A stretch of 64,000 nt of DNA from NCBI GenBank assembly GCA_041662125.1, contig JBAZTA010000001.1, positions 259,118 through 323,117 of the forward strand, given 5' to 3'. Within the stretch, counting starts at the first letter, position 1; each line of letters starts with the position of its first letter. The position numbers and the translations under genes were made by a program. Source of the DNA: Candidatus Omnitrophota bacterium (GTDB lineage Bacteria; Omnitrophota; Gorgyraeia; Gygaellales; Profunditerraquicolaceae). The notes beneath the pieces were generated by a model. It was not told where the DNA came from, did no database searches, and saw only the letters and a list, made by a program, of their open reading frames with translations. Positions 1-64,000 of this stretch are shown here, piece after piece.

Positions 1-147
1 TAGGGTCATCTTGGGGAACCAAAGAATCACTGCCAACTATCTTATGCTGCCTGTTTTTAAAAAACTCCAAGAATTTCTCACGCAAAACATCTGTTTTCAT
101 GAATACAAGGTTCTCCTTAGGAAACAATCACTGCTCCCACGATTAAT

Positions 148-630
148 TTAAAATCCGGCGCGATTGACTGCTTCGATGATTATATCAGGCGAGAAACCGC
201 GGCGCAACAGATAAGCATAAAGCCGCCTTTTTGCTTTTTGAGCGTCTTGCCCCTTAAACGAATGCAGCTTATTACTTATGACCTCGGCGACTATACCCTT
301 TTCGTCATAACCCTTTTTTATTTCTTCAAGCTGGCTGTCGATGATTTCTTTATCAATACCTTTACGTTTTAATTCTTCCCGCAGCCGGCGAAACCCCATC
401 GGCTTCTTTATACGGGAACCAATCCACTCTCTTGCAAAGACGCCATCATCAATAAACTTTTTATCCTTTAAGAACGATACTGTTTCTTGAATGACCGTCT
501 CAGGAAACTGCTTCTTTTTCAACCGCTGGCGGATTTCTTGTTCGCTGCGCTGCCTGAACTTAAGCAGGAGAAAAGCATATCTTTTTGCCTGCCGGACTAT
601 TTCAATGGTACCGGGATTATTCAGCAGCAT
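148..630 (-). CDS. recX: Regulatory protein RecX
   Basis: 160 aa ORF with RecX-like three-helical-repeat sequence. It lies downstream of recA in the same orientation and overlaps the htrA stop by 14 nt. Confidence 0.8.
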   Translation of the reverse strand: MLLNNPGTIEIVRQAKRYAFLLLKFRQRSEQEIRQRLKKKQFPETVIQETVSFLKDKKFIDDGVFAREWIGSRIKKPMGFRRLREELKRKGIDKEIIDSQLEEIKKGYDEKGIVAEVISNKLHSFKGQDAQKAKRRLYAYLLRRGFSPDIIIEAVNRAGF

Positions 631-2146
631 CTTTTAAAATAAAATATCCCCGGGACGTCCGGATAACAACAGTGCCTTTGAGATTACCGGTAACTCTTTG
701 ATAATCCTGCACATTGCGTACCGGCTGCTTATTGACCTCAAAAATCACATCACCCGCCACAATACCAGCCTGATCAGCAGGGCTTTGCGCATCTACAACT
801 TTGACCACAACGCCTTCCTGATCCTCTATCCTGAATTTCTGAGCATTCACCGGATTAATATTCTCAACACTCAAACCTCTCCACATCCGTGATGCCTGCA
901 TACGTGCCCCAGGCAAAGCAAGAGTTTCAACATCTTCAGGCCTTTCCCCGACCTCAACAGTAAGGGCGGTTTCTTTTTTATCACGGATAACAACGACTTT
1001 TGCCCGCCGCCCAACTTGACTTTTTCCTACACTATCCAGTAAATCGCGGGAATTATTTATCGGTTTTCCATCGAAAGACTTAATACAATCTCCTTCTTTT
1101 ATGCCTGCTTTATCCGCGGGCCCGTTCTTGAGAAGATTAGCAACGAGCACCCCATTTTTATCTGGCAACCCGAAATGACCGATAAGCTCATCATTTAATT
1201 CTTGAATATTGACACCCAACCAGCCGTAGACTATTTTTTTGCCTTCACTCAGGCTGGTAATAATCCTCTTGGCGTTATTTATCGGAACCGCAAACCCTAT
1301 GCCCTGATAACCGCCGCTGGTAGAAAATATTGCAACATTAATACCGATGACTTCGCCGTTAAAATCGACCAACGGGCCGCCGGAATTACCGGGATTTATC
1401 GCCGCGTCAGTTTGGATCAAATCGCTATAATCGCGCTCTCGGGAAATGCCCTTTCCTAAAGAACGATGCAGCGCGCTTATGACACCAACGGTAACCGTAG
1501 GTTCCGGATTATCCAACGCAAAACCAAAAGGATTTCCGATAGCTACCACCCACTGCCCGATTTTTACTTGTGAAGAATCACCTAATTTTGCTACAGGAAG
1601 CTTATGGGCGTTTATTTTAATGACTGCCAGGTCAGAACGAGGATCCTGCCCTTTGATTTCTCCTTGAAACTCCCTGCCATCCGGCAAGGTAACAGTAATT
1701 TTATCAGCGCCGCTGACAACATGCTCATTAGTCAGGATATATCCTTCCGGATCAATGATCACCCCTGAGCCAAGGCCCACCTGCCGGTATTCCTTATCAG
1801 GCATTTCACCGAAGAAATCCTCAAAAAACTTGCGAAACGGGTCATCATCTCCATAAGAATCTTGGCCATAAGGATGCCCGTAAAAAAACCTGCGCATACC
1901 CGGCGACTGAGAAACGCGCTCAGCGCTTATCGAAACAACCGCCTTACCCGCTGTTTCAGCGACATCGATAACCGCATTTTGAAAGTTGTCCTGAAACCTT
2001 CCAGGATCAGCGGCTCCTGCAGGTTTTAGCGTATTCTGGTTTTGCGCAAGGGCTGGATCACTGAATTTCACCAAAATCAAAAACCCGATAATGACACCGG
2101 ACAAAAGTATTCGTGCGCCTAAAAAAATCCTTTTAGCCTTCATCAT
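617..2146 (-). CDS. htrA: Periplasmic serine endoprotease DegP/HtrA (trypsin domain plus two PDZ domains)
   Basis: GNSGGPL catalytic serine motif, His and Asp blocks, N-terminal signal/TM and C-terminal PDZ-like repeats. The start is trimmed to the MMKAKRIF ATG, 5 nt after a GGAGG SD. The full ORF runs to 2158. Confidence 0.85.
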   Translation of the reverse strand: MMKAKRIFLGARILLSGVIIGFLILVKFSDPALAQNQNTLKPAGAADPGRFQDNFQNAVIDVAETAGKAVVSISAERVSQSPGMRRFFYGHPYGQDSYGDDDPFRKFFEDFFGEMPDKEYRQVGLGSGVIIDPEGYILTNEHVVSGADKITVTLPDGREFQGEIKGQDPRSDLAVIKINAHKLPVAKLGDSSQVKIGQWVVAIGNPFGFALDNPEPTVTVGVISALHRSLGKGISRERDYSDLIQTDAAINPGNSGGPLVDFNGEVIGINVAIFSTSGGYQGIGFAVPINNAKRIITSLSEGKKIVYGWLGVNIQELNDELIGHFGLPDKNGVLVANLLKNGPADKAGIKEGDCIKSFDGKPINNSRDLLDSVGKSQVGRRAKVVVIRDKKETALTVEVGERPEDVETLALPGARMQASRMWRGLSVENINPVNAQKFRIEDQEGVVVKVVDAQSPADQAGIVAGDVIFEVNKQPVRNVQDYQRVTGNLKGTVVIRTSRGYFILKDAAE

Positions 2147-2158
2147 AAGCACCTCCAA

Positions 2159-3220
2159 TTACCCAAGGGTAATCTTTTTCCTGATCTCTTTCTCTATATC
2201 TTCTTGCAGCTTCGGTTTTTCTTTTAAGGTTTTTATCGCAGCATCCCTGCCCTGTCCGATCTTCTCCTCTTTAAAGGAAAGCCAAGTCCCAGATTTTTGT
2301 ATCACTTCTAAATTAACGCCGGCGTCAATGATACTGCCTGATTTTGATATCCCTTCGTTATGGAGTATATCAAATTCCGCCTCTTTAAAAGGAGGAGCTA
2401 TTTTATTTTTGACAACCTTAACCCTGGCCCGGCTTCCGATAACATTATCTCCTGATTTCAAGGTCGCTATCTTACGGATATCCAGGCGCACGGAAGAATA
2501 AAATTTAAGGGCCCGGCCGCCGGGAGTGGTCTCAGGAGAACCAAACATGACACCGATTTTTTCGCGGATCTGATTAATAAAAATAACGCTCGTGCGCGAT
2601 TTACTGATTGCGCCGGTCAATTTTCTCAATGCCTGTGACATTAAACGCGCCTGCAGGCCCATATGAGAATCTCCCATTTCCCCTTCAATTTCTGCGCGTG
2701 GAGTAAGAGCGGCAACAGAATCAATAACCACTAAATCTACGGCATTTGAGCGAACTAATGTTTCAGTAATCTCTAATGCCTGTTCTCCGGTATCAGGCTG
2801 CGATATTAAAAGTTCATCCAGGTTAACTCCGATTATCTGGGCATAGGTAGAATCAAAAGCATGTTCTGCGTCGATAAATGCAGCAACGCCTTTCTTTTTC
2901 TGAATCTCACGTATGGTAGTCAACGTAAGGGTTGTTTTACCGGAAGCTTCCGGCCCGAATATTTCAATTACTCTTCCGCGCGGAACACCGCCAATACCTA
3001 AAGCGACATCTAAGGTCAAAGCACCCGTAGAAATCGCCTCCACATCAGATTTCACCTTACCGCCCAACTTCATAATAGAGCCTTTGCCAAATTGTTTCTC
3101 TATCTGGGAAAGCGCTAATTCCAATGCTTTTTGACGTTCCGAGGTATCTTTTACCTCTTTTTTGTCAGATACCACTTGATTTTGTTCTTCCTTTACTGTT
3201 ATTTTTTTCTCTGGGACCAT
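2159..3220 (-). CDS. recA: Recombinase RecA
   Basis: Walker [11 protein letters not shown], the highly conserved RecA core, and a GGAGG SD 6 nt upstream of the ATG. Confidence 0.95.
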
Positions 3221-3339
3221 AATTCCTCCATTAAGGGTTAAAATGCAGATAATAATTATACCTTACCTATATCTGCCTGTCAAATAGTATAGTGAGGGCA
3301 TGGGAAATTTCAGCTACGGTTTCTAACTTACACCCGCGC

Positions 3340-3425
3340 TAATTGCACCCAGCCTAATTGGTGTGGCTGGGTACGCCGCTTTCTGCGGCGGTATTGCGCA
3401 GGTGTGCCGCTTTCTGCGGCAGGTC
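3340..3425. repeat. REP-like hairpin repeat (family A, GCGCnGGTGT...GCTTTCTGC), two modules
   Basis: cacccagcctaattggtgtggctgggt and attgcgcaggtgtgccgctttctgcgg. Near-identical units recur at 14812..14910 and 50366..50552, with fragments at 10288..10340 and 45618..45665. Confidence 0.7.
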
Positions 3426-3502
3426 ATGCCCTCACTACAATAGACGGCTGAGAAAGCCAAATCTAACAAAAATAATTAAGAAAACCGAACCTACCCTTTT
3501 AT

Positions 3503-3531
3503 TGACATAAAACACAAACTATGTTAAATTA
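3503..3531 (+). promoter_or_regulatory. Sigma70-like promoter (TTGACA, 16-17 nt spacer, TAAATT) abutting a leaderless ATG
   Basis: The consensus -35 TTGACA at 3503 is followed by a TAAATT -10. The ATG at 3538 has no SD, so a leaderless transcript is inferred. Confidence 0.5.
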
Positions 3532-3537
3532 TAAGCT

Positions 3538-4701
3538 ATGGAAGAACTCCCTAAAGTAAAAGAAGAGCTCGAACGCACCAAAAACGAACTCACCATCCTC
3601 TATGAGATCTCCAATGCCATGAGGACCACCCTTAAACTTGATGAGATCCTCTACATCATTGTTACCGGAGTTACCGCGCATATCGGATTAGGTTTCAACC
3701 GGGCGTTGCTTTTCCTCGTCAATGAAAAAGAAAACCTTATCGAAGGAAAAATGGCGATCGGGCCGGAAAGCGGCGAAGAAGCAAACAGTATCTGGAGGTA
3801 TATCGAAGAGGAAAAGATGGATTTAGATGACCTCATCAACGCCTATAAATCAAGCCACCCCGCTCCGGAAACCGGTTTTAACCGTGAAATGAAACAACTC
3901 AGGTTTTCTTTAAATGACCAGAAAGAACGCCTCTTGACCATGGCGGTCCTGGAAGGGATGCCTTTACATCTCACTAAAGAATCTATCCAAAACTATAAAC
4001 AGGACCCTATTATTCAATTATTGAACACAGATGAACTTGTGGTCGTGCCATTACGGGCAAAAGATAAAATAAACGGAATTATCCTTGCTGACAACTGTAT
4101 TACCAAAAAACCTATCACCAAAGATAACCTCAGAATGCTTATTATGCTCTCAAACCAGGCTGGCCTGGCGATTGAAAATTCCCAGCTTTATGAAAAAGCA
4201 GTCATCCGCGCGCACTCTGATTCCCTGACAGAACTTTGGAACCACGGGTACTTCCAGTATCTGCTGGGGGTCGAAGTAGAAAAAGCAAAAGCAACCTCAA
4301 GTGCTTTTAGCCTTATCATGGTCGATATCGATGATTTTAAGATTTATAATGACATGCTCGGGCATCAGGCAGGAGACCTGATCTTAAAAGAATTAGCCTC
4401 CCTGCTTAAGAATCAATCACGAAAAATGGACCATGTCTGCCGTTACGGCGGTGAAGAATTTACCATTATCCTGCCGCAGACAGATAAAAAAGAAGCCTTC
4501 TTTATTGCAGAACGCCTGCGTGAAAATATCGAAAAGTATCCTTTTACCCATCGTGAAAAGCTGCCTAAGAAAAACCTCACCGCCAGTATCGGCCTTGCAA
4601 CATTCCCTGAAAACGGCGAGTCCGCACCTGAAATCCTTGCCTATTCCGATAAAGCCCTCTACGAAGCCAAGAAAAAAGGCAAAAATAACACCTGCGGGTA
4701 G
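3538..4701 (+). CDS. GAF-domain diguanylate cyclase (GGDEF, GGEEF active site with RxxD I-site)
   Basis: N-terminal GAF-like region followed by the RYGGEEF motif, with RKMD five residues upstream. Confidence 0.85.
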   Translation: MEELPKVKEELERTKNELTILYEISNAMRTTLKLDEILYIIVTGVTAHIGLGFNRALLFLVNEKENLIEGKMAIGPESGEEANSIWRYIEEEKMDLDDLINAYKSSHPAPETGFNREMKQLRFSLNDQKERLLTMAVLEGMPLHLTKESIQNYKQDPIIQLLNTDELVVVPLRAKDKINGIILADNCITKKPITKDNLRMLIMLSNQAGLAIENSQLYEKAVIRAHSDSLTELWNHGYFQYLLGVEVEKAKATSSAFSLIMVDIDDFKIYNDMLGHQAGDLILKELASLLKNQSRKMDHVCRYGGEEFTIILPQTDKKEAFFIAERLRENIEKYPFTHREKLPKKNLTASIGLATFPENGESAPEILAYSDKALYEAKKKGKNNTCG

Positions 4702-4730
4702 ATCCTTTTATTAAAACATCAAGTCTGGAA

Positions 4731-4790
4731 ATAAAAAGACCGGGTCTTAACTTGTAACTTTTCATTACAGATAAAACCCGGTCTTAAAAT
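4731..4790. terminator. Bidirectional rho-independent terminator hairpin (aagaccgggtctt...acccggtctt)
   Basis: Convergent gene ends (GGDEF on +, smc on -). A 10 bp perfect stem is flanked by A- and T-runs. The same palindromic arm is reused at 10357..10408. Confidence 0.6.
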
Positions 4791-4796
4791 ATACTT

Positions 4797-7700
4797 TTAC
4801 GCCGCCACTGCCTCTTTATTCTCTTCCTTGACCGCCGCCGGCTTATCTGCCGCAAACTTTACCGAAACGATCTTTGAAATACCAGACTCAACCATCGTAA
4901 TGCCATACATAACATGAGCATTGGCAATCGTACGCTTATTATGAGTAATGACAATAAACTGCGAAGTATTGGTGAAATCCTGGAAAAGCCGGCTAAAGCG
5001 GTCGACATTGGCCTCATCAAGAGCGGCATCAATTTCGTCTAAGATACAAAACGGAGCCGGCTTTACTTTAAATATTGCGAAGATAAGCGCTATTGCCGAT
5101 AAGGATTTCTCACCGCCTGAAAGTAAGAGCACATTCTGCAGCTTCTTGCCCGGAGGACGGCAGATGATCTCAATACCGGATTCCAAAGGATCCTGCTCAT
5201 CGATCAAATACACTTTCGCGTCACCGCCGTTAAAGAGCAACCGGAAATAATTCCTGAATTCCTCTGCTACTTTCTCAAAGGTCTCCAGGAACATCTTTCG
5301 GGTCGTGCGGTTGATCTTGTGTATTGCATCCTGGATCGAACTCTTGGCAGTAGCAAGGTCATTCTGCTGTTGAGTTAGAAAATCGTAACGTTTCTTCAAT
5401 TCATCGTATTCCTCGATCGCTACCAGATTTACCGTACCATATGAATCTATTTTTGATTTTAATGAATCAATCTCCTGGCCAAGTACGATCTCATCGATCT
5501 GCTCATCAACCATCGCAGGCTCAAGATTCTTTGCTTCAGTCACCGGCTGCTGGTTTTCCGCAGACACTTGTTCTTGAAGCACACCTTCCTGGGGAACTAC
5601 TTGGGCCGTATCTAAATCGATCTTATAAACCTGCAGGAGCCGTTCCTTAATGCTCATGTATTTAAAATCAAAGTCCTTTTCCTCCATCTGCAGGGAGTAC
5701 AATGTATCCTTTAAGACATCAATCCTTTTACGCTGGTTTTCGATGGCTTCCGATAACTGGCGGACACTGCCGGAAATCTCCCCATACCGGGTTTCTTCTT
5801 CATCTAAAGAACTGCGGCGGGCAACACAGTCGCTTTGTTCCTGCGCGATTTTCTCCGTTAATGAGGCGCTTTCCAGCTCAAGTGAGCTTTTACGGCTCAG
5901 GTTATCCTGGATCTGTTTTTCCAGATTGAGGATGTTTTCTTTATTATGATTATACGCATCTTCCAGAAGCTTGAGCGTATTGTCTTCGGTGCCTAAACGC
6001 CTGGATAAAGCCTCCAGCTCTGTTTTTGTCTTAGTTATCACCACCACGATCTCTTCCTTGATTGCGACATTTGCGTTAACCTTTTCCTGATGGCTATGGA
6101 TCAAGGACTCCTGGTCTTTTTGTAGTTTATCCAATTCGGCGAAATGCGTTTCACAAGAAGCCGATTTTTCATCAAGGCTTAAAAGTTCATTCCGCACATC
6201 GGACAATTCCAAAGCAATGATCTCTTCTTCCTCTTTGACTTTATTGAATTGTTCTAATGCCGCCTGGTGAAACGTATTCTTGTTGCCCAGAGCTAATTCC
6301 TGCTCCTGGGCCTTTTCCTCAAATTCCTTGATAGAAGCGGCTAATTCCTGCGTATGTTTTTCTTTCGCTGACTTGTCATTACGCAGCTCTACCAGCCTCT
6401 CTTCAAGCTGTGCTATCTTTTCACTGACCCGCACAGCATCTAAATCAATAGGCTTAGCCTCGCCTGCCAGCTTAAACCGCGCATCCTGCTGTTGGCCGTC
6501 CTGAGCTCCATTGCAATAATCTTTAACTTTGATCACCAGCCCGGTGATTTTCTCAAGCGGCATCTGATCCAGGTAAATCTCTGCGTTGAGGGAGGTATCA
6601 ATACTCTCATATTGGGTTTTAAGCTTCTCAAGGAATTCCCTATGCGACTCAAGCGCTGATTTCTGGCGTTCCAGGTTTTCCAAGTCAGTATGCAACTGCG
6701 CCAAAGAAGCTTTTTCCTGAACCAATGCTTGGCTTAACTGCGCCTCTTGCAATGTCAAAACCTGTAATACCTCCTGGACCTGTTTTAATTCTATATCCAG
6801 GCTGTTTAAATTCCCTTCAATGACCGCACGCTCTTCAGACACCTTAGCTTTTTCAATATCAAGCCGTTTTGAACGGGCAAGCACGACTTGTTTTTTCGAA
6901 GTAACATCAATAATATCGTTCTTGGCGAGGCTTGCCTTCGCAGCCAAATCCATGATAGCAGCTTTTGCCTGAGCTATTGTTTCTAAAGCGGCCTGCGTGG
7001 AAACGAGCAGGTCATTAAATTGCGCCTCTTTCTCTCTGAGTAAAATTGTTTTCTCCTCATAATGAGTGCGGATGGTCAACTCTTCTTCTTTAAGTTTACT
7101 TAATTTCTCTTCATCCAGCAAAAGCCTGGCCCTGGTCTGCTCAACCTGGGTTTCCAGGTACGCCTTGGCCTTTTCCATCTCCTTTAACCGCTCCTGATTG
7201 AAGGTTATATGCTGTTCATCGTGTGACAGGCTGTTTTCTAACGATAAAACCTGATTTCTAATTGCCGCGATCTTATTCTCTAGATCCCGCGCCTCCTGAT
7301 TACGCGCTTCAATCGCGCCTTCTGATTCCTGGATCGCATGATGCAAAGCCTCTTCTTCGTTCTTAAAAGCCGTAAGCTGGGACAACAGTTCATCGCGCTC
7401 TTTATTGAGCTTCTTTTTCTGGCAAAGTGCTCGTTTTATTTCTTTAGCCTTTAATATTTCAAACGCTTCTTTATACTTGCGCGCCTTATTTGCCTGGCGC
7501 TCAAGGTATCCGATGGAACGCTTTACTTCGGAAATAATATCGTTGACGCGAAGCAGGTTCTGTTCAGTCTCTTCAAGCCTGCGCAACGCCTCTTTCTTTT
7601 GCACCTTGTAACGGGTAATACCGGCCGCCTCATCAAAAACCATCCGGCGGTCTTCCGGGCGGGAACTTAATACCAGGTCAATCTTTCCCTGCGCGATCAA

Positions 7701-8117
7701 TGAATAACTTTCAGCTCCGATTCCTGTGCCCATCAAGAGGTCTAAAATATCTTTCAGGCGCGCAGTCGATTTATTTAAAAGGTATTCGCTCTCACCCGAC
7801 CTGAAGATCCTGCGGGTAATAACAACTTCTCTATGCTCTACCGGAAAAAATTTATTCTCATTATCAAACGTCAGGCTTACTTCAGCCATGCCCAGCGGCG
7901 GCTTGGAATCTGTCCCATTGAAAATAACGTCTTCCATCTGCGAGCCGCGCAGCGACTTAACCGACTGCTCGCCTAATACCCAGCGGATAGAATCAAAAAT
8001 ATTAGACTTTCCGCATCCATTAGGGCCGACAATAGCAGTTACCCCCGGCTCGAAATTGAGCGTGGTTTTTTCCATGAATGACTTAAACCCGACAAGTTCT
8101 AATTTTTTAAAATACAT
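4797..8117 (-). CDS. smc: Chromosome partition protein SMC
   Basis: N-terminal Walker A GPNGCGKSN, long coiled coils, a hinge, and a C-terminal LSGGEK signature with Walker B. Confidence 0.9.
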   Translation of the reverse strand: MYFKKLELVGFKSFMEKTTLNFEPGVTAIVGPNGCGKSNIFDSIRWVLGEQSVKSLRGSQMEDVIFNGTDSKPPLGMAEVSLTFDNENKFFPVEHREVVITRRIFRSGESEYLLNKSTARLKDILDLLMGTGIGAESYSLIAQGKIDLVLSSRPEDRRMVFDEAAGITRYKVQKKEALRRLEETEQNLLRVNDIISEVKRSIGYLERQANKARKYKEAFEILKAKEIKRALCQKKKLNKERDELLSQLTAFKNEEEALHHAIQESEGAIEARNQEARDLENKIAAIRNQVLSLENSLSHDEQHITFNQERLKEMEKAKAYLETQVEQTRARLLLDEEKLSKLKEEELTIRTHYEEKTILLREKEAQFNDLLVSTQAALETIAQAKAAIMDLAAKASLAKNDIIDVTSKKQVVLARSKRLDIEKAKVSEERAVIEGNLNSLDIELKQVQEVLQVLTLQEAQLSQALVQEKASLAQLHTDLENLERQKSALESHREFLEKLKTQYESIDTSLNAEIYLDQMPLEKITGLVIKVKDYCNGAQDGQQQDARFKLAGEAKPIDLDAVRVSEKIAQLEERLVELRNDKSAKEKHTQELAASIKEFEEKAQEQELALGNKNTFHQAALEQFNKVKEEEEIIALELSDVRNELLSLDEKSASCETHFAELDKLQKDQESLIHSHQEKVNANVAIKEEIVVVITKTKTELEALSRRLGTEDNTLKLLEDAYNHNKENILNLEKQIQDNLSRKSSLELESASLTEKIAQEQSDCVARRSSLDEEETRYGEISGSVRQLSEAIENQRKRIDVLKDTLYSLQMEEKDFDFKYMSIKERLLQVYKIDLDTAQVVPQEGVLQEQVSAENQQPVTEAKNLEPAMVDEQIDEIVLGQEIDSLKSKIDSYGTVNLVAIEEYDELKKRYDFLTQQQNDLATAKSSIQDAIHKINRTTRKMFLETFEKVAEEFRNYFRLLFNGGDAKVYLIDEQDPLESGIEIICRPPGKKLQNVLLLSGGEKSLSAIALIFAIFKVKPAPFCILDEIDAALDEANVDRFSRLFQDFTNTSQFIVITHNKRTIANAHVMYGITMVESGISKIVSVKFAADKPAAVKEENKEAVAA

Positions 8118-8207
8118 TGTCCTGCTCCTTTTGTATCCAGTATATAGTATATCGATATGAAAATTTTGTAAAGGTTATTTTCGACAATTCTTTCAACCTG
8201 CTTCAAT

Positions 8208-9557
8208 TTAAATTTTGGTTATCGTAAAATAATAAATATCGTTAAACGCGTCGCTCTCAACGCTCAAAGAAAACTTTTTGATCCCTGAATCATAAAACAA
8301 ATGCACCACCTCATCTTTACTGCGTTCCACAAACTTCCAATTACAGAACCAATCCGGAGACAGCAGAGAAAACGTTTTTTCTTTATTCTTATGGGTCAGG
8401 ATCAATTTCCCTTTTTCTTTCAGGCAGCCATAAAAATACTCAACGAACATTTTTAACGCCTTATCAGGAAGATAATCAATATACCCCAGGCTGTAAGCAA
8501 TATCCTGTTGTTCAAACAGGGGCAGCCCACCATCCTTGATAAGCCGTTTAATATCTTGATGAATAAAATTAAACTTCACGGACAAGGGGATATCCTTGAG
8601 AGCCTGTTTTGAAAATTCCAATGCCGCGGGATCCGCGTCCAAACAGCTCAAAAAAACATTTTTCCCGGTATATATTTCCCCTGGCAGTTCCCTGATCTCC
8701 CTGCAGGAACCACAAACAATATTTAATATTTTGATGCCGGGGGTCGGCGGCGCGTTATGAATCTGGTTTCCAATAAGTTCCCGCAGCTTATCTTTACGGT
8801 AGCGCACGGCAACCGCATAGGGGCTGTTCAAAAAATATTTATCGAAACACAAAGCAATACCGCCAGAGGCAAGCGGTTTATTATCGTATATAGTTTCCAG
8901 CATTTCAAAATCTCCGGGATACTCCCGCGGCTGTTCAAAAGCTTTTTTGAGTATCGGGCTTTTATACGCCCAGGTCCCGACTAAGAACCTAAAGAAATCC
9001 TTATTCTTTCCGGTAACACTTTCATTCTCAATGATCTCTTCCAAACAATACCCTTTAAGCAGGACCTGATTATTCAAATGGGTAAATGACGCTTCTATTT
9101 CAGGAGAATACGCCTCTTGCTTTGCCAGTTGCGCAATGAGCCTGCCGATTTCATTGGTGTATTCCAGCATATCCTTTAAAAAGAAACGCGTTATATCTTC
9201 TTTGGTTTTCTCATCGCTTACTTCATCAAGCAGGCTGCTGATCTGGGCCTTGATCAATGCTTTTCTAAGAGCTGCTTTTTGCGTTTCCTCCAGAGCAATG
9301 AACTCGACACCGTACGCGGAACCTCCGGAAAGGATATCGCGCTGCCAGACCAGGCGCGCGTCGCTTTTAAGTTCAAATTCCTTGCCGGGGAATTGGACAC
9401 GCAACGTGATCCGGGGGCTGGAAATAGTTTCCGTCGCATTAAAACTTAAACCCCCTTCGCTTATATTTGTTGCATCCGAAACCTGATCGGCGACACTCAA
9501 TTTCAAAGCTGTTTTAACACGGGGATGCGACCTTTTCTCATCCATACTCTTATTCAC
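8208..9557 (-). CDS. PilZ-domain protein fused to a class I SAM-dependent methyltransferase-like domain
   Basis: N-terminal PilZ motifs (RxxxR, then DATNISEGG). C-terminal MTase motif I ILNIVCGSC, post-I CLDAD and motif II-like QDIAYSLGYIDYL. GTG start after a GGAGGG SD. Confidence 0.6.
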   Translation of the reverse strand: MNKSMDEKRSHPRVKTALKLSVADQVSDATNISEGGLSFNATETISSPRITLRVQFPGKEFELKSDARLVWQRDILSGGSAYGVEFIALEETQKAALRKALIKAQISSLLDEVSDEKTKEDITRFFLKDMLEYTNEIGRLIAQLAKQEAYSPEIEASFTHLNNQVLLKGYCLEEIIENESVTGKNKDFFRFLVGTWAYKSPILKKAFEQPREYPGDFEMLETIYDNKPLASGGIALCFDKYFLNSPYAVAVRYRKDKLRELIGNQIHNAPPTPGIKILNIVCGSCREIRELPGEIYTGKNVFLSCLDADPAALEFSKQALKDIPLSVKFNFIHQDIKRLIKDGGLPLFEQQDIAYSLGYIDYLPDKALKMFVEYFYGCLKEKGKLILTHKNKEKTFSLLSPDWFCNWKFVERSKDEVVHLFYDSGIKKFSLSVESDAFNDIYYFTITKI

Positions 9558-9572
9558 CAGCCACCCTCCTCT

Positions 9573-9947
9573 TTAATCAAGGATCTTATGAACAATATCG
9601 AGGAATTTACGGTTATCAAACGGTTTATACATATACTCTTTCACCTTCAATTTCATGGCAGCTTCATATTTATCAATATCCGCGTACCCGGTGATCATGA
9701 TCTCAGGGACAGCCGGCTTACCCGCATGCTTACGGTATTCGCGGATCTTTTTTATCATTTCAACGCCATCCATACCCGGCATCCTGACATCAGTAATGAT
9801 CAGGTCAAAATCATCTTTTTTGATCACATCCAGCGCGTCTTCCCCGCTTTCAGCGACTTCCGCGATAAACCCTTGTTTTTGCAGTAATTTAACCAGCGTC
9901 TTTGAAACTAACGGCTCATCATCAACGATCAGGATATGTTTTGCCAT
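9573..9947 (-). CDS. Single-domain response regulator (CheY-like REC)
   Basis: ILIVDDEP and DLIITDVRMPGMDG phospho-acceptor motifs with a conserved K. No output domain. Confidence 0.85.
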   Translation of the reverse strand: MAKHILIVDDEPLVSKTLVKLLQKQGFIAEVAESGEDALDVIKKDDFDLIITDVRMPGMDGVEMIKKIREYRKHAGKPAVPEIMITGYADIDKYEAAMKLKVKEYMYKPFDNRKFLDIVHKILD

Positions 9948-9949
9948 AA

Positions 9950-10171
9950 TTAAACCACTCCTTTTTCCTGATATTTAGAGCTCATCTTCTGCTCCATCCA
10001 GGCATCAATTTTATCTTTCTGAAAACGCCACTGGCCCACCAATTTAAGCGCGGGGATCTTGTCATGTTTGAGCCAGTCATAAATCGTCCTGCGGCTGATT
10101 TTAAGATATTTCTTTAGATCATCGATCGTCATTAAAGACTCAATAGTATTCATCACATTTACCTCACTCAT
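9950..10171 (-). CDS. Excisionase/MerR-like HTH DNA-binding protein (helix_turn_helix_17-like)
   Basis: The MTIDDLKKYLKISRRTIYDWLKHDKIPALKLVGQWRF core. The ORF's N-terminal extension to 10285 lies inside the promoter, so the real start is taken as ATG 10171 (leaderless, at the TSS) or ATG 10153 (GAGGT SD). Confidence 0.6.
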   Translation of the reverse strand: MSEVNVMNTIESLMTIDDLKKYLKISRRTIYDWLKHDKIPALKLVGQWRFQKDKIDAWMEQKMSSKYQEKGVV

Positions 10172-10178
10172 GAACTTA

Positions 10179-10206
10179 ATTATATTACTAAATTTATACT
10201 TGTCAA
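10179..10206 (-). promoter_or_regulatory. Consensus sigma70 promoter (TTGACA, 16 nt spacer, TATAAT)
   Basis: Perfect -35 and -10 hexamers immediately upstream of the Xis-HTH / REC / PilZ-MTase operon. Confidence 0.6.
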
Positions 10207-10356
10207 TATAAATATATTCATTCTTATGCAGAAGTGTGCAAAATGAGCTTATTAGTGCTAAGATATGCAGATTTATGCAATACACCTCGCCTTAATTGAA
10301 AAGGCGAGTGTCTGCTTTCTGCAGTAGAAGGTCGCACCGCGGGTGTAAACAACAAT

Positions 10357-10408
10357 CAAGACCGGGTCTTGGCTGTAATAAAAAAATACCAGTTAAGACC
10401 CGGTCTTG
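10357..10408 (-). terminator. Long terminator hairpin built on the aagaccgggtctt palindrome
   Basis: About 18 bp stem (caagaccgggtcttggctg with cagttaagacccggtcttg) around an A-rich loop, downstream of the PilZ gene at 10473..10820. Confidence 0.5.
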
Positions 10409-10472
10409 AAATATGAACTATCGACTATGGACTACTTCTGTATTGTGATTTGTGTGATGAATGTGCAAAAGA

Positions 10473-10820
10473 CTAATATCGGGAGCGGACTTGGATGGAA
10501 CGCAGTATCAAGGGAATAGGCTTTAGTTCAGGGGCATCAAGAGCAACACCAATGCGATAACGGGCAGGCGCCAGACAATTATTCCAGACGACTTTACCAG
10601 TCGTAATGATCCTTTCTCCATTGTCGGGCATGCACAATTGCACGTCAACCGTCACTCCTGGGGCTAGTTGTTCTTTAGTTTCCAGCCCCATCCCTCTGTT
10701 GCTTATATCAAAGGTATTAACCCAGGCACCTTTTAATGAGCGGATCGTAAGGTACATGAGCGGTATCGCTACCGGAAACCTAGCGTAACTTCTTCTTTCT
10801 TTATTTTCCCATTCGGTCAT
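10473..10820 (-). CDS. Single-domain PilZ protein (c-di-GMP receptor-like)
   Basis: RRSYARFPV followed by DISNRGMG, which are the RxxxR and DxSxxG motifs. Confidence 0.75.
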   Translation of the reverse strand: MTEWENKERRSYARFPVAIPLMYLTIRSLKGAWVNTFDISNRGMGLETKEQLAPGVTVDVQLCMPDNGERIITTGKVVWNNCLAPARYRIGVALDAPELKPIPLILRSIQVRSRY

Positions 10821-10937
10821 AGTATGATTTTAAGTTTATAGATTTCTTAGAAATGGTTCGTCGCTTTAAATATACGCTACACAGCAATGAATTTCAAGGG
10901 TATTTTCAGGGTTTTTGAAAGCGCTTTCAAAATAAGA

Positions 10938-10976
10938 CAAAAAAAGCATAACTATTCTATTTACAATAAGTTATGC
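10938..10976 (-). terminator. Rho-independent terminator downstream of etfA
   Basis: An 8 bp stem (gcataact / agttatgc) followed by a T-run on the minus strand. A perfect 20 bp palindrome, ttttgaaagcgctttcaaaa, sits nearby at 10913..10932. Confidence 0.55.
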
Positions 10977-11002
10977 GTTTGTTCACAACCTTATATAACA
11001 AG

Positions 11003-12205
11003 CTATTTTTTAAGATTTTCTTTAAACTTTTTTGTTAACGCAGGCAGGATTTGAAAAATATCCCCGACAATCCCATAGGTAGCAACCTTGAAGATCGGAG
11101 CGTCAGGGTCTTTATTAATGGCAATAATGATCTTTGATGACTGCATACCGACTAAATGTTGTATCTGTCCGGAAATACCACAGGCAATATATATTTTCGG
11201 GGCAACCGTCCTGCCGGTCTGGCCTACCTGATGAGAATATGGCAGCCACCCGGAATCAACTGCCGCCCGCGATGCCCCAACAGCACCACCCAAAACATGG
11301 GCAAGTTCTTCCAAAAGCTTGAAATTCTCAGGCCCACCCATACCTCTTCCGCCAGATACGATAATATCAGCTTCAGCTATATTCACCAGGCTCTCAACTT
11401 CTTCCACGATATCCAGAAGTTTCGTGCGTGATACGTATAACGACGCCTCAAAATTTTCTTTTATAATCTTACCTTTTCGGTGTTTATCAGGAGCCATCGG
11501 CTGCATGACTTTGTGCCGCACGGTTGCCATCTGCGGGCGGTGATTCGGGCTTATAATGGTAGCCATGATGTTTCCGCCGAATGCCGGACGGGTCTGCAAC
11601 AATATCTTTTTCTGAGGGTCAATATCAAGGCCGGTGCAATCCGCGGTCAAGCCAGCGTCAACAGTAATAGCGACACGTGACACCAACGACCTGCCGATAG
11701 CGGTTGCCCCGCAAAGCACGACCTCAGGCTTATATTTTTCGACCAACTTGACTAAGATATTTGTATACGGTTCATCCTGGAAATTTGCCAATTCAGGGGC
11801 CTGGACCAAGTAAATATTATCCGCGCCATGCCAGATCAATTCATCAAGCTGGTCATCAAGCTCATTGCCGATCAATACGCCGCTTACCTGCGTATTGAGT
11901 TTCGCTGCCAATTCATGCGCTTTTCCCAAAAGCTCATACGCGACGGATTGGATCTTGCCGTTTTTCTGTTCGATAAAAACCCATACACCCTTATAATCTT
12001 TAATGTCAGGCAGCGCGCGCTTGCTTTGCGGCTTCTCTAAAAGTATTGCTTTAAATTTACACGCAGGCACACACGCTCCGCAAAGGGTACATGTATTCAA
12101 ATCTATCGATGCCTTTTTATCCATAATACGGATAGCGTCAAAAGGGCATACTTTCACGCACAAGGTACAACCGGTGCACTTTTCTAAGATAAGCTGTATC
12201 GGCAT
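11003..12205 (-). CDS. etfA: Electron transfer flavoprotein alpha subunit with N-terminal 2x[4Fe-4S] ferredoxin domain
   Basis: Two CxxCxxCxxxCP clusters in the first 60 aa, then an ETF-alpha FAD-binding domain. Confidence 0.85.
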   Translation of the reverse strand: MPIQLILEKCTGCTLCVKVCPFDAIRIMDKKASIDLNTCTLCGACVPACKFKAILLEKPQSKRALPDIKDYKGVWVFIEQKNGKIQSVAYELLGKAHELAAKLNTQVSGVLIGNELDDQLDELIWHGADNIYLVQAPELANFQDEPYTNILVKLVEKYKPEVVLCGATAIGRSLVSRVAITVDAGLTADCTGLDIDPQKKILLQTRPAFGGNIMATIISPNHRPQMATVRHKVMQPMAPDKHRKGKIIKENFEASLYVSRTKLLDIVEEVESLVNIAEADIIVSGGRGMGGPENFKLLEELAHVLGGAVGASRAAVDSGWLPYSHQVGQTGRTVAPKIYIACGISGQIQHLVGMQSSKIIIAINKDPDAPIFKVATYGIVGDIFQILPALTKKFKENLKK

Positions 12206-12206
12206 T

Positions 12207-12989
12207 TTAATTAACCTCGTTTTTTATTAAATCCACTAATTGCGTGGCTACGTCTAACGCCTCACCTTTAAGCATAACTCCGCCTGCCCGCTGAGCAGGT
12301 GTAAATATCTTCAACACTTGTGTCGGAGAACCGCATAACCCGATTTTCTGAGGGTCTAAATTAAGCTCTTTTTGCGTCAACACCGTGATTTTTGCAGACT
12401 TTGCCTTCATCATCCCTTTTAAAGATGGTAGGCGCGGCTCATTGATCTCTTTTACTACGGTCAAGAGTACGGGAAGCGGCGTTTCAATGACTTCATAACC
12501 TTCTTCCATCATGCGTTCAACCTTCATTTTATTTCCGGTAACTTCTTCGATCTTCTTCACGTAGGTAACCTGCGGGATATCTAAATGGGTGGAAATCCCG
12601 GGGCCGACCTGCGCGGTGTCTCCGTCAGAAGCCTGTTTGCCGCACAAAATAATATCGAATACACCTATTTTCTTTATGGCGCCTGCCAAGGTATAACTTG
12701 TCGCCCATGTGTCGCTTCCGGCGAACGCGCGGTCACAAACCAAAACCCCTTCATCTACACCCAACGATATCGCTTCCCGCAGCGCGGCTTCTGCCTGAGG
12801 AGGGCCCATGGTAACCACAGTTATTTTTCCGCCTAATTTTTCTTTCAGGCGCACACTTTCTTCAATCGCGTACATATCAAACGGATTTATGATCGCTTTT
12901 ACCCCTTCACGAATAAGGGTATTGGTTTCCGGATTAATTTTTACTTCAGTTGTTTCAGGGACCTGTTTGATACAAACAATGATATTCAT
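12207..12989 (-). CDS. etfB: Electron transfer flavoprotein beta subunit
   Basis: ETF-beta fold (MNIIVCIKQVPE...) immediately upstream of etfA. Confidence 0.85.
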   Translation of the reverse strand: MNIIVCIKQVPETTEVKINPETNTLIREGVKAIINPFDMYAIEESVRLKEKLGGKITVVTMGPPQAEAALREAISLGVDEGVLVCDRAFAGSDTWATSYTLAGAIKKIGVFDIILCGKQASDGDTAQVGPGISTHLDIPQVTYVKKIEEVTGNKMKVERMMEEGYEVIETPLPVLLTVVKEINEPRLPSLKGMMKAKSAKITVLTQKELNLDPQKIGLCGSPTQVLKIFTPAQRAGGVMLKGEALDVATQLVDLIKNEVN

Positions 12990-12994
12990 ATATC

Positions 12995-13360
12995 TTATAC
13001 CCCCAAATGTGACTGCATATAATCATCAAGCTTCTTAATATAGCCCTCTTGTATTGAAATAAACTCAGTTCCCACATCATAACGCACTCCGCTGGCAGGA
13101 TCCCCGATCACAAATTCCTTGACCCAGACGACTTTCGCAGTCGCGGTAATGGGAAGCTTCTCTCCCGGGAGAAATATCTTTAGATCAATAACATCAGATT
13201 CATTAAGTTTCTCATACCCGACAAAACAAATACCGCTTTTACTGATATTTCTGGTGCGTGTCAGGTTTTCTGAAGAAGCAATATCCTTTTTTGAGTAAGA
13301 AACATCAACCAGGATATTAAGCCGCGAAAACTTTCTGCGTTCTCCCCCGAGATCCATCAT
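12995..13360 (-). CDS. Single-domain PilZ protein embedded in the acd-etfBA operon
   Basis: RRKFSRLNI followed by TRNISKSGICF, between acd and etfB with intergenic gaps under 30 nt. Confidence 0.7.
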   Translation of the reverse strand: MMDLGGERRKFSRLNILVDVSYSKKDIASSENLTRTRNISKSGICFVGYEKLNESDVIDLKIFLPGEKLPITATAKVVWVKEFVIGDPASGVRYDVGTEFISIQEGYIKKLDDYMQSHLGV

Positions 13361-13388
13361 GCCCTGCCTTTACCTAAAGTAATCGTAC

Positions 13389-14540
13389 TTATTGAGCAAG
13401 TTCTTTAATGATCTTCAACGCGATGATATTACGCTGAATCTGGTTTGTCCCTTCATAAATCTGGGTGATCTTGGCGTCACGGACATATTTTTCAATAGGA
13501 TAGTCCTTCATATACCCGTATCCGCCGAATATCTGAAGGGCATCAACCGTCACCTTCATTGCCACATCCGAAGCATACATCTTAGCCATTGCCGATTCCT
13601 TAGAAACGTCTTTTATACCGGCATCAACCATTCTGGCAGCAGCATATACCAGGCCGCGGGCAGCTTCTATTTCAGTTGCCATATCCGCGATCATCCACTG
13701 GATCCCTTGAAAACTAGAGATCGATTTCCCAAACTGATGCCTCTCTTTAGCATACTTTACCGACAATTCTAACGCTCCCTGAGCGATCCCTAATGCCTGC
13801 GCGGCTACACCCGGACGGGACATATCAAACGTACGCATTGTCACAATAAACCCCATTCCTTCTTTTGCCAGAAGGTTTTCTTTCGGGATCTTACAATCGG
13901 TGAAAATAAGCTCACGCGTTGAAGACGCGCGAATACCGAATTTGTCCTCTTTTTTCCCGAAGGTAAAACCAGGAGTGCCTTTTTCCACGATAAACGCTGA
14001 AGCACCGCGCGCGCCTTTAGTCTTGTCAGTCATCGCTATCACAACATAGGTTTCAGCATCACCGCCATTGGTAATAAAATGCTTTAACCCGTTTAAAACA
14101 TAGTGTTTTCCTTCTAATCGTGCGGTTGTCTTGATCGCTGAAGCATCAGAACCTGCTTCCGGCTCAGTAATGCCAAACGCGGCAACTTTCTTTCCGCTGG
14201 CTAAATCCGGCAAATATTTCTTCTTCTGAGCATCATTACCAAAAAGGACTATAGGAAACGTCCCTAACGCTGAGGCAGCATAGCAAACCGCGATACCGCC
14301 GCAAGCACGCGATAATTCTTCGGTAGCGATGCATAAATTAAGTACCCCCACCCCCATCCCGCCGTATTCTTCCGGAATAAATAACCCGAATAAACCGCCC
14401 TCAGCGATAACTTTAATGACCTCCCAGGGATACTCCTCTGTCTGGTCATATTTTGCGGCTACCGGCCTTACTTTTTCATCGGAGATCCTACGCGCCAGGT
14501 CCCTTACCATTTTCTGTTCATCTGCAAATAAATAGTCCAT
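13389..14540 (-). CDS. Acyl-CoA dehydrogenase (short-chain, butyryl-CoA dehydrogenase type)
   Basis: ACAD family sequence with a catalytic Glu near the C-terminus (YEGTNQIQ). The start is trimmed to MDYLF, which has an AAGGAGG SD 7 nt upstream. Confidence 0.85.
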   Translation of the reverse strand: MDYLFADEQKMVRDLARRISDEKVRPVAAKYDQTEEYPWEVIKVIAEGGLFGLFIPEEYGGMGVGVLNLCIATEELSRACGGIAVCYAASALGTFPIVLFGNDAQKKKYLPDLASGKKVAAFGITEPEAGSDASAIKTTARLEGKHYVLNGLKHFITNGGDAETYVVIAMTDKTKGARGASAFIVEKGTPGFTFGKKEDKFGIRASSTRELIFTDCKIPKENLLAKEGMGFIVTMRTFDMSRPGVAAQALGIAQGALELSVKYAKERHQFGKSISSFQGIQWMIADMATEIEAARGLVYAAARMVDAGIKDVSKESAMAKMYASDVAMKVTVDALQIFGGYGYMKDYPIEKYVRDAKITQIYEGTNQIQRNIIALKIIKELAQ

Positions 14541-14554
14541 TTGTGAACCTCCTT

Positions 14555-14810
14555 GAGCACCAAAAAGCTTTATACAGCGAAACCCCGCAGAGTGCACAAA
14601 AGAATTTCGAAGAAATTCCTTGTGCGCTTACGAAGCGGGGTAGTTAACCTTTTACTTGAGCACCTTAAAGCTTTATTTAACGAAACCCAACCGAGTATGC
14701 GCAGAAAATTTCCAAAGGAAATTTTGCGCATGTTTACGAGGTGTGGGTTATTACCACATCTTTTCTATCTAGCGAAACTCCGCCACAGAAAATGGCGCAC
14801 TTGGCATTCA
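14555..14810 (-). promoter_or_regulatory. 5' leader of the acd/etf operon containing three tandem structured modules
   Basis: Two full and one partial tandem copies of an approximately 95 nt unit. Each has a near-perfect inner palindrome (tgcgcagaaaatttcc aaa ggaaattttgcgca) and a covarying outer stem. The first copy overlaps the acd RBS. Confidence 0.5.
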
Positions 14811-14811
14811 T

Positions 14812-14910
14812 TTATGCCAAGGTGCGATCTGCGCGGGTGTGCTGCTTTCTGCTTACACCCCGCGCTAATCGGTATTGCGCGGGTGTGCTGCTTTCTGCAG
14901 CAAATTAACC
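14812..14910. repeat. REP-like hairpin repeat (family A), two modules
   Basis: gcgcgggtgtgctgctttctgc occurs twice, and acaccccgcgc taatcggtatt gcgcgggtgt forms a hairpin. Confidence 0.7.
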
Positions 14911-14911
14911 T

Positions 14912-14943
14912 TAAAATTATACCATATAAACAGAGTTTTACAA
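14912..14943 (-). promoter_or_regulatory. Sigma70 promoter (TTGTAA, 16 nt spacer, TATAAT) for the acd/PilZ/etfBA operon
   Basis: Consensus -10 and a near-consensus -35 about 345 nt upstream of the acd start. The -35 overlaps the GNAT gene stop. Confidence 0.5.
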
Positions 14944-15387
14944 GCTTTTTAGAAGAGCGATTTCCTGGCAGTTAGGAAACTTGCAGCAATTAATACATTC
15001 AGCCCAGACTTTATGCGGTAAATCAACATGTTTCACCCTTTTGAAGCCGAATTGCTTAAAATAATCCGGTTTATAGGTTAACACAAAGACCTTACGGGCG
15101 CTTAATTCTTTCGCTTCATTGATACATGCTGTAACCAATTGGCGGCCAATACCTTTTCCCTGTTTATTTTTAAGCACAGCCAAAGCTTTTATCTCAGCTA
15201 AATCTTCCCAAGAAACATGCAAAGCACAACATCCCAAGATCTTATGCTTTTCTTCAAACACCCAGAAATCACGCAGGTTTTCGTATAATTCATTAAGTGA
15301 ACGCGGCAGCATAATATCCTGTTTCGCGAAAACATTGATCAATCCCTGTATATGTTTTATATCCCCTATTTTTGCTTTTCTCAGCAT
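14938..15387 (-). CDS. GNAT family N-acetyltransferase (ArgA-like, Cys-rich C-terminus)
   Basis: Acetyl-CoA binding motif Q/RxxGxG/A (NKQGKGIGRQLV) and a C-terminal CINCCKFPNC. Confidence 0.65.
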   Translation of the reverse strand: MLRKAKIGDIKHIQGLINVFAKQDIMLPRSLNELYENLRDFWVFEEKHKILGCCALHVSWEDLAEIKALAVLKNKQGKGIGRQLVTACINEAKELSARKVFVLTYKPDYFKQFGFKRVKHVDLPHKVWAECINCCKFPNCQEIALLKSL

Positions 15388-15481
15388 ATCCCCACCTTAC
15401 TTCTGAATGAGCCATGCCTTTGGCGTTTATGGCTCACTAATTTTTGCTGCGCAAAAATTGACCCCGAGCTCTGTCGAGGGG

Positions 15482-16708
15482 CTACTTAATCTCCGTCCCC
15501 TTGGCCACTACCACAATCCCTGAATCAGTCACATGGAACCTTTTTCTGTCTTCTTCTAAATCATAGCCGATAACCATGCCTTCAGGGATCTTCACATCTT
15601 TATCGATAATGGTCCTTTTGATATTAGCGTACCTGCAGATATGAACACCTTCCAAAAGGATCGAATCATAAACCTGAGCATAACTGTTGACCCTGACATT
15701 CGGAGAAACAATCGTACGCTTGATCTGGCCGCCACTGATAATACTTCCGCTTGAAACCAACGAATCAAGCGCCAAGCCCACCCTGCCGGTAATCTCTTCA
15801 CCGGCAAAAACAGTCTTGGCAGGAGGGAATTGTTCCTGATATGTCCGCACCGGCCACTGGCGGTCATAAAGGTTAAAAACAGGATCAACCTGCACTAAAT
15901 CCATATTAGCTTCAAAATAAGCTTCAATAGTCCCGATATCTCGCCAATACTGAGCCTCTTTCTTATTCTCATCAATAAAATTAAAAGCCGTTACTTTTAA
16001 ACCCTTTTTAACCATCCGAGGCAAAATATCCTTGCCAAAATCATGGGAAGAGGAACTTTTTTTAGCATCTTCATGCAGCTGCTCTTCCAGAATCTTACTC
16101 TTAAAAACATATATCCCCATAGAAGCATAAATTTTATCCGGATGCCCGGGAATAGTCTTAGGCTTAAGCGGCTTTTCATGAAAATCTTTAACATTACCTT
16201 TAAGATCCACTTCCAGTACCCCTAAATGAATAGATTTACTCTTTTCCACTTCAACGACGCCTACGGTCAGGTCGGCATCAGATTCCCGGTGGGCGTCAAT
16301 CATAGTTGAATAATTCATTTTATAGACATGGTCTCCGGAAAGGATCACGACATACTCCGGCCTATCGATCTCAAGGCTGTAGAGATTTTGGTATATCGCA
16401 TCCGCCGTGCCTAAATACCACGTATCGCCCACACGCTGCTGAGCCGGTAACAATTCAATATATTCGCCTAATTCAGACGAAAGGATATTCCAACCTAAAC
16501 GGATGTGGCGCTGAAGAGAAGCTGATTTATACTGGGTGAGGACGTAAATCTTGCGTAACCCGGAGTTAACACAATTGCTTAAGGTAAAATCAATGATCCG
16601 GTAAATCCCGCCAAAAGGCACAGCAGGTTTGGTCCGGTCTTTCGTCAAAGGCCATAAACGCTCGCCCTTACCTCCTGCCATGACAAATGTTAATACCTGT
16701 TGTTTCAT
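15482..16708 (-). CDS. glgC: Glucose-1-phosphate adenylyltransferase
   Basis: N-terminal AGGKGERLWPLT...KPAVPFGG nucleotidyl-transferase motif and a C-terminal left-handed beta-helix. Confidence 0.9.
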   Translation of the reverse strand: MKQQVLTFVMAGGKGERLWPLTKDRTKPAVPFGGIYRIIDFTLSNCVNSGLRKIYVLTQYKSASLQRHIRLGWNILSSELGEYIELLPAQQRVGDTWYLGTADAIYQNLYSLEIDRPEYVVILSGDHVYKMNYSTMIDAHRESDADLTVGVVEVEKSKSIHLGVLEVDLKGNVKDFHEKPLKPKTIPGHPDKIYASMGIYVFKSKILEEQLHEDAKKSSSSHDFGKDILPRMVKKGLKVTAFNFIDENKKEAQYWRDIGTIEAYFEANMDLVQVDPVFNLYDRQWPVRTYQEQFPPAKTVFAGEEITGRVGLALDSLVSSGSIISGGQIKRTIVSPNVRVNSYAQVYDSILLEGVHICRYANIKRTIIDKDVKIPEGMVIGYDLEEDRKRFHVTDSGIVVVAKGTEIK

Positions 16709-17304
16709 TTTATGATAAGCTCCGTGACCCCATGCCTGACCATCATTACACCAATAGCAGCAAGTAAAATATACATGATCTTTGAAAAAGCCCTGGTTCC
16801 GGCAGGGCCAAGTAAATGCATAATGAAATCAGCTTTATTCAAGGTACCCCAAACAATAAGCATATTGATGATCAGGGATATTAAAGTCGGAACCAAGCCA
16901 AAACGATCGACCATCATAAGTGTGGTCGTCAATACCGCAGGGCCGGTTATAAGAGGCGTGCCGAGAGGAAAAACTCCAAGATCTTTATCATTACCGCTGG
17001 TGAGAACACTCTTCGATGAACCAGGCAGGAGCAAACGGGTAGAGATTACAAATAAAAGTAAACCGCCGGCGATCTGAAAATCAGGGACCGTTATACCGAT
17101 ATAGCGTAAGACCCATTTACCGACAAACATGAACAAAAGAGCCATGACAGTCGCAGTCTTGACCGAATCGATGATAATCTTACGCTTTTGCTTCTTATTC
17201 GTCCCCTCTACCAAAGAAACAAATAAAGGAATATTGCCAATCGCATCCACCGCCACAAAGATTGGGATGAAAGCAAGTATGTAGGGTTCCAACAGATTAT
17301 ACAT
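16705..17304 (-). CDS. MarC family (UPF0056) integral membrane protein
   Basis: Six predicted TM helices from MYNLLEPYILAFIPIF onward. The ORF extension to 17547 overlaps the IS remnant and is treated as artefact. Confidence 0.7.
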   Translation of the reverse strand: MYNLLEPYILAFIPIFVAVDAIGNIPLFVSLVEGTNKKQKRKIIIDSVKTATVMALLFMFVGKWVLRYIGITVPDFQIAGGLLLFVISTRLLLPGSSKSVLTSGNDKDLGVFPLGTPLITGPAVLTTTLMMVDRFGLVPTLISLIINMLIVWGTLNKADFIMHLLGPAGTRAFSKIMYILLAAIGVMMVRHGVTELIIK

Positions 17305-17365
17305 GATTTTATAGATTACCACAAAACCCTGTACGGGGCAAGGGAAATAGGCTTTAGGTAGTGGG

Positions 17366-18110
17366 TCAGTTTGAACCCATATTTTTTTGCTCCGTCGGAG
17401 CGTCCAAAAGCGCCACAATATCCCCAATTTCCCATAATTTATTAGTAACTTTAGCCGCCATAGCAGGAGTAATTCTAAGACTCTGATGAATACGGCAGAA
17501 GTTATAATACATAAAATGCAACGCCACAGCACAAGCAAGATTATCAACTTTTTTTGAAAAGGCGTTAGTAAGCCTAGTAAATCTTCTCATACCCATACGC
17601 ATTGTCAAATTATTTCTCTCAACAAAGCTAGTAGAAACATGTCTTGATTCGGGCGTTCCATTAATCTTTGTTTTCTCTGCACCAACACACACAGGAGGAC
17701 TATAACGAGTATCCGGCTTTTGATTATCTTTTCCATAAATCTTTATTAACATAGCATAATCAATATCAGCGCCAAAAGCTTCTTCTACGGCGTTTAAATA
17801 TGAATGAAAGCCATCGCTTGTTAACTGTACTCTATTTTTTAATCTACCTGCTAAGTCATTCATAAACAGTTTAGCAGCATTAAAATCTCTTTTTCCAATA
17901 TACCAGGAAGGAACAAGCTTGGTATCGGCACAGATCGCCGTCCAAGTCTAAACATCACCATAGCCAAACTTACCCCTTTTCTTTTTAGGCACGTTTTGGG
18001 CTTTAGCAACGTCCGTCATACGACAAGTAGCCCGGATAGAGTTACCCTCAACGAGTGCAGAGATTACTTGGATTCTTTTTTCTTTGGTTAGCTTATTCAT
18101 CTTTTGCGCT
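17366..18110 (-). mobile_element. IS1-family transposase gene interrupted by an in-frame TAG (probable decaying IS copy)
   Basis: An InsA-like HTH N-terminus (MNKLTKEKRIQVISALVEGNSIRATCRMTDVAK...GYGDV, then stop) continues in the same frame with an InsB-like segment (TWTAICADTKLVPSWYIGKR...VERNNLTMRMGMRRFTRLTNAFSKK...YYNFCRIHQ). Weak imperfect terminal repeats (ggagcg...aaaag) lie near 17395 and 18115. Confidence 0.65.
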
Positions 18111-18164
18111 CCTTTCTGATTACTTATATTATACTTGAGCGCTCAAGCATTGTCAAGAAGTATT

Positions 18165-19187
18165 TTAGGTTTGAGATGTTACCCCTGTCGGTGAAACCAC
18201 AAGGGGTAATTGATGTTGATATTCTTTAGCGAATACTTTTTTAAAATTATCCTCGAAAGATTCTTTACTGTCCGAGACTTGCATTAAAGTAATTACCTTA
18301 GTAATTTGTTTATCAAGATGTGGATTACCTGTATCCACTGTTAAAAACTGAAAGTGACGATAGCGCCTATATCCTTTTTCAGTGACAGGATTACGTTTTC
18401 TCAATTCATCTAAAACTCCTGATGGTAATTGATCATAAATATACTTATTAATAAATTTTCCCACATATTGGGGTTTCTTAACTGTTTCAGCCCTATATTC
18501 CCAACTATGAATTTTATATATTTGTTTAAAAAACTCGTTTGGAAATGTCTTAACCCAAGGACGTAATTCTTCGGCTATATATGCCGCTAAAAGCCTTTGT
18601 AGTTCATTTTTTGCCCGGTCTTCTTGGTACCCAGTTGCTTCATCAACTAGAGCAATTATACCTACCTTAGCCAAACTCCTAACCAATATATCACATGCTA
18701 TTGCGATGTGTTTTTGATTAGGCTTAAGAGCCTTGGCATCTCTAGCTTCTAAGTAAACTTCACAAACCATAGGTAATAATTCTGCTTTAAATCCATAGGC
18801 TCTATTCCCTGTGGGGGTTCTAAAGGGAATAGGCATTGTCGACTGCCGTAAATCGTCTGAAATGAATGGGTTAAGATTATTAGAGGACAAAAAAGGAGGT
18901 AAGCCGTCGACCAGCGCAAAAGAACTTCCGGTGCTACCTCTAGCCTTTCTCGCACGGCCGATAGAAGCCATAAATGTTTCCTGTGTAAGAACCCTTGTTG
19001 TATTATCTAAAACTGCGCAAGCAATTTTTTTATTTCCGATTTGCATTTCCCCCATATGAGTAGCCCTAGGTATGTTAGTTGACCACCTTTTAATAGCGGC
19101 CTCCCTGGCTATTGCTTTTCTTTCTTCATGAGATAACTTAGTTGCCCTCGCCTGACCGCCCCTTGACTGCATTTCATTTTTTTCCAT
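18165..19187 (-). CDS. Phage-associated P63C-like domain protein
   Basis: A core (VGIIALVDEATGYQEDRAKNELQRLLAAYIAEELRPWVKTFPNEFFKQIYKIHSWEY) that I recall matching the P63C family. Basic N-terminal motif GGQARATKLSHEERKAIAREAAIKRW. The region is low-GC. The start is trimmed to MEKNEM, which has an AAGGGAGGG SD. Confidence 0.45.
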   Translation of the reverse strand: MEKNEMQSRGGQARATKLSHEERKAIAREAAIKRWSTNIPRATHMGEMQIGNKKIACAVLDNTTRVLTQETFMASIGRARKARGSTGSSFALVDGLPPFLSSNNLNPFISDDLRQSTMPIPFRTPTGNRAYGFKAELLPMVCEVYLEARDAKALKPNQKHIAIACDILVRSLAKVGIIALVDEATGYQEDRAKNELQRLLAAYIAEELRPWVKTFPNEFFKQIYKIHSWEYRAETVKKPQYVGKFINKYIYDQLPSGVLDELRKRNPVTEKGYRRYRHFQFLTVDTGNPHLDKQITKVITLMQVSDSKESFEDNFKKVFAKEYQHQLPLVVSPTGVTSQT

Positions 19188-19334
19188 AACAGCCCTCCCT
19201 TGGTTAAAATGCTTGCATCTGATATTATCAGCATACTTGCAAGCAAGCATTTTGTCAAGTAAAATTATTCTAAATAATTAAAAAATAGCTTTTAGGGGAA
19301 TTACTAAACCAGCGAGATTTTGCTGCTTTTACAG

Positions 19335-19604
19335 TTATTTCTTTACGGCGTTTTGCGGAGTGCTTTGGATAGGATTATTTTGTTGCATTGATACAGGTTG
19401 AGTCATTTCGATTTTAGTTTCTAAACATGCTATCTTTATATTCATAGTCATTAACCAAACAAAAATTGTACCTATAGCTGATGCAGCTATTATCACTATT
19501 GTTGAAAAAGTTTTATCGGAAACTTTTTTATCAATTTTTGCGTCAAGTTCCTTTCTAAGGTCATTGACTTCTTCACGAGAACTGAACGATTTATTTTCGG
19601 CCAT
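19335..19604 (-). CDS. Small hypothetical membrane protein (one TM helix)
   Basis: 89 aa with a charged N-terminal region followed by one hydrophobic helix. Sits in the low-GC island. Confidence 0.4.
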   Translation of the reverse strand: MAENKSFSSREEVNDLRKELDAKIDKKVSDKTFSTIVIIAASAIGTIFVWLMTMNIKIACLETKIEMTQPVSMQQNNPIQSTPQNAVKK

Positions 19605-20041
19605 CAGGATTCACCTTTTGCTCTTGCTAAATCCACCTCTTGAAAGAAGTCATTTATTTTCTTATTATCTGCTGCATAAATAAGCCCCATAGAATCATTT
19701 TGAAAATAAATTGCGACTTCGGCTATATTGTTATCCTGTAATTTTTTATCTATATTAATAATAGCACTAAGAGAAAGGCTTGAAGAGGATGTATTTTTAT
19801 CGTCAATTTCAATTTTAATTAATTTAATATTGGAAAGAATATATACAAGCGCACCTCTTCTATCTTTTCCGAAGTTGCAATTAATTACAAGATATTTCTG
19901 AGGCGTATCTCCATTGACGGTTGATTTAATAAATTCCCCTATTATGGAACGCCTCGATTTATTTATTGTAGGTTCAGTAAGTGCAAAAATCTCATCCAAT
20001 ATTGTATTCAATAATTCATCAGTAATCATACTTAACCTCAA
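19604..20041 (-). CDS. Hypothetical protein (island-specific)
   Basis: 145 aa, no recognisable motifs, AT-rich codon usage, start/stop coupled with its neighbours. Confidence 0.4.
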   Translation of the reverse strand: MRLSMITDELLNTILDEIFALTEPTINKSRRSIIGEFIKSTVNGDTPQKYLVINCNFGKDRRGALVYILSNIKLIKIEIDDKNTSSSSLSLSAIINIDKKLQDNNIAEVAIYFQNDSMGLIYAADNKKINDFFQEVDLARAKGES

Positions 20042-20043
20042 CC

Positions 20044-20274
20044 TTATTTTTTATGCCAACGACTTTCTGCGGCTTTCTTAGCGATTAGTTTTCTTCTATG
20101 GGGGGAAAGTTTCTTTGCCCTAGCTTTCCCGCCTTTTAATCCACCTAATCTACCTAAAACCACAGCAGCTGGATTCTTTTCAGAATTTCCCAACTGATTT
20201 ATTATATCATAAGCCAATTGATTTTCATCTTTTTTTATACTCTTCTGCTTAACCATAATATAATTGTACCACAC
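20044..20274 (-). CDS. Small basic protein with a GGKARAKKLSxxRRKxIAKKAAESRW motif
   Basis: 76 aa. Its C-terminal motif is shared with the N-terminus of the P63C-like protein at 18165..19187. Confidence 0.45.
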   Translation of the reverse strand: MWYNYIMVKQKSIKKDENQLAYDIINQLGNSEKNPAAVVLGRLGGLKGGKARAKKLSPHRRKLIAKKAAESRWHKK

Positions 20275-20326
20275 ATCCTTGAGCCGTCAAGCATTCTTAA
20301 AATTCAAATTGACCCACTACCAGGCT

Positions 20327-21067
20327 TTAGTACTTTACCTTCATAAGGCACAATCCGCAGGCAGGAGCCGTCACACCAGCTTGTTTCCTATCTTTGGAAA
20401 GCAATATTTTCTTCATACTCCCCTGAGGGAACTTGCCTCGACCTATGTCAATAAGAGTGCCGGAGATATTACGCACCATATTATACAAAAACCCGTCTGC
20501 CTGTATATATATTCGGATACAATCGCCTTTTTTTTCGATCTTAACCTGAGTGATATTCTTAACGGGATTCTTTTCCTTTTTCGCTGTTGCCTGAAACGCT
20601 TTAAAATTATGTTTTCCCAAAAGGCAGGCTGCTTCCTGACGCATCAAGCTCACCTTAAGCGGAAAGCGGCAAAAATAAGCCCGGTCCTTCAATAAAGCTG
20701 ACCGGTGAACCCGATTAAGGATAGTATAACAATAAACTTTTGATTTGGCATGAAAACGGCTGTGAAAATCGACAGCAGCTTCCTCTATATTGACCACACT
20801 GATATCAGCCGGCAAAAGCGCGTTCATGCCTTCATGCATACGCGCAAGAGGCAACAATGACCCAGTCTTAAAATTAGCAACTTGTTCCTGAGCGTGCACC
20901 CCGGCATCAGTGCGCCCTGAAGCAACAAGTTTGACTTGCTCCTGAAGTATTTGATGAAGCGCTCCCTCTATTGTCGCCTGAATCGTAGGGACTTTTTTAG
21001 TTCTTTGGGACTGCCAACCGGCAAACCTGGTGCCGTCATATTCAAGAGTCAATTTTATATTACGCAT
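20327..21067 (-). CDS. truA: tRNA pseudouridine(38-40) synthase
   Basis: TruA core with a catalytic Asp in RTDAGVHA. The start is trimmed to MRNIKLTLEYDG. Confidence 0.85.
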   Translation of the reverse strand: MRNIKLTLEYDGTRFAGWQSQRTKKVPTIQATIEGALHQILQEQVKLVASGRTDAGVHAQEQVANFKTGSLLPLARMHEGMNALLPADISVVNIEEAAVDFHSRFHAKSKVYCYTILNRVHRSALLKDRAYFCRFPLKVSLMRQEAACLLGKHNFKAFQATAKKEKNPVKNITQVKIEKKGDCIRIYIQADGFLYNMVRNISGTLIDIGRGKFPQGSMKKILLSKDRKQAGVTAPACGLCLMKVKY

Positions 21068-21074
21068 AGCGCTC

Positions 21075-22559
21075 CTATCCCAAAACCCTTTTTCCCTGAG
21101 GCTTGTAATAAAAATATATCGCTGCAAAAAAAGGAAGAATAACCAGGATTAACAACACCAACGCATACCCGGCAAGATTAATGCCCGGCAGGAATAAAAA
21201 TATGCTCGCTGCCAAGAAATTATTCACGAAATGCCAGAGTATCGCTACTTCAATACCTGCCAGCAACAAAAGGTATCCAGCGGCAATACCGGTAAGGAAT
21301 TTTTCAATCCCCGCGAATACCCCGGGATACATACTGCCGTCAGTTGAAGTATGTAAGAATCCCCAAATAAAAGCCGCGACAACCACCGCTAAAAGACTGC
21401 TTTTAAACTTTTTCTTACAGAAAGCAATAGTAAAACCGCGAAAGAACTCTTCTGTAACTGCAGGAAGTGCGGCTAAAGCAAAAGGAGTCCAATACATGTT
21501 TTTTGAAGTAAAAATACCTCCGGCTATCTTATCGATACCGACATCCCAAACCAAACGAAAATGCATCAAAACAGAATAAAATCCTAAAACACCAATAAAA
21601 CTGATAAAAGCAAAAGAATAACCAATAATGACACGGGCAGCAAGCGGCTCTTTTTTATTATTAAAAATATCCCTTGCGAAACTTTCCCGGAAACAATCCC
21701 GCGTAACACTCACCGTAACCATAACCGCCAGGCTAAACATGAGCACCGATATCAATTTAAAGACTATATCAGCGGATACCGAGAACATGGTTTCTTCAGT
21801 AAGGTTCGTAACAAAGAAAAATAAACCGAGCACAACCGCGTAAATCTTCCCCAATTTCCAATCCAATTGTTTTCTCTTAAGGAAGGCTATTACCACCATG
21901 ATCACGCTCAATACAAAAGACAGGCCGAGTGCAACAAAAAACCAGGTTTGGGAGAACAAAATATCTTTATAATACCTATCCTTAAATCTTTGAGGAAGGG
22001 TTAAACCTTTCGAAAAAGAAACAACCCCTTCTTTTACTTTCAGGAAGAGCGCATCGTGAATTTCATTGATCAAGGGTTTTTTGCTCACCCAGCAAAGAAA
22101 TGATTCTAAAGGCTGGCCAGCTATATTTTTATTAAGCTGGGGTTCTGATTGAAACAATGCAATATCACTTCCTTGAGCAGCAATAAAATCAGTTGCTGCC
22201 TTTAACGCAGCCGCTTTATCAAGTAAACAATTGTCTCTCTGCCCCCAGGCATGGCCTGCAAGTTCAAAGCCTACCACTCTGCCATTACGGCTGTCAATAC
22301 TCAAACTCACGCTCCCTTTTTGAGCGTCTTGCCCCCGCAACACCCAATATGCATACACAAGGCCTTTTTCTTGGATCAAACGCTTTACGTGAGGATATCC
22401 AAACCGTTCCAGAAGATACAACGTATCAATGTTTCTCGAGGAAAAATCAACGGAATGGACAACGCAATGACGCAGATCAATACCAACATCTACGGTATCA
22501 ATAAATGTTTGCGCCAAACAAACAGCTTGTTGCTTGCTGACAACAGGAGCACTCAACAA
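21075..22559 (-). CDS. CPBP-family (CAAX protease-like) intramembrane metalloprotease with a large N-terminal extracytoplasmic domain
   Basis: C-terminal motifs TEEFFRG, FIWGFLH and HFVNNF. The annotated start is a TTG. A hydrophobic leader continues in-frame upstream without an ATG (see findings). Confidence 0.65.
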   Translation of the reverse strand: MLSAPVVSKQQAVCLAQTFIDTVDVGIDLRHCVVHSVDFSSRNIDTLYLLERFGYPHVKRLIQEKGLVYAYWVLRGQDAQKGSVSLSIDSRNGRVVGFELAGHAWGQRDNCLLDKAAALKAATDFIAAQGSDIALFQSEPQLNKNIAGQPLESFLCWVSKKPLINEIHDALFLKVKEGVVSFSKGLTLPQRFKDRYYKDILFSQTWFFVALGLSFVLSVIMVVIAFLKRKQLDWKLGKIYAVVLGLFFFVTNLTEETMFSVSADIVFKLISVLMFSLAVMVTVSVTRDCFRESFARDIFNNKKEPLAARVIIGYSFAFISFIGVLGFYSVLMHFRLVWDVGIDKIAGGIFTSKNMYWTPFALAALPAVTEEFFRGFTIAFCKKKFKSSLLAVVVAAFIWGFLHTSTDGSMYPGVFAGIEKFLTGIAAGYLLLLAGIEVAILWHFVNNFLAASIFLFLPGINLAGYALVLLILVILPFFAAIYFYYKPQGKRVLG

Positions 22560-22677
22560 ATCTGAATCAGAAGGTTGGAAAAAGGAATAACAGGCAAAAA
22601 CAGTGAGGAAAGAAAAAGAAAGTATTCCAAAAAGAAGAAACCGAGTTACAAATTTCCTATCCAGTGAGGCACCCCCT

Positions 22678-23727
22678 TTATTGGATCAAAGCTTCAGCGA
22701 TTTGCACGGCATTAAGCGCGGCACCTTTAAGCAGGTTATCCGCGACAATCCATAACCATAAGCCGTTTTTAACGAATGGGTCCCGCCGGACCCTGCCGAT
22801 AAAAACCTCACCCCTGCCTTCAACATCTTTCGGCATCGGATAAAGCCCTTTCGACGGGTCATCAACTAAGATCACTCCGGGACTTTTGGCGAGAAGCTTC
22901 TTGACCGCCTCAGGCTGAAGCGGAGATTTTGTTTCAATATAAACACTCTCAGAATGTCCCGTACGGACCGGCACACGCACGGTAGTAGCGGAGACTTTTA
23001 TCTTTGAGTCATTCATGATTTTATGTGTCTCACGAACCAACTTCCACTCTTCACTGGTATAATCATCATCAGTAAACCCGCCAATTTGAGGGAACACATT
23101 AAATGCCAACTGCTGCGGCATGCTTCTGGTCTCTGCAGGCAGTTTACTTTCAATAGATGCATTACCTGCCGCCTGAGACTTACGGCCTGCGACTATCTGG
23201 TCCAACTCATTCCACAACTGTTCAACCGCGCTCTTACCAGCGCCTGAAGAAGCCTGCAGCGTTGTAACAATGACCCTTTTAATACCTGCTTTCTTATAAA
23301 TAGGATTCAACGCCACTACCATCTGTATAGTAGAACAATTCGGATTGGCAATTATCCCTTTATGCTTCTTAATATCTCTAGCATTTACCTCCGGGACCAC
23401 CAGGGGGACACCAGGATCCATACGAAAATCAGCGCCATTATCGATAACGATAGCTCCTCTTTTTACCGCTTCTGCGGCATACTTGACCGCAGCGCCCTTT
23501 TCTCCTTCAGTACCGGCGAACAACGCGATATCAATCCCTTCAAAACCTTCAGGAGAAACCGCCTCAACCTGGTATTTCTGGCCATCAACGTCTATTTCCC
23601 TGGAAGAACGCGCAAGGACCCGTAATTGCGCTACCGGAAATTTACGCTGTCTAAGACAACGCAACATTTCAATTCCAACCACTCCAACGCCGACGACTGC
23701 AACATTATATTTTGATTTCTTGATCAT
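22678..23727 (-). CDS. asd: Aspartate-semialdehyde dehydrogenase
   Basis: NAD(P)-binding VGVGVVG N-terminus and the active-site NPNCSTI Cys motif. Confidence 0.9.
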   Translation of the reverse strand: MIKKSKYNVAVVGVGVVGIEMLRCLRQRKFPVAQLRVLARSSREIDVDGQKYQVEAVSPEGFEGIDIALFAGTEGEKGAAVKYAAEAVKRGAIVIDNGADFRMDPGVPLVVPEVNARDIKKHKGIIANPNCSTIQMVVALNPIYKKAGIKRVIVTTLQASSGAGKSAVEQLWNELDQIVAGRKSQAAGNASIESKLPAETRSMPQQLAFNVFPQIGGFTDDDYTSEEWKLVRETHKIMNDSKIKVSATTVRVPVRTGHSESVYIETKSPLQPEAVKKLLAKSPGVILVDDPSKGLYPMPKDVEGRGEVFIGRVRRDPFVKNGLWLWIVADNLLKGAALNAVQIAEALIQ

Positions 23728-23749
23728 CTCAATAACCTCATCTTAGAAA

Positions 23750-24799
23750 TTACAGGTTCTTAACAACCAAATCGCCTATTTCTGTGGTGCTAAAGCCCAT
23801 TTTACCTGCCGCAAGCGATTTCAAATCTTTTGCCACGATCTTTATCACCGCGTTCTCGATTGCTTTACCCGCGGCGACTTCGCCCAAATTCTCCAGCATC
23901 ATACCGGCGGCACAGATCGCCGCTAAAGGATTGATCACGTTCTTACCGGTATATTTAGGAGCTGAGCCGCCGATAGGCTCAAACATCGAAACGCCTTGTG
24001 GATTAATGTTGCCCCCCGCAGCAATACCCATACCTCCCTGTACCATCGCCCCTAAATCAGTAATAATATCACCAAACATATTATCCGTGACAATAACATC
24101 AAACCACTCAGGATTCTTTACAAACCACATCGTGGTAGCGTCAACATGGGCATAATCGGTAGTAATATCAGGGTATTCCTTCGCGATCTCATTAAAGGTC
24201 CTTTGCCAGAGATCCCATGCATAGGTAAGAACATTGGTCTTACCGCACAAGGTCAGTTTTTTCCTTTTATTGCGTTTGCGGCAGAAATCAAAAGCATAAC
24301 GCACGCAGCGTTCAACGCCTTTACGGGTATTATAGGAGATCTGAATGGCAACTTCATCCTGCGTGCCTTTCTTCTGGAATTCTCCCATCCCTTTATACAA
24401 CCCTTCTGAATTTTCTCTGACTACGACAAAATCAATATCTTCCGGCAACTTATCTTTCAACGGGCAAAAAGCAGAATTATAAAGCTTCACCGGCCTTAGA
24501 TTAATATACTGGTCCAATGAAAAGCGTAATTTCAATAATACGCCCGTTTCCAGGATACCCGGCTTTACTTCAGGATGTCCGATCGCTCCCAGAAAAATAG
24601 CGGAATATTTTCTTAACTCCTCAATATCTTTTTCTTCCAGCGTCTTGCCTGTCTTTAAATACCGCTCACCGCCAAAATCAAATACTTTTTGCTCGTATTT
24701 AAAATTAAATTTCTTCGCCGCGGCTGCTAAAACCTTTAATCCTTCGTTAACAACTTCAGGGCCGGTACCGTCACCGGGAATAACCGCTATGGTATACAT
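23750..24799 (-). CDS. leuB: 3-isopropylmalate dehydrogenase
   Basis: Isocitrate/isopropylmalate dehydrogenase signature (NMFGDIITDLGA) and GDGTGPEV. Confidence 0.9.
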   Translation of the reverse strand: MYTIAVIPGDGTGPEVVNEGLKVLAAAAKKFNFKYEQKVFDFGGERYLKTGKTLEEKDIEELRKYSAIFLGAIGHPEVKPGILETGVLLKLRFSLDQYINLRPVKLYNSAFCPLKDKLPEDIDFVVVRENSEGLYKGMGEFQKKGTQDEVAIQISYNTRKGVERCVRYAFDFCRKRNKRKKLTLCGKTNVLTYAWDLWQRTFNEIAKEYPDITTDYAHVDATTMWFVKNPEWFDVIVTDNMFGDIITDLGAMVQGGMGIAAGGNINPQGVSMFEPIGGSAPKYTGKNVINPLAAICAAGMMLENLGEVAAGKAIENAVIKIVAKDLKSLAAGKMGFSTTEIGDLVVKNL

Positions 24800-24846
24800 T
24801 CGTCAGGCTCCTTATTCATGAGTATCGTTAATTCCGTTAAACGATA

Positions 24847-25338
24847 CTAACGACAATAACGATGCTTAATATATTTCATTAACCCGCCGGCTTGCACCAA
24901 TTCCTGCAAAAAACCGGGAAATGCCTGGGTTTTATAAACTGTATTGCGGGTTATATTCTTAATGCTTCCCGCATTTAAATCTATCTCAAGTTCATCCCCG
25001 TCTGATATTTTATCGATCTCTTCTGATTCTAAGAAAGGCAGTCCTATATTGATCGCATTGCGAAAGAAGATCGCCGCGAAGCTGCGGGCAATGACCGCGG
25101 AAACCCCGCACCCTTTAATTGCCAGCGGAGCGTGTTCCCTGGATGAACCGCATCCAAAATTCTTTCCCCCAACAATAATATCGCCAGGCTTAACTTTACC
25201 CGCGAAATCAGGCTTAATACTTTCCAAACAATGCTTGCCTAATTCCTGAGCATCGGTCGAAACCAAATACTTGGCGGCAATGATATCATCCGTATTTACG
25301 TCATCTCCGAATTTATGGACTTTTCCTTTTATGATCAT
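24847..25338 (-). CDS. leuD: 3-isopropylmalate dehydratase small subunit
   Basis: LeuD/aconitase swivel domain, adjacent to leuC. Confidence 0.85.
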   Translation of the reverse strand: MIIKGKVHKFGDDVNTDDIIAAKYLVSTDAQELGKHCLESIKPDFAGKVKPGDIIVGGKNFGCGSSREHAPLAIKGCGVSAVIARSFAAIFFRNAINIGLPFLESEEIDKISDGDELEIDLNAGSIKNITRNTVYKTQAFPGFLQELVQAGGLMKYIKHRYCR

Positions 25339-25343
25339 ACTGT

Positions 25344-26630
25344 TTAAACTTCCCCCGGATGCGTGATCTTCCCCGTGATCGCGGAAGCAGCTGCAACCGC
25401 GGGATTAGACAAATACACAAACGATTCCGGACTTCCCATCCTGCCGATAAAATTCCTATTGGTAGTTGCCAAACAAGTTTCGCCTACGGTCAAGATCCCC
25501 ATATGGCCTCCCAGGCATGGGCCGCAGGTCGGAGTAGAAAAAATCCCTCCTGCTTTTACAAAGATCTCCGCCAGCCCCTCTTTTACAGATTGCAGGTAAA
25601 TCTTTTGAGTGGCTGGAATAACGATCAAACGCAACCCTGTTTTTACTTTCTTGCCTTTTAAGATCTTTGCGGCAACACGAATATCAGTGATCCTGCCATT
25701 CGTACAAGAACCGATAACAACCTGATCAAGTTTAACAGTGCTCAATTTACTCGCCGGCTTAACGTTGCTGGGTAAATGCGGACAGGAAACAACCGGTTCT
25801 AATCCCGAAACATCCCATTCATATATCTTTTCGTAATTCGCATTAAGATCTGATTTTAAATTTTCGCATGATAAAGATTTCATGCCGCATTTCTTAGGCT
25901 TTTTCCCTGTAACTTGTGTAACATACTCCCACGTAATCTCATCAGGCTCGATAATACCCACGCGGGCACCGGCTTCAATCGCCATATTACTCATGGTAAA
26001 CCTGCCATCCATCGGCAGTTTACGGATAACCGGGCCAGAGAACTCCATAGCCTTATACAACGCGCCGTCAACGCCGATCTGCCCGATAGTAAACAAAATC
26101 AGGTCTTTACCTTCCACCCACTTCGGCAGCTTACCTTTATAAACAAACTTTATTGATGCCGGAACTTTCAGCCAAATCTTCCCATCAACAAAACCGCGCG
26201 CCAGATCAGTAGAACCGATCCCTGTCGAATAACATCCTAACGCTCCATAGGTACAGGTGTGAGAATCAGCGCCAATGACCAAGTCCCCCGGTTTAACCAA
26301 TCCCATTTCCGGCAGAAGCGCATGTTCAATTCCCATACAGCCTATTTCAAAATAATTCTTTATCTTCTGCTCTGCGGCAAACGAAGCCAAAATCTTACAT
26401 TGATTAGCACTTCTCAAATCTTTTGCCGGGGCGAAATGGTCAGGGACCAGGACAATTTTATTCTTATCAAAAATCTTAGTAAAACCGGCTTTCTTGAATT
26501 CTTCGATCGCTAAAGGCGCGGTAATATCATTACCAAGCGCCAGGTCAATATTTGCCTCAATAAATTCACCGGGCTTTATATTTTTATTTGCGGAGTGAGC
26601 AAGTAATATTTTCTCTGCGATGGTATACAT
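25344..26630 (-). CDS. leuC: 3-isopropylmalate dehydratase large subunit
   Basis: Aconitase-family Fe-S cysteines (CTNGR, TPTCGPC) in a 428 aa archaeal-type short LeuC. Confidence 0.9.
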   Translation of the reverse strand: MYTIAEKILLAHSANKNIKPGEFIEANIDLALGNDITAPLAIEEFKKAGFTKIFDKNKIVLVPDHFAPAKDLRSANQCKILASFAAEQKIKNYFEIGCMGIEHALLPEMGLVKPGDLVIGADSHTCTYGALGCYSTGIGSTDLARGFVDGKIWLKVPASIKFVYKGKLPKWVEGKDLILFTIGQIGVDGALYKAMEFSGPVIRKLPMDGRFTMSNMAIEAGARVGIIEPDEITWEYVTQVTGKKPKKCGMKSLSCENLKSDLNANYEKIYEWDVSGLEPVVSCPHLPSNVKPASKLSTVKLDQVVIGSCTNGRITDIRVAAKILKGKKVKTGLRLIVIPATQKIYLQSVKEGLAEIFVKAGGIFSTPTCGPCLGGHMGILTVGETCLATTNRNFIGRMGSPESFVYLSNPAVAAASAITGKITHPGEV

Positions 26631-26662
26631 ATATCCAGTAACGAATAATTGTAAACGAATGC

Positions 26663-27907
26663 CTAACTTTTGAATTTCTTAACCACAACTGTGGCATTAT
26701 GGCCGCCAAAACCTAAAGAATTAGACAATGCAACTTCCACTTCGGTTTTACGTGCCACATTGGGGACATAATCGAGGTCGCAATCAGGATCAGGGAATTC
26801 ATAATTGATCGTAGGAGGAACAATATTTTCCTGTACGCTTAAACAAGACGCGATGAATTCAACGCCGCCGGCAGCTCCCAACAAATGGCCGGTCACCGAT
26901 TTTGTCGAAGATATCATCACTTTTTTCGCATGGCTTCCCAAAGCTTTTTTAATTGCCAGCGTCTCAACTTTATCATTTAATTTTGTCGAAGTACCATGCG
27001 CATTAATATAATCGACATCAACAGGGTCTACTTTAGCATCACGCATTGCCCGGCGCATTGCTAATGAAGCGCCGTATCCTTCAGGGTCAGGCGCGGTAAG
27101 ATGATAAGCATCACAGGACATGCCAAAACCAGCTACTTCAGCATAAATACGCGCTTTTCTATTCTTCGCATGGTCTAATGTTTCCAAAACCACCACACCA
27201 CAGCCTTCCGCCATAACAAAACCATTACGCTCCCGGTCAAAAGGCCGGCTTGCTTTCTGCGGGTCATCATTACGGGTCGACAGCGCCTTCAACGCGCAGA
27301 AACCGCCGACACCCAAAGTCGTGATACAACTTTCTGTCCCTCCCGCGATCATAATATCAGCATCGCCACGCTGTAATATCCTCAATGCCTCTCCAATAGA
27401 ATGATTCCCGGAAGCACAGGCAGTCGTAACGCAGGAATTCGGCCCCTTAAACCCAAAAGTGATACCAACATGGCCGCTTGCCTCATTGACGATCAACATA
27501 GGGATTAAAAAAGGAGAAATGCGCGATGGCCCCCCCTTAAGAAACACCTTATGTTCCTCTTCAATAATACGCAGGCTGCCGATACCGGAACCGATAATGA
27601 CACCAATATTCTCCTTATCTTCTTTTTCCAGGTCTAAAGCAGAATCAACAATCGCCTGTTTCGAACAGGCGATCGCGTATTGCACAAACTTTTCCATCCG
27701 GTGCGTATCTTTTTTAGAGATCCCGTAAAGCAAATGGTCAAACCCTTTAACCTCACCGGCAATATGGCTGTCGAAAGCAGAAGCATCAAAGGTTGTTAAC
27801 GGGCCTATACCTGATTTACCTTCCTTTAATGAATTCCAAAAAGAACTCACGTCATTTCCAACCGGAGAAATAATACCTAATCCTGTAACAACTACTCTAT
27901 TTTCCAT
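26663..27907 (-). CDS. fabF: 3-oxoacyl-[ACP] synthase II
   Basis: KAS-II active-site Cys (ACASG) and both His motifs. The start is trimmed to MENRVVVTGLG. The full ORF runs to 27949. Confidence 0.9.
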   Translation of the reverse strand: MENRVVVTGLGIISPVGNDVSSFWNSLKEGKSGIGPLTTFDASAFDSHIAGEVKGFDHLLYGISKKDTHRMEKFVQYAIACSKQAIVDSALDLEKEDKENIGVIIGSGIGSLRIIEEEHKVFLKGGPSRISPFLIPMLIVNEASGHVGITFGFKGPNSCVTTACASGNHSIGEALRILQRGDADIMIAGGTESCITTLGVGGFCALKALSTRNDDPQKASRPFDRERNGFVMAEGCGVVVLETLDHAKNRKARIYAEVAGFGMSCDAYHLTAPDPEGYGASLAMRRAMRDAKVDPVDVDYINAHGTSTKLNDKVETLAIKKALGSHAKKVMISSTKSVTGHLLGAAGGVEFIASCLSVQENIVPPTINYEFPDPDCDLDYVPNVARKTEVEVALSNSLGFGGHNATVVVKKFKS

Positions 27908-28043
27908 AGTTTTCTTAATTACAGTTGATTTCCCGAAAATGCCTGGCATACTCAGGAAATTCGGTTTGACTCACACTAAAACTTACCCCGCCAAATGAAA
28001 CGGCGGGGTATGATTCCCAAAAATGGGGAACTGTATATTAATA

Positions 28044-28280
28044 TTACTTATTTGACTTTTCTTCGATATATTTAACAGCATCTCCAACCGTGGTGATCTT
28101 TTCAGCATCTTCATCAGGAATCTCAATCCCGAATTCCTCTTCAAACGCCATGACCAATTCAACGGTATCCAGAGAATCAGCTCCTAAATCATCAATAAAT
28201 GATGCTTCAGGCGTAACCTCTTCAGGCTTCACACCCAGTTGTTCCGCTATTATTGATTTTACTTTATCAGCAACTGCCAT
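28044..28280 (-). CDS. acpP: Acyl carrier protein
   Basis: DLGADSLD phosphopantetheine attachment motif. 78 aa from an ATG 7 nt after a GGAGG SD. Confidence 0.9.
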
Positions 28281-28343
28281 TCTTTTTTCCTCCTTTGTAA
28301 CCACCTATACACGGGTCAATCAGCATACCGTGTTTCTTGTGGC

Positions 28344-29087
28344 CTATACCATAACCATACCGCCATCAACGATCAATGTCTGGCCGGTAATGTAATCTGC
28401 TTCACCAGAAGCTAAAAACAAACACGCATTCGCTACATCTTCAGGGCTGCCCAACGTACCTAAGGGAATATCCGCTAACATCTTATCCTTTAAGTCTTGA
28501 GGCAACTTTGCCGTCATCTCTGTCTGAATAAATCCCGGAGCTACCGCATTAGCAGTTATATTACGGGAAGCTAATTCGCGTGCCGTGGTTTTTGTCAGAG
28601 CAATGATGCCTGCTTTGGAGGCAGAATAATTTGCCTGCCCCGCGTTACCAATTACTCCGATAATCGAAGCAATATTAACAATTTTACCCGCCCTTTGCTT
28701 GACCATCGGCTTAGATACGGCTTTGGTACAATTAAACGTACCTTTCAAGTTCACATTGATCACCGTATCCCACTCAACCTGGCTCATCCGCAAAAGAAGA
28801 TTGTCTTTGGTGATGCCAGCGTTGTTAACTAATATATCAACCCTTCCGAATTTGTCAAGAATTTTGTTAATTACTTCCTCTACTTTCACATAATCCGTTA
28901 CATCCAGCAGAAGAGCAACAGACTGTCTTCCCATTGCTTCGATCTCCTGCGCTGTTCTTTCAGCTTCCTGAACGTTAACATCTCCGACTACGATATGAGC
29001 GCCTTCTTTGGCAAATAAAAGCGCAATTGATCTGCCTATCCCCCGCGCGCCACCTGTTATCAATACAACCTTATCTTTTAAACGCAT
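28344..29087 (-). CDS. fabG: 3-oxoacyl-[ACP] reductase
   Basis: SDR motifs TGGARGIG, NNAG and YxxxK (YSASKAG). Confidence 0.9.
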   Translation of the reverse strand: MRLKDKVVLITGGARGIGRSIALLFAKEGAHIVVGDVNVQEAERTAQEIEAMGRQSVALLLDVTDYVKVEEVINKILDKFGRVDILVNNAGITKDNLLLRMSQVEWDTVINVNLKGTFNCTKAVSKPMVKQRAGKIVNIASIIGVIGNAGQANYSASKAGIIALTKTTARELASRNITANAVAPGFIQTEMTAKLPQDLKDKMLADIPLGTLGSPEDVANACLFLASGEADYITGQTLIVDGGMVMV

Positions 29088-29104
29088 AGTTAGCTCTCCT
29101 GCTT

Positions 29105-30064
29105 CTACGATCTCTCATTATTAATTAACGTAAGGAGATCTTCTTTTTTCTCGATATTACGGCATACCGCACTTTCGTTAATACGGCGCAAAAGGCCCTT
29201 TAAAACTTTGCCAGGGCCGAATTCAATAAACTCAGTGACCCCCTGCGCGCAAATATACCGCATGGAATCTTCCCAAAGGACGCTCGAAGATACCTGCTTG
29301 ATCAAACAATCTTTAATTTCTGCCACAGACATAACCGGCTGAGCAGTAACATTACTGATGACCGGAATTTTATTGTCGCGTATGGTAATTTTTCCCAATT
29401 CCTCTGCTAATCTTTGAGAAGCGCCTTTCATAAATGATGAGTGAAACGCCCCGCTTACCTCTAAAAGAATGACCTTTTTTGCGCCTGCAGCTTCAGCAGC
29501 TTTAATTGCTTCCTCTATCTGTTTTGCTCCACCGGATATTACAATTTGTCCGGGGCTGTTAATATTGGCAACTTCCACCTTTGCCTCCTGACAGACTTTC
29601 CTGACCACGGCCAATTCTAATCCCATAACAGAAGCCATCTTACCAGGTGATTTTAACGCCTCTTCTTCCATAAATTCCCCGCGGCGCCTGACTAAATAAA
29701 CCGCATCCTCAAAACTAACCGCCCCACTGGCAACAAGCGAGGAATACTCTCCTAAGCTCAATCCCGCCACAAAACTGGTGGCTGATGGCTGGTGGCTGGT
29801 GACCTTCTTATACGCTTCGTAGGCTGCAATAGTCATCGTAACAATTGCCGGCTGGCAATTCTTGGTTTTCTTTAATTCCTCAGGATGTCCTTCAAAACAC
29901 ATCTTTGAAATAGAAAAACCTAAAACGTTATCAGCCTTATCAAAGATCGCCTTACTTTCAGGGAACATTTCATATAAATCTTTCCCCATACCTATATATT
30001 GTGACCCCTGCCCTGCGAACAAATATGCCTTCATATGATTTAATTGATTCTCTTGATTATTCAC
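29105..30064 (-). CDS. fabD: Malonyl CoA-ACP transacylase
   Basis: GQGSQ and GLSLGEYS active-site serine motif. The start may instead be the internal MKAYLFAGQGSQ at 30034. Confidence 0.85.
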   Translation of the reverse strand: MNNQENQLNHMKAYLFAGQGSQYIGMGKDLYEMFPESKAIFDKADNVLGFSISKMCFEGHPEELKKTKNCQPAIVTMTIAAYEAYKKVTSHQPSATSFVAGLSLGEYSSLVASGAVSFEDAVYLVRRRGEFMEEEALKSPGKMASVMGLELAVVRKVCQEAKVEVANINSPGQIVISGGAKQIEEAIKAAEAAGAKKVILLEVSGAFHSSFMKGASQRLAEELGKITIRDNKIPVISNVTAQPVMSVAEIKDCLIKQVSSSVLWEDSMRYICAQGVTEFIEFGPGKVLKGLLRRINESAVCRNIEKKEDLLTLINNERS

Positions 30065-30079
30065 CCGACTGCTCCATAC

Positions 30080-31057
30080 TTACCACTTAATAACACAGGC
30101 CCCCCAAACTAACCCGGCGCCAAAAGCATCCAAAAGGACAATATCGCCTTTTTTAACCCTGCCTTCCCTAACCGCTTCACATAAAGCAGTAGCCGTGGAA
30201 GCAGAAGAAATATTACCGTATTTCTCTATATTCAAATAAATCTTATCTTCCGGCAACCCAAGCCTTTTCGCGACAGCTAAAATAATACGGATATTTGCCT
30301 GATGAGGGATTAAACATGTTATATCATCACAACTCAAGTTCGCTTTCTTTAAAGCTTTTTCCGCGGCATCAGCCATGATCTTGACTGCCAGCTTAAATAA
30401 TTCATTCCCGCTCATCTTCACATAATGCATGCGGCTGTCAATCGTCTTATGGGTCGCCGGATGCCGTGAGCCACCTCCCGGCAAATTCAATATGTCAGCA
30501 TAGGTGCCGTCACAGCCCAGATACGTTGAAAGGAACCCTCCGCTCTTGACTTCTCCTAAAACCGCCGCCCCGGCCCCGTCACCAAATAAAACACAGGTAT
30601 TACGGTCCTGCCAATCAGTAACCGTTGAAAGCACCTCTGAACCGATAACCAGCGCGTTCTTATAACACCCGCGCGCGATAAACTGCTGCGCGGTCACCAG
30701 CGCGTATACAAATCCGGCGCAGGCGGCTGAAATATCAAACGCAGCAGCGTTCTTGGTACCTAACTTTGCCTGCACAAAAGCAGCAGTCGAAGGAAACTGC
30801 ATATCAGGAGTAATCGTCGCCACAATGATCAGGTCCAAATCAAGGGGCTTAATACCGGCGTCTTTTAATGCTTCTTCGGCAGCTTTCAACGCTAACTCAG
30901 ACGTTGCTTCGTGTTTAGCGGCAATACGCCTTTCTTTAATACCGGTACGAGTCGTGATCCATTCATCGGAAGTATCGACCATTTTCTCAAGGTCTGCATT
31001 CGTCAGAACTTTCTTCGGCAAATATTCCCCTACTCCGATAATACCTACTTTTTTCAT
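30080..31057 (-). CDS. fabH: 3-oxoacyl-[ACP] synthase III
   Basis: Catalytic Cys in AACAGF, with the His and Asn of the KAS-III triad. Confidence 0.9.
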   Translation of the reverse strand: MKKVGIIGVGEYLPKKVLTNADLEKMVDTSDEWITTRTGIKERRIAAKHEATSELALKAAEEALKDAGIKPLDLDLIIVATITPDMQFPSTAAFVQAKLGTKNAAAFDISAACAGFVYALVTAQQFIARGCYKNALVIGSEVLSTVTDWQDRNTCVLFGDGAGAAVLGEVKSGGFLSTYLGCDGTYADILNLPGGGSRHPATHKTIDSRMHYVKMSGNELFKLAVKIMADAAEKALKKANLSCDDITCLIPHQANIRIILAVAKRLGLPEDKIYLNIEKYGNISSASTATALCEAVREGRVKKGDIVLLDAFGAGLVWGACVIKW

Positions 31058-31080
31058 CGTCTCGTATAAACCTTTTATTC

Positions 31081-32073
31081 TTAAGTTTGTGTGTGTATTG
31101 CCTCTAACATCTTCTCGTTAAATTTACGTTCTACTTCTTCCTTGGCAACACGGATGGCATTTTTGATCGCATTGACATTCGAACGGCCGTGGCCGATAAT
31201 AACCACCCCATTGACCCCTAATAAAGGCGCTCCGCCATACTCAGAATAATCGATTGTCTTCTTAAACTTACCTAAGTTATTCTTTAAGAAAAGCAGGCCG
31301 ATCTTACCCCACAGGTTACTCATTAAATGCCTTTTCAAGAATACCTGCATAGTTTCTGCCAGGCTCTCAGAAACCTTAAGCGCGACATTGCCGACGAAAC
31401 CGTCACAAATGATAATATCGCATTTCCCGGAGAAAAGGTCCTTGCCTTCGACATTACCGATAAAATTGAGTTTGCTTTTCTCAAAAAGCTCCCCTGTTTC
31501 TTTTAAGAAACCCGTCCCTTTTGAGTCTTCTTCTCCAATGTTTAAGAGCCCCACACTTGGATTGACCTTATTCAGGATATACTGGGCATAAGCACTCGCC
31601 ATGATCCCGTATTGTAAAAGCTGCGATGGTTTCGGGTCAATATTTGCACCGACATCCATTATGAGAGAAATATCTTTTAACGTAGGTAAAACAATGGCAA
31701 TACCCGGACGTTCAATATCCGGCAGGAGCCCCAGGCTTAAAGTCCCGGCGCAAACAACAGCCCCGGTATTGCCCGCGCTGAAAAACGCATCCCCCTTGCC
31801 GTCCCTCACCAGGTTCAATCCAACCACAATAGAAGAATTCCTTTTCCTGCGCACACTGGCCGCAGGAGACTCATGCATCTCTATGACATCCTGGGCAGGA
31901 TGTATGGAAATAGCGCTGCCTGAATATTTATTCTTTTTAAGCAGCGCCTCGATCTTTACCTGGTCACCGACGAGGACGACTTCGGTCTGGTATTCTTTAA
32001 CCGCAGCCATTGCCCCTTGTATAACCACATCAGGAGCATAATCACCACCCATGGCATCTACAATGATCTTCAT
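31081..32073 (-). CDS. plsX: Phosphate acyltransferase PlsX
   Basis: MKIIVDAMGGDYAP start with an AAGAGGGG SD. The ORF extension to 32142 is ignored. Confidence 0.85.
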   Translation of the reverse strand: MKIIVDAMGGDYAPDVVIQGAMAAVKEYQTEVVLVGDQVKIEALLKKNKYSGSAISIHPAQDVIEMHESPAASVRRKRNSSIVVGLNLVRDGKGDAFFSAGNTGAVVCAGTLSLGLLPDIERPGIAIVLPTLKDISLIMDVGANIDPKPSQLLQYGIMASAYAQYILNKVNPSVGLLNIGEEDSKGTGFLKETGELFEKSKLNFIGNVEGKDLFSGKCDIIICDGFVGNVALKVSESLAETMQVFLKRHLMSNLWGKIGLLFLKNNLGKFKKTIDYSEYGGAPLLGVNGVVIIGHGRSNVNAIKNAIRVAKEEVERKFNEKMLEAIHTQT

Positions 32074-32187
32074 TTTATCCCCTCTTTTAGGGCCGTTATA
32101 CCACAAAACCGGATACTTCCTTACTCTTCGGTATCCGCACAACAGATACCTGTTTGTGAGGCCTCAAGCAACGAAAAAATAAGACTC

Positions 32188-32388
32188 TTAATTTTTCTTT
32201 TTCTTTTCTTTAACCGCAATCTCGATAACCGATTTGCCATTATAGTAGCCGCAGACCTTACAGGCGTGGTGGGCTAAACGAGGCTGTTTACAGTGAGGAC
32301 ACGGGATCAGGCTAACTTTTTTTAACTTCCAATGCGTTCTGCGTTTCTTACCCCGCGTTTTAGAATGTCGTTTCTTTGGTAGTGCCAT
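32188..32388 (-). CDS. rpmF: 50S ribosomal protein L32
   Basis: MALPKKRHSKTRGKKRRTHWK followed by a C4 zinc ribbon. Confidence 0.9.
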   Translation of the reverse strand: MALPKKRHSKTRGKKRRTHWKLKKVSLIPCPHCKQPRLAHHACKVCGYYNGKSVIEIAVKEKKKKN

Positions 32389-32436
32389 TTAATTTCCCCC
32401 TTTTTTCATTTCACGGATATTGCTTTATGTGTTACT

Positions 32437-32853
32437 TTAACCTACCTGCTTACAAGCGCAATTCCCTTCATTTAAATTCTTCCCGCAGCTCAGGCATAAC
32501 CCCAGGCAATCAGGCTTACATAACGGTTTGACCGGATAATCCAAAACTATTTCCTGCCTGATATCAGGAGTCAAGTCAATAACACGGTCGTTTTTCTCAA
32601 CCTGATAATTTAATTTTAAGTCTTTTACAAAATCCACGTCAAACTCTTTCAGGCATCGGCTGCAGACAAACGTCGTAAAGGTATGCAGCGCCACATCCAC
32701 CGTCACAGCATTAGTGATCTTAAAAATATCAGCTTTGATGCGTAACGGAGACTTGAATTTGACGATATCTGTATCAAGATCAAAAACTGACGGGTCAGTC
32801 GCTTCTTCTAATGTTACTCCCTCAGGCGGTATTTGATCAGCATAAACTTTCAT
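32437..32853 (-). CDS. yceD: YceD/DUF177 large-subunit rRNA accumulation protein
   Basis: Cys-rich C-terminus (CKPDCLGLCLSCG...CAC) in the canonical position upstream of rpmF. Confidence 0.75.
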   Translation of the reverse strand: MKVYADQIPPEGVTLEEATDPSVFDLDTDIVKFKSPLRIKADIFKITNAVTVDVALHTFTTFVCSRCLKEFDVDFVKDLKLNYQVEKNDRVIDLTPDIRQEIVLDYPVKPLCKPDCLGLCLSCGKNLNEGNCACKQVG

Positions 32854-32910
32854 TCTTCACAGGCCTCCCGGTAATCACTATAAAAAGCATATAACCCTAA
32901 AACGCGCGCT

Positions 32911-33399
32911 TTATCGTGATCCCCGTAATTTTTTTTGTAATGCCTTTTCGACAAAATCCGGGACAAAAAAAGATAAATCCGCCCCAAAAGACGCTGTTTC
33001 TTTTAAAAGCCTTGAGGAAAGATAGCTATAGGATTCTTGAGGCATCAGAAAAATAGTTTCAATATCAGCAGCAAGCTTTCTATTAGTTAACGCCATTTGA
33101 AACTCATATTCAAAATCAGAAATCATCCGTAAACCGCGTATCAATACTTTTGCCTTTTGTTTCCGCGCGAAATCAACCGCTAATCCGTTAAAATGGCATA
33201 CGGTTACGTTCTTAAACGAAGCGGTTACTTTTTCCAGCATACCAACCCGCTGCGACACATCAAAAAGCGGCCTTTTCTGGGGATTATGCGCGACCGCGAC
33301 TATAACCTCAGAAAAAATCTCTTGCGCTCTTTTGATCAGATCAATATGACCGTAGGTTACCGGATCAAACGTGCCGGGATAAATAGCTCTTTGACGCAT
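32911..33399 (-). CDS. coaD: Phosphopantetheine adenylyltransferase
   Basis: YPGTFDPVTYGHIDL nucleotidyltransferase HxGH motif. Confidence 0.9.
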   Translation of the reverse strand: MRQRAIYPGTFDPVTYGHIDLIKRAQEIFSEVIVAVAHNPQKRPLFDVSQRVGMLEKVTASFKNVTVCHFNGLAVDFARKQKAKVLIRGLRMISDFEYEFQMALTNRKLAADIETIFLMPQESYSYLSSRLLKETASFGADLSFFVPDFVEKALQKKLRGSR

Positions 33400-33416
33400 A
33401 TAATTCTCGCAAAAAA

Positions 33417-34130
33417 TCAGTTTTTCTGATAAAACGACAATACGGTATCCCCGTACATAGACTGCCGCAGGAGCTTTAGCGCCCCATACCTTTCCAAGAC
33501 GCTATCCCGCTTGAAATGCTGAACAATCACAAAACCATAAGGGGTTAATATATCATAAGCCCCTAATATTTGCAAGGTTTTTTTTGTTAATGATTCGTCT
33601 GGATGCACAGTATTCACAGAACTTTCTGGAAGCGGCAAAAATCCTGCTGCATGAGCCGTTCCTGCCCGGTTTTGCTTATAATACGGTGGATCCAGAAAAA
33701 TAATATCGAAGTGCTGTTTATTCCTGAAAAATAAAGGAATAACATCCAAAACATCCTTATTGATAACCTCTATCTGAGATTCTTTATTTCCGGCAAGGGC
33801 ATTCAAGGCTTGTTCTAATTTTAACGTCTTACTTTTAAAATCAGGGATTGAACTCTCATACTTCAAAGTCCGAAGAACCAAAGAATCCAGGTTTTGCTGA
33901 ATACATTTGACACATTGCCTGTCTTTTTCCACAAAAACAGCTTTTTTTACTCCCAAAGACAAGCCTTCCATCCCTACAGAACCTGTTCCTGCGAATAGTT
34001 CCAGGAAGCTCAAACCTTCCACATCGCCTAAAATATCAAATAAAGCCTTTTTCACCATATCTTGCGTGGGCCTTATATGGTGAGGCGCTTGAAACTTCTT
34101 CCCTTTATATTTACCGGAAATCACCCGCAT
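33417..34130 (-). CDS. rsmD: 16S rRNA (guanine966-N2)-methyltransferase RsmD-like
   Basis: DPPYY motif and a class I MTase motif I (LFAGTGSVGMEG). Longer than typical RsmD, with a C-terminal extension. Confidence 0.7.
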   Translation of the reverse strand: MRVISGKYKGKKFQAPHHIRPTQDMVKKALFDILGDVEGLSFLELFAGTGSVGMEGLSLGVKKAVFVEKDRQCVKCIQQNLDSLVLRTLKYESSIPDFKSKTLKLEQALNALAGNKESQIEVINKDVLDVIPLFFRNKQHFDIIFLDPPYYKQNRAGTAHAAGFLPLPESSVNTVHPDESLTKKTLQILGAYDILTPYGFVIVQHFKRDSVLERYGALKLLRQSMYGDTVLSFYQKN

Positions 34131-34164
34131 AAACTATATCCTTTTTTCTTCTCACCTCAAACGC

Positions 34165-36276
34165 TTATCCCGTCAACATAAATTTCTTGTATTCAGGAAA
34201 TCGTTGCAGCAACTTTTCCTTTAAAGCGAAACTATTTCGTTCCCTTAAATCCGGATCATGCTCCGTAAGCCTGAGAGCTTCCTCCCGGGCAGTCTTTAAC
34301 AAATGCATCTGCGTCAGAGGATTGCCAATTTTAAGCTCATTCAAACCGTGCTGACGGCTTCCAAAAAACTCTCCCGGGCCACGGATCTTTAAATCTTCTT
34401 CAGCTATATGGAACCCATCACTGTATTTAACCATTGCTTCAAGGCGCGCTTTTGATTCTTCGGTCTTAGCCTCAGATATCAATAAACAAAAAGAGGCACT
34501 CACACCTCTGCCGACCCTGCCGCGCAACTGATGCAATTGGCTCAAACCAAAACGCTCAGCATGCTGAATGATCATACAGGTCGCGCTGGGAATATCAATA
34601 CCTACCTCCAGTATAGTAGTAGCAACAAGAAGGTCCAACTCTTTATTCCTGAATTTAAGCATGACCGCGGCTTGTTCTTCTTTTTTAAGCTTACCATGAA
34701 TAAGCCCTAACCGGAAATCTTTAAAATCTCCTGCTTTAAATTGCTCATACATCTTTTTAGCGCCGGCGATATCCAAAGCGTATGATTCCTCGATCACGGG
34801 ATATACTATATATACTTGGTTACTTTGCCGCATCTGCTCTCGCGCAATAGTATACGCGCTACGTTTGGTCATCTGAGTAAAATGCATAGTCGTAATGACC
34901 GGCCGGCCTGGAGGCAGTTCATTAATAACAGAAATATCCAAATCTCCATACAAAGTAATTGCCAGTGTCCGGGGAATCGGAGTTGCGGTCATGATCAACA
35001 CATCAGGATTTAAGCCCTTCTTTGGCAATAGCGCCCGCTGCCCAACGCCGAATTTATGCTGCTCATCGATAATAACAAGCCCTAAACTCTTAAATTCAAC
35101 AGCTTCTTCCAATAACGCATGAGTGCCCAAAACCAGATCAACCTTACCTTCACTTATCTGCTTAAAAAGGCGCTCTTTTCCTTGTTTTACTCCACTACCA
35201 GTCAATAATTCCATACGTATATGGGCTGACGCTCCACCTGCCGCAGCAAAGCGTTGCGCGAGATTTTCATAATGTTGTCTGGCCAATATTTCTGTGGGGG
35301 CCATAAAAGCCACCTGATAACCACCTTGAATAGCCATGAGGCTGGCGATTACCGCAACCACAGTTTTGCCGGATCCCACATCTCCCTGCAAAAGCCGCTG
35401 CATTACCTGAGGTTTATGCATATCAGATTTAATTTCTACAAGGGCATTAACCTGTCCTGTAGTTAAACGAAACGGCAATTTTTTTACAAAAGTATTTACG
35501 AGTTCCCCTTCTACAGTATGAGCAATACCATTTCTTTCTTTCCTTCTGGCCTTGCGCAAAGCAAGCGGTAGCTGAAAAAGCAAGAACTCTTCAAAAGAAA
35601 GCCGCCTATACGCCTCTTTCTGCGATTCCTGATTTTCAGGGAAATGAATATTAACAAGGCTTTTTGCAAGATTTAACAAATTATTACGCGCCCGGACATC
35701 ATAGGGCAAAAAATCATTAAGGTTTGTCAAATGCTCATCAAGGACAAGCTTAATCAACCGGCGGAAACTTCGCTGACCGATCCCCGCAGGCAAGGAATAA
35801 ACAGGAACGATCCTTCCCATATGCAAAGATTCATCCTGTTCTATCCCGTCCTGGTTATTTTCAGCAATAATTTCAAACTCAGGCGCACTCATCTGCAGCC
35901 TTCCGGCATAACGCTCTACTTTACCATACAAGATCAAACCTTGGCCGGCTTTAAAATATTCATGCAGATACGGCTGGTTAAACCACACGCAATACACAAT
36001 TCCGGTTTCATCAGTAACCGCAGCTTCCACAATACTAAAACCCCGCCTGCGAAACGAACGGCGCTGGCCGCGGGCAACGATATGCGCCTTGATCGTATAC
36101 ACAGCCCCTTCTTTTAAATCGGCGATCCGGCTGAATTGAGTGCGATCCTCATACCGACGGGGAAAATAATACAGCAGGTCTTCTATTGAATAAACGCCTA
36201 TTGTATTAAACGTCTTCTCTCTTTTAGGCCCCACGCCTTTAAGATACCGGATAGGGATATCGTTAGATTTTTCCAT
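34165..36276 (-). CDS. recG: ATP-dependent DNA helicase RecG
   Basis: Wedge domain followed by a superfamily 2 helicase (GDVGSGKT, DEQH). 703 aa. Confidence 0.9.
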   Translation of the reverse strand: MEKSNDIPIRYLKGVGPKREKTFNTIGVYSIEDLLYYFPRRYEDRTQFSRIADLKEGAVYTIKAHIVARGQRRSFRRRGFSIVEAAVTDETGIVYCVWFNQPYLHEYFKAGQGLILYGKVERYAGRLQMSAPEFEIIAENNQDGIEQDESLHMGRIVPVYSLPAGIGQRSFRRLIKLVLDEHLTNLNDFLPYDVRARNNLLNLAKSLVNIHFPENQESQKEAYRRLSFEEFLLFQLPLALRKARRKERNGIAHTVEGELVNTFVKKLPFRLTTGQVNALVEIKSDMHKPQVMQRLLQGDVGSGKTVVAVIASLMAIQGGYQVAFMAPTEILARQHYENLAQRFAAAGGASAHIRMELLTGSGVKQGKERLFKQISEGKVDLVLGTHALLEEAVEFKSLGLVIIDEQHKFGVGQRALLPKKGLNPDVLIMTATPIPRTLAITLYGDLDISVINELPPGRPVITTMHFTQMTKRSAYTIAREQMRQSNQVYIVYPVIEESYALDIAGAKKMYEQFKAGDFKDFRLGLIHGKLKKEEQAAVMLKFRNKELDLLVATTILEVGIDIPSATCMIIQHAERFGLSQLHQLRGRVGRGVSASFCLLISEAKTEESKARLEAMVKYSDGFHIAEEDLKIRGPGEFFGSRQHGLNELKIGNPLTQMHLLKTAREEALRLTEHDPDLRERNSFALKEKLLQRFPEYKKFMLTG

Positions 36277-36344
36277 TACAGTATTATAATATATAATGAA
36301 ATACGGGTAAAGGGATTAAAGGAACAAACAATCCATAACCCATG

Positions 36345-36587
36345 AAAAATGAACCTGCCGGTTTTTCTCGCTCAACACGATTTTCCGCCGCAAAGCTTGG
36401 CGGATGCCAATGATCTTTGGCATTTCGGTGGCTGCTGAACTCGTGTTTTTTGCTCTAGCAAAAAACCCTCGAACAGCATCGCCATCCCAAGATTGCCCCG
36501 CTCTCGCGGGGCCATGGGATACCCTCAATACCAAAGCTCCATTGGCTAAAATCGTGATTCGCTCAAAAAACCGCCAAGTTCATTTTT
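36345..36587 (-). ncRNA. Candidate structured RNA / rod-like palindromic element, copy 1 (about 240 nt)
   Basis: Homologous to 57639..57872. A 21-23 bp closing helix, conserved internal loops (gagcgaat / tgagcgaga), hairpins with GNRA loops (ccccgc GAGA gcgggg) and ttttttgc-taga-gcaaaaaa. Stems covary against copy 2. Confidence 0.55.
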
Positions 36588-36837
36588 AGCACTATTTATT
36601 ATTAGTCTACATCACCAAAATTTATTTAGAACTAACTGCTAACGGATGGCTTGGTTTAGTTTTGAGCAGGGCCTCTGGAAGCCCCGAGCGGGCACGGTTG
36701 CCCCTCGGAAGAATTATCGGGCAGAGCGAGGGGCTGGAAGGGAGTGCAGTCCTGCCACGCTGGGGCAGGACAAACGTCCCTGCGAAAAACAAACCAAGAC
36801 AGCCGTTACCTTATATATAATAATTAAGGTCAGCTTT

Positions 36838-36897
36838 CAAGAAAGTAAAAAGCCAAAAGGAAAAAGTGTTGATTATAACTTTTAACTTTTGGCTTTT
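36838..36897 (-). terminator. Rho-independent terminator of the giant gene
   Basis: aaaagccaaaagg...acttttggctttt, a 12 bp stem with a following T-run on the minus strand, 30 nt after the stop. Confidence 0.6.
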
Positions 36898-36924
36898 AAC
36901 TTATAACTTACCGGAAATTCCCAA

Positions 36925-39900
36925 TTACAGCTTTGCTAACGCTAACTGGCGGGAATCAAGTATCACCAGTGTTTCCCGAAGCGCAGCAGAACTTTCAGCC
37001 ACATCTTCTTCCTGCAAGCGGCAAATTTCAGCAAGGCAGACGACCAGATCATCTCTTCTCGACTGCAATTCACCTTTTTGAGAACACGCAGCTACCAATT
37101 CCTTAAGGCGTTCTCCCGAAGGCACTATACCGCTGGCAACCATGTTCTTGATCTGGCCAATTTCAACATCAAGGTTGATATTCGCCAATTCTCCCTTACT
37201 TAATAGCGGGAGCTTTAAATTAAGCCCTTCGAAACTTCCCATAGGCTTGGTAATAATATTCATCGTCCGGAAATCAATACCACCTTTTTTTATAGGAGAA
37301 CCTGCTGCCCGAACGTCCTGATTGACCAGAGGAGAAGAACCGCTATTTTCCAATGTCGCTAATAACGCTTGCAGCTCTTTTGCGGCACCACTGAAAGCTC
37401 CCTTAATTGTATCTTTCATTGCGGGATCATCTACGACAATTTGTTCAAATTGCTTTGCCTTAGCTTCTATAGCGCTTTTCAATATCGAAATATCAGCAGC
37501 GCTGAACACCTGCCCAGATATCTTTTCTATTGGTGCTTCCTGGCTGCCTGATTCACGCATTTTCAAATCTCGCAATAAGCTATGGTAAAAAGAATAGAGA
37601 TTGGTCTGACGGTTTAAATACGCATCAGTGACTTGCGAGAACCATTGACCCGCTATTTTCTGCACTGTTGACAAACCACTTAAAACAACGTCTTTATACC
37701 CATCTTTAAGTTCCAATAATTGCTCGCCGATTTCATGCACCTTTTGGCGCACTTTATCAGCACTCGGAATCGTCTTTCCAATAGCTTCCGTATAAAGACG
37801 GACCACAGGCTCTGTCCCGGAGAAACGGATACACAACCATGAACCATCGGTAAAGACTATCTTGTAGCCGTCAGCAAAAATAGATTCGGCTATTTTCTTT
37901 CCCCCAAGCTCTGTTATTGTTTTTGCCTCAAGGTTTTCCTTTAATTCATCCAACTGCGCCTTCAGCTGCGCTTTCAAATCATCAATTTTATCAAGCGATG
38001 TTTTAGCCCTTAAATCAACTCCGCCTCTGTTATACGCAAAGAAGCCGATCTCTGCTTGTAATTTCCCAGCCAACTGCTCGGGAGTAGCTTGAGAAACTGC
38101 ATTGATCTCAACCATCTTAAAGCCGGCGACTAAAGCATCTTTTTCCAATACAACATACTTCGGATCTTTCTCCTGGCTCTTAATATTGAGGCCTTGCGAC
38201 TCCTCACCTGCGATAAGCGCAGGGGTTTTGGAATCAGCCAAGAGGTACTGATTGAACCATTTAAAACCAACCTTGGTCACATACAACGGACAGGACCAAC
38301 GGTCAGCAATAGCCTTCATCATATGAGACGTAGGTATCGTGGTAGCAAGGGCGATATTCTCTTCATTGACGAATTTCTGGATCAAAGGTATAAGCCTTTT
38401 ATAAACAGAATCTTTGTCAATAAAAGAATCCAGGTCGTTGATAGCTACACCGGATTTAGCCAACAAAGCAGCAACATCTTCCCTGCCTTGGTTATTGGTG
38501 AGCCATTGAATAAACCTTTGCTGAATAAGATACTGTGCCTCAATGGCAAAGGTCATATTGGGATCGATAAAATTACCTTCGGCAGACACAACGCCATTTC
38601 TGTCGGCATCGGGATCAGCAGAGATGGCAATCGCCTTTTTCCCTTGCGACCTTAACTCATTAACACGATACACTAAATGCTTTGAATATTCTGCTGCCGG
38701 CTCAGGCCTGTCAGGTTTCGTTACACCTGTTTCAGGGTCCCATTGCGAGAAGCTCGGATCAGGCTCAGCGTTAATGATCTCATACTGTACCCCCTCCTTT
38801 AACCCAATAGCATTCATAATGGCCCGGTAATATTCAGTAGCTGAGCCGTGCTTTGGATCTATAACAACGTAATCGAGCACTCCTTTTTCGAATGCCGTAG
38901 CTATTGCCTTAAAATCAATTATTTCCTGTAATGCCTCGATATAGAGAGGCGCTACTTTGTCCATGCTCATGGCCGTAATATTGCGTCCATGGCGGTTTTG
39001 ATCAAACGGATTATCGTGCTTTGATTCCCGCAATGTATTGATATTCTTCTGCAAAGGCCCGGTGATCTCCTCTTCCGCAGGCCCTGAATGCGCGGGATTA
39101 AACTTCAGGCCATTATTATTGATTTCAACAACCGACCCATCGTCTTTGGTGATCTGATAACCGCGGCCGGGGTTATGAGAAGCGGTAAAATAAAGTGAAC
39201 CCGCTGTCTTAAGCCTGCCGATCAATACCGAAACAACCGGTAAAGGACAATAATGATCGACGAAATAAACTTCAATCCCCAGCGACGCGAGTTTCTCGGC
39301 CGCTAACCTGCTGAGGTCCAAATTGGTATACGGACCGGTTGCACGAGTATCGCCGCTGATAAGTACGCCTTTTCTTCCCGGATTTCCTGCCTCTTGCAGG
39401 CGGATCTGATCAGCAGCAGCAGTTACAGTCGCGTAGAAATCGTTCAAGAACCATTCCTGCATGAACACGCCGTCTTTCATATACTGGCTTTCATCAAAAC
39501 GCCATCCCGAAGTACCGAACTTAATGGGATTCTTCGTGACGAATTCAGAATATGAAGTAATAGACGATGAGCTAAACCGGGGTACTAAAGGCTTATCCCC
39601 ATCATCTTCAGAAGTGATCACTGCTGTGCCCGCTTGCGCTGATGCAACAGAACCACTTAAGAACTTCTGAACCTGCGCAAAGAATTGCTGCATATCACTG
39701 ACAGCTCCATCCGTAGTCGCATCCGCAGTAATAAGAACCGCTTTACGGTTACTCGCAACCAATGCTTTGACCGTGCCGATGGTTTGCGCTTTGATTAGAT
39801 TCTCTGAATATTCAAGAGCGCTCGGCTGATCTACCTGCATAGGCATAAAATAGGTTGATAAGAACATTTCTCTTCCTGCTTCTATGTTTTGATGGAAAGA

Positions 39901-42900
39901 GTGGTTCTTATCAGGGCCTTCGCCTAATTTAGCCGCCATTTTTAAACCATTAGTAAAGATATCATACCGGGCAGCTTCTAATACTTCCCGTAACCCGGCA
40001 GTCATTCTTCCGTAGGACATAAGCTCAAGCGCCTCAAAACCCGGCTTGCTCTTGAGGATAGTAATAATTGCCGCATAAACTGCCGGCGCATTATTGAGAT
40101 CAGCCCCCAACCTCTCCAACTCAGCATTCAACTCTCTTTCACCGATATGATGAGTGGCCAGAAGCGGGCCATAATATACCTTCAAAGTATTAAATTGCGA
40201 ATACTTCCATTCAGCCGGAACAGAAACCTTTTCTCCCGGAGCTACCTTAGCCATTACTTCACGAGTCCCCTTTTTATACCCTTCTACCGCCGGCTGATCA
40301 ACAAAACAGATATCCCACAAATATGCGATCGAGGCCACTGTTCTTTGAAAACCAAGCATTATACCGCCGATAGAATCTTTATCTTCGACATTAATGTCAA
40401 ACAGAGGGTAATTATTATCTTTAAGATAAGCACCCAACTCAGAATTTGTTTCCTCACCCTTAAAGTTTATACGGACAAATACGCGGTCATTGGTATCAGC
40501 CGGCAATAAATTCTCGGAGCTTAACTTCTCCCCGTAAAAAAGCGTCACACCTTTCCCGTCTTTACCCAATGACTCTTCAAATAACTGTTCTGCCCAGATA
40601 GAAATATCCTTCATCTCCTCAGGAACGATCAAGGTCATTTTATCTTTGCGTTCGTTCTTAGCGTAAGAGTAGAGGAATGCGGCAAGTTTAAGGAACATAT
40701 CGCCGTTTTCACCCTGATTCATCTTTTTGGCAGTACTTAAAACCTGCCAGACTTTTTCCGGAGCAACTAACGCCATCGGCAGGAGGAATATATTTGTCGT
40801 CGGTGCGGTAAACCGTCCGCCGATATCTCCTTTTCCATTGAGTTGAATTTCTCTCTGATTATAATCCCCGGTATCCATAGGTGAGCCTTTATCAGTGACA
40901 ACCCACATGTGATCTTTTGCATCTAAACCGGATTGGCCGAAAAGTGTTTCAAAATACCTTTTATGAGAAACTGTTTCTTCGGTAGTCCCGGATTTACTAA
41001 TAGGAATAACCAAAGTCTTAGCAAGAGCATTTTCCAATGAACCTTCTTTAGCGGCTATCTCATTAAGCATATCAGCGATAACTGCAGGATCAGTGGTCCT
41101 GAGGCTGTAAATCTTTACTTCCCGTTCGCCAAAGGTTGTTTTTACTGTTTGCACTGATAATCCTGAACCACCCATGCCGCAAAAGATCACATAGGTATAT
41201 TTATTACGAATTGCCTCGGCGTCTTCTAAAACAGCATTGACTGCTTGAGGATTCTCAAACAACCAGTTCAGATTCATCATACCCCAACCTAAACGGTTTG
41301 CTTTACCGTCAAAACCAATTCTGGCAAAAGTCGGATCTAATTTTATTGCGTCCTCTTGAGACAAACCATAGAGTGAATTTAAGCGTGCTTCGGCTCGTTC
41401 ACGTAACAATTTATCAAAAGATTCTTTGATCACTGTTTCATTTACGATATTCAACGGTGAAGCAGCAGAAACAACACTGCGTGCATCCAAATACGCCTGC
41501 CGAGCTAACGCCGCAGGAACAATGATCAAAGATTTATCCCCATCCTGGTCGTTCGCTAAAGAAGCATCCATAAGCGCATATTTTAATCCTACGACATCTC
41601 CAGCAGTAACAATAAATGTATCATTAACATAGAAGCTTTTTTGCTTGCGAGACAAAGTTTGATGAATATTAACGATCCCTAACCCTGCCTCTTTTGCCCT
41701 GACAATACGGGCATCATTTTCATTAACATCATCGGTGATAACCACTTTCTTTACACCGGCAAGCTTGAGAGCCTCTGCGGTAATATCAGAGGTATATGCT
41801 CCCGGCTTATTAGAAGAAAGCTGATCTATCGATACTGCCAGCTCCATGCCTTTCGGCAGGGACTCTTTGCTCAGATCCAAAAGATCAACCGGATTCTCAC
41901 CTTTTAACGCGCGATCAAAGAGTATCATATCAGTATCGTTAACCGCGAAGAAGATACGGATATCATTTTCCAGGTCAATACCTTGAAGGTTATTATTAAC
42001 GAACACGGCAAAATCCATGAGTTCGCGTAAATACTCTACTTTCATCTTCTCCCCGCCCACTTCAGCTTTCAAATTAAAGCCTAATACCGGGATACGGCCG
42101 GAAAATGTCCCGGCAGCTTTTTGGTTGCGGACAGTTTCAACTATAGTCTTGATCAAAGTTAATGCTGCTTCTTTAGTTAATGAAGCTCCTCCGATAAGCC
42201 CGCCGTCGACATTGACCATCGCCATAAGATCAGCGGCAGTCTTTGCGCTCATACTTCCACCGTATTGAATAATTATTTTATCTGCTTCACCAGGAATGAT
42301 CTGAGAAAGTATCTCATTTCTAATGAACGCCTGCACCTCATCAGCTTCTGATGATTTTGCCGGACGTATGGCTTTCGGGCCGATAGCCCAGATCGGTTCA
42401 TACGCAATGATGGTCATTAAGATCTGCTCTCTGGTAAGGCCGGCTAAACCTTCAGTAACTTGCGCGCGGATAAAATCCCATCCCGCTTTAGTAAGATCAC
42501 CATTGGCATCACGCATGTTTGCCGGTTCTCCCATTGCCAAAACATTGATCGTATTAAAAACATCATGTGATTGAGACAAAAGCGCATTGACTTTATTATT
42601 GTCTAAATTATATGCTTCTCTGGTTTCAGAGTGGCCGGTTAAAGCGCCATCCGCGCCTAACGACCTAAGCAAGACCAAATCCGATTTGTCATTCGCCTGC
42701 ACCATTAAGCGTACAGGACGATATTGGCCGTCTTTCTTGGTCCATTCTCCTTGAAGAGGCGAGCCTGCGGATAGAGACTGGGCTTTGGTAACTTCAAAAT
42801 GCTCCTTCGCAGATAGATAGACCGCATTCATGATCGCGTCTTCTGTCTTCTGATCAAGCATGTTCATCAGTTCCTGGTCATATCCCCTGACTTTCTTATC

Positions 42901-45300
42901 CCAGACTTTCTTTTCCTTTGTATCACTTAAATCTGTCAACCCTAAAAATACCTTTGCTTCTTCTGTGATCGTAGGCTGTAGTTTCGTAACCACATCCCAT
43001 ACTATATTCTGCCAATGCGTACCAATATTCCCGTTCCTAATTCCAACTCCCGCTAACACCGGGAACAATTCCTTGGCTGTACCCGTGATCCCATGCTGAT
43101 TGATCCGGATCCCCCATCTCTGATATATCGCGTCATTGATCGCTTTCGTCCGGTCCAAATCTATCTTCATCCCGGGAACATTACCATGCTCAGACCCATT
43201 ATTAATTGCCATTAATACAGGTAATGAATTTATTCCCTGTCTTTCAATCCCTTCCAAAAACGCAATCGCTTCGGCTACCGTAGAGAGTGCATTATGGGTT
43301 CCAACTATTTCCCCGATCTCACCTTCCCACGCGCTCTTCTCTATCCCTGTCCGCTTCACGATCTCCGCGGTTACCTCATAGTTCCTTCTCTGCTGTTCTG
43401 TTTCTGTCGCTTTCGTAAAATCTACCAGCTTTGAACAGTCTATCGCATATGAACCGAACCCTGCTTCCTTTGCCATCTCCACGAACATCACCACATGGTT
43501 GATCGCTTCAGGAGTATCCTTGCTCACCGTCGCATGATCCAATTTCAACATCCAGCTCCCCGTAAACCCTTCTTGCTGCGCCGCTATATTGGCATCCCAC
43601 GCTAAATCCGCAGGTAAATAATTGTCCACAAATTCCGAAATAGACCTCTGTATAATTACCGGCGCTCCTGTTTCCTTCGCCGCGCGGAATATACCACGCA
43701 ATGCCACCGGGTTCCTCATGTTCACGCTCAATACTATTACATCCCCCTGCTTCTCTATCTCTTTATAAAACTCTCGGCTCTTCTCTATTCCTATAGGTGC
43801 CGAAAAACTCCTTGTTGCAATAGGTGAACCGGATGCGCGGGAATTCAATACCAAAAGGCTTGATTCCAAAGCTTGCGCAATTTGAGCAGGCATTAACGCG
43901 TCTTTCTTTAAAATATATGTACCTTTTGAGCTATCTTTATAAACTAAGGAAACGGTAAAAGGATAATCTCCCTGCTCTTTCACATGAAAACCAGAATAAA
44001 CCCTGCCAGTTTCATCAGTTAACCCCTTTATTTCAACGCTTGCATGCAGATTTCTATACTTACTATTTGCGGCTTTGATCCTCTGGCCTATAATTAAAGC
44101 ATTTTGTTCATAGACATTTTGGGAAACAACAGGAGAACCTGAAGATTTCTTTCCTTTGCCTTTTTGAGCTACAAACATTTCTCCGGTTAAAGGCAAAGTA
44201 TCTACAGAAACTAACCCTCCTTTACCAGCCATGATTCCCGGCATATCTAATACGCCGCCGTATTTATTGACCGCTATTCTCGAAAAATCTTCACCGCCGC
44301 TAAAATAGCTCCTGATCACCTGTCCCGAAGGAGTACGCACCGGCACCTTAATATCATATTCTCCTTCTTTAAAAGATTTCTGATATGCTTTAAAATAGGT
44401 ATTTTTTGACCAATTCTCTTTGGAAGTCAAACCTGTTAACTCATTTTTATCTATAAGCGCGGGATATTGCCCTGCTTTACCTGCGAATTGAGATTTAAAC
44501 CAGCGGGATAATACCAGCGAATAAAAAACCTGGCGAAGAGAGGCGTAACGCTTTGCCGTATTGATCTCTTTAGTAAGTTTAGGAATAATCAACTCACGGA
44601 TAATTTCAGAAGAATACTCATTTAACGCCTTCATGCGGGCATCTTTAAAATTATACATCGAGGAATCTTTCAGGTAATCCTGTTCCAGCATGACTTTCAT
44701 CGTGGCTTTATAGATGTAGGCGCTATCACCGCTTTCTCTGATGATAATTTCATTAGGCACTATCCAGGGACGGGTCAAAGTTGGGATAGAAACATTTTCA
44801 GTGCCGAATAATGCTTCGGCTTTCTTATATAATTTATCCCAGTACAATTTCCCTTCAGTAGTTTCCGGAGAAGTAAACTTTGCGGTATCTTTCTTAAGTT
44901 GCAGGTCAGCTTCTAACATGATCTTGCCGACATCAGTCATACCCAGCTTATTATCGATAACCTCATTCTCAGAGTCCGGCCTTAAATTAACCCAGAAAGT
45001 ATCATTGGTAAGAGTTACTCCAATAAGAAAATAATTTAATAACGTGCGGGTCGATGCTTCAAGTTCTGAAGACCCAAGATTCTTGACATCGCCACGATCC
45101 AAAAGGACCTTAAGATTATCGCCTGTGGAGTCGTAAGAGAAATACCGTAGATGGACAGGACGGAATTTGTCCCCGACGAAATTGCTGTGTACTTGAGAAA
45201 GGTAATTGCCCAGCTTTAATTCTGCGGCAACCTGAGCAAAACTTACTTGTTGAAATAAAAGTCCAAAACTCAGCACCAAAGAAACAATCTTACGCACCAT
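36925..45300 (-). CDS. Giant secreted multi-domain protein: signal peptide, unknown N-domain, class II fructose-bisphosphate aldolase, triosephosphate isomerase, degenerate TPI-like repeat, glucose-6-phosphate isomerase, phosphoglucomutase, unknown C-tail
   Basis: Uninterrupted 8376 nt ORF. Signal peptide MVRKIVSLVLSFGLLFQQVSFA/QV. FBA motifs KLDHAT, EHGN, INQHG and GIRNGNIGTHWQ. TPI motifs GHSETRE, AYEPIWAIG, YGGSM and GGASL. TPI-like segment GAYTSDITAEALKLAGVKKVVITDD. PGI motifs GMGGSG, ISKSGTTEET, GGRFT and FVDQPAVEGYK. PGM motifs FGTSGWR, TASHNP, DPDADR, GEESQG and RFSGTEPVVRLY. Confidence 0.8.
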   Translation of the reverse strand: MVRKIVSLVLSFGLLFQQVSFAQVAAELKLGNYLSQVHSNFVGDKFRPVHLRYFSYDSTGDNLKVLLDRGDVKNLGSSELEASTRTLLNYFLIGVTLTNDTFWVNLRPDSENEVIDNKLGMTDVGKIMLEADLQLKKDTAKFTSPETTEGKLYWDKLYKKAEALFGTENVSIPTLTRPWIVPNEIIIRESGDSAYIYKATMKVMLEQDYLKDSSMYNFKDARMKALNEYSSEIIRELIIPKLTKEINTAKRYASLRQVFYSLVLSRWFKSQFAGKAGQYPALIDKNELTGLTSKENWSKNTYFKAYQKSFKEGEYDIKVPVRTPSGQVIRSYFSGGEDFSRIAVNKYGGVLDMPGIMAGKGGLVSVDTLPLTGEMFVAQKGKGKKSSGSPVVSQNVYEQNALIIGQRIKAANSKYRNLHASVEIKGLTDETGRVYSGFHVKEQGDYPFTVSLVYKDSSKGTYILKKDALMPAQIAQALESSLLVLNSRASGSPIATRSFSAPIGIEKSREFYKEIEKQGDVIVLSVNMRNPVALRGIFRAAKETGAPVIIQRSISEFVDNYLPADLAWDANIAAQQEGFTGSWMLKLDHATVSKDTPEAINHVVMFVEMAKEAGFGSYAIDCSKLVDFTKATETEQQRRNYEVTAEIVKRTGIEKSAWEGEIGEIVGTHNALSTVAEAIAFLEGIERQGINSLPVLMAINNGSEHGNVPGMKIDLDRTKAINDAIYQRWGIRINQHGITGTAKELFPVLAGVGIRNGNIGTHWQNIVWDVVTKLQPTITEEAKVFLGLTDLSDTKEKKVWDKKVRGYDQELMNMLDQKTEDAIMNAVYLSAKEHFEVTKAQSLSAGSPLQGEWTKKDGQYRPVRLMVQANDKSDLVLLRSLGADGALTGHSETREAYNLDNNKVNALLSQSHDVFNTINVLAMGEPANMRDANGDLTKAGWDFIRAQVTEGLAGLTREQILMTIIAYEPIWAIGPKAIRPAKSSEADEVQAFIRNEILSQIIPGEADKIIIQYGGSMSAKTAADLMAMVNVDGGLIGGASLTKEAALTLIKTIVETVRNQKAAGTFSGRIPVLGFNLKAEVGGEKMKVEYLRELMDFAVFVNNNLQGIDLENDIRIFFAVNDTDMILFDRALKGENPVDLLDLSKESLPKGMELAVSIDQLSSNKPGAYTSDITAEALKLAGVKKVVITDDVNENDARIVRAKEAGLGIVNIHQTLSRKQKSFYVNDTFIVTAGDVVGLKYALMDASLANDQDGDKSLIIVPAALARQAYLDARSVVSAASPLNIVNETVIKESFDKLLRERAEARLNSLYGLSQEDAIKLDPTFARIGFDGKANRLGWGMMNLNWLFENPQAVNAVLEDAEAIRNKYTYVIFCGMGGSGLSVQTVKTTFGEREVKIYSLRTTDPAVIADMLNEIAAKEGSLENALAKTLVIPISKSGTTEETVSHKRYFETLFGQSGLDAKDHMWVVTDKGSPMDTGDYNQREIQLNGKGDIGGRFTAPTTNIFLLPMALVAPEKVWQVLSTAKKMNQGENGDMFLKLAAFLYSYAKNERKDKMTLIVPEEMKDISIWAEQLFEESLGKDGKGVTLFYGEKLSSENLLPADTNDRVFVRINFKGEETNSELGAYLKDNNYPLFDINVEDKDSIGGIMLGFQRTVASIAYLWDICFVDQPAVEGYKKGTREVMAKVAPGEKVSVPAEWKYSQFNTLKVYYGPLLATHHIGERELNAELERLGADLNNAPAVYAAIITILKSKPGFEALELMSYGRMTAGLREVLEAARYDIFTNGLKMAAKLGEGPDKNHSFHQNIEAGREMFLSTYFMPMQVDQPSALEYSENLIKAQTIGTVKALVASNRKAVLITADATTDGAVSDMQQFFAQVQKFLSGSVASAQAGTAVITSEDDGDKPLVPRFSSSSITSYSEFVTKNPIKFGTSGWRFDESQYMKDGVFMQEWFLNDFYATVTAAADQIRLQEAGNPGRKGVLISGDTRATGPYTNLDLSRLAAEKLASLGIEVYFVDHYCPLPVVSVLIGRLKTAGSLYFTASHNPGRGYQITKDDGSVVEINNNGLKFNPAHSGPAEEEITGPLQKNINTLRESKHDNPFDQNRHGRNITAMSMDKVAPLYIEALQEIIDFKAIATAFEKGVLDYVVIDPKHGSATEYYRAIMNAIGLKEGVQYEIINAEPDPSFSQWDPETGVTKPDRPEPAAEYSKHLVYRVNELRSQGKKAIAISADPDADRNGVVSAEGNFIDPNMTFAIEAQYLIQQRFIQWLTNNQGREDVAALLAKSGVAINDLDSFIDKDSVYKRLIPLIQKFVNEENIALATTIPTSHMMKAIADRWSCPLYVTKVGFKWFNQYLLADSKTPALIAGEESQGLNIKSQEKDPKYVVLEKDALVAGFKMVEINAVSQATPEQLAGKLQAEIGFFAYNRGGVDLRAKTSLDKIDDLKAQLKAQLDELKENLEAKTITELGGKKIAESIFADGYKIVFTDGSWLCIRFSGTEPVVRLYTEAIGKTIPSADKVRQKVHEIGEQLLELKDGYKDVVLSGLSTVQKIAGQWFSQVTDAYLNRQTNLYSFYHSLLRDLKMRESGSQEAPIEKISGQVFSAADISILKSAIEAKAKQFEQIVVDDPAMKDTIKGAFSGAAKELQALLATLENSGSSPLVNQDVRAAGSPIKKGGIDFRTMNIITKPMGSFEGLNLKLPLLSKGELANINLDVEIGQIKNMVASGIVPSGERLKELVAACSQKGELQSRRDDLVVCLAEICRLQEEDVAESSAALRETLVILDSRQLALAKL

Positions 45301-45717
45301 TGCCTACACTCCTTTTAATAAGGTTTCGAAAAGTTTTTATTATTATAATAAAAAAAATCCGGTCGACCCTGTTTCTATCAATCCGGATAATACACGTGGC
45401 ACCCTCGATTACCTCCATAATCAAGGGACTCCAGAAAACGCTTTCAAAACTTACTTGTAATAGTTTGCCATTTTTCCTAAATCTTGTCAAGTAAAATTAT
45501 ATTTTTTTTCAGCGAGCTTGAAATCTTACCATCCTTATGGCATATTTATTTTGTAGGAAGAACATATTAAGGATCTTTTAACAGGAGGTCGTTTGGATAG
45601 CGAAAGCTACCAGGCCTATCCCCTACGGACTCGCGCCGGGTGTTGTCGGCGCTTTTCTGTTTTATATGGCCATTTAAAGATAGGCCTTTTCAATATAACC
45701 ACTTACCATTAAATGAG

Positions 45718-46158
45718 TTAACTAATAATCTGCAAAAGATTAATCCCTGTTTTAGGGTCAATTTCTTTGGTTGCCTTAATCCCTTTTAATTCAAATACCA
45801 CAGCCTCTATCACCAAAAAGACCTTAGAATCTTTCCTCACGCAGCCAGTAAGTACCTTGTTTTTCTTACCCATTGAGGCATGGATATGTATCTGCGGTCC
45901 TGTTTTATTGGTAAAAACACTTCCTATACCCATTACTTCCCACCCATCTTTAAAAGCAACCCAATTCGGCTCAGGCGGGATTACCGGTTTTTTCGGGCCG
46001 GTCACTAAATTCCCTTTTTTAAGCGCGCCTAAGAAAATCATCGTAGCCGACTTAACCCCTTCTTTTTTCAGGAAAACGTTTAATTTGTCAATTACCACAT
46101 CATCATCTTCAAATTTCAATACAAAAACCCTGCCGATAGTTCCTTTGGTATATTGCAT
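45718..46158 (-). CDS. PPC/DUF296-like domain protein
   Basis: 146 aa whose beta-rich sequence resembles the plants-and-prokaryotes-conserved (PPC) domain. Assignment is from memory. Confidence 0.4.
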   Translation of the reverse strand: MQYTKGTIGRVFVLKFEDDDVVIDKLNVFLKKEGVKSATMIFLGALKKGNLVTGPKKPVIPPEPNWVAFKDGWEVMGIGSVFTNKTGPQIHIHASMGKKNKVLTGCVRKDSKVFLVIEAVVFELKGIKATKEIDPKTGINLLQIIS

Positions 46159-46172
46159 TAATGAACCTCCTC

Positions 46173-47159
46173 TTACATATTTTCAACCCGATGAGGAATG
46201 ATCTTACGAAATTCCTCGATCACCGAAAGCAACTGCTCTTTTGTTTTTGCTGAACACGATTTTTCTCTGATAGGGCGCGCGTAACGAAAACCCCGGGTAT
46301 ACCAATGAAAAAACTTCCGGAATATGACAATACCGATTTTTTCTCCGTGAAAAGCGATACTTGCTTCCAAATGGTCAATAATTACTTTTGCGACATCATC
46401 CCTATCAGGTTTAGGAAGGATCGCACCATTTTTTAAGAATGCCGTGATTTCCTTAAAAAGCCAGGGGTACCCCAACCCTCCGCGAGCGATCAAAATACCA
46501 TCGCAACCCGTCTCATCAAACATTTTTTTAGCAAGCGCAGCAGAAAGAATATCGCCGCTGGCAATAATAGGAATGTGTAACGCGCGCTTAACTTCCCTGA
46601 TGATATCGTAATCGACTTTTCCGCTATATCCCTGCTCCCTGGTCCTGCCGTGAATAAAAAGTGCGCTTATTCCCGCATCCTGCGCGTGAAGAGCGACGTC
46701 CCTGGCATTTATTAGATCTTTACTCCAACCAGCGCGTATCTTGACCGTTACCGGCAAACGGGAACGCTCAACCAATATTTTAAGTAGATCCTGCAGCTTC
46801 TTGGGATGATTAAGTAAACTTGCCCCTTCTCCGCGGCGAGTAACTTTCTTTTCAGGACAGGCGGCATTAAAATCCAAAACATCAACAGGGTACTGCTCAA
46901 TGATTGCCAGTGCTTTCAGGATATACGCAGGCTCTGTACCTAAGAGCTGCACCCCAAGAGGCTTATCCCCGGGATCCCCAGCGAGCATCTGTTTACTCTT
47001 CTTACTTTTACTGCTTAAAGAACGGGCGTTGAGCATCTCAACAAACGCCAATTCGCAACCGAACTTCCGGTTCAAGAGCCGAAACGGCAGATCACTAATA
47101 CCTGATAAAGGAGCAAGGATAAGATTTGATTTTAATTTTAGATTACCTATAGTAAGCAT
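46173..47159 (-). CDS. dusB: tRNA-dihydrouridine synthase
   Basis: Dus TIM-barrel with NxxCP (NAACPEKK) and a catalytic Cys region. 328 aa. Confidence 0.85.
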   Translation of the reverse strand: MLTIGNLKLKSNLILAPLSGISDLPFRLLNRKFGCELAFVEMLNARSLSSKSKKSKQMLAGDPGDKPLGVQLLGTEPAYILKALAIIEQYPVDVLDFNAACPEKKVTRRGEGASLLNHPKKLQDLLKILVERSRLPVTVKIRAGWSKDLINARDVALHAQDAGISALFIHGRTREQGYSGKVDYDIIREVKRALHIPIIASGDILSAALAKKMFDETGCDGILIARGGLGYPWLFKEITAFLKNGAILPKPDRDDVAKVIIDHLEASIAFHGEKIGIVIFRKFFHWYTRGFRYARPIREKSCSAKTKEQLLSVIEEFRKIIPHRVENM

Positions 47160-47222
47160 AGCGCAACAAAAACCCCCGAATTAACGGGGGCTTATTTTAA
47201 CATATATATATATCCCTGGGAT

Positions 47223-48695
47223 TTATAAGATTAATCGCGCGTTTTTCTTTAACGGGTGGCTTTGGATATCCGCCACGATCTCTTCAGAGATTCCCGGTTT
47301 ACCCAGCTTATAATACATATAATTTTTATACCCCTCGACTCCCGGCTGGTCAAAGGCGTTGACATTCAACAACTCTCCCTCAAAAGCAGTCGCCATTTCA
47401 AAGAAAAACAAAAGCGCTCCCCAATGATATGCGGATACTTCAGGCATAATGATCGCGCAATTCGGCCGTGATTCCCTGACCAGCGCCCAGGCCGTTGCCT
47501 CCTGCGCTAATGCCATCAATTCAGAAAGCTTTTTCCCCGACAAAATATCCCCTTTTACCGCAATCGTCATGTCACGCTTAAATTTCTCTGTCCGGATAAA
47601 GGTGACCACCTTATCATGCTCGCCTTCAATATTGTTCTGCTGAATAGAATGTAAATCATTGGTTCCCCGGCAGGACACCGGCGTTCTGCCGACATTAACG
47701 ACCTGGCCTTTATCGCGCAGCCAATCTTCCGACCCATCAGCTGCTGTCACGATCTTTCTGGCGAATTTCTTCCCTAAGCTTTCTGCCAACAATTGCACAT
47801 ACCAGTCAGCAGTAGACTTGAGCGTCTCAGAAAAAGGCATCATAACCGCCAGTGACTTTCCTTTTTTACGGTAAAGGATAGCATGCAGCAAAGCGTACAT
47901 ATACGCGGGATTCTTATAGACATCTTTATTACTACAGCGTTTTTCCATCGCTTTCATCCCATCAAAGACTTTTTGGATATCAACGCCAATAATAGCCAAA
48001 TGCAAGAGCCCCATATTAAATTCTGAAAACCTACCTCCGACTCCCGGCAATAACGGCAGATTCCTGAAACTCAAAGGGTCTTTCTTTTGTTCTTCGGTAA
48101 TTTTCTTGCGTAAACTTCCTGATTGCGGATCGGTAACCGCTACGATCTGCCTGCCATAGTTTTTCCCCACCGCTTTCTTAAGCCACTGTTCTACGATCAT
48201 AAACGCAGCCTTTGTTTCAGCGGTCTCCCCCGATTTTGATATCACCACCACAAACGTTTTCTTTGGGTTGAGATTCTTTAAAAGCACTGATAACGTGTCC
48301 GGATCAAGGTTATTTCCTTCGAAATAAATACGGGGGCGCTTATTGCGAACAGGGCTGAATTCATTATAATACGGGGCGCATAAGGCATCCTGAGCAGCTT
48401 TGACCCCCAAATATGAACCGCCGATACCTAATGAAATGATACAATCATACTTCTTAACGATCTGGGCGCTTATTTTCTTAATACCGTTGATCACCTCTTT
48501 ATCCTGATACTGCAATTGCGTCCATTCCAGGCCGAACTTTACCCGCATCCCTTTATCGGCAATAACCTTTTGCAAATGCTGGGCTGCCGCATTGATATCC
48601 TGATCCATGGCAGCAATATCGTTTTCTGTTACACCGTGCGTTTCGGTAACATTGGCACTAAACATATTATTAAAATCAAACCTGATTTCTTCCAT
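47223..48695 (-). CDS. pgi: Glucose-6-phosphate isomerase (canonical cytoplasmic copy)
   Basis: Motifs SLGIGGSYLG, ISKSGETAET, GVGGRFS and FDQPGVEGYK. The start is trimmed to MEEIRFDF. The full ORF runs to 48764. Confidence 0.85.
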   Translation of the reverse strand: MEEIRFDFNNMFSANVTETHGVTENDIAAMDQDINAAAQHLQKVIADKGMRVKFGLEWTQLQYQDKEVINGIKKISAQIVKKYDCIISLGIGGSYLGVKAAQDALCAPYYNEFSPVRNKRPRIYFEGNNLDPDTLSVLLKNLNPKKTFVVVISKSGETAETKAAFMIVEQWLKKAVGKNYGRQIVAVTDPQSGSLRKKITEEQKKDPLSFRNLPLLPGVGGRFSEFNMGLLHLAIIGVDIQKVFDGMKAMEKRCSNKDVYKNPAYMYALLHAILYRKKGKSLAVMMPFSETLKSTADWYVQLLAESLGKKFARKIVTAADGSEDWLRDKGQVVNVGRTPVSCRGTNDLHSIQQNNIEGEHDKVVTFIRTEKFKRDMTIAVKGDILSGKKLSELMALAQEATAWALVRESRPNCAIIMPEVSAYHWGALLFFFEMATAFEGELLNVNAFDQPGVEGYKNYMYYKLGKPGISEEIVADIQSHPLKKNARLIL

Positions 48696-48729
48696 CACAA
48701 GCTCCCTTTTTTCATTATTATGAGACAGC

Positions 48730-48957
48730 CTATTTCTTGAGGAATTTATCGCTGAAACTGTCAATCTGTTTCTGCAGGCTCATCAGGCTTTCTTCAAGGC
48801 GCTGATTTGAGCGAATGATCCCGAGGTTAGAATTAACGATATCCTGATTGTTTTGGTTACTTAAAACCAAACGGCTTTCCAGAATATTTAATTTTAGTAA
48901 TACCATGACTAAAACCAGGGCGATTATGGCTTGCAGGATAACATTCACGAATTTCAT
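48730..48957 (-). CDS. Small hypothetical membrane protein
   Basis: 75 aa with one N-terminal TM helix and a coiled-coil-like C-terminal tail. Confidence 0.35.
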   Translation of the reverse strand: MKFVNVILQAIIALVLVMVLLKLNILESRLVLSNQNNQDIVNSNLGIIRSNQRLEESLMSLQKQIDSFSDKFLKK

Positions 48958-48980
48958 AGATACTCCTAATGTTTTTTAGG

Positions 48981-49364
48981 CTAGAACTGAGGTTTTTTAA
49001 AAAGAGCTTTATCTTTTATACCCGCGCAAATCCTGTTTTGGATCCAATTTACAATGGTAACCACTTCTTCCTTGGGGGCATCAACAAATTCTATCCCAAG
49101 GATAAAACCAGACACATCACGCACTTTCTTTTCTTTAATATTCTTTATTTTACCAGTACCTGCAAACCGTTTATCGAGTACATCTATTTTTACTTCAAAA
49201 TCGACCTTAGAATCAACGGGGATAATATCTTTTAAAAATATTCCCATACCTTTAAAACCTATATTCACGAGTTCAACGGTAAGATCTTTCGGCTCACTAT
49301 TTACCGACTTAATAACGACGCTTCCGCTCACATCATACCGTATGTAATATCTTCGTTCCTGCAT
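48981..49364 (-). CDS. Single-domain PilZ protein
   Basis: RRYYIRYDV followed by LVNIGFKGMGI. Confidence 0.7.
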   Translation of the reverse strand: MQERRYYIRYDVSGSVVIKSVNSEPKDLTVELVNIGFKGMGIFLKDIIPVDSKVDFEVKIDVLDKRFAGTGKIKNIKEKKVRDVSGFILGIEFVDAPKEEVVTIVNWIQNRICAGIKDKALFKKPQF

Positions 49365-49501
49365 TCCACAGCCTCACGATTGGTTATTGATATTTTCCTC
49401 TTCTAAAATATCTTACCATTAAGCAAGGAACAGTTCAAATACTATCTCGCCGCAGCACCCCAGCATATCGGATTGCTGGGTGCGATTAGCGCGGAGTGCC
49501 C

Positions 49502-50257
49502 CTACATAAGGTTATCCATCGCATCAGCATTTTTACCCGTTATCCCCAACAAATCCGGGACTGTCACGAAGTGATACCCTCTTGCCTCAAGAGCAATGAT
49601 GATTTTTGAAAGAGCATCAATAGTCGGCTGACAGCTATTGCGCTGCTTGAGCCTTCTACCATCATGCAAAATAATAATAGAGCCGTTCCTGACATTACCA
49701 ATAATCCTCTTGGCGATGGTCCCGGCTTTTTTTGACTCCCAATCGAAGCCGCTGACTGACCATTTAATAATAGTATAGCCGTGCTTTCCGGCTTCCTTGA
49801 ACACCCAGGCATTTTCGATCCCATACGGAGGCCTAAACAAAAACAATTCCTGGCCGCAATACTTTCTTACGGCTTCTTCGGTATTCCTGATTTGTTTACG
49901 TATCATCACAGGCTCTTCCATAAACATATCGGGGTGTGAATAGGAATGATTCCCTATCGCATGGCCATCATTAATAATACGGGTAAATATCTCAGGATAC
50001 TTTTCCACATTCTTGCCAATCACAAAAAAAGTCGCCTTAACATTATATTTTTTCAGTTCCTGAAGTATCTGCAATGTATCTTTACTCGGCCCATCATCAA
50101 ACGTAAGAGCGATTTTGCGCGCAGTCGTTACCCCATGCCAATAGACTCTCCCCTTTTTATCGACTTTTTGATGCAAATCTCCCTGAGCCAAAGGGCAATA
50201 TCCCGACAGAGATAAAAACAGGCAAATCACAACGCTTATTACTATTTTATTTTTCAT
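49502..50257 (-). CDS. Polysaccharide deacetylase (NodB homology domain), secreted
   Basis: LTFDDGPS and HSYSHP motifs. The start is trimmed to MKNKIVISVV, which has a signal peptide. The full ORF runs to 50335. Confidence 0.8.
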   Translation of the reverse strand: MKNKIVISVVICLFLSLSGYCPLAQGDLHQKVDKKGRVYWHGVTTARKIALTFDDGPSKDTLQILQELKKYNVKATFFVIGKNVEKYPEIFTRIINDGHAIGNHSYSHPDMFMEEPVMIRKQIRNTEEAVRKYCGQELFLFRPPYGIENAWVFKEAGKHGYTIIKWSVSGFDWESKKAGTIAKRIIGNVRNGSIIILHDGRRLKQRNSCQPTIDALSKIIIALEARGYHFVTVPDLLGITGKNADAMDNLM

Positions 50258-50365
50258 TACTTCTCTGTTAATCTCCCTTAAAAAACCACCCGGTAAAGTC
50301 GCTGCTTCAGTCCGGCCCCAAGAAAATATGGACAAAAAAAGGAAAAAAGAGTATGCTATTTTCTG

Positions 50366-50552
50366 GTAATACCCCGCGCTATCGCACCCAGCCTAATTGG
50401 TGTGACTGGGGTGCTGCGACTGCACCCGGCGCTGATTGGAAATTGCGCCGGTACGCGGCTTTCTGCCGCGGAATTGCGTGGGTGTTTCGCTTTCTGATAA
50501 CACCCGGCGCTTATAGGTATTGCGCCGGTGTTTCGCTTTCTGCGAAAGGAGC
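50366..50552. repeat. REP-like hairpin repeat (family A), three to four modules
   Basis: gcacccagcctaattggtgtgactggggtgc, cacccggcgc tgattggaaatt gcgccggtacg, and acacccggcgc ttataggtatt gcgccggtgtttcgctttctgcg. Located in the slyD upstream region. Confidence 0.7.
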
Positions 50553-50557
50553 AAAAA

Positions 50558-50992
50558 ATGGCTTATGTCAAACACGGCGATACGGTCAAAACCCATTATA
50601 CCGGCACATTAAACGATGGAACTATTTTCGATGATTCACTTACCCGGGAACCTTTACAATTCAAAGTAGGCGATAACGCGCTTATCCCCGGCTTTGAAGA
50701 AGCAATAATCGGCATGAAAACCGGAGAATGGAAAACAGTCAAGATATCCGCGGAAAAAGCGTATGGCCGGTACCGGCAAGATTTAGTCATCGCGGCTGAA
50801 CTAAGAAATCTACCACCGGATATTCACCCGGTAGTCGGACAACAATTGCAGATTAACCAGGATAACGGGACACCTCTTATTGTAACGATAACAGAAATTA
50901 CCAAAACAAAAGTCGTACTCGATGCCAATCACCCCTTAGCAGGAGAAGACCTCACCTTCGAAATAAACCTGGTAGAAATCCTGCCGCCCTGA
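50558..50992 (+). CDS. slyD: FKBP-type peptidyl-prolyl cis-trans isomerase (SlyD-like, with IF insert)
   Basis: MAYVKHGDTVKTHYTGTLNDGTIFDDS FKBP core. 145 aa from the trimmed start. Confidence 0.8.
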   Translation: MAYVKHGDTVKTHYTGTLNDGTIFDDSLTREPLQFKVGDNALIPGFEEAIIGMKTGEWKTVKISAEKAYGRYRQDLVIAAELRNLPPDIHPVVGQQLQINQDNGTPLIVTITEITKTKVVLDANHPLAGEDLTFEINLVEILPP

Positions 50993-51002
50993 TACACTCC
51001 CC

Positions 51003-51479
51003 TTACTCAAGGATAAATTCGTTTGACTTCGCCGTATTCCAAACTATTCCGTTGAGGCTATTATTCTTTTTGACTCCAAATATAATGGTTAATCGATACG
51101 TACCAGGCGCCGGGACAGGAGAAAGTTTTTTCATATAAATAGACGGTTTCCAAAGAAAACTCAAAACCTCTCCAGCAGCGATTTCTTTTAGTTCTAAAAC
51201 ATCATCCTTACATCCCAACCCGCGGCAGCGTGTCGGGAATGCATCCCAGGTCAACGCGGTCCGTTTTTTTTCAAAGTTTGAAATAGCAAACTCCGGAGTA
51301 GCTGTTGCAGCCGCTGAAAGAATACCGGTTTTGCGTTCATTAGCGATACTTACCTTTATTTTCTCTTTGCGCGCATAAGCAGTCTTATCAGTTGTCACGA
51401 GTACCTCTTGAGCATAAACACTCCTCAAGAAAATAATACTTATCACAATGAGAAAAAACGAGCCCCTAGGTTTTATCAT
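51003..51479 (-). CDS. Hypothetical secreted protein
   Basis: Signal-peptide-like N-terminus (MIKPRGSFFLIVISIIFLRSVYAQE). No recognisable domain. Confidence 0.4.
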   Translation of the reverse strand: MIKPRGSFFLIVISIIFLRSVYAQEVLVTTDKTAYARKEKIKVSIANERKTGILSAAATATPEFAISNFEKKRTALTWDAFPTRCRGLGCKDDVLELKEIAAGEVLSFLWKPSIYMKKLSPVPAPGTYRLTIIFGVKKNNSLNGIVWNTAKSNEFILE

Positions 51480-51822
51480 TGGATGAAACGCCCTTTTGAA
51501 CCCCATCGATAATCCGTTGAATTATTGTCCCATCAACCTTGGTGAATTCAACACCAATGCGAAACAACTGCTTACCGTCTTTTTCTAAGGCGAGAGAATA
51601 TTTGATCTTCCCAATCCCGATCAGGGACTTTTCAAGGAACTTATTTATCAGGATAAAATCGGCTTCCGCTCCAACCGGCAGGTTTTCTTGCGCGTACGCT
51701 CCAACACCTAAAGCACAAATATCCACTAACTCCCCCCGGATAGTACGGGACATATCGCTCTTCAACTTAATAATTATCTGCCCTTCAACCGTATACCGTC
51801 TGTATTTACGCTGTTCTTCCAT
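51466..51822 (-). CDS. Single-domain PilZ protein
   Basis: RKYRRYTVEG followed by LVDICALGVGA. Confidence 0.7.
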   Translation of the reverse strand: MEEQRKYRRYTVEGQIIIKLKSDMSRTIRGELVDICALGVGAYAQENLPVGAEADFILINKFLEKSLIGIGKIKYSLALEKDGKQLFRIGVEFTKVDGTIIQRIIDGVQKGVSSNDKT

Positions 51823-52074
51823 ACGTTCTCTTTCCTTTTGTTGTTCGTTCTAGAAAATAACACCTTTATTTATTATAACGCATAGTTAAGAAATCAAAAG
51901 ATTTATTCTTGAAAAAATAACGTTTTCAAAAACCAGCACAAAACACTTGATTTACTCTTATACATACGATATACTTCAACTATACTTTGGAGGAAGTAAA
52001 AAATCGGGTCTTATTTTCTCTTTTTCATGAGAAAATAAGGCTTTTTTTTTAACCAGCCACAAAAGGAGAAAAGA

Positions 52075-53250
52075 ATGAAACGGATAAAATCCTGTTGTTT
52101 CCTGATACTTGCAATACTCTTGTTTACAATCGGCATCTGTGAAGCCGCAAATCTTCTGCTCAATCCTGGCTTTGAAAACGGATTGAATGACTGGCAGGAA
52201 ATATGGGGATTCCCCAGTATATTAAGCAGCGACCAGCATCACGCAGGGGCATTCTCTGCCAGTAAGGAAGTCGGTTTTGTTTATAAAGAATACTGGAGCC
52301 AGATCGCTCAAGATATCGCCATAGCTCCGGGAGAACCGATATACGCCAGGATTTACGCGATGAGCACTTTTAACCCTGAAAGCACTGCCCGCGCAGGACT
52401 TATGCTCCAGTTTCTCGATGCGAATGGCAATGTCATTGGGGCTACCATCAATTCCAGTAAAATCGGAGGAAAAACTCCCTGGAGGCTTTTAGAGCTTACC
52501 GCCAAGAATGCGCCTGCGCGCAGCGTTAAAGCCAGGCTCAGCGGGTATCTGTGGGCCCAAATAGGAGACTCTCGCTCTTTACAGAAAGGAAAAGTCTATT
52601 TCGATGATGCCTTTGCTGATAAACACTATCAACTTCCTAAGCCGCAAACAGCATTACTTAATCAGGGTTTTGAGAATGGGTTGAACGAATGGATCGACGT
52701 TTATGGCTATCCCGCAGTAGTAACTAAAAACCCTATCCACTCAGGCATCTACGCGGCGCGTAAAAGCGTAGCAACAGTAGCTACCCAGGATTATTGGAGT
52801 GAACTCAGGCAAGAAATAAAATGCCCCGCGGGCAAAAAGGTAGTTGCTTCTGTTTTCGCCAAAACAATAATGAATGTCCAAGCCAATGCAAAAGCAGGAC
52901 TGCAAATTTCCCTACTGAACGCTTCCAACAAGGTCCTCAAAAGCTATTCTACCGTGATCGGAGGAAAAACCGATTGGAAGAAACTGGCGCTCTCGGTCTC
53001 AAAAACGCCTACGGGCACTGCTAAAGTCTTGTTAAGCATATTTTTGTATGCCCCGCGCGGCGATCAAATTTCTGTAGACGGAAAAGGGTATTTTGACGAT
53101 ACACGATTAGCGATAACGACCCCGGCAACCGCAAGCAGTCCTGAAGAAGCGAGCGCTACTATAGACGATAAAGCGGCAGTTGTAGAAAACGGGATAATGC
53201 CCGACAATCTTATAACTGACAACAGCGCGCTTACCGTAATAAGCGATTAA
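52075..53250 (+). CDS. Secreted protein with two tandem carbohydrate-binding-module-like repeats (CBM4/9-type NPGFENG...W)
   Basis: Signal peptide, then an internal duplication of about 170 aa. The units begin NLLLNPGFENGLNDWQEIWGFPS and ALLNQGFENGLNEWIDVYGYPA. Confidence 0.55.
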   Translation: MKRIKSCCFLILAILLFTIGICEAANLLLNPGFENGLNDWQEIWGFPSILSSDQHHAGAFSASKEVGFVYKEYWSQIAQDIAIAPGEPIYARIYAMSTFNPESTARAGLMLQFLDANGNVIGATINSSKIGGKTPWRLLELTAKNAPARSVKARLSGYLWAQIGDSRSLQKGKVYFDDAFADKHYQLPKPQTALLNQGFENGLNEWIDVYGYPAVVTKNPIHSGIYAARKSVATVATQDYWSELRQEIKCPAGKKVVASVFAKTIMNVQANAKAGLQISLLNASNKVLKSYSTVIGGKTDWKKLALSVSKTPTGTAKVLLSIFLYAPRGDQISVDGKGYFDDTRLAITTPATASSPEEASATIDDKAAVVENGIMPDNLITDNSALTVISD

Positions 53251-53260
53251 TTAAGAAAAA

Positions 53261-53305
53261 GAAGCGGGGCTCCTTTTTGATACCGGGCCCCGCTTTTTTC
53301 TTTTG
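53261..53305 (+). terminator. Rho-independent terminator
   Basis: gaagcggggc...gccccgctt, a 9 bp GC-rich stem followed by tttttt. Confidence 0.7.
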
Positions 53306-53315
53306 AGCAAAAGCG

Positions 53316-54146
53316 CTACTTTCTGAAAAACAAAAATACCAATACTGCAGCAATGACCGCCCCCAGGGCCCAATAAACCCAGGGAAAAGAATTAGACGGC
53401 CGATAGTATGGATTTTTTCTTGAGTTCCATCCTGAAAATGAAGCTTTTTTATTTTCAACCGTTACATCGCAAGCGTCAACAGTTTCCTGGGGGCTATCGC
53501 TCCAACAGGTAAATTGCACCCCTTTCTCCGTTATACGCGAATCCCGGGCATCTATCACTAAACCGCGGCTGGAGCGTTCCAGAAGCCCTGTTATCAAAAC
53601 GTCGGATATTTCTATTGCTCTTTCTGAAAAACCGGATGTCGTAAAAAAAGAACGCAGCATATACCGTAGGAACTTCCGCGCGACCTCCTCATTACGCACA
53701 CAGATATGCGCATGCTTCTCCTCACGCGAAGAAAATAAAATACTGCTTCCGAAAGCAGCGCACAAGTCAGAATACCGGCTGATATCACTTTTAAATATTT
53801 CAAGATCAATTGAAGAGATCTGCGCTAAAGTCGGGACCCTCTTGACATCAATCCAATCTACCTCATATTGAGAAATATCTTTAAATGCTAATAACCCTTT
53901 TTTAGGAAATACACAAATCCCCTCTTTCTCATCAATAAACTCAAGCTCAGGCACTTTGAGGTTCTTGATCACCTTAAAAGCTTGAGTATTTATCACTGAG
54001 CCAAAACCGAATAAAACGACCTTTTCAGCTTCAATCGAATCTTGCAATAACAGAAAAGCTTCAGAAAACGTAAGCGGACTAAAATATAACTGCCACCATT
54101 GATTCTTTTTAACAGCTTTAAACCAAATTTGATCTTTTCCCGGCAC
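53316..54146 (-). CDS. Hypothetical protein with C-terminal TM anchor
   Basis: 276 aa with a hydrophobic C-terminal segment WVYWALGAVIAAVLVFLFF. Confidence 0.4.
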   Translation of the reverse strand: MPGKDQIWFKAVKKNQWWQLYFSPLTFSEAFLLLQDSIEAEKVVLFGFGSVINTQAFKVIKNLKVPELEFIDEKEGICVFPKKGLLAFKDISQYEVDWIDVKRVPTLAQISSIDLEIFKSDISRYSDLCAAFGSSILFSSREEKHAHICVRNEEVARKFLRYMLRSFFTTSGFSERAIEISDVLITGLLERSSRGLVIDARDSRITEKGVQFTCWSDSPQETVDACDVTVENKKASFSGWNSRKNPYYRPSNSFPWVYWALGAVIAAVLVFLFFRK

Positions 54147-54445
54147 AGGAAACTCCTTTCTTTATCAATATATCTACAACTGGGACGCTTACCTAAACTT
54201 ACTCCTACTTACTTATATTTAATTATATATACTCAATATTACTCTTATTATATTATTAATACCTAAAGTTAACAGACATTGATAATTTTCTGTCTTACCG
54301 ACGATAGACACATATTACCTAAACTTACTTAGTATTACCTATACATACTTATTATTACTCGTACGCACTTTTGCTTCAAACAATAGGCCTTCCAACGCCA
54401 TAACTATGTTTATTATCTCACAATAATCCTTCAGACTCAAGGGAT

Positions 54446-54480
54446 TTAAAACAAAAAAACCTGCCTTTTCAAAGCAGGTT
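54446..54480 (-). terminator. Rho-independent terminator (cctgc...gcagg hairpin with T-run on minus strand)
   Basis: Lies about 300 nt downstream of the lipoprotein gene stop. Confidence 0.45.
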
Positions 54481-54777
54481 ATCTTAAGATAAAATATTTA
54501 GGTAAGGGGTGGCGTATCGCCTAAGGTTCTTGCCCATATCCGTCTGCCACCCCTTTATCTGGGTAACTTTCGACCCCGAAATTGATTGAGACGGATGCGA
54601 GATGGGGTTAATCAAGAACAATATTAGTATAACACATTAACCTCAACCATGCCACCTGATGGAACGAAAATTACCCGTCGATAAAACAAAAAAATACTAT
54701 TTTCCTGAAATAATTCTTCTCCTTAAAACAAAAAGCCCACCTTATATCAAGATGGGCTTTTGTTTGTTTATTAAAGC

Positions 54778-55092
54778 TTAATCGCCGTAAACTACGGTTG
54801 TATACTCGCCGTAAAGGCCTAAGATATTCTTTGTTTCATAATCAACATATTTGATTTTGGTGATCTTGCCGTTTTCCATAGCGGCTTTAATACTGGCATC
54901 ACCGGTAGCAACAAGCCCTAATATTGAAGTGGCTTTTGACATACCTACTTTATTTCCTGACCCAGCATCACCCGCGGCAACCGGAGATTTGATCTCGGTA
55001 TAAAAAGCCCCGTACGGATACGGTGTAGCGCAACCGGATAAAAGGACTCCTGCTGCAAAAATTATTACCAGCACTCCTACTGCTTTCTTCAT
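54778..55092 (-). CDS. Small lipoprotein (TRL-like family)
   Basis: Lipobox LLSGC, with a TRL-like C-terminal KIKYVDYETKNILGLYGEYTTVVYGD. A perfect promoter and SD lie upstream. Confidence 0.6.
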   Translation of the reverse strand: MKKAVGVLVIIFAAGVLLSGCATPYPYGAFYTEIKSPVAAGDAGSGNKVGMSKATSILGLVATGDASIKAAMENGKITKIKYVDYETKNILGLYGEYTTVVYGD

Positions 55093-55140
55093 CTCTACCT
55101 CCTTTTGCTCACACTTCTTTTTCCTACAATGACAGTATAA

Positions 55141-55170
55141 ATATTATACCTCTGCCAACTACCTTGTCAA
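55141..55170 (-). promoter_or_regulatory. Consensus sigma70 promoter (TTGACA, 18 nt spacer, TATAAT)
   Basis: ttgacaaggtagttggcagaggtataat, about 45 nt upstream of the lipoprotein ATG, which has an AAGGAGG SD. Confidence 0.6.
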
Positions 55171-55186
55171 CCTCAAAATACCCCTG

Positions 55187-55223
55187 TAAAATAAAAATCC
55201 CAAGCCATAACTAAAGCTTGGGA
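55187..55223 (-). terminator. Rho-independent terminator of gene 55268..55801
   Basis: cccaagc...gcttggg, a 7 bp stem followed by atttttatttt on the minus strand. Confidence 0.6.
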
Positions 55224-55267
55224 TCGGGGAAGAAAACATCTTTTATTTCTTTACTTCTGCTGGGATT

Positions 55268-55801
55268 TTAAAAGCGGGTTTTGAAAACGTAAGTAAATCC
55301 ACCTTTGCTGAATTCAGGCTTACCTTTAAGCTTAAACACTCTTACACTACATTTATCTTTAACCCACGCCTCAACTTCTTTCGCTTTATAATACGGGGAC
55401 CAAATATCGATCCCAAATACCTTTGCCCACTCTTGGCGTATCATCTTTTCTTCGCTTACCTTTGGCGTATTATAGAACGAGCGAAATGCCTGACGGCTGG
55501 CGGCGATAGTGTCGCTGCGTCCTTGCTCCAAGTATTCTCTCGGCAACAATTGAAATTGCGGCCACTGCACAGGCTTATCCATGAAATCATCGGAGTTATC
55601 ATAGAGATGCTCAAGGATTTTTTCTCGAGGCTCTATAACATTATTTTTCATTATGATGATTTTCTCAAGAGCTACGATATTCTCTCTTGATAAGAAGCCA
55701 TACGGGATTTTTGGGTTAACAAAAGCATCCTGAGCAGCAAGAGGCACAGTGAGATACCCAATTAAACATACTAAGACTACTACTCTGATAATCAAATGCA
55801 T
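55268..55801 (-). CDS. Hypothetical secreted protein
   Basis: Start MHLIIRVVVLVCLIGYLTVPLAAQDA (signal peptide) with a GGAGGG SD. Confidence 0.45.
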   Translation of the reverse strand: MHLIIRVVVLVCLIGYLTVPLAAQDAFVNPKIPYGFLSRENIVALEKIIIMKNNVIEPREKILEHLYDNSDDFMDKPVQWPQFQLLPREYLEQGRSDTIAASRQAFRSFYNTPKVSEEKMIRQEWAKVFGIDIWSPYYKAKEVEAWVKDKCSVRVFKLKGKPEFSKGGFTYVFKTRF

Positions 55802-56069
55802 CGCGCCCTCCGGAAACAAAAAAACCTATTCTCAAAAGAATAGGTTTGCAAAATGCGGTGTTTACTTCGGCAACCCAGCTGCCTTTCTTTAGATCAAGTG
55901 AAGGCCTGTGGCTTTGCGTCCTACCCTTTCGGGAAGTTTGCCTTTTCGTTCATTTTATGACATAACTTCTTAGTTTCTAAACAGTTTACTCCTAATTAAA
56001 ATATAACATATAATCGAACATATTACCATGTCGCTTGGCAAGTAAATTAATAGATACGAGTCTTCACCT

Positions 56070-56894
56070 TTATTTCCAAAGGATTTTAAGGGGATTTCGT
56101 ACCGGTATCCGGCTATAGCGGTATTTCGGGTACCCGATCATCATGGCCGCGCCTGCTAAGGCTCTTGAGGACAGCCCGACGGACTTTCTTACCTCTTCTG
56201 ACATCGAAAGCGCCATTGCCACGTATCCGCCCCAGCATGCTCCCAGTCCGAGCCCGAACGCCGCAAGCTCCAAATATTCTCCCGCGATGGTGCATGACTG
56301 AGGGACCATCGGATCATCCTTAAGCCCGTAAGCGACGGCAACGCACGGCGCTCCCCTGCAGATCATATCATTCCCTTTCTTCCAAGATTGGACCAAACGT
56401 TCAAAACGTAGAGACTGGGCTAAAGGAGAGTTGTTCTCTAAAAGCCCCTCCATCCAGCCGGTTACCGCTGCGACGAGTCCGCGCACTTTATTGTTTCCCA
56501 TGACCACCAGCCAGTTGACCGGCTGACGGTTGATCCCTGAAGGAGCGTATCGGGCGATATCAAGGAGCTTCTCGACCAATTCTTTCTTAACAGGTTCGGA
56601 TTTGTACACGCGGATCGAACGCCTGCCTTTTAAGAAGAGCTCGACCTGCTCCGCGTTCGGTAATTTCGCCGGATCAAGCGGCATTGAGTTATCAGGGCTC
56701 ATCGTTGACAGCGTGATAGCGCCATAGGGGCAGGCCGAGAAACAGTGTCCGCAATTTATACAAATATCTCCGCCGCCGTCCACGAATTCCGGAACGCGCT
56801 CTTTCTCATTCATCCGCACGATCTTAATCGGGCAGACTTCCACGCATATCCCGTCTTTATTGCATTTCTTTTTATCAACCTGGAAAGTGACCAT
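56070..56894 (-). CDS. Nitroreductase-family protein with N-terminal 2x[4Fe-4S] ferredoxin domain
   Basis: CNKDGICVEVCP and CINCGHCFSACP cluster motifs, followed by a nitroreductase fold. Confidence 0.7.
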   Translation of the reverse strand: MVTFQVDKKKCNKDGICVEVCPIKIVRMNEKERVPEFVDGGGDICINCGHCFSACPYGAITLSTMSPDNSMPLDPAKLPNAEQVELFLKGRRSIRVYKSEPVKKELVEKLLDIARYAPSGINRQPVNWLVVMGNNKVRGLVAAVTGWMEGLLENNSPLAQSLRFERLVQSWKKGNDMICRGAPCVAVAYGLKDDPMVPQSCTIAGEYLELAAFGLGLGACWGGYVAMALSMSEEVRKSVGLSSRALAGAAMMIGYPKYRYSRIPVRNPLKILWK

Positions 56895-56915
56895 AGTCTC
56901 GCCTACACCTATTCT

Positions 56916-57407
56916 TCATTTGCCTGGAACACGCCCCGCGTTTTTCTCAACTATTTCAGCGGCACGGCTCAATTCTTCTAAAATCTCCAGGCATTCCTGC
57001 TTACTAAATCGGCCGATATTATTAAATAACCATTCGCCTCTCTTAAGTGAATCAATTGCCCGGCTATAATAAATCTTATTTCCTTTTAAGAAGGCATTTT
57101 GAGTAGGCCGGGGATAGGATAGGACAAAAAGTTTTTCTTTTTGCACGGGACAACGCACTTCAATACACGGATTCATATTATTATTCTCATTATCCCCCAT
57201 AAAATAAGATACCGATATTTTTCTTCCTTTGTAAAACCCCGTCAGGGATTTAACAAGAAATGAATTATTCACAGAAACCCCTTCTAAAACCTCTGAGAAA
57301 GAATCGATCGCAAGGTCAGCCCTTTCATACAGACGCCTGTAGCTATAAATCACAATAATAACCACAACCACGATTATAAATAGATAAAACGCGCTGATTG
57401 GGCACAT
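56916..57407 (-). CDS. Hypothetical membrane-anchored protein
   Basis: N-terminal TM helix FYLFIIVVVVIIVIY. No other motifs. Confidence 0.4.
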   Translation of the reverse strand: MCPISAFYLFIIVVVVIIVIYSYRRLYERADLAIDSFSEVLEGVSVNNSFLVKSLTGFYKGRKISVSYFMGDNENNNMNPCIEVRCPVQKEKLFVLSYPRPTQNAFLKGNKIYYSRAIDSLKRGEWLFNNIGRFSKQECLEILEELSRAAEIVEKNAGRVPGK

Positions 57408-57638
57408 AAATAACGCCTCCTCTCTCGATTAGTATTTATTATACCTCACCAAAAATAAATCCCAAGTACTTTTCAAGGAAGTCAAACCGGGTCACCAGTG
57501 CCCCAGTGTTATCGATATAAAACAAAAATTCCCAAGCCCTTATTGGGGGTTGGGATATTTGTTTAGGAACCTGATTATTTATATATGGTTATGTACAACG
57601 TCTAGGAATCCCAGCCAATAAGCTTGTCAACTCTAAAA

Positions 57639-57872
57639 TGCCCCTGTCAATTCTCGAGCGAATGTCGATTTTAGCAAAAGCAGCTTGAGCAGCGAGGGCA
57701 TCCCGAGGCCAGCCGAAAGGCTGGCAATCTCGGGACGGCGATGCTGTTTGAGCACTTTTTACTAGAGTAAAAAGTACGAGTTCAGCAGCCGCCGAGCTGC
57801 GAAAGATCTTTTGCGTAATCCCGGCTTTGCCTGGATATAAAATCGACCTGAGCGAGAGAATTGGCAGGGGCA
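57639..57872 (+). ncRNA. Candidate structured RNA / rod-like palindromic element, copy 2
   Basis: Reverse-complement homolog of 36345..36587. Closing helix ugccccugucaauucuc with gagaauuggcaggggca. GNRA hairpin cagcc GAAA ggcug. A-T hairpin acuuuuuac uagag uaaaaagu. Ends at a bidirectional terminator. Confidence 0.55.
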
Positions 57873-57910
57873 TTTTGGGTAGAAGATAATTTTGTTGCAT
57901 TCGGCGGAGT

Positions 57911-57953
57911 AAATAAAAAAGCCAGAGAAATTAATCCCTGGCTTTTTTATTTT
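57911..57953. terminator. Bidirectional terminator shared by the rRNA operon (minus) and the candidate ncRNA (plus)
   Basis: agccagag...ccctggct stem flanked by an A-run and a T-run. Confidence 0.6.
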
Positions 57954-57956
57954 AAG

Positions 57957-58069
57957 GAGCACCGACCTACTCTCACATACCCTTACGAGTACACTACCAT
58001 CGGCCCTGAGGGGCTTAACTACCGTATTCGGAATGGGAACGGGTGTTTCCCCCTCGGTAAAAGCACTCC
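57957..58069 (-). rRNA. rrf: 5S ribosomal RNA
   Basis: The reverse complement reads ...GCCGATGGTAGTGTACTCGTAAGGGTATGTGAGAGTAGGTCGGTGC. Confidence 0.9.
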
Positions 58070-58159
58070 AAATATTTTTGCTTTATTTGAAAAGCAATTT
58101 AGAGTATCAACAACTACAAATATAAGGTAAACTTACAATATAACAACCGAGAAAAAAGT

Positions 58160-61525
<3,366 letters not shown>

Positions 61526-61763
61526 GAAAAACTTAGTTCTCGATTTATTAATTGTAGTTTTACCCTATATTCGTAGTTGTCAAAGAACATAAATCCACGC
61601 AACAAAGCGTGAAATAAAATTTATGTCAAAATTTACTTGTCGGAAGAACGGTGTGGCGTCGCACTCGCGATGCGCTCGTGGCACTCCGCTCGCTACGGCG
61701 CTTGTCGCGCCGTTTAACGCTCGCTTTAGTGCCATTTAAAATTTCCTTACCGGAAATTTTAAA

Positions 61764-61836
61764 TGGAGGCGAGCAGGATCGAACTGCCGACCCCCTGCTT
61801 GCAAAGCAGGTGCTCTCCCAGCTGAGCTACGCCCCC
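61764..61836 (-). tRNA. tRNA-Ala (UGC), CCA encoded
   Basis: Reverse complement GGGGGCGTAGCTCAGCTGGGAGAGCACCTGCTTTGCAAGCAGGGGGTCGGCAGTTCGATCCTGCTCGCCTCCA. Confidence 0.95.
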
Positions 61837-61845
61837 AAAATTTAA

Positions 61846-61919
61846 TGGGCCCAAGTGGACTCGAACCACTGACCCCAGTCTTATCAGGGCTGTGCTCTAA
61901 CCAGCTGAGCTATGGGCCC
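61846..61919 (-). tRNA. tRNA-Ile (GAU)
   Basis: Reverse complement GGGCCCATAGCTCAGCTGGTTAGAGCACAGCCCTGATAAGACTGGGGTCAGTGGTTCGAGTCCACTTGGGCCCA. Located in the 16S-23S spacer. Confidence 0.95.
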
Positions 61920-62179
61920 GAATTTAAGTGTAATCAATAATTGCGTAATGCCCTGATTCATTACACCCGCCTGCCAATAGGCAGACCTTACACAATAAAT
62001 TAGAAGCCCTCTCACTCGAGATGATTATCGTCTGAGAGACGACTCCCTTTAAAATTTAATTGAATAACCAAGCTTCTCGCTCGATGGCGAGAAACTATAT
62101 CCACACATCCTTCTGACATCGGTAAAGATATCAGGCTGCCTTGAATATAGGATTTCCAATCTTCTTCGTGAAAGAAAAT

Positions 62180-63773
<1,594 letters not shown>

Positions 63774-64000
63774 TAAATCTAGAAAATTTGCATAAAGGCT
63801 CTTTGATTATTTTTTATTAACCTCAAAAAATTGACCTGCTCAAATCTGTAAAAGATTCAAGCTGGCCTCGCTTGGCTATTCAATTATCAAAGAACAAGAC
63901 AATTCTTGAAATTCTTAAAATTTATTGTTATGGGTTAAAACGCGAAAAGATTGTGCTTTCGTGCGGTGAAAAGAAAAGCGCCCCGACAAATCCTGGGACG

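Follow-up and report, generated by a model that had tools for sequence, protein, structure and literature searches.

A probable mosaic of c-di-GMP modules in a Candidatus Omnitrophota genome, with a PilZ gene recurring in acd-etfBA operons

The window, by which we mean the whole 64-kb stretch of DNA analysed here, carries five PilZ genes: four that stand alone and one that is fused to a methyltransferase. An initial annotation had spoken of five single-domain genes plus the fusion; five is the right number only when the fusion is counted among them. Every open reading frame it listed was found again at its position, next to the neighbours it had named (acd, etfB, etfA, pgi, FKBP/slyD and the deacetylase). 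With Pfam PF07238 at its threshold of 22.5 bits, four of the five PilZ domains are called and the one at 51466..51822 falls short with 16.8 bits; a six-frame scan of the window with a local PilZ profile returned no further PilZ. RxxxR is present in all five, as had been claimed, but the canonical D/NxSxxG motif in only three, the genes at 48981 and 51466 having NIGFKG and DICALG instead. The reported GGDEF cyclase at 3538..4701(+) (NCBI MFA6216252.1) is an intact GAF-GGDEF protein (GGDEF, 156.7 bits) whose active site reads GGEEF and whose I-site, RKMD, lies five residues before it; it probably makes c-di-GMP. Among the open reading frames of at least 90 aa that were judged to be genes, the set that was scanned, none has an EAL or HD-GYP domain. 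The window also contains a c-di-GMP-I riboswitch, which the initial annotation had missed. As an illustration of density, five PilZ genes in 64 kb would be unremarkable only if a genome of 1.5-2.5 Mb carried roughly 40-60 or more; the local density, which had been called exceptional, may be ordinary for the source organism. A phylogeny of the paralogs, which had been proposed as a check, gave four separate clades (A-D) rather than one expansion once every PilZ hit had been aligned and placed in a neighbour-joining tree.

The clade-A gene (12995..13360(-); NCBI MFA6216260.1; PilZ, 43.7 bits), whose product has 100% identity to an NCBI protein encoded on a 646-kb contig of a Candidatus Omnitrophota MAG, lies inside an operon-like array. 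It follows acd (13389..14597(-)), an acyl-CoA dehydrogenase gene with the N, M and C Acyl-CoA_dh domains whose start is probably internal, since relatives have 383-385 aa, and precedes etfB (12207..12989(-); ETF, 167.3 bits) and etfA (11003..12205(-)). The successive gaps measure 28, 5 and 1 nt, a consensus scan of the coding strand reported nothing terminator-like at any of the three junctions, and a promoter-like site for acd lies at 14943-14916(-); the PilZ gene would accordingly be read together with acd, etfB and etfA on one transcript. EtfA is CarE-like and begins with a 2x[4Fe-4S] ferredoxin domain (Fer4, ETF and ETF_alpha in Pfam). Its best PDB match is CarE (6fah), aligned over the full length including the ferredoxin domain (E 5.6e-128), followed by 7koe, 5ol2, 4kpu and 7qh2, so that the top five are all bifurcating Etfs. 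The products of the three enzyme genes most probably form an acyl-CoA dehydrogenase/Etf complex that carries out flavin-based electron bifurcation in the manner of CarCDE or Bcd-EtfAB.

A search with EtfB retrieved 80 related loci at 64-93% identity, and a clade-A PilZ gene sits between acd and etfB at more than 35 independent Omnitrophota loci. These include 4 of 72 GTDB species loci, two other lineages of NCBI MAGs (L001-L005) and 32 metagenome contigs, both flanks being readable in 26; the same arrangement is seen in loci L001-L006, L008, L012 and L065. Relative to the window, EtfB identity in the metagenome loci ranges from 64 to 94% and that of PilZ goes down to 33%, with R[KR][FY]xR and NIS(K/Q)GG retained. 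The clade-A alignment has no exception at R9, R13 or G43 and hardly any to NIS(K/Q)GG. The association also survives rearrangement, because the gene is found 3' of etfA in L027 and L058 and as tandem duplicates in L097, L103 and L144. In the remaining 68 of the 72 GTDB species loci, acd directly abuts etfB; the PilZ protein is missing from most close relatives and is therefore dispensable for the Acd/Etf complex. An EtfB neighbour-joining tree, drawn without support values, suggests an ancestral gain of the operonic PilZ gene followed by repeated loss. We infer that c-di-GMP-loaded clade-A PilZ is an adaptor that binds the Acd/EtfAB complex and tunes its activity or assembly, in the way familiar from stand-alone PilZ proteins elsewhere.

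The second tie to an enzyme is covalent. The gene at 8208..9557(-) (NCBI MFA6216254.1; likely start ATG at 9545) encodes an N-terminal clade-C PilZ domain (33.5 bits) joined to a methyltransferase through a helical domain, an order of PilZ barrel, helical domain and Rossmann methyltransferase that the AlphaFold model reproduces (pLDDT 84.9). The family is large: at least 216 homologs, each of about 450 aa, match over the full length, 204 cluster representatives reach E<=1e-30, and none of 35 aligned sequences departs from R9, R13 or G36. Methyltransferase families stay below the Pfam threshold in the window protein, whose motif I reads CGSCRE and not GxGxG. Foldseek matches it to small-molecule class I methyltransferases (3ocj, SgvM/MrsA, SibL, CurJ C-MT, PigF, CmoA), and judged by the model it seems to belong with these and not with the enzymes of central metabolism. 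Coupling of a PilZ domain to an enzyme, as the initial annotation had it, thus holds for this gene, but its assignment to central metabolism does not.

A single-domain response-regulator receiver (REC) gene (9573..9947(-); Response_reg, 101.7 bits) lies 15 nt upstream. REC is also directly 5' of the fusion gene in L086, L087, L088, L089 and L090, which represent three unrelated neighbourhoods, and the two are fused in frame in P0163, P0183 and a 583-aa protein of L001; PilZ-PilZ-methyltransferase and PilZ-less forms occur as well. Upstream of REC, relatives have a 7TM-GAF kinase that is absent from the window. A two-component pathway is probable in which the 7TM-GAF histidine kinase of the relatives would signal to REC, with the PilZ-methyltransferase as the output enzyme. 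Two inputs would probably act together on its SAM-dependent domain, which presumably uses a small-molecule acceptor: phosphorylation of REC, and c-di-GMP bound to the N-terminal PilZ domain. Upstream of REC lies an HTH_17 DNA-binding protein (9950..10285(-); HTH_17, 56.8 bits, residues 51-100). Relatives have 59-67 aa, and the true gene is probably about 59-73 aa long, shorter than the mechanical open reading frame, within which a perfect TTGACA-16-TATAAT falls at 10206-10179(-).

What kind of system do these components form? Taken as a whole, they are best explained as a mosaic of independent modules and not as one system, a reading we hold to be reasonably probable, and the ties to enzymes are convincing for two PilZ domains only, those of the Acd/Etf operon and of the methyltransferase fusion. 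The foremost competitor, which we consider unlikely, is neutral scatter: many small, fast-evolving PilZ genes would come to rest beside housekeeping genes and have no functional tie to them. It draws on West-Roberts et al. (bioRxiv 10.1101/2023.11.21.568195), who report small pilZ homologs by most Omnitrophota giant genes, and on a further stand-alone PilZ gene beside murB and mazG in L086; it would also fit the absence of the operonic PilZ from most GTDB relatives and the narrow distribution of clades B and D described below. Against scatter speak the persistence of clade A in the acd-etfB slot at more than 35 independent loci with its binding motifs conserved while EtfB diverges to 64%, its staying with the operon when its position shifts, and the fusion of REC with the PilZ-methyltransferase in some genomes. 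Moreover, in 1.1 Mb of flanking sequence from 80 species, all PilZ matches fall either at acd-etf hot spots or in the fusion.

The clade-B gene (10473..10820(-); PilZ, 38.8 bits), with canonical RxxxR and DISNRG, is preceded by a promoter-like site (10897-10869) and followed by terminator-like hairpins (10404-10357). It looks monocistronic from these signals and would be a free-standing receptor with its own transcription. A PilZ gene follows etfA in just 12 of 64 species loci, most of them with clade B and two (L027 and L058) with clade A. In many loci clade B lies immediately 5' of HTH_17, which invites another reading: that the stretch from 3.5 to 10.8 kb is a chromosome-organisation module uniting the clade-B PilZ, HTH_17, SMC and the convergent GGDEF gene, with adjacency to etf incidental. 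Gene order lends it something, as 27 of 28 Omnitrophota species loci have smc and GAF-GGDEF in convergent order and 14 of 30 have HTH_17 immediately 5' of smc, and so does the c-di-GMP-binding nucleoid protein CdbA of Myxococcus with the PilZ protein CdbS (PMC10313047); the likeness would be one of analogy rather than of sequence. However, clade B adjoins etfA equally, and since etfA lies less than 3 kb from smc in 25 of 30 loci, position separates neither reading from the other. We rate the chromosome module as quite improbable.

What, then, of the PilZ genes beside pgi and slyD? Both belong to clade D and are paralogs with 29% identity. The first (D1; 48981..49364(-); PilZ, 32.8 bits) has RRYYIR and, with Gly in place of Ser, NIGFKG; the second (D2; 51466..51822(-)) has RKYRR and, with Cys in place of Ser, DICALG. 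Despite its sub-threshold score D2 is still a PilZ-fold protein, given its paralogy to D1 and its predicted fold: the AlphaFold model (pLDDT 87.6) has six strands and a C-terminal helix, and Foldseek places the YcgR PilZ domain 5y6g at the top (TM 0.72), then BcsA, MotI and MrkH, with Alg44 also matched. As the motif Ser is Gly or Cys in the two proteins, c-di-GMP binding by clade D is uncertain. D1 has only 6 homologs, the full-length ones with 74-78% identity and the same synteny, and clade D as a whole is confined to these close relatives apart from one 41% match. D1 is followed after 23 nt by a 75-aa open reading frame with an N-terminal hydrophobic helix (48730..48957(-)), which has no Pfam match and is called as a gene at the matching position in relatives, and then, about 34 nt on, by pgi. 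Directly 3' of D2 lies an uncharacterised protein (51003..51506(-)), likewise without a Pfam match, whose N terminus resembles a signal peptide if an internal Met is the start; relatives have a 158-aa gene there.

Farther along, a c-di-GMP-I (GEMM-I) riboswitch aptamer at 55866..55952(-) matches Rfam RF01051 over the full-length model with 81 bits against a threshold of 35. Between it and an ATG at 55801 an intrinsic terminator-like hairpin (AAACCTATTC / GAATAGGTTT) with a T-run is found at 55814..55847(-), and in an alternative fold GGGUAGG of the aptamer pairs with the 5' arm of the terminator. Going by a minimum-free-energy fold with a z-score of only -0.9, the element is probably an OFF switch acting through the terminator on a 177-aa open reading frame (55268..55801(-)) that has a signal-peptide-like N terminus and no Pfam match.

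The initial annotation took the PilZ genes by pgi and slyD as further cases of c-di-GMP effectors wired broadly into central metabolism. Some features are in keeping with this, namely the tight spacing of D1, the 75-aa frame and pgi, the retention of this order in relatives, and the location of the set 5' of dus, PCC and a giant glycolytic fusion of 2791 aa (aldolase-TIM-phosphoglucomutase). The synteny is uninformative, however, because it comes from relatives with 74-78% identity whose gene order agrees from end to end. The canonical Ser is missing from both clade-D proteins, and slyD is on the opposite strand. In a compact genome with nearly all genes on one strand, any small gene will adjoin a housekeeping gene. 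The other neighbours are a deacetylase with a signal peptide, the secreted 158-aa protein, the 75-aa membrane protein, a TRL lipoprotein and the riboswitch-controlled secreted protein, all with signal-peptide-like, lipobox-like or membrane-helix sequences; with most of the neighbours exported or in the membrane, a place next to pgi or slyD adds nothing as independent evidence. The clade-D paralogs and the riboswitch would rather belong to a neighbourhood of exported or envelope proteins, and surface-related functions are a classical output of c-di-GMP. We strongly doubt the broad wiring: a tie to central metabolism is supported for the gene at 12995 alone, in its recurrent acd-etfB slot, and not for those at 10473, 48981 and 51466. 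We also consider it very improbable that the operonic PilZ has become a structural or assembly part of the Acd/Etf complex that no longer responds to c-di-GMP, like a non-binding Xanthomonas PilZ. The motif Ser is Gly in some clade-A orthologs (L001/P0004, P0008, L110, L124), but neither RxxxR nor the motif Gly varies within the clade, whereas PilZ proteins known not to bind lack these motifs (Galperin and Chou, bioRxiv 10.1101/814665).

Finally, we would like to place the mosaic in the context of known systems. Multiple small pilZ homologs are a conserved feature of the giant genes described in the same phylum, where they lie downstream of the giant genes and are linked to GGDEF domains of the giant proteins; acd-etf operons and methyltransferase fusions are not among the contexts mentioned in the accessible text (West-Roberts, bioRxiv 10.1101/2023.11.21.568195). 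The riboswitch is a GEMM-I element, far above threshold and followed by an intrinsic-terminator expression platform, but the gene it controls encodes an uncharacterised secreted protein without a Pfam domain. The fusion resembles BcsA cellulose synthase and Alg44 of the alginate system in joining PilZ covalently to an enzyme or secretion component with strictly conserved binding motifs, as is noted for PilZ fusion proteins generally (Galperin and Chou, bioRxiv 10.1101/814665), in a review that does not list a methyltransferase fusion. Here, by contrast, PilZ is N-terminal and is followed first by a helical stretch some 180 aa long and then by a class I SAM methyltransferase resembling natural-product C- and O-methyltransferases; the family also includes REC-PilZ and PilZ-PilZ forms. 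As in the MapZ-CheR1 system, which works in trans, c-di-GMP, PilZ and a SAM methyltransferase would meet in a single pathway, and a CheY-like receiver is close by. However, the window enzyme is not a CheR: it has no PF01739 match, its best structural matches are small-molecule methyltransferases, and no chemotaxis genes lie near it. The acd, etfB and etfA trio is that of the bifurcating complexes CarCDE of Acetobacterium woodii, Bcd-EtfAB of Clostridioides difficile and Acidaminococcus, and LctBCD, and the likeness to CarE extends to the ferredoxin domain, but none of the matched structures has a PilZ subunit among its chains. The clade-A protein itself resembles the stand-alone adaptors MapZ/PA4608, which acts on CheR1, DgrA and CdbS: it consists of one PilZ domain, about 115-125 aa long, in which RxxxR and D/NxSxxG are present, and it shares a predicted six-stranded barrel with a C-terminal helix, and a function expected from c-di-GMP-dependent partner binding. 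It differs from them in being embedded in the acd-etfBA operon, gene order alone pointing to the partner. Full-text literature searches that combined PilZ with acyl-CoA dehydrogenases, electron transfer flavoproteins or electron bifurcation gave nothing relevant, and no Acd/Etf-type partner of a PilZ protein is on record.

The window encodes five PilZ proteins, and a neighbour-joining tree and alignment of every PilZ found in it and in related loci resolve four clades: A (the protein at 12995–13360), B (10473–10820), C (the N terminus of a PilZ-methyltransferase fusion at 8208–9557) and D (48981–49364 and 51466–51822). Judged by sequence, the genes represent four lineages and not a single expansion. 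The initial annotation was largely right about these c-di-GMP components: all the ORFs it named are present where it placed them, but its tally of five single-domain PilZ genes plus a fusion has to be corrected to four stand-alone genes and one fusion. Measured against the gathering threshold of Pfam PF07238 (22.5 bits), 12995 (43.7 bits), 10473 (38.8 bits), the fusion N terminus (33.5 bits) and 48981 (32.8 bits) pass, whereas 51466 fails at 16.8 bits. The motifs had been called clear in the stand-alone ORFs. This is true of RxxxR, which occurs in all five (RKFSR, RSYAR, RSHPR, RYYIR and RKYRR, in the same order), but the canonical D/NxSxxG is found in only three: NISKSG in 12995, DISNRG in 10473 and NISEGG in the fusion. 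The corresponding stretch reads NIGFKG in 48981 and DICALG in 51466. The exchange of Ser for Gly is also seen in some clade-A orthologs, a clade-D relative with 41% identity keeps DISYGG, and RxxxR is invariant across the alignments of clade A and of the PilZ-methyltransferase proteins.

We count 51466 as a PilZ protein despite its low score, because it is a paralog of 48981 (29% identity) and because its predicted fold matches known PilZ domains. The AlphaFold model (pLDDT 87.6) consists of six strands and a C-terminal helix, and Foldseek aligns it with the PilZ domain of YcgR (TM 0.72), BcsA, MotI, MrkH, PlzA and Alg44. A PilZ fold is thus predicted for both proteins that were modelled, 51466 and the fusion N terminus. 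The clade-D profile gave only marginal matches to PDB sequences (YpfA/MotI, E 0.16), and a local PilZ profile run over all six frames of the window revealed no additional copy.

The strongest link to metabolism is made by clade A. PilZ 12995 lies 28 nt from acd, the acyl-CoA dehydrogenase gene adjoining upstream, and 5 nt before etfB, which is separated from etfA by 1 nt; a consensus scan found no terminator-like sites on the coding strand at the junctions within acd-pilZ-etfB-etfA. EtfA carries Fer4 domains at residues 5–53, and CarE, from the caffeyl-CoA reductase-Etf complex, matches it from end to end with the ferredoxin domain at the N terminus included (E 5.6e-128). The top five PDB matches of EtfA (CarE, 7koe, 5ol2, 4kpu and LctC) are all bifurcating Etfs, which places the predicted Acd/EtfAB complex with the flavin-based electron-bifurcating type (CarDE / Bcd-EtfAB).

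How widely this arrangement is kept can be read from related loci, to which we refer by L-numbers. An EtfB-seeded scan with one genome per species yielded 80 loci, almost all from Omnitrophota, with a common backbone of MarC, glgC, GNAT, acd, etfB, etfA, HTH_17, smc, a convergent GGDEF gene and recA. A PilZ gene occupies the acd/etfB junction in only four of the 72 species loci with a readable junction (L006, L008, L012 and L065). The order acd-PilZ-etfB recurs in two lineages of NCBI MAGs (L001–L004 and L005), and searching metagenomes with the clade-A alignment as seed added 32 contigs that have acd and/or etfB beside PilZ; in 26 of them both sides could be read. Across these metagenome loci, EtfB is 64–94% identical to that of the window, and PilZ identity goes down to 33%; R[KR][FY]xR and NIS(K/Q)GG are nearly universal in clade A. 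Three metagenome contigs have a tandem PilZ pair at the junction (L097, 1269–2143; L103, 3514–4366; L144, 1148–1935), and in L027 and L058 the clade-A gene is placed 3' of etfA instead. Recurrent position and conserved ligand-binding residues together provide good comparative evidence that clade-A PilZ is functionally tied to Acd/EtfAB. By analogy with stand-alone PilZ adaptors, it would bind the complex in a c-di-GMP-dependent manner and thereby tune it.

In the EtfB tree, PilZ-bearing loci are basal in the clade of the window and scattered in its crown, which suggests an old gain of the operonic gene followed by repeated loss; as the tree carries no support values, this reading is tentative. 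Wide acd-etfB or etfB-etfA gaps in relatives contain unrelated ORFs and no PilZ: a 540-aa membrane protein in L083, a pilin-like protein of 162 aa in L058, and proteins of 274–292 aa with no assigned function between etfB and etfA in L062 (10786–11607) and L073 (10779–11654), one of these species being represented by the 1.14-Mb record CP070655.1. The operon therefore tolerates other insertions, as the last case shows. Many GTDB records in the set, L008, L012, L016, L017, L025, L027, L036, L043, L049 and L052 among others, bear the names Planctomycetales, Planctomycetia, Elusimicrobia or Victivallales in their titles. They have the Omnitrophota-type acd-etfBA-smc backbone with EtfB identities of 70–83%, and their titles are probably coarse or wrong taxonomic labels of MAGs.

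The clade-B gene 10473 stands free, with about 180 nt to either neighbour, a promoter-like site on its 5' side and terminator-like hairpins on its 3' side. Of 64 species loci, 12 have a PilZ gene after etfA, in most cases one of clade B, and 10473 can equally well be placed on the etfA side or on the HTH_17/smc/GGDEF side, to neither of which we assign it. On the latter side, a small HTH_17 gene lies immediately 5' of smc in 14 of 30 loci, and the pairing of smc with a convergent GAF-GGDEF gene after it (window 3538–8117; loci L006–L085) is conserved in 27 of the 28 species loci from Omnitrophota. The cyclase itself (3538–4701, +) is confirmed as a predicted GGDEF diguanylate cyclase by its profile score (156.7 bits, PF00990), an intact RYGGEEF active-site motif and an RKMD I-site (RxxD) five residues upstream. 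No EAL or HD-GYP domain was found in those window ORFs of at least 90 aa that were judged to be genes.

The setting of clade D is closer to the surface functions that c-di-GMP usually controls than to metabolism. PilZ 48981 has six homologs, of which the full-length ones are 74–78% identical; these relatives are fully collinear, and synteny with pgi is therefore uninformative. A conserved 75-aa membrane ORF separates 48981 from pgi, and slyD lies on the strand opposite to the clade-D PilZ. Most of the other neighbours show a signal-peptide-like, lipobox-like or membrane-helix sequence; they comprise the deacetylase, the product of the gene after 51466, a secreted 391-aa protein (52075–53250), a TRL lipoprotein and a riboswitch-controlled protein. 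Carbohydrate binding was suspected for the 391-aa protein from a repeated N-terminal motif and was rejected, as it has no Pfam match. Downstream of pgi, a 2791-aa ORF (36925–45300, −) is by its domains a giant multi-enzyme glycolytic fusion of class II fructose-bisphosphate aldolase, triosephosphate isomerase and all four phosphoglucomutase domains; some 500 N-terminal residues and other stretches are without a Pfam match, and the close relative L091 has a 3218-aa version with an extra ROK (sugar kinase) domain.

The same neighbourhood holds a c-di-GMP-I riboswitch (RF01051) at 55866–55952 (−), which is absent from the initial annotation. Its score is 81 bits (threshold 35), and the match spans model positions 1–87 of 87. 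A terminator hairpin with a T-run follows the aptamer (the combined unit spans 55814–55952, −), and then come a GGAGGG ribosome-binding site and the ATG of an ORF at 55268–55801 (−), encoding a secreted protein of 177 aa without a Pfam domain. Covariance score, 5' UTR position and predicted expression platform all identify the element as a putative riboswitch controlling this ORF, and an alternative fold (z-score −0.9) weakly suggests an OFF switch.

The proposal that c-di-GMP effectors are wired into central metabolism thus stands for 12995, with its recurrent position in acd-etfBA, and in modified form for 8208, as a methyltransferase fusion, but is unsupported for 10473, 48981 and 51466. 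As for the density of PilZ genes, the local profile detected 18 in 1.1 Mb of flanking sequence from the 80 species (L065 being re-read), a set of flanks that is not a random genome sample, and all 18 lie at the two etf positions or in the fusion. Iterating the profile gave no larger match set, with the proviso that very divergent flank PilZ could escape detection. PilZ counts in the window and in its closest relatives, L006 and the ENA contig of L089/L091, are therefore among the highest for the region. As a Poisson illustration, five PilZ genes in 64 kb would be unremarkable only if the genome held roughly 40–60 or more. What appears as density is mostly unrelated PilZ lineages side by side.

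A low-GC stretch (0.388) at 17366–20041 separates MarC from truA, which adjoin in L001 and L005; it contains an ORF without assignment, a gene for a P63C-domain protein and what may be a transposase-like fragment. A CAAX-protease-like gene of 494 aa (21075–22559, −) is likewise inserted between truA and asd, and both insertions are probably remnants of mobile DNA. The 23S rRNA gene (58162–61525, −) measures 3364 nt against a model of 2925 positions and includes a sub-threshold match to a group I intron at 58575–58880 (27.8 bits against 50, E 2.5e-4).

The 449-aa fusion of clade C belongs to a family of its own, with at least 216 full-length homologs, almost all from Omnitrophota; searched exhaustively, it yields 204 cluster representatives at E ≤ 1e-30. 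The PilZ-motif residues R9, R13 and G36 are invariant in an alignment of 35 sequences. In the model of the fusion (pLDDT 84.9) the PilZ barrel is followed by some 180 residues of helical structure and then by a Rossmann methyltransferase, whose strands alternate with helices over residues 275–448 and which has more than 1000 Foldseek matches to SAM methyltransferases. The sequence has a variant motif I (CGSCRE) and an invariant D307. Pfam methyltransferase families stay below threshold in the window protein (21.5 versus 27; 18.1 versus 21), and Methyltransf_20 exceeds its threshold (21) in the homologs P0170, P0183 and P0256 and is on record among the Pfam matches of many others. Modelled fold and sequence thus identify the C-terminal part as a predicted class I SAM-dependent methyltransferase.

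A single-domain receiver (REC) gene lies immediately 5' of the fusion in the window, and in three unrelated neighbourhoods a 7TM-GAF histidine kinase is followed by REC and then PilZ-methyltransferase. Family members also occur as REC-PilZ-methyltransferase, PilZ-PilZ-methyltransferase and PilZ-less proteins; a REC-fused form in L001 aligns with the window fusion at E 6e-28. The REC-fused forms argue that phosphorylation and c-di-GMP may jointly gate the methyltransferase. Between HTH_17-REC and PilZ-methyltransferase, the close relative L089 carries genes for aldehyde dehydrogenase, for a 7TM-GAF histidine kinase and for another receiver (5888–9613), and a third receiver gene lies 3' of the fusion; all these extras are missing from the window (9950–9557), so no kinase gene adjoins its pair. 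A perfect sigma-70 consensus (TTGACA, 16 nt, TATAAT) at 10179–10206 (−) falls within a mechanically listed 111-aa HTH_17 ORF. The true HTH_17 gene is probably about 60–73 aa long, as in relatives, and the site is a likely promoter of HTH_17-REC-PilZ-methyltransferase. In L086 and L087 the module adjoins ketosynthase, ACP and FabA/ApeI-like genes, and one source names a homolog after PhcB, a fatty-acid methyl-ester synthase; as hints at the substrate, these are leads only. L086 (the 1.82-Mb record CP070807.1) also encodes a 535-aa response-regulator receiver and ketoacyl-synthase protein (4217–5824), adjoining ACP and two 7TM histidine kinases, just 5' of the REC/PilZ-methyltransferase pair.

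The individual domain calls are not new, since NCBI already annotates such entries as "PilZ domain-containing protein" and "sensor domain-containing diguanylate cyclase" (12995 is identical to MFA6216260.1 of a Candidatus Omnitrophota MAG, the fusion is MFA6216254.1 and the cyclase MFA6216252.1). Small pilZ genes beside Omnitrophota giant genes have already been noted in a 2023 preprint (bioRxiv 10.1101/2023.11.21.568195). Full-text searches that combined PilZ with Etf, with acyl-CoA dehydrogenase or with electron bifurcation, or Omnitrophota with c-di-GMP, returned no earlier description of these findings, and neither the conserved acd-pilZ-etfBA operon nor the REC-PilZ-methyltransferase family appears to have been described before.

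Finally, we would like to place these modules into the context of known c-di-GMP systems. Cells of the uncultured phylum Omnitrophota are very small and may depend on hosts, and next to nothing is known of their regulatory logic. Retention of PilZ in acd-etfBA across dozens of lineages of the phylum offers a concrete and cheaply testable hypothesis on Bcd/Etf-type activity. In its fullest form, which we regard as rather unlikely, the operon of a large clade of Omnitrophota would supply a dedicated PilZ subunit by which c-di-GMP directly controls bifurcating Acd/EtfAB, and REC-PilZ-methyltransferases would integrate phosphorylation and c-di-GMP to govern how a small molecule, perhaps a lipid or polyketide, is methylated. 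If true, this would be the first second-messenger gate on electron bifurcation, acting on the energy yield of fermentation; we know of no earlier case of a nucleotide second messenger in this role. c-di-GMP is known mainly for switching motility, adhesion and exopolysaccharide production, and direct control of core energy metabolism by it at the protein level is, to our knowledge, rare. The REC-PilZ-methyltransferase family would be a clean case of two signal inputs meeting at one enzyme. A MapZ-CheR1 identity for the fusion is ruled out: PF01739 gave no match at E ≤ 1, no CheR is among the top 50 structural matches, and the nearest structures are 3ocj, the alpha-keto-acid C-methyltransferases SgvM and MrsA, SibL, the CurJ C-MT, PigF and CmoA. 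The analogy therefore fails as a claim of membership; in contrast to MapZ-CheR1, the fusion lacks a CheR domain, and its methyltransferase resembles small-molecule enzymes.

Follow-up and report, generated by a model that had tools for sequence, protein, structure and literature searches.

In Pseudomonas aeruginosa, PilZ proteins and c-di-GMP act in trans on a methyltransferase (MapZ-CheR1, with CheR1 modifying protein glutamates) and on a two-component kinase (HapZ-SagS). The main targets of known c-di-GMP effectors are polysaccharide synthases, motors, secretion ATPases and transcription factors. PhcB is the quorum-signal synthase of Ralstonia for methyl 3-hydroxymyristate/palmitate and is encoded in the phcBSRQ operon. 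The Ralstonia genes are arranged in a phcB-phcS-phcR layout (PMC8578825, PMC6989110), and the REC-only protein PhcQ influences signal synthesis (PMC6989110).

Here, we analyzed a three-gene operon in a 64-kb stretch of Candidatus Omnitrophota DNA (the window) whose last gene joins a PilZ domain to a SAM-dependent methyltransferase in a single 449-aa protein. The reading that we favour, with moderate confidence, is that this protein is a conserved two-input enzyme, in which a c-di-GMP PilZ domain is combined with a PhcB-like/Methyltransf_20-like small-molecule methyltransferase and which has a receiver protein and a 7TM-GAF kinase as partners. No description of a PilZ-methyltransferase fusion was found in the literature searched, where regulation in trans (MapZ-CheR1) was the only form encountered. 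Methyltransferase outputs dependent on SAM were absent from a PilZ survey and an effector review, and literature searches combining Omnitrophota with c-di-GMP returned nothing relevant. The view of an earlier note on this DNA, that a c-di-GMP-gated methyltransferase had not been described, thus held for the fusion in the literature searched; the gating itself is predicted from the domain architecture.

Operon layout and transcription signals

The genes of the operon, the elements that surround them and two context genes are as follows (positions are those of the window).

8208..9557, minus strand: PilZ-methyltransferase fusion gene, 449 aa (GTG start, AGGAGG 7 nt upstream)
9573..9947, minus strand: receiver-only response regulator, 124 aa, without output domain (Pfam Response_reg)
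9950..10171, minus strand: small DNA-binding protein of HTH_17 type (excisionase/MerR-like fold), 73 aa from ATG 10171
9950..10153, minus strand: shorter version of the HTH gene from the second ATG, 67 aa
10179..10206, minus strand: sigma-70-type promoter (-35 TTGACA at 10206-10201, 16-nt spacer, -10 TATAAT at 10184-10179)
10225-10241 and 10264-10280, minus strand: 17-nt direct repeat in two copies (minus-strand reading TTGCAyAnnTCTGCATA), just upstream of the -35 element
10356..10409, minus strand: twin GC-rich palindromes with T-runs (inverted repeat; terminator-like sites at 10371-10357 and 10404-10388)
10473..10820, minus strand: context gene immediately upstream, stand-alone PilZ protein of 115 aa (RSYAR and DISNRG motifs; Pfam PilZ 1.2e-9)
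3538..4701, plus strand: context gene, GAF-GGDEF diguanylate cyclase (Pfam GGDEF 5.4e-46, GAF; syntenic in sister genome L007)

The genes were found in the order HTH, response regulator and PilZ-methyltransferase, with 2 nt (9948-9949) between the first two and 15 nt (9558-9572) before the third, in exact agreement with the tight linkage noted earlier. The perfect sigma70 promoter that had been reported for the operon was likewise recovered: TTGACA-16-TATAAT was the sole 12/12 promoter match when both strands were scanned within 7900-11100, and it was base-for-base the same in the sister locus of L007, where the surrounding DNA is ~82-85% identical. The claim that this promoter abuts a leaderless ATG stood only in part. 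The first HTH ATG (10171) lies 7 nt past the -10 hexamer, and a leaderless transcript from this codon is possible. A leaderless start of the HTH gene is nevertheless doubtful: GAGG precedes another in-frame ATG (10153) by 8 nt, the gene call in the sister genome uses this codon (67 aa), and the leaders of related operons are 25-47 nt. The two 17-nt repeats (82% identity and 39-nt spacing by repeat search, in a region conserved in L007) are a candidate operator. Transcription of the stand-alone PilZ gene upstream probably ends at the twin palindromes, and the operon would thereby be set apart as its own transcription unit. The GAF-GGDEF protein is a likely local source of c-di-GMP.

The HTH protein scored above the cut-offs of both Pfam HTH_17 (58.2 bits, cut-off 27, 1e-15) and TIGR01764 'excise' (46.8 bits, cut-off 28.8), consistent with the fold implied by the earlier label of 'Xis-type'. 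The excisionase role implied by the same label was not supported. No integrase was detected among the flanking genes examined (PilZ, ETF, acyl-CoA dehydrogenase, SMC, GGDEF, RecA, HtrA), and we therefore regard the protein as a small regulator rather than an excisionase; these flanking genes are syntenic in L007. In L002, L007, L011 and L033/L034, an HTH_17 gene likewise comes first, and in the window the HTH protein is probably the operon's own transcriptional regulator. The second gene encodes a single-domain response regulator as previously proposed, with a match to Pfam Response_reg (101.7 bits, 3.4e-29), no output domain, and receiver residues D9, D10, D53, T86 and K108 all present when read from the translation.

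Architecture and relatives of the PilZ-methyltransferase protein

Three parts were distinguished in the 449-aa protein.

9222..9539, minus strand: canonical PilZ domain, aa 7-112 (beta-barrel aa 13-86, C-terminal helix aa 91-112)
8754..9212, minus strand: all-helical cap or substrate-binding subdomain, aa 116-268 (AF2 helices; invariant columns)
8211..8735, minus strand: Rossmann-type SAM-methyltransferase core, aa 275-449 (AF2 strand/helix pattern, Foldseek, conservation)

The PilZ profile (PF07238) matched residues 7-100 with 33.5 bits compared to a cut-off of 22.5, and both c-di-GMP motifs were present (R9-S-H-P-R13 and N31-I-S33-E-G-G36). Across 41 homologues, R9, R13, the [D/N] position and G36 were conserved in 41/41 and the serine in 36/41. 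In the AF2 model, the strands of the six-stranded PilZ barrel fell within aa 13-86 and were followed by the helix of aa 91-112, at a pLDDT of about 73-89. The cap has seven invariant residues (K168, R190, K199, D216, Y224, D239 and K255). The motifs quoted earlier (ILNIVCGSC, CLDAD and QDIAYSLGYIDYL) were all located in the protein, and the landmarks of the core are motif I ILNIVCGSCRE (C282, G283, R286, E287), D307 at the end of strand 2, IDYLPD (D361) and THKN (H389). Of these residues, R286, E287, D307, D361 and H389 were unchanged in 41/41 homologues, and R412 was also invariant. Motif I of the family reads I-A/V-C-G-S-C-R-E, in which A/V takes the place of the first glycine and cysteine that of the third (CGSC), with the second (G283) retained. 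The window protein itself fell below the Pfam methyltransferase cut-offs (21.5 bits against 27 for Methyltransf_25; 18.1 against 21 for Methyltransf_20, PF12147). Several homologues exceeded such cut-offs, and that of Methyltransf_20 (>21 bits) was passed by P0157 (32.9), P0162 (28.2), the L002 paralogue (24.6) and the L026 paralogue (23.9). Nothing on Methyltransf_20/PF12147 was found in the literature searched.

In the AF2 model of the full protein (pLDDT 86.6, pTM 0.83), a PilZ barrel is followed by a helical cap and a Rossmann methyltransferase. Foldseek comparison to the PDB returned 975 matches at E<=1e-3, and the best 50 of these 975 were almost all methyltransferases. The top match was 3ocj (E 8e-12, target TM 0.61), an uncharacterised 'possible exported protein' of Bordetella parapertussis, followed by SgvM/MppJ (SgvM at ~1e-10), CurJ (3e-9) and other PKS C-methyltransferases, and many small-molecule O-methyltransferases. 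SgvM and MppJ are alpha-keto-acid C-methyltransferases. 3ocj, SgvM/MppJ and the CurJ/PKS domains match the cap-plus-Rossmann part best in structure, at 9-16% sequence identity, and none has a PilZ domain. By HMMER, neither the protein nor a 41-sequence profile matched any PDB sequence below E 0.1, the best match being histamine N-methyltransferase (E 0.17). The class I SAM-dependent methyltransferase fold assigned by the earlier note to the C-terminal part was thus recovered by AF2 and Foldseek.

The fusion is genuine. Its 216 homologues are almost all from Candidatus Omnitrophota; of the 120 listed, which come from independent assemblies and are 41-85% identical, nearly all span the full length (~450 aa). 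With PilZ-less relatives counted, the family comprises 4749 representatives (50% identity level, E<=1e-3), and a profile search with the methyltransferase part alone returned only this same family. Comparison to the sister genome gave a dN/dS of 0.13 over the whole gene, indicating purifying selection. A frameshift or assembly artefact, which the earlier note had raised against its own proposal, is ruled out by the full-length homologues in independent assemblies together with this ratio, and the fusion is upheld by the shared architecture, the PilZ score above cut-off and the AF2 fold. Receiver, PilZ and methyltransferase are fused in a single gene on two independent contigs, in both cases with an HTH_17 gene ahead of it.

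By hhalign, the methyltransferase profile aligned with P0316 (477 aa, JGI label PhcB) at a probability of 99.6% and an E of 6.5e-24 over 259 columns. The cap-plus-Rossmann core is homologous to JGI-labelled PhcB proteins (identity about 23%), a link that is based on JGI orthology labels and locus layout and on comparison with the labelled proteins, not with Ralstonia PhcB itself. The JGI PhcB label is spread broadly over distant proteins, and a distant Pseudomonadota relative used as bridge query led to PhcB-labelled proteins and to no named Ralstonia PhcB. The cap subdomain aligned with the cap region of the PhcB-labelled proteins, 3ocj was also the best PDB match for the model of this group, and the locus of the group (methyltransferase, membrane kinase and REC+HATPase) matches the phcB-phcS-phcR layout. 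The N-termini differ, being a canonical PilZ domain here compared to ~200 aa with no PilZ similarity by sequence in the PhcB-labelled group; hhalign of the PilZ profile against the latter was negative. AF2 of the PhcB-labelled group displayed a PilZ-like strand pattern at a pLDDT of 40-57, too low for use. Among the substrates left open by the earlier note, a small molecule is the likelier prediction, ahead of a protein or nucleic acid, given the fold and the homology with the PhcB-labelled group.

Gene neighbourhoods and the reduced window copy

The neighbourhood of the family was found to be conserved in most relatives. A receiver gene is directly upstream in 20/28 unique family genes having upstream DNA, a 7TM-GAF histidine kinase is encoded within 1 kb in 20/30 relatives, and PilZ-less paralogues retain the same receiver and kinase partners. 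Lipid-type neighbours (a REC-ketoacyl synthase fusion, ACP and aldehyde dehydrogenase) occur in only some loci.

By contrast, no histidine kinase is encoded within the 64-kb window. The sister genome L007 carries aldehyde dehydrogenase, kinase and extra receiver genes that are all absent in the window, and the differences map to two junctions.

9926..9932, minus strand: approximate recombination junction inside the receiver gene (three-way DNA alignment; blastn of the window against L007)
8207, minus strand: second deletion junction compared to the sister genome, aligning both to L007 9357 and to L007 9713

The first ~21 nt of the window receiver gene match RR1 of L007 and the remainder matches RR2. 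About 4.2 kb present in L007 is absent in the window, namely the RR1 body, the aldehyde dehydrogenase, the 7TM-GAF histidine kinase and the RR2 head. Missing as well is a receiver gene encoding 119 aa, which lies at L007 9368-9727 between the PilZ-methyltransferase and SMC genes. The aldehyde dehydrogenase, the kinase and one receiver were most likely lost from the window copy by recombination between receiver paralogues, as judged from these alignments. The three-gene operon represents a cut-down form of a larger module that includes a kinase, and as no kinase accompanies it in the window, any phosphorylation input must come from a kinase encoded elsewhere. Decay of the gene after loss of the kinase is ruled out by the dN/dS of 0.13 and the intact ORF.

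Proposed mechanism, alternatives and known systems

In the two-input enzyme that we favour, the 7TM-GAF kinase would phosphorylate the receiver protein, which would then dock on the methyltransferase. Independently, c-di-GMP bound to the PilZ domain, which is predicted to be joined to the cap-plus-Rossmann methyltransferase through its long C-terminal helix, would reposition the cap or the active site. Both signals would in this way switch the methylation, with SAM as donor, of a small substrate that is probably anionic and lipid- or acyl-derived.

A sharper version of this explanation, which we consider unlikely, is that the enzyme, under c-di-GMP gating, is the synthase of a diffusible methylated lipid signal, comparable to PhcB with its methyl 3-hydroxy-fatty-acid esters, and that the neighbouring 7TM-GAF kinase senses this signal, which would amount to a Phc-like quorum-sensing circuit. 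Such a role would accord with the homology to PhcB-labelled methyltransferases, with the common locus logic of methyltransferase, membrane kinase and REC protein (PMC8578825), and with the effect of the REC-only PhcQ on signal synthesis in Ralstonia (PMC6989110). It would also suit the ketoacyl synthase, ACP and aldehyde dehydrogenase genes at some loci, and the tandem paralogous kinase-REC-methyltransferase sets in L001, L002, L020 and L026. The comparison was, however, made only with JGI-labelled proteins that bear a broad label, the kinase sensors are of different types (HisKA_7TM-GAF here, MASE8 at the PhcB-like locus), the window lacks a kinase, and no LysR/PhcA-type regulator was seen.

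Methylation of a protein, by a CheR-like adaptation enzyme that acts under c-di-GMP control on the kinase or receiver, or on a further signalling protein, is improbable. The close linkage with kinase and receiver genes would fit this role, MapZ-CheR1 and HapZ-SagS are precedents in trans, distant relatives have weak, below-threshold matches to the CheR Pfam families, and the protein N-terminal methyltransferases NTMT1/NRMT as well as PPM1 are among the fold matches. These fold matches, however, span only the Rossmann core (about 240 columns), no CheR was present in the best 50 of the 975 fold matches, where small-molecule/polyketide methyltransferases with a helical cap dominate, and the closest sequence relatives carry a fatty-acid methyl-ester synthase label.

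We consider it quite improbable that the methyltransferase domain is catalytically dead and serves as a SAM/SAH sensor or scaffold, with the protein as a pure c-di-GMP adaptor of the two-component system. The CGSC of motif I departs from GxGxG, the Pfam methyltransferase scores of the window protein are below threshold, and single-domain PilZ adaptors on kinases are known (HapZ). Against this, the motif I variant is common to the PhcB-labelled relatives (ACGPAQE), the whole gene is under purifying selection, and the six core residues and seven cap residues named above are invariant at 41-85% identity.

An artefact, an Xis mobile element or a MADS methylation-associated defence cassette is highly improbable, as the fusion is kept in hundreds of independent assemblies, neither an integrase nor another MADS component was present among the flanking genes examined and the neighbours are syntenic in the sister genome. 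In favour of this reading are the excisionase fold of the HTH protein and its mad1 match of 62.1 bits in NCBIfam (cut-off 80) and 36.5 bits in PADLOC. The PADLOC scan gave no match for the methyltransferase or the stand-alone PilZ protein and only weak, non-MADS receiver-domain matches for the receiver.

A two-input enzyme of the kind that we favour would add methylation chemistry to c-di-GMP outputs by placing a PilZ domain inside a small-molecule SAM methyltransferase. Because its core is PhcB-related and travels with a kinase/receiver pair, it could tie the intracellular second messenger directly to the making of a signal outside the cell or in the membrane. Few Omnitrophota have been cultivated, ultra-small forms are frequent and dependence on a host is possible, and we know of almost no experimental genetics in this phylum. 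That they run Phc-like cell-cell signalling, with a PhcB-type synthase gated by intracellular c-di-GMP via the fused PilZ domain and with the 7TM-GAF kinase and receivers sensing its methylated lipid signal, is a rather unlikely, speculative prospect; if true, c-di-GMP would here be coupled to autoinducer synthesis directly at the enzyme level for the first time, and its effectors would gain a new class. The hypothesis is directly testable in vitro, as the protein is soluble and ~50 kDa, and the REC-PilZ-methyltransferase fusions and paralogue shuffling provide a natural experiment on the addition of signalling inputs to an enzyme.

Compared to known systems, most relatives of this locus and the Phc operon both have a membrane histidine kinase and receiver proteins without DNA-binding domains alongside (PMC8578825). 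As in MapZ-CheR1, c-di-GMP would reach a methyltransferase through PilZ, but the two are separate proteins there and one polypeptide here, where the fold is of the small-molecule-methyltransferase type. With BcsA, Alg44, PilZ chemoreceptors and the Pkn1 kinase, the protein has in common a canonical PilZ barrel that bears RxxxR and [D/N]hSxxG, and a helix at the C-terminal end of the PilZ domain in contact with the output domain. It differs from fusions of the BcsA/Alg44 type in that its output is a SAM-dependent methyltransferase, its PilZ domain is N-terminal, the protein is cytoplasmic and it is paired with a receiver protein; the logic expected to be common to both is allosteric c-di-GMP control of the attached activity.

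Operon layout and surroundings

ORF, promoter and domain scans agreed on a three-gene operon in which the coordinates, gaps, promoter and motifs previously read from the DNA alone proved correct. The features of this region are as follows.

Features of the operon region
10356-10409, minus: twin terminator-like hairpins between the operon and the upstream stand-alone PilZ gene
10264-10280 and 10225-10241, minus: two copies of a 17-nt direct repeat, TTGCAyAnnTCTGCATA, at 39-nt spacing, directly upstream of the -35 element and kept in L007, the syntenic sister-genome locus
10206-10179, minus: promoter TTGACA-16 nt-TATAAT, the sole perfect match in a promoter scan of 7900-11100
9950-10171, minus: small helix-turn-helix (HTH) gene, with a second in-frame ATG at 10153
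9573-9947, minus: receiver-only response regulator, 124 aa, 2 nt after the HTH gene
8208-9557, minus: PilZ-methyltransferase (PilZ-MTase) ORF, 449 aa, 15 nt after the receiver gene, with a GTG start and AGGAGG 7 nt upstream

The HTH protein scored above the cut-offs for HTH_17 (58.2 bits, Pfam) and TIGR01764 'excise' (46.8 bits, NCBIfam), and the response regulator matched Response_reg at 101.7 bits (Pfam). The HTH_17 protein is probably the regulator of the operon, and the two 17-nt repeats may serve as its operator. The promoter had been described as abutting a leaderless ATG. The first HTH ATG indeed lies 7 nt from the -10 hexamer; however, a GAGG stands 8 nt ahead of the second ATG, from which the sister-genome protein (67 aa) is called to start, and the related operons of L002 and L033 (loci in other genomes) carry leaders of 25-47 nt, which weakens the claim of a leaderless start. 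The contiguous, promoter-led order of HTH, receiver (REC) and PilZ-MTase genes recurs in L002 (58% identity) and L033; thus, this order is a recurrent functional unit.

Stand-alone PilZ genes (10473-10820 and 12995-13360, minus) flank the electron-transfer flavoprotein genes ETF-alpha and ETF-beta (11003-12989) on both sides and are adjoined by an acyl-CoA dehydrogenase gene (13389-14597), an arrangement kept in L007 that suggests c-di-GMP input into the flavoprotein or fatty-acid oxidation. Further along the window, a 361-aa protein (18165-19250, minus) carries P63C, a domain otherwise known mainly from phage and mobile-element proteins. A single 2791-aa ORF (36925-45300, minus) joins three sugar-metabolism enzymes in one frame, namely a class-II fructose-bisphosphate aldolase at aa 517-777, a triosephosphate isomerase at aa 877-1052 and a phosphoglucomutase with its full set of four domains at aa 1927-2506, with long stretches lacking a Pfam match; a PGI-like gene is located nearby at 47223-48764. 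Such a giant multi-enzyme fusion is unusual.

Conservation and predicted fold of the PilZ-methyltransferase

A search of 5.8 billion proteins yielded 216 homologues of PilZ-MTase. Among the 120 of these matches that were listed, nearly all were of about 450 aa and covered the whole query at 41-85% identity, and those that were named came from Candidatus Omnitrophota. When one genome per species was scanned, 23 loci contained the family, 20 of them labelled Omnitrophota. The PilZ motifs for c-di-GMP appeared essentially invariant across an alignment of 41 sequences (R9, R13, D/N31 and G36 in all 41; S33 in 36), as did the methyltransferase landmarks R286, E287, D307, D361 and H389 (each 41/41), with C282 in 40 and G283 in 38. 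The dN/dS ratio was 0.13 against an 84%-identical orthologue, versus 0.03-0.09 for nearby housekeeping genes. Because homologues are full-length, motifs are conserved and dN/dS is low, both a frameshift or assembly artefact, which the earlier note had named as a possible source of the fusion, and a decaying gene were excluded. Thus, PilZ and methyltransferase are truly joined in one protein.

By Pfam scan, PilZ was detected at residues 7-100 (33.5 bits vs a cut-off of 22.5), and the methyltransferase profiles remained below threshold (Methyltransf_25, 21.5 against 27; Methyltransf_20, 18.1 against 21, a threshold passed by several family members though not by the window protein). An AlphaFold2 model built on the alignment (pLDDT 86.6, pTM 0.83) was composed of a beta-barrel (aa 13-86) and long helix (91-112) in canonical PilZ layout, an all-helical region (aa 116-268) and a Rossmann domain of alternating strands and helices (aa 275-448). 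Foldseek returned 975 PDB matches at E<=1e-3, with 3ocj, an uncharacterised Bordetella protein, at the top (E 8e-12), followed by the alpha-keto-acid C-methyltransferases SgvM and MppJ and the C-methyltransferase domains of CurJ and a citrinin PKS; many natural-product O-methyltransferases were also matched. The window model shares with these proteins a helical cap and Rossmann core, the combination typical of small-molecule methyltransferases. The prediction of a class I SAM-dependent methyltransferase-like domain was therefore upheld at the level of fold. Motif I is atypical (A/V-C-G-S-C, then R-E), and the C-terminal domain may bind SAM as judged from its modelled fold.

Receiver and kinase partners

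Pooling of 32 related loci, with neighbours identified by phmmer, gave 30 unique family genes and bore out the conservation of the gene neighbourhood. A receiver-only gene was directly upstream in 20 of the 28 family genes having upstream DNA, often overlapping or a few bases away, and a HisKA_7TM(-GAF) histidine kinase (7TM-GAF kinase) was encoded within 1 kb of 20 of the 30. Paralogues devoid of PilZ (e.g., at L006) retain the same partners; thus, the receiver link is a property of the enzyme core, to which PilZ contributes a further input. On two independent contigs (L033, 1482-3245; L034, 1154-2917), REC, PilZ and MTase are fused in a single 587-aa polypeptide (P0155) with intact RFSPR and DISETG motifs. 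Each copy lies directly behind an HTH_17 gene and is the three-gene operon of the window collapsed into two genes. This natural fusion is strong evidence, at the sequence level, that the receiver would act on the enzyme.

Some loci add a REC-ketoacyl-synthase fusion with an acyl carrier protein (ACP) and a second methyltransferase paralogue, and others an aldehyde dehydrogenase, phosphopantetheine-binding proteins or an HD-GYP phosphodiesterase, which hints at acyl/lipid chemistry and c-di-GMP turnover. At L001 (217-3414, on a contig shared with L017), a whole beta-ketoacyl synthase (535 aa) carries a fused REC domain, an unusual response-regulator output, and is followed by an ACP and a 452-aa methyltransferase paralogue lacking a Pfam match, the set lying between two 7TM-GAF kinases. 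At L004 (9642-11200) and L013 (9567-11147), a second kinase-receiver pair is directly downstream of the PilZ-MTase gene; at L004 this pair is followed by a GAF-HD-GYP protein of the c-di-GMP phosphodiesterase type, suggesting local turnover within the module.

The window and L007 (84% identical) are syntenic upstream (PilZ, ETF-beta, ETF-alpha, PilZ) and downstream (SMC, GGDEF, RecA, HtrA). The order in L007 is HTH, receiver RR1, aldehyde dehydrogenase, 7TM-GAF kinase, receiver RR2, PilZ-MTase and receiver RR3. By comparison, the window receiver gene is a chimera, with its first ~21 nt matching RR1 and the remainder RR2 (approximate junction at 9926-9932); about 4.2 kb encoding the dehydrogenase and kinase (within L007 3418-7984) is missing, as is the trailing 119-aa RR3 (L007 9368-9727; junction at 8207). 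Divergence between RR1 and RR2 exceeds that between the window and L007, and thus the receiver duplication predates the split. The simplest explanation of these sequences is that the window lineage lost the segment by recombination between receiver paralogues, with a recombinational insertion in L007 as a residual alternative; such recombination appears to shuffle these modules. The kinase is also present in L010 and L011 (both ~85% identical to the window), and no histidine kinase is encoded within the 64-kb window, the copy of which is a reduced module.

Enzyme family, proposed mechanism and known systems

From 1.84 billion cluster representatives, a profile of cap and Rossmann core retrieved 4749 proteins at E<=1e-3, of which 488 reached E<=1e-30. 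Judged by protein length and by scanning ten representatives with Pfam, architectures include MTase alone (~350 aa), PilZ-MTase (~450 aa), PilZ-PilZ-MTase, X-PilZ-MTase and REC-PilZ-MTase. Many distant relatives bear the JGI orthology name PhcB, after the Ralstonia enzyme that makes methyl 3-hydroxy-fatty-acid quorum signals. The family profile aligned by hhalign to one 477-aa PhcB-labelled protein (P0316) at 99.6% probability (E 6.5e-24, 259 columns), with shared blocks including KPxGYxGDY, ACGxxxE, LDxxxExL and GLxDYLxD, and the AlphaFold model of the P0316 group likewise had 3ocj as top PDB match. PhcB-family membership is thus a strong lead, as judged through JGI-labelled proteins rather than Ralstonia PhcB itself. 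Residues 1-121 of the P0316 group are predicted by AlphaFold2 to form six strands and a helix in the order and position of the window PilZ, at a pLDDT of only 40-57; c-di-GMP motifs were absent from these residues and hhalign detected no similarity to PilZ. This N-terminus may be a degenerate PilZ-like barrel.

Domain composition, fold, motif conservation, receiver/kinase linkage, REC-PilZ-MTase fusions and homology to PhcB-labelled enzymes form the computed basis for a mechanism. Under probable HTH_17 control of the operon, c-di-GMP (possible sources including a local GAF-GGDEF protein at 3538-4701) would bind PilZ and shift the cap or active site via the C-terminal PilZ helix, which continues directly into the cap. 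The receiver, once phosphorylated, would dock on the enzyme core, and the two inputs together would govern how fast a small substrate is methylated. This substrate is probably anionic, because K168, R190, K199, K255 and R412 are invariant, and perhaps acyl-derived.

A sharper reading, in which c-di-GMP would gate the signal synthase of a Phc-like quorum circuit, is attractive but unproven, and we regard it as rather unlikely. A CheR-like methyltransferase modifying signalling proteins is improbable, as fold matches disfavour it: CheR was absent from the best 50 of the 975 PDB matches, and protein N-terminal methyltransferases matched the Rossmann core only. The invariant active-site residues make a catalytically dead SAM-sensing adaptor very doubtful. 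Mobile-element, defence-system or artefact readings were rejected, as the enzyme had no PADLOC match, the flanking genes examined included no integrase, and the neighbourhood consists of syntenic housekeeping genes.

In line with the earlier suggestion of an undescribed effector class, full-text literature searches turned up no account of PilZ fused to a methyltransferase. Hundreds of such proteins are already in databases under generic names, and therefore the architecture is unstudied rather than unseen. In a structural survey of PilZ domains and an effector review from 2025, the sole methyltransferase mentioned is CheR1, a trans target of MapZ. At the P0316-group locus, the gene precedes a membrane hybrid histidine kinase and a REC+HATPase protein, the order described for phcB-phcS-phcR(-phcQ) (PMC8578825, PMC6989110). 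We rate the architecture as a PilZ-fused enzyme effector that would double as a Phc-type synthase-kinase-receiver module.

What the first reader, a model, noticed from the sequence alone, without database searches (positions are those of the whole stretch)
36345..36587. Two-copy structured RNA-like element with helix covariation and GNRA tetraloops (copy 1, minus strand, upstream of recG)
The elements at 36345..36587 (minus) and 57639..57872 (plus) align over about 240 nt. They share blocks such as gagcgaat, ggcgatgctgtt, acgagttcagcagcc, the agatc loop and tgagcgaga. Every predicted helix differs by compensatory changes. The 21-23 bp closing helix is aaaaaugaacuuggcgguuuuuu with gaaaaaccggcagguucauuuuu in copy 1 and aaaaugccccugucaauucuc with gagaauuggcaggggcauuuu in copy 2. 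Hairpin 1 is ucccaug.ccccgc GAGA gcgggg.cuugggau against ucccgag.cagcc GAAA ggcug.ucgggac. Hairpin 2 is uuuuuugc-uaga-gcaaaaaa against acuuuuuac-uagag-uaaaaagu. Hairpin 3 is ugccaa-agauc-auuggca against ugcgaa-agauc-uuuugcg. The GNRA loops exist only on one strand, minus at copy 1 and plus at copy 2, which argues for a transcribed RNA and not a DNA-level palindrome. There is no adjacent reverse transcriptase, transposase or toxin gene. Copy 1 sits in the same orientation about 70 nt upstream of recG. I could not match it to a known ncRNA family.
Basis: seen in the sequence. Interest (0 to 1): 0.75.

Follow-up and report, generated by a model that had tools for sequence, protein, structure and literature searches.

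The report
New structured RNA family in Omnitrophota
The 240-base sequence upstream of recG, repeated 21 kb away, belongs to a previously undescribed family of tightly folded non-coding RNAs present in several copies per genome in the uncultivated phylum Omnitrophota; its structure is strongly conserved but its function is unknown.

Summary
Two copies (36343-36586 minus, 57635-57879 plus) align over about 240 nt, and each folds far better than shuffled sequence (z about -11). The window comes from a Candidatus Omnitrophota genome.

Pattern scans found 36 copies in at least 11 Omnitrophota MAGs and in metagenome contigs, at 2 to 4 or more per genome. In a 32-sequence alignment, 97% of pair cells are paired. 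40 of 66 pairs show compensatory changes, against 18 +/- 2 in shuffles. G-U pairs outnumber A-C 91 to 12. These results point to a single-stranded RNA read from the named strand.

No Rfam 15 family matches, even at E <= 10. There are no hits in phage, plasmid or viral collections and none in the searchable literature. The element has no target-site duplications and no recurrent transposase, integrase or reverse transcriptase nearby. Downstream genes differ from copy to copy, so it is not a recG leader.

The element is a long rod ending in a Y.

A second new structured element, U, lies upstream in the same orientation in 15 of 36 copies. Single accessory or defence-type genes sometimes sit between U and the element.

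Best reading: a new phylum-specific structured ncRNA gene family, probably protein-binding. The mechanism is inferred, not shown.

The parts
36345..36587 (-). Element E, copy 1 (whole structured RNA, about 243 nt)
   Evidence: Sequence. Covariance-model hit 36343-36586 (-), 235 bits, E = 1e-58. Fold z = -11.1.
36565..36587 (-). Closing helix P1, 5' strand (aaaaaugaacuuggcgguuuuuu)
   Evidence: Pairs with 36345-36367. 17 of the 19 pairs of this helix show compensatory changes across 32 copies (helix 1).
36345..36367 (-). Closing helix P1, 3' strand (gaaaaaccggcagguucauuuuu)
36559..36564 (-). GAGCGA, 5' half of a symmetric GAGCGA/GAGCGA internal motif. Read antiparallel it gives G.A, A.G, G-C, C-G, G.A, A.G.
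   Evidence: Nearly invariant in 32 copies. The central G-C/C-G pairs are columns 27-241 and 28-240. The tandem sheared G.A reading is my inference from the sequence.
36368..36373 (-). GAGCGA, 3' half of the same motif
36548..36556 (-). Helix P2, 5' strand (cacgauuuu); pairs with 36376-36384
   Evidence: Columns 33-41 with 227-234. Columns 33-234 show GC 22 and CG 8; columns 38-230 show AU 19, GC 9 and CG 3.
36376..36384 (-). Helix P2, 3' strand (aaaaucgug)
36385..36403 (-). Optional variable hairpin (ccgccaagcuuugcggcgg), branching from the rod
   Evidence: Length and sequence vary. It is absent in 9 of 32 copies, for example L007, L009, L012 and L017.
36522..36547 (-). Inner rod, 5' strand (agccaauggagcuuugguauugaggg)
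Evidence: Long-range pairing with 36405-36426 (helices 3-5). It includes a conserved U.G pair, columns 42-196, UG in 29 of 32 copies.
36405..36426 (-). Inner rod, 3' strand (gaaaugccaaagaucauuggca)
36484..36520 (-). Hairpin 1 with a GAGA tetraloop (peripheral, variable)
   Evidence: The base pairs covary: columns 80-111 show GC 17, AU 13 and CG 2. The tip occurs in at least three forms and carries a large insertion in L027.
36427..36483 (-). Most conserved arm: GGCGAUGCUG-UUYGAG-(hairpin 2, loop UAGA)-ACGAGUU-CAGCAGCCRCC
   Evidence: Helix 7. The apical stem covaries (columns 135-154, 136-153, 137-152). It has a conserved U.G pair at columns 129-160 (28 of 32). Caveat: my scan patterns specified 12+15 bases (genome scan) and 10+11 bases (metagenome scan) of this arm, so their invariance is partly imposed by how the copies were collected.
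57635..57879 (+). Element E, copy 2
   Evidence: Covariance-model hit of 240 bits, E = 6e-60. Fold z = -11.4.
57914..57949 (.). A-run, G+C hairpin and T-run (a bidirectional terminator-like site) between copy 2 and the convergent 5S rRNA gene
   Evidence: Read. Weak Rfam leader and sRNA hits there are terminator look-alikes. 5S rRNA lies at 57954-58070 (-).
36640..36808 (-). Element U: a second, different structured element 51 nt upstream of copy 1 in the same orientation
   Evidence: Fold z = -6.5. nhmmer family hits. 26 of 32 predicted pairs have compensatory changes in 13 copies. No Rfam match.
36812..36840 (-). Possible promoter TTGAAA-17 nt-TATATA that would start transcription at the 5' edge of U
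   Evidence: Read; inference only. The scan does not list it because the second hexamer lacks a final T. Similar sites are not consistently placed upstream of other U copies.

Best explanation
The element (called E here) is one gene of a previously undescribed, Omnitrophota-specific family of structured non-coding RNAs of about 220-270 nt. Genomes carry 2-4 or more diverged paralogues.

Architecture. The functional molecule is the RNA of the named strand. Its 5' and 3' ends pair in a helix of about 20 bp. That helix continues through a GAGCGA/GAGCGA motif and a second helix into a long irregular rod, which carries an optional side hairpin. The rod ends in a three-way junction. One branch is a variable, usually GNRA-capped hairpin. 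The other is a highly conserved arm with a UUYGAG/ACGAGUU internal loop.

Likely mode of action. It most likely acts in trans as a stable, protein-binding or scaffold RNA. It is not a regulator of the neighbouring gene. It is often made as the downstream half of a tandem unit with a second structured RNA, U. The intergenic DNA between U and E is a tolerated site where single accessory or defence-type genes come and go.

Shown: the family, its fold, the strand, the copy number, the lack of any fixed gene partner, and the U-E linkage.
Inferred: transcription, trans action and protein binding.
For: Family and range:
- 18 loci in 11 Omnitrophota MAGs, further metagenome copies and one extra copy found only by the model.

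Fold:
- 97.3% of 2111 pair cells are paired.
- 40 of 66 pairs carry double changes, against 17.9 +/- 2.2 in shuffles (0 of 500 reach it) and 8-17 in slid controls.

Strand:
- G-U 91 against A-C 12.
- Conserved U.G pairs.
- Sense 235-251 bits against antisense 22-48 bits.
- The sense fold is more stable in 31 of 32 copies.

Selection:
- E is 98% identical between L012 and L112, whose coding flanks are about 90% identical.
- Orthologous copies are kept at syntenic sites in different species.
- Window copy 1 is closer to copies in other genomes (83-86% to L003 and L016) than to window copy 2 (71%), which suggests old paralogues.

Not cis-regulatory:
- Flanking genes differ and lie on either strand. 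About 7 copies are co-oriented with both neighbours and 8 are opposed to both.
- The 149 neighbouring proteins are housekeeping. No family recurs beyond the synteny groups.

Not mobile in any recognisable way:
- No target-site duplications.
- Absent from plasmid, phage and IMG/VR collections.

U-E linkage:
- U lies upstream in the same orientation in 15 of 36 copies and never downstream.
Against: - No expression data are available.
- No conserved -35/-10 promoter lies upstream of E, and no conserved intrinsic terminator follows it. A promoter upstream of U is plausible only in some loci.
- In about half of the loci, E lies antisense to both flanking genes. There the sense RNA needs a promoter that I could not identify.
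- E is found inverted in place between the same flanks in related genomes: L016 against L018, and L050 against L092.
- The variable segment between L012 and L112 ends exactly at E's 5' edge.
- The last two behaviours are also expected of a recombination-prone palindromic repeat or a recombination site.
- No protein partner is known.
Confidence: 0.6

Rival explanations
1. E is an ERIC- or MITE-like intergenic repeat: a long imperfect palindrome that spread or was duplicated within the genome. It would be co-transcribed with whatever operon it sits in and would act, if at all, in cis on mRNA stability, processing or termination.
For: - Several copies per genome.
- A terminal inverted repeat with a family consensus.
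- Strictly intergenic, in either orientation relative to neighbours, often only 0-30 nt from flanking genes.
- Inverted in place at the same site in related genomes.
- Some within-genome pairs are very similar, for example L007 and L011 at 95%.
- No promoter or terminator of its own was found.
Against: - No target-site duplications.
- Only 2 copies in 64 kb and 2-4 seen per MAG.
- Paralogues are old, 69-86% identical.
- There is strong strand asymmetry, which a symmetric palindrome acting in both orientations would not keep.
- The interior is branched, with sequence-invariant loops, and is as conserved as the ends.
- Copies antisense to their operon are conserved as orthologues, with the sense-strand U.G pairs intact: L001, L010, L012 and L112.
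Confidence: 0.17
2. E and U are folded single-strand DNA recombination sites, analogous to integron attC sites. They would bound exchangeable single-gene cassettes, and the conserved structure would be read by a recombinase, not used as RNA.
For: - In 6 loci one accessory gene sits between U and E, and in L002 two more lie between two U copies. The genes include Mrr_cat nuclease, Schlafen AlbA_2, ORF6N, Zeta toxin with DMT_6, and unknowns. L112 has a mini-U plus a Polbeta nucleotidyltransferase.
- L012 and L112 are near-identical outside a swapped segment whose ends coincide with E's 5' edge and U's 5' edge.
- The structure is conserved by compensatory change, with sharp ends.
- Inversions occur in place.
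- U has an outer helix, an asymmetric internal loop and a second helix at its base, reminiscent of the R-box, spacer and L-box of attC (my reading).
Against: - E is 222-273 nt with a sequence-conserved interior. Known attC sites are 57-141 bp with variable centres (established knowledge).
- E's ends are AAUGAAYCUG and CAGRUUCAUU. They lack the RYYYAAC and GTTRRRY cores.
- Copies are dispersed among housekeeping genes and are not in arrays.
- No integrase recurs within 3 kb.
- Cargo genes lie in either orientation.
- The two window copies have opposite orientations 21 kb apart.
- A breakpoint at the edge of a conserved element is also expected from ordinary turnover next to a constrained gene.
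Confidence: 0.08
3. E is a cis-acting 5' leader, such as a riboswitch or attenuator, that controls recG.
For: Copy 1 lies 68 nt upstream of recG on the same strand.
Against: - Copy 2 faces the end of the rRNA operon and has no downstream gene.
- Among the other copies, downstream genes are unrelated (HAD hydrolase, MiaB-like, TtcA-like, PurD, nitroreductase-like and others) or lie on the opposite strand.
- A separate promoter-like site lies between E and recG.
Confidence: 0.02

Closest known systems
Orphan large structured bacterial ncRNAs found by comparative genomics (OLE, ROOL, GOLLD, raiA, HEARO)
   Same: Long, elaborately folded and rich in covariation. The sequence-invariant nucleotides are concentrated in internal loops and junctions. 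Lineage-restricted, not tied to one downstream gene, and discovered before any function was known.
   Different: - No sequence or structure match to any of them in Rfam 15.
- Smaller, at about 240 nt.
- Several paralogues per genome.
- Usually paired with a second structured element, U.
- Restricted to Omnitrophota as far as my scans could see.
ERIC sequences and MITEs such as Correia, RUP and BOX elements
   Same: Intergenic, a few hundred bases or less, with terminal inverted repeats that fold into a long stem. They occur in either orientation and in several copies.
   Different: - No target-site duplication.
- Low copy number.
- Old diverged copies kept at orthologous sites.
- A branched, strand-specific interior maintained by compensatory change.
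Integron attC sites (for example Vibrio cholerae repeats)
   Same: The structure is kept by compensatory change and is strand-specific. Some copies abut single small accessory, toxin or defence-type genes that differ between close relatives.
   Different: Two to four times longer, with a conserved interior. No R''/R' core sequences, no arrays and no integrase seen.
Protein-binding sRNAs with paired termini and paralogous copies (bacterial Y RNAs YrlA/YrlB, 6S-1/6S-2)
   Same: The 5' and 3' ends form a long closing stem. Paralogues exist within a genome. Tandem arrangement of two structured RNAs, as in yrlB-yrlA (from memory). Trans action through a protein is the working model.
   Different: No Rfam hit to Y RNA or 6S models. 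No rsr or other fixed neighbour. A branched rod instead of a central bubble or a tRNA-like domain.
Retron msr-msd ncRNA
   Same: Flanking inverted repeats close a structured ncRNA of about 200 nt. Defence-type genes are sometimes nearby.
   Different: No reverse transcriptase gene next to either window copy and none recurring among the listed families at other loci. No Rfam match.

Membership tests
Any Rfam 15 family (4227 models, including 6S, SRP, Y RNA, HEARO, OLE, ROOL, GOLLD, raiA, riboswitches, ribozymes and group I/II introns) | Covariance-model score at or above the family's gathering threshold | tested here: not met
   The whole window at gathering threshold gives only rRNAs, two tRNAs and a c-di-GMP-I riboswitch. 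With permissive filters at E <= 10, both copies give only chance miRNA, lncRNA and terminator look-alikes far below threshold.
MITE | Terminal inverted repeats | tested here: met
   The ends are inverted repeats of about 20 bp with a family consensus. They also covary like an RNA helix.
MITE | Target-site duplication flanking the element | tested here: not met
   After extending the terminal helix as far as it pairs, only 3 of 32 copies have a flanking direct repeat of 2 nt or more.
MITE | Many near-identical copies from recent bursts, with insertion polymorphism | tested here: not met
   Two copies in 64 kb and 1-4 loci per MAG. Within-genome identity is 69-95%, mostly below 87%. Orthologous retention across species. 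Whole genomes could not be scanned with the model.
ERIC-like transcribed palindromic repeat | An imperfect palindrome in intergenic regions, in either orientation, co-transcribed with neighbours | tested here: inconclusive
   Intergenic position and both orientations are met. Co-transcription cannot be tested. The strand asymmetry argues against an orientation-independent role.
Integron attC site | Length of 57-141 bp with R''(RYYYAAC) and R'(GTTRRRY) cores at the ends | tested here: not met
   Length is 222-273 nt. The end consensus is yTAAAAAUGAAYCUG ... CAGRUUCAUUwA.
Integron attC site | Arrays of cassettes next to an integron integrase | tested here: not met
   Copies are dispersed among housekeeping genes. 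No recombinase family recurs among 149 neighbours. L002 alone has a short U-gene-gene-U-gene-E series.
Retron ncRNA | Reverse transcriptase gene immediately adjacent | tested here: not met
   The window neighbours are RecG, a 2791-aa ORF and the rRNA operon. No reverse transcriptase appears among the families that recur at other loci, though only the top 25 of 166 were listed.
Riboswitch or cis-acting leader | A constant position upstream of, and co-oriented with, a functionally coherent set of genes | tested here: not met
   Downstream genes are unrelated, and in about half of the loci they lie on the other strand.
IscB/TnpB guide RNA (omega RNA, reRNA) | Adjacent to or overlapping an iscB or tnpB gene, with a guide segment at one end | tested here: not met
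   No such gene is next to either window copy, and no such family is among those listed for other loci. No HEARO hit.
Bacterial Y RNA | Encoded near rsr (Ro60), with a Ro-binding stem and a tRNA-like domain | tested here: inconclusive
   No Rfam Y RNA or YrlA hit, and no recurrent neighbour. Whether these genomes encode Rsr elsewhere could not be checked.
Conserved structured RNA (generic) | Base pairs maintained by compensatory substitutions above phylogenetic background, on one strand | tested here: met
   R-scape itself was not available.

The most novel reading that the evidence does not exclude
U and E together form the two boundary elements of an undescribed gene-cassette slot in Omnitrophota. 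A structured 5' element (U) and a structured 3' element (E) normally abut. Single toxin, nuclease or defence-type genes are inserted and swapped between them. The folded elements would serve either as recombination sites for an unknown recombinase, or as RNA caps that control the captured gene by sense or antisense read-through from U to E.
Probability: 0.1. Interest if true: 0.85.

Novelty: new variant of a known kind. Interest (0 to 1): 0.62.

Why it matters
Omnitrophota are uncultivated, ultra-small and probably host-dependent bacteria. Published analyses annotated their RNAs only with Rfam (PMC10066038).

A 240-nt RNA with this degree of covariation, kept in several paralogues across the phylum, is likely to have a dedicated biochemical role. 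It adds a well-defined new class to the short list of large bacterial ncRNAs of unknown function. It can be approached directly through metatranscriptomes, pull-downs, and chemical probing or cryo-EM of the in vitro transcript.

The linked element U, and the accessory genes that appear between U and E, give a second testable lead. These RNA genes may mark or organise sites of rapid gene turnover.

Tried and rejected
- Rfam at gathering threshold and at E <= 10 on both copies, on U and on the second motif group: nothing.
- tRNA or tmRNA, including permuted forms: none at E or U.
- SRP RNA. The shared words UGCUGUU and AGCAGCC reminded me of SRP domain IV. However, there is no Rfam SRP hit, the pairing register as I recall it for E. 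coli 4.5S differs, and several copies per genome do not fit.
- rRNA mimicry: only chance 8-12-mers are shared with the window's own 5S, 16S and 23S.
- Coding potential: rejected by inspection, not by a formal test. ORFs overlapping E exist on both strands. But the substitutions are paired helix changes, and the hairpin indels vary in length and seem too irregular to keep a reading frame.
- Base-pairing between U (CUCGCUC) and E (GAGCGAG). The 7-nt complementarity exists, but in the one locus I compared (L016) an E variant (AAGCGAA) is not matched by a change in its U (by inspection). Dropped.
- Own promoter: the yTAAAAAUG at the 5' edge resembles a -10 box, but it lies inside the covarying closing helix. 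Promoter-like sites upstream of U are inconsistent.
- Phage or plasmid origin: no matches.
- The metagenome scan was largely wasted.
- An exact-sequence look-up of the RecG protein to find sister contigs: not on record.
- Literature searches for Omnitrophota or Omnitrophica together with ncRNA, sRNA, Rfam or covariation found no description of this RNA.

Full report
**What is there**

They align over about 240 nt with long invariant blocks. Each folds into a very stable structure: -125 and -129 kcal/mol, z = -11.1 and -11.4, and no shuffle out of 200 does as well. In the two-copy consensus, 17 of 75 pairs differ on both sides yet stay paired.

The window carries a bacterial rRNA operon, two tRNAs and a c-di-GMP-I riboswitch. 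No Rfam family matches either copy, at the curated thresholds or at E <= 10 with permissive filters.

**A family, not a pair**

I scanned one genome per GTDB species for the two longest invariant blocks. This returned 18 loci in 11 MAGs. All are labelled Candidatus Omnitrophota, or Planctomycetales for three MAGs, and several MAGs hold 2-4 loci.

A looser pattern in JGI metagenomes added more copies. Most of the 120 rows it returned were chance matches inside ABC-transporter genes.

I aligned 32 distinct full-length copies and built a covariance model from them. In the window the model finds exactly the two copies: 240 and 235 bits on the named strands, 44 and 37 bits on the opposite strands. 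In the fetched loci it finds one further copy that the patterns had missed. That copy lies about 1 kb from another, and the two point away from each other (L014). The total is 36 copies.

**The fold**

RNAalifold predicts 66 pairs, and 40 of them show compensatory changes. I counted pairs on the alignment and compared the result with two controls.

| Measure | Observed | Column shuffles | Partners slid 1-3 columns |
|---|---|---|---|
| Pair cells that form standard pairs | 97.3% | 87.8% | 34-45% |
| Pairs with changes on both sides | 40 | 17.9 +/- 2.2 (0 of 500 reach 40) | 8-17 |

All seven helices carry compensatory changes, including the outermost pairs of the closing helix. Columns 9-259 show AU 22, CG 6 and UA 1. 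Columns 10-258 show AU 21, CG 8 and UA 1.

In several copies the closing helix runs a further 5-11 bp into otherwise unrelated flanking sequence (L008, L015, L096).

The resulting architecture has four parts:
- The termini pair in a helix of about 20 bp.
- That helix continues through a symmetric GAGCGA/GAGCGA motif into a second helix. Read antiparallel, the motif gives two tandem G.A/A.G steps around G-C/C-G. This reading is my inference.
- A long irregular rod follows, with an optional side hairpin that is absent in 9 copies.
- The rod ends in a three-way junction. One branch is a variable hairpin, often GNRA-capped. The other is a very conserved arm, GGCGAUGCUG-UUYGAG-hairpin(UAGA)-ACGAGUU-CAGCAGCCRCC.

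Its bases belong to the rod, and those rod pairs covary (columns 51-190: AU 19, UA 13).

One caveat applies to the conserved arm. My scan patterns specified 12+15 bases (genome scan) and 10+11 bases (metagenome scan) of it, so their invariance is partly imposed by how the copies were collected.

**Which strand, RNA or DNA**

- G-U/U-G cells outnumber A-C/C-A cells 91 to 12. Leaving out the two fixed wobble pairs, the count is 34 to 12.
- Two U.G pairs are kept in 29 and 28 of 32 copies.
- The sense strand folds more stably than the antisense in 31 of 32 copies, with means of -113.8 and -101.5 kcal/mol.
- The two window copies lie on opposite strands 21 kb apart. A role tied to the lagging-strand template is therefore unlikely.

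Together these favour a transcribed RNA of the named strand. Expression itself could not be tested.

**Context**

- Conservation starts and stops sharply, at yTAAAAAUG and CAUUwA. No conserved -35/-10 lies upstream and no conserved terminator lies downstream.
- There are no target-site duplications.
- Neighbours are unrelated housekeeping genes. In the window these are RecG, an RsmD-like methyltransferase and a nitroreductase. Elsewhere they include PurD, RuvB-like, MiaB-like, TtcA-like, aminoacyl-tRNA synthetases and others.
- Among 149 proteins within 3 kb of a copy, no Pfam family matches more than 4, and those that recur reflect synteny groups.
- About 7 copies are co-oriented with both neighbours and 8 are opposed to both. 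E is therefore not a recG leader.
- Orthologous copies persist at syntenic sites in different species: L001, L010, L012 and L112; L005 and L011; L006 and L050.
- E is 98% identical between L012 and L112, whose flanks are about 90% identical.
- Window copy 1 is closer to copies in other genomes (83-86% to L003 and L016) than to window copy 2 (71%). This suggests old paralogues. Some genomes also hold recent duplicates or converted copies, such as L007 and L011 at 95%.
- Nothing similar occurs in the plasmid, phage or IMG/VR collections.

**A linked second element**

Upstream of copy 1 lies another structured element, U (36640-36808, minus strand; z = -6.5). It forms a family of its own: 26 of 32 predicted pairs are compensated in 13 copies. 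It also has no Rfam match.

A profile search finds U upstream of E in the same orientation in 15 of 36 copies and never downstream. Two further partial hits on the opposite strand may be short U variants. Diverged or short U-like remnants appear upstream of other copies, including window copy 2.

In nine loci U ends 9-61 nt before E. In six loci the two are 565-1079 nt apart, and one gene sits between them, on either strand. The intervening genes are an Mrr_cat nuclease, a Schlafen AlbA_2 protein, an ORF6N protein and unknowns. L002 also has a further U followed by a Zeta toxin and a DMT_6 gene. L112 has a short U variant and a Polbeta nucleotidyltransferase.

L012 and L112 are collinear at about 90% identity except for this segment. 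Its ends coincide with the 5' edge of E (L012rc 5867, L112 12799) and the 5' edge of U.

In two other pairs of related contigs, E lies between the same flanks but inverted.

**Interpretation**

The best-supported reading is a new, phylum-restricted family of structured ncRNA genes. The evidence is strong purifying selection on a strand-specific, branched fold, old paralogues, orthologous retention, and no fixed protein-coding partner.

The RNA is almost entirely base-paired. Its invariant nucleotides sit in non-canonical internal loops, and it has no conserved single-stranded seed. For these reasons I think it more likely binds a protein, or acts as a scaffold or decoy, than pairs with mRNAs. 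That step is inference.

The tandem U-E arrangement suggests a common precursor. A TTGAAA-17-TATATA site would start transcription at U's first base in the window. Comparable sites are not consistently placed elsewhere.

The accessory genes between U and E can be explained as insertions into one of the few dispensable spacers of a compact genome. A breakpoint at E's edge is expected next to any constrained element.

**Rivals**

- An ERIC- or MITE-like repeat is the main rival. It would explain the both-orientation distribution, the in-place inversions and the missing promoter and terminator. It does not explain the missing duplications, the low copy number, the age of the copies, the strand asymmetry, or the conserved antisense-to-operon orthologues.
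- An attC-like recombination site would explain the cassette-like cargo and the sharp junctions. It fails on length, core sequences, array organisation and the absence of an integrase.
- A recG leader is excluded by the gene contexts.

**Novelty**

No Rfam 15 family matches. I found no description in the searchable literature. The main genomic study of the phylum annotated RNAs with Rfam only.

I rate it a new family within a known kind of thing, namely orphan structured bacterial ncRNAs. A minority possibility is that U and E organise a new kind of gene-cassette slot.

Noticed in passing
window 36640-36808 (-); also L066, L027, L017, L005, L055, L007, L054, L016, L011, L002 (two copies), L012, L109, L010: Element U is a second undescribed structured element of about 170-190 nt. 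It has a closing helix UUAGCGGG/CCCGCUAA and invariant CCCCAGCGUGG, CUCGCUCU and AACCnUGCCCGCUC motifs. 26 of 32 predicted pairs are compensated. It has no Rfam match and lies upstream of E in the same orientation.
   Followed up: partly
L012:2167-2913, L112:12405-12767, L109:3693-4190, L011:1984-2958, L002:5905-7823, L010:5005-5607, L001:3138-3821: Single accessory genes sit between U and E, on either strand: Mrr_cat nuclease, Polbeta nucleotidyltransferase, ORF6N, Schlafen AlbA_2, Zeta toxin, DMT_6 and unknowns. They differ between near-identical genomes. In L012 against L112, the junctions fall at the edges of E and U.
   Followed up: partly
L016:5583-5833 against L018:2504-2743; L050:12870-13100 against L092:510-746: The same flanking genes surround E, but E is inverted in place relative to them. 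The long terminal inverted repeat could mediate such inversions.
   Followed up: partly
L014:4030-4271 (-) and L014:5308-5559 (+): Two E copies lie about 1 kb apart and point away from each other. A 119-aa ORF with no Pfam match lies between them.
   Followed up: no
L023:940-1060, L034, L041, L061, L095, L098, L099, L102, L123: A different intergenic motif from other metagenomes shares only the sub-module GGGGUGCUGUUUGAGUGAAG-hairpin-GGAACGAGUUCAGCCC. It is often present as an inverted pair followed by a GUGACUUUUUGU...ACAAAAAGUUAC hairpin. It has no Rfam match. The UUUGAG/ACGAGUU internal loop may be a recurring RNA module.
   Followed up: partly
window 36873-36910; L003:1834-1934 and 2312-2456; L016:5548-5573: Short degenerate tandem arrays with a 7-nt period lie within about 300 nt of U or E in three genomes. 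Units include AAGTTAA/T in the window and AGTCACA, TGACCTG and AAGTTTA elsewhere. Their meaning is unknown. In the window the array overlaps a terminator-like hairpin after the 2791-aa ORF.
   Followed up: partly
window 55866-55952 (-): A c-di-GMP-I riboswitch (81 bits) lies upstream of a 183-aa ORF (55268-55819) that has no Pfam match.
   Followed up: no
window 36925-45300 (-): A 2791-aa ORF ends about 120 nt upstream of U. I did not annotate it.
   Followed up: no
window 58162-61525 (-) and 62183-63775 (-): The 23S rRNA match spans 3364 nt against a model of 2925 positions. The 16S match spans 1593 nt against 1533. Both rRNAs therefore carry insertions, for example near model positions 590 and 650 of the 23S and in the 16S 5' domain.
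   Followed up: no
L027:3130-3200: The sequence just upstream of U in L027 ends in GGTTCGACTCCTGTCAGGCGCAC, which looks like the 3' end of a tRNA gene. In that locus U and E would follow a tRNA gene.
   Followed up: no

Follow-up and report, generated by a model that had tools for sequence, protein, structure and literature searches.

The locus raises the question of why a bacterium would encode several enzymes of sugar-phosphate metabolism as one polypeptide behind an apparent export signal, and where such a polypeptide would work. The window (the whole 64,000-nucleotide stretch of DNA that was analysed) is from a Candidatus Omnitrophota MAG, and the gene is one unbroken open reading frame (ORF), as the first-pass annotation had described it (Table 1). 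A ribosome-binding site is seen directly in the sequence; a scan for promoters and terminators gave no signal above chance. The ORF product is identical to NCBI MFA6216286.1 (Candidatus Omnitrophota MAG); NCBI calls it 'triose-phosphate isomerase' and JGI 'phosphomannomutase/triosephosphate isomerase/glucose-6-phosphate ...'.

Table 1. Features of the 2,791-residue gene and its neighbour, in the direction of translation; positions are those of the window
Feature	Position	Strand	Residues	Details
Stand-alone glucose-6-phosphate isomerase gene	47223..48764	-	513 aa in total	1.9 kb upstream; Pfam PGI E 1.7e-27
Ribosome-binding site AAGGAG	45309..45314	-		8 nt 5' of ATG
Whole ORF	36925..45300	-		2791 codons + stop
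Sec-type signal peptide (predicted)	45235..45300	-	1-22	n-region MVRK, h-region IVSLVLSFGLLF, c-region QQVSFA, then Q23
Conserved N-module	44293..45234	-	23-336	alpha+beta, ends ...RSYFSGG, no known relative
Variable Gly/Lys-rich linker	44143..44292	-	337-386	stops just before the first SGSPV motif (from residue 387)
Small domain of unknown function	43831..44142	-	387-490	flanked by SSP motifs, shared by few relatives
Class II fructose-bisphosphate aldolase cassette	42766..43830	-	491-845	Pfam, 3pm6 alignment; LKLDH, SEHGN, NQHG, RNGNIG
TPI segment 1	42115..42765	-	846-1062	TPI positions ~81-248; GHSETRE (His95), AYEPIWAIG (Glu165), YGGSM, GGASL
TPI segment 2	41464..42114	-	1063-1279	divergent N-terminal TPI part; GFNLK (GNWK-like), PGAYTSDITAEALKLAGVKKVVI (TPI positions 52-92)
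Glucose-6-phosphate isomerase cassette, transaldolase/PGI type	39601..41463	-	1280-1900	GMGGSG, SKSGTTEET, GGRFT, EESLGK, QPAVEGYK, GPDKNHSFHQN
Alpha-D-phosphohexomutase (phosphoglucomutase-like) cassette	37741..39600	-	1901-2520	loops for phosphoserine (TASHNP), metal (DPDADR), sugar (GEESQG) and phosphate (RFSGTEP), all complete
Variable tail/linker	37306..37740	-	2521-2665	SGSSPL junction motif at residue 2654
Conserved C-module	36928..37305	-	2666-2791	AAGSPI start, invariant GGIDF, then helical bundle with 'PSGERIKE..AAC'

The gene is genuine and conserved

An assembly chimera or a frame-shift artefact could fuse separate genes into one such reading frame, and contigs of related MAGs often end within genes of this type (L001, L002). 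However, an independent contig of 70.9 kb from a different metagenome encodes an orthologue of 2798 amino acids (P0344) with 90% full-length identity, and its flanking genes match those of the 2,791-residue ORF. Because a 90%-identical protein is present in a second assembly in the same gene neighbourhood, the ORF is not a chimera; it also opens with the N-module and closes with the C-module of its family. The chance that the fusion is an artefact is negligible, and the chimerism that the first-pass annotation had wished to see excluded can be set aside.

Between the two orthologues, identity is 89-95% in the enzyme domains and 75-86% in the linkers, and the tail in front of the C-module is the least conserved part of the protein (74.5%). 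Comparison with a near-orthologue (L002) gave dN/dS values of 0.06 for the N-module and of 0.15 for the small domain together with the aldolase. Purifying selection on the gene is strong, and the 2,791-residue gene is confirmed as genuine and conserved.

Aldolase, isomerase and phosphohexomutase cassettes

The first reading of the sequence had proposed a single chain of fructose-bisphosphate aldolase (FBA), triosephosphate isomerase (TPI), a second TPI-like piece, glucose-6-phosphate isomerase (PGI) and phosphoglucomutase (PGM). Profile searches and matches to sequences of solved structures bear this out, and every enzyme motif that had been quoted is found in the sequence. In the Pfam/HMMER scan suggested at the time, F_bP_aldolase, TIM and PGM_PMM I-IV exceed their gathering scores, and the PGI is recognised via NCBIfam PRK09533.

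The aldolase profile (PF01116) matches residues 517-777 with 81.8 bits (cutoff 25.5) and over positions 11-247 of 277. Its four motifs align with their counterparts in 3pm6 and are identical in the orthologue from the other metagenome; we take LKLDH to contain the catalytic Asp-His and the remaining motifs to hold two further zinc-ligand histidines and the substrate asparagine. The assignment to class II stands; that to the E. coli FbaA type found no confirmation, the nearest solved sequence being a class II aldolase at E 6e-4.

The PGI cassette is less readily recognised: Pfam PF00342 has no match to the fused protein at E<=0.01, and the PGI half of NCBIfam PRK09533 aligns to residues 1335-1874 with an E-value of 5.9e-45, although the match does not reach the cutoff set for the whole PRK09533 protein. 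Solved PGI structures match at E 6e-11. As the alignment reaches residue 1874 and GPDKNH..QN is found at residues ~1795-1805, the approximately 200 residues that had been taken for a linker after the PGI belong to the PGI domain. Ten family members share the motifs for SIS phosphate binding and those that contain the catalytic Arg, Glu, His and Lys, and the cassette is 47-62% identical in nine other aligned members, where it occurs at differing positions. The fused PGI has its His motif after the Lys motif, an order that the window's stand-alone PGI does not share. With this stand-alone gene only 1.9 kb away, the PGI of the fusion is an additional copy; the orthologue P0344 likewise has a separate PGI gene upstream.

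All four phosphohexomutase profiles (PF02878, PF02879, PF02880 and PF00408) exceed the Pfam cutoffs, at residues 1927-2506, and solved PGM sequences in the PDB match at E 2e-20. The catalytic motifs of FBA, PGI and PGM are kept in the 90%-identical orthologue as well as in more distant family members. Thus, the catalytic signatures, all of which had been described as intact, are indeed so for these three enzymes but not for the TPI, whose segment 1 is without the Asn/Lys beta1 loop. To judge from these motifs, the cassettes are presumably active enzymes.

A rearranged triosephosphate isomerase

Pfam TIM (PF00121) matches residues 877-1052 with 127.5 bits, over profile positions 78-244 only, and a canonical-TPI HMM likewise covers only positions 81-248 in segment 1; the first ~80 residues, including the Asn/Lys loop, are absent there. 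Segment 1 contains His95, Glu165 and the phosphate loops 6-8 and is not a complete TPI barrel in canonical order. Other family members have a full 2-248 TPI match.

The first-pass annotation had described an apparently ordinary TPI followed by a degenerate half, at residues ~1100-1330, that had lost the catalytic His. Both pieces exist and His95 is replaced in the second, but the TPI lacks its first ~80 residues and the second piece is located at residues ~1063-1279. It aligns with TPI over positions 52-92 (E 1.8e-5) and weakly resembles solved TPIs, and it is conserved between orthologues as well as segment 1 is. Its GFNLK, downstream of segment 1, is a candidate counterpart of Asn10/Lys12 of the beta1 loop. 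The same order of C-terminal part and then N-terminal part is seen in a second family member (P0040). The N-terminal part of the TPI has apparently moved downstream, which would make the pair a candidate natural circular permutation of the TIM barrel.

A homologue search with segment 1 returned only ordinary TPIs of ~250 amino acids with 36-44% identity and missed the query's own protein; it is therefore uninformative on stand-alone Omnitrophota TPIs and on the origin of the cassette.

The enzymes are framed by conserved N- and C-terminal modules

The protein is a member of a very large, uncharacterised family that is essentially restricted to Omnitrophota and whose members we name framed enzyme strings. 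The family plan consists of a signal peptide and an N-module of ~310 amino acids, interchangeable cassettes and a C-terminal module of ~125 amino acids. All elements of this frame are present in the ORF: the N-module at residues ~1-340, GGIDF followed by the helical C-module, and SSP junction motifs. The terminal regions, previously left as unknown, can be subdivided accordingly: the N-domain of ~460 amino acids consists of three parts, namely the signal peptide (residues 1-22), the module with its linker (module at residues 23-336) and a small domain of ~100 amino acids (residues 387-490), and only the final ~126 residues of the 280 amino acid C-tail are a conserved module.

Searches with the N-module hit 7,707 protein clusters, nearly all from Omnitrophota, and the module is invariably N-terminal. 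Both modules are common to ~116-119 of 119 homologues with unrelated cargo, and in 50 complete genes (609-3679 amino acids) the N-module is at the start and the C-module at the end. Among the 150 best matches to the N-module, protein length reaches 6,439 amino acids, and one frame member of 537 amino acids (P0221) has no cargo. Species-representative genomes contain 435 family loci; among the 79 listed, nearly all are labelled Omnitrophota, with several loci per MAG. The architecture, for which the first-pass annotation had no parallel to offer, is one member among thousands of framed enzyme strings, and the protein was already in public databases.

AlphaFold models of both modules are confident, and neither has a relative in Pfam, NCBIfam or PDB sequences (profile searches) or among PDB folds. 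A Cys, His or metal protease was considered for the N-module and is unlikely, as there is no invariant His or Cys. Among the 79 family loci, no secretion, anchoring or protease gene is conserved next to the family gene beyond local synteny groups. Our guess is that the frame modules serve export handling, anchoring or assembly.

Cargo elsewhere in the family includes PGK, GAPDH, enolase, iPGM, PPDK, transaldolase and kinases (among them guanylate kinase) as well as other enzymes, and some other members have glycosyltransferase, methyltransferase, peptidase or NUDIX content. Enzymes of adjacent pathway steps are repeatedly co-fused (PGI-PGM, FBA-TPI, GAPDH-PGK-enolase and TAL-PGI-PGM). The cassettes are joined by a linker motif, (A/S)(S/G)SP(V/I/L), which was observed 347 times with 11.6 expected (~30-fold enrichment); within the ORFs of the window all six occurrences are inside the 2,791-residue gene, at domain boundaries. 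The motif may have a role at the junctions.

The predicted export signal and the depletion of cysteine

The first-pass annotation had called the Sec signal peptide convincing, and by sequence it is a tripartite Sec-type signal whose pattern is kept family-wide: it has a positive n-region, an h-region of ~12 residues, a polar c-region and small residues at -3 and -1, and the motif LFQQxGFA/Q (the slash marks the predicted cleavage site) is near-invariant across the family. The AF2 model places the signal peptide in a detached helix, after which comes a disordered stretch. No second TM-like segment is found anywhere after the signal peptide of the 2,791-residue protein. A cleavage-like site of the same A/Q type is also present on two further exported-looking ORFs in the window.

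Other types of leader were rejected: RK stands in place of RR in most members and the Tat consensus is absent, there is no Cys in a lipobox, and the hydrophobic stretch lies before G-F and not after it, as it would in a type IV pilin-like leader.

The predicted extracytoplasmic fate is independently supported by a strong depletion of cysteine: the family has 0.34% cysteine and 27 housekeeping proteins of the same window have 1.25% (~4-fold depletion), with 1.58% in canonical TPIs. The two PGIs differ in the same direction, with 0.32% in the fused and 0.97% in the stand-alone copy. Even so, eight of eight members with a GAPDH cassette retain its catalytic Cys, and in one of these proteins (P0050) it is the sole Cys among 1,826 residues. 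Depletion of cysteine with retention of the catalytic one is consistent with active enzymes outside the cytoplasm. The signal peptide may well function in export and be cleaved.

Possible modes of action

The reading that we favour, and to which we give even chances, is a framed enzyme string that is exported by Sec and acts outside the cytoplasm. The signal peptide would be cut after Ala22. Whether in the periplasm, within the cell coat or where the cell touches its prey, the mature string would probably act as a group of adjacent, tethered enzymes that convert G1P, G6P and F6P into one another, cleave or make FBP and bring DHAP and GAP into equilibrium; a need common to all members, be it export handling, anchoring or assembly, would be served by the shared N- and C-modules. 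Several observations do not sit easily with this. Phosphosugars are normally not available outside cells, and relatives have ATP- or NAD-dependent cassettes (a ROK kinase in L002; PGK, GAPDH, PPDK and guanylate kinase) with no obvious source of cofactors in the periplasm or outside. In addition, the TPI is rearranged, the frame modules resemble nothing known and no gene for secretion or anchoring recurs next to the family genes. It had been proposed that only the nucleotide-dependent PFK/FBPase step is missing from an otherwise nucleotide-free set; however, FBPase is not nucleotide-dependent and is present in relatives (P0010), and the rule fails across relatives, with the ROK kinase in the near-orthologue and PGK, GAPDH and PPDK in paralogues.

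[quoted passage not shown] The fusions combine consecutive pathway steps, and according to published reconstructions every Omnitrophota genome has glycolysis genes, some of which may be the fused ones. We nevertheless consider it unlikely that the string stays inside: positive charges are found only before the h-region, which predicts translocation of the C-terminal bulk, the h-region has just ~12 residues and is followed by a classic small-x-small site, cysteine is ~4-fold rarer than in the genome's housekeeping proteins and a stand-alone PGI adjoins. Somewhat less likely again is a polyprotein precursor that is cut at the (A/S)SSP(V/I/L) junctions into single enzymes, exported or not; it is compatible with an exported string. 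It would account for a junction motif that is ~30-fold enriched and present at every cassette junction, and embedded peptidases have been proposed to cleave giant Omnitrophota proteins (West-Roberts et al. 2023). However, the motif might just as well serve for O-glycosylation or as a hinge, no peptidase domain is found by Pfam in the 2,791-residue protein, invariant His or Cys residues are missing from the N-module and the conserved co-fusion of adjacent pathway steps suggests that linkage matters.

ATP, NAD and phosphosugars do exist in lysed prey or host cells, and a string exported into or onto these could redirect the carbohydrate metabolism of the prey. This would reconcile the export signal with the cofactor-dependent cargo of relatives; cultivated or enriched Omnitrophota relatives are epibiotic predators, predator RNA has been observed within dead prey cells and the cargo domains are long-branched and fast-evolving. 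Yet no translocation machinery is linked to the family genes and housekeeping-type enzymes are unusual as effectors, and we regard a delivered effector as improbable. That the strings are non-catalytic, moonlighting surface scaffolds or adhesins built of decayed enzyme folds is very improbable indeed: the cargo has diverged very far from canonical enzymes (for the FBA, the closest solved sequence matches at E 6e-4) and an adhesin role has been proposed for giant Omnitrophota proteins, but catalytic and ligand-binding motifs are retained in all cassettes and across the family, the GAPDH catalytic Cys is kept in proteins otherwise free of Cys, and purifying selection is strong.

An extension of the exported-string reading to the whole family is speculative and, as it stands, rather unlikely: Omnitrophota would export much of their central-metabolism set (glycolysis, gluconeogenesis, pentose-phosphate pathway, nucleotide kinases) as strings that work externally, as prey or host effectors or in an extracytoplasmic compartment or coat, with the N- and C-modules as handles of a new targeting or assembly system and SSP as a site of processing or modification. 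If the enzymes are truly extracytoplasmic, Omnitrophota reconstructions in which they are assigned to cytoplasmic glycolysis may have to be reconsidered, and the phylum would have an unexplained mode of deploying central-metabolism enzymes at the cell surface or in prey.

Relation to known multi-enzyme proteins

The first-pass annotation knew of no such architecture, but the general phenomenon has been reported for giant Omnitrophota proteins: sugar-phosphate enzyme domains are described in the exported 'Archaeovorins', where TPI, PGI, FBPase, PGM/PMM and FBP aldolase are named explicitly (West-Roberts et al. 2023, bioRxiv 10.1101/2023.11.21.568195), and in the 'multi-enzyme metabolic clusters' of a 2026 preprint (bioRxiv 10.64898/2026.06.07.730766). 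Both resemble the ORF in phylum, in the signal peptide, in a chain that is mostly predicted extracytoplasmic, in the many 'cytoplasmic' enzymes per polypeptide with divergent, fast-evolving domains and in the same paradox of localisation. The published giants range from at least 10,000 to more than 30,000 amino acids and have many TM helices, glycosyltransferases and peptidases, whereas the ORF has 2,791 amino acids and no TM helix after the signal peptide. Of the features of an Archaeovorin, it has the domains of sugar-phosphate enzymes in a region predicted to be extracellular; it lacks the size of more than ~30,000 amino acids with many TM helices and the glycosyltransferase, methyltransferase, peptidase and NUDIX content. 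The giant-protein texts searched do not mention the N/C-module frame, the SSP junction motif or the cysteine depletion, and the family of mid-size framed proteins and the motif of its linkers, which we did not find in the literature searched, may be new. The frame family offers a tractable way into the puzzle of the giant Omnitrophota proteins (0.5-4 kaa versus 40-150 kaa), with thousands of clusters, two confidently modelled modules without relatives, a junction motif and an extreme economy of cysteine as points of entry.

Dockerin-tagged enzymes of cellulosomes and SLH-anchored enzymes are similar to the family in that a small conserved module is found on many exported enzymes with linkers rich in Ser, Pro and Ala. 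A module shared by many exported enzymes implies a common docking or anchoring partner. Pfam identifies no dockerin, cohesin or SLH domain in the ORF and, unlike in cellulosomes, the modules are at both ends and the cargo is central phosphosugar metabolism rather than polysaccharide hydrolysis. Polyvalent proteins of phages and conjugative elements and polymorphic toxins are also long chains of many shuffled modules, with a conserved trafficking end and variable content. Framed strings differ from these in having metabolic cargo in place of toxins or anti-defence domains and in the conservation of both ends; no immunity genes and no mobile-element context were found around the loci examined.

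Adjacent sugar-phosphate steps on one chain are known from the TPI-PGK of Thermotoga, the transaldolase-PGI PRK09533 and the TPI/PTS-IIB PRK14905. These are cytoplasmic two-domain proteins with no signal peptide, whereas the ORF has four to five framed cassettes behind an export signal. Its PGI cassette is of the transaldolase/PGI type, as in PRK09533.

A conserved multi-enzyme fusion gene

The fusion gene is a single open reading frame of 2,791 codons without interruption, with an AAGGAG ribosome-binding site 8 nt upstream of its ATG, and its product is identical to NCBI MFA6216286.1, encoded in a Candidatus Omnitrophota MAG on a contig of 646 kb. Pfam recognises the class II fructose-bisphosphate aldolase, the triosephosphate isomerase (TPI) and the phosphohexomutase domains. 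The glucose-6-phosphate isomerase (PGI) has no Pfam match; it aligns to the PGI half of the bifunctional transaldolase/PGI model NCBIfam PRK09533 (E 5.9e-45) and to solved PGIs (E 6e-11). Thus, the reading frame and enzyme types of the first-pass annotation are confirmed, and all motifs it quoted are found; its coordinates were roughly right, with some corrected here, and its interpretation as an exported four-enzyme fusion is partly supported.

Positions of the fusion gene, its parts and other features of the window (aa, residues of the fusion protein; otherwise nucleotides)
Feature	Position	Strand	Remark
Fusion gene	36925-45300	-	
N-module	to aa 336		after the predicted signal peptide
Class II fructose-bisphosphate aldolase	aa 517-777		Pfam, above curated threshold
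Triosephosphate isomerase	aa 877-1052		Pfam, above curated threshold
TPI segment 1	aa 846-1062		
TPI segment 2	aa 1063-1279		
Fused PGI	39601-41463	-	
PRK09533 alignment, PGI half	aa 1335-1874		
PGI Lys motif	aa ~1668-1675		QPAVEGYK
PGI His motif	aa ~1795-1805		GPDKNHSFHQN
Four phosphohexomutase domains	aa 1927-2506		Pfam, above curated threshold
C-module	aa 2666-2791		
Stand-alone PGI	47223-48764	-	513 aa
GlgC-like ADP-glucose pyrophosphorylase	15482-16708	-	
Exported-looking ORF	49502-50335	-	signal ends PLA|QG
Exported-looking ORF	51003-51506	-	signal ends VYA|QE
GGDEF and PilZ proteins	3538-4701, 8208-9557		
P63C-domain ORF	18165-19250	-	phage-associated domain
183-aa ORF	55268-55819		no Pfam match
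c-di-GMP-I riboswitch	55866-55952	-	81 bits
23S rRNA gene	58162-61525		3,364 nt (model: 2,925 positions)
Group I intron match	58575-58880	-	full-length, sub-threshold; 27.8 bits, E 2.5e-4

An ortholog of 2,798 aa (P0344) from another JGI metagenome, on a 70.9-kb contig, is 90% identical to the query over the full length and shares its gene order (PGI, Dus, PCC-domain protein, giant gene, RecG, RsmD, CoaD, YceD, L32, PlsX, FabH, FabD, FabG). Between the two proteins, identity is 89-95% in enzyme domains and frame modules and 75-86% in linkers and tail; all catalytic motifs are unchanged. Comparison with a near-ortholog for which DNA is available (L002) gives dN/dS values of 0.057 in the N-module and 0.15 in the small domain and aldolase together. 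These data exclude assembly chimerism, one of the checks named in the first-pass annotation, and show that the gene is under purifying selection.

The neighbours of the fusion gene in the window are ordinary housekeeping genes. Among them is a stand-alone PGI, 1.9 kb upstream and also present in the ortholog's contig, which shows that the fused PGI, at least, is an additional copy. The two PGIs have diverged strongly and show no significant BLAST similarity (best tblastn match: 37.5% over 32 aa, E 0.66).

A family with a constant frame and exchangeable cargo

Essentially all of the best 119 homologs match the query in two regions only: aa 1 to ~340 (50-70% identity) and the last ~125-150 aa (~30-50% identity), while the middle of the chain varies homolog by homolog. 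The fusion is therefore less unique than first proposed, as a large family shares its frame. The cargo includes PGK, GAPDH, enolase, iPGM, PPDK/PEP synthase, FBP aldolase/phosphatase, GlpX FBPase and cupin-type PGI; transaldolase, transketolase, guanylate and adenylate kinases and ROK and FGGY kinases are also found, as are NUDIX, HD, methyltransferases, HEAT/TPR repeats and others.

A profile search with the N-module found 7,707 clusters (50% identity representatives) at E<=0.001, 6,381 of them at E<=1e-30. In all of the best 150 of the 7,707 the module is N-terminal (residues ~1-345, with one shifted by as much as ~60 residues); these proteins have 453-6,439 aa. Forty of these 150, picked regardless of cargo, carry PGI, PGK, GAPDH, transaldolase, guanylate kinase, phosphoesterases, FHA, HEAT and TPR, and many are without any Pfam domain. 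In species-representative genomes, 435 family loci were confirmed; nearly all of the 79 listed bear the label Omnitrophota or Omnitrophica, and there are several to a MAG. In 50 complete genes from the listed loci (609-3,679 aa), the N-module stands at the start and the C-module at the end. In the neighbourhoods of the 79 loci, no gene recurs consistently beside family genes. One locus (L032, SCRK01000074.1, locus coordinates 238-15907) has two N-modules and three C-modules within 16 kb, and family genes can therefore stand in tandem.

The frame motifs occur once per family protein. An AlphaFold2 model of the N-module (28 homologs; pLDDT 83.6, pTM 0.78) has an alpha+beta domain from near residue 47; before it lie a detached helix at the N-terminus and then disordered residues. 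The C-module model (pLDDT 83.8) exceeds 95 in the bundle of four to five helices after the invariant GGIDF motif. One member, P0221, is cargo-less, with N-module, linker and C-module in 537 aa. The N-module end YFSGG(I/E)D(F) resembles the GGIDF at the start of the C-module (query aa 330-340 and 2666-2680), which hints at a protein that was contiguous at first and may have taken up cargo later.

The fused-PGI cassette is 47-62% identical in nine other aligned members (excluding P0344), at very different chain positions, and the query's near-ortholog has an extra ROK kinase cassette between N-module and aldolase; these alignments indicate that cargo moves as cassettes. The motif [SAG][SGA]SP[LIVM] has 347 occurrences in 120 family proteins, 11.6 being expected from shuffles. 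In the query it stands at the cassette boundaries (aa 387, 490, 845, 1279, 2654 and 2666), and among all long ORFs of the window only the fusion gene has it. It is a candidate protease site, O-glycosylation site or hinge.

Enzyme cassettes

The LDH, EHGN, QHG and NGN motifs of the query aldolase align with a solved class II aldolase. In the phosphoglucomutase (PGM) the loops for phosphoserine, metal, sugar and phosphate are all canonical. Across the family, the PGI keeps its SIS motifs as well as those with Arg, Glu, Lys and His. The His motif of the fused PGI lies C-terminal to the Lys motif, opposite to the order in the stand-alone PGI of the window; the arrangement of the fused copy is kept in ten family members and aligns to the transaldolase/PGI model in one stretch.

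The TPI cassette is non-canonical. Segment 1 matches TPI positions ~81-248 only, with His95, Glu165 and loops 6-8, and lacks the beta1 loop carrying Asn10/Lys12. Segment 2, which the first-pass annotation had called degenerate, starts with GFNLK, similar to the GNWK motif, and matches TPI positions 52-92 (E 1.8e-5) and, weakly, solved TPIs. Both segments are equally conserved between the orthologs (88.9% each). The family member P0040 has the same rearranged order (positions 81-248, then 2-54); in seven further members the TPI runs normally from 2 to 248. The simplest reading of these alignments is a circular permutation, which would have arisen via duplication and partial loss. The iPGM sub-domains of P0040, which comes from L032, are likewise ordered unusually, with Metalloenzyme (2378-2708) ahead of iPGM_N (2820-2936).

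Predicted export signal and cysteine content

The query N-terminus is a predicted signal peptide (n-region MVRK, h-region IVSLVLSFGLLF, c-region QQVSFA, then Q), and this pattern is almost invariant in the family; no further TM-like segment was found in the query beyond it. Two other exported-looking ORFs of the window share the 'A|Q' site type of the family signal (GFA|Q). Gln at +1 after the signal-peptidase site is described for Bacteroidetes and, judged from these predicted sites, may be a rule in this organism too.

Exported bacterial proteins typically avoid cysteine. Cysteine makes up 0.34% of the residues in the family (223 proteins, 419,393 residues). The corresponding figures are 1.25% for 27 housekeeping proteins of the window and 1.58% for canonical TPIs; the fused PGI has 0.32% versus 0.97% in the stand-alone PGI. 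These values are independent compositional evidence on localisation. All eight GAPDH cassettes examined keep the catalytic cysteine in SC(T/S)TN, which in P0050 is the sole cysteine among 1,826 residues; that the essential cysteine alone is retained argues that the enzymes are active.

Site of action

Our preferred reading, which we hold to be about evenly balanced, is that the query would be exported by Sec and act outside the cytoplasm as a linked set of sugar-phosphate enzymes, with the N- and C-modules doing a job common to the family, for example in export handling, anchoring or assembly. The chief problem with this reading is cofactor and substrate supply: the query itself needs no nucleotides, but the near-ortholog has a ROK kinase and paralogs have PGK, GAPDH and PPDK. 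This difficulty keeps three alternatives alive. A cytoplasmic, membrane-tethered metabolon is unlikely, if the strongest of them. Somewhat less probable is processing into separate enzymes at the junction motif, which is compatible with export. Least probable of the three is that the protein is delivered into prey or a host, in whose cells cofactors are available; such delivery would fit the predation described for Velamenicoccus.

The GlgC-like enzyme encoded in the window indicates that the cell uses glucose-1-phosphate in the cytoplasm, and raises the question of its supplier if the exported PGM is the only one.

TPI, PGI, FBPase, PGM/PMM and FBP aldolase domains were reported in predicted extracellular regions of giant 'Archaeovorins' by West-Roberts et al. 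2023 (bioRxiv 10.1101/2023.11.21.568195), who voice the same localisation doubt, and a 2026 preprint (bioRxiv 10.64898/2026.06.07.730766) describes 'multi-enzyme metabolic clusters' among proteins of at least 10 kaa and concludes for them an outward-facing metabolic content. The conserved N/C frame and its junction motif, the mid-size family and the cysteine pattern are mentioned neither in these two nor in Seymour et al. 2023, and literature searches for these found none. Thus, the phenomenon is already known among giant proteins; the framed family and its aldolase-TPI-PGI-PGM member are not described in the literature searched. The fusion gives access to a very large family that is uncharacterised and lends itself to experiment.

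Other features of the window

The 23S rRNA gene is longer than its model and contains the sub-threshold group I intron match; the Omnitrophota predator Velamenicoccus archaeovorus is reported to have an intron of this group in its 23S gene (PMC13153191). The c-di-GMP-I riboswitch lies just upstream of the 183-aa ORF, and GGDEF and PilZ proteins are also encoded in the window. The P63C-domain ORF is located in the stretch of lowest GC content (18-20 kb, 35.8% versus ~44%), and this region may be a small foreign insertion.
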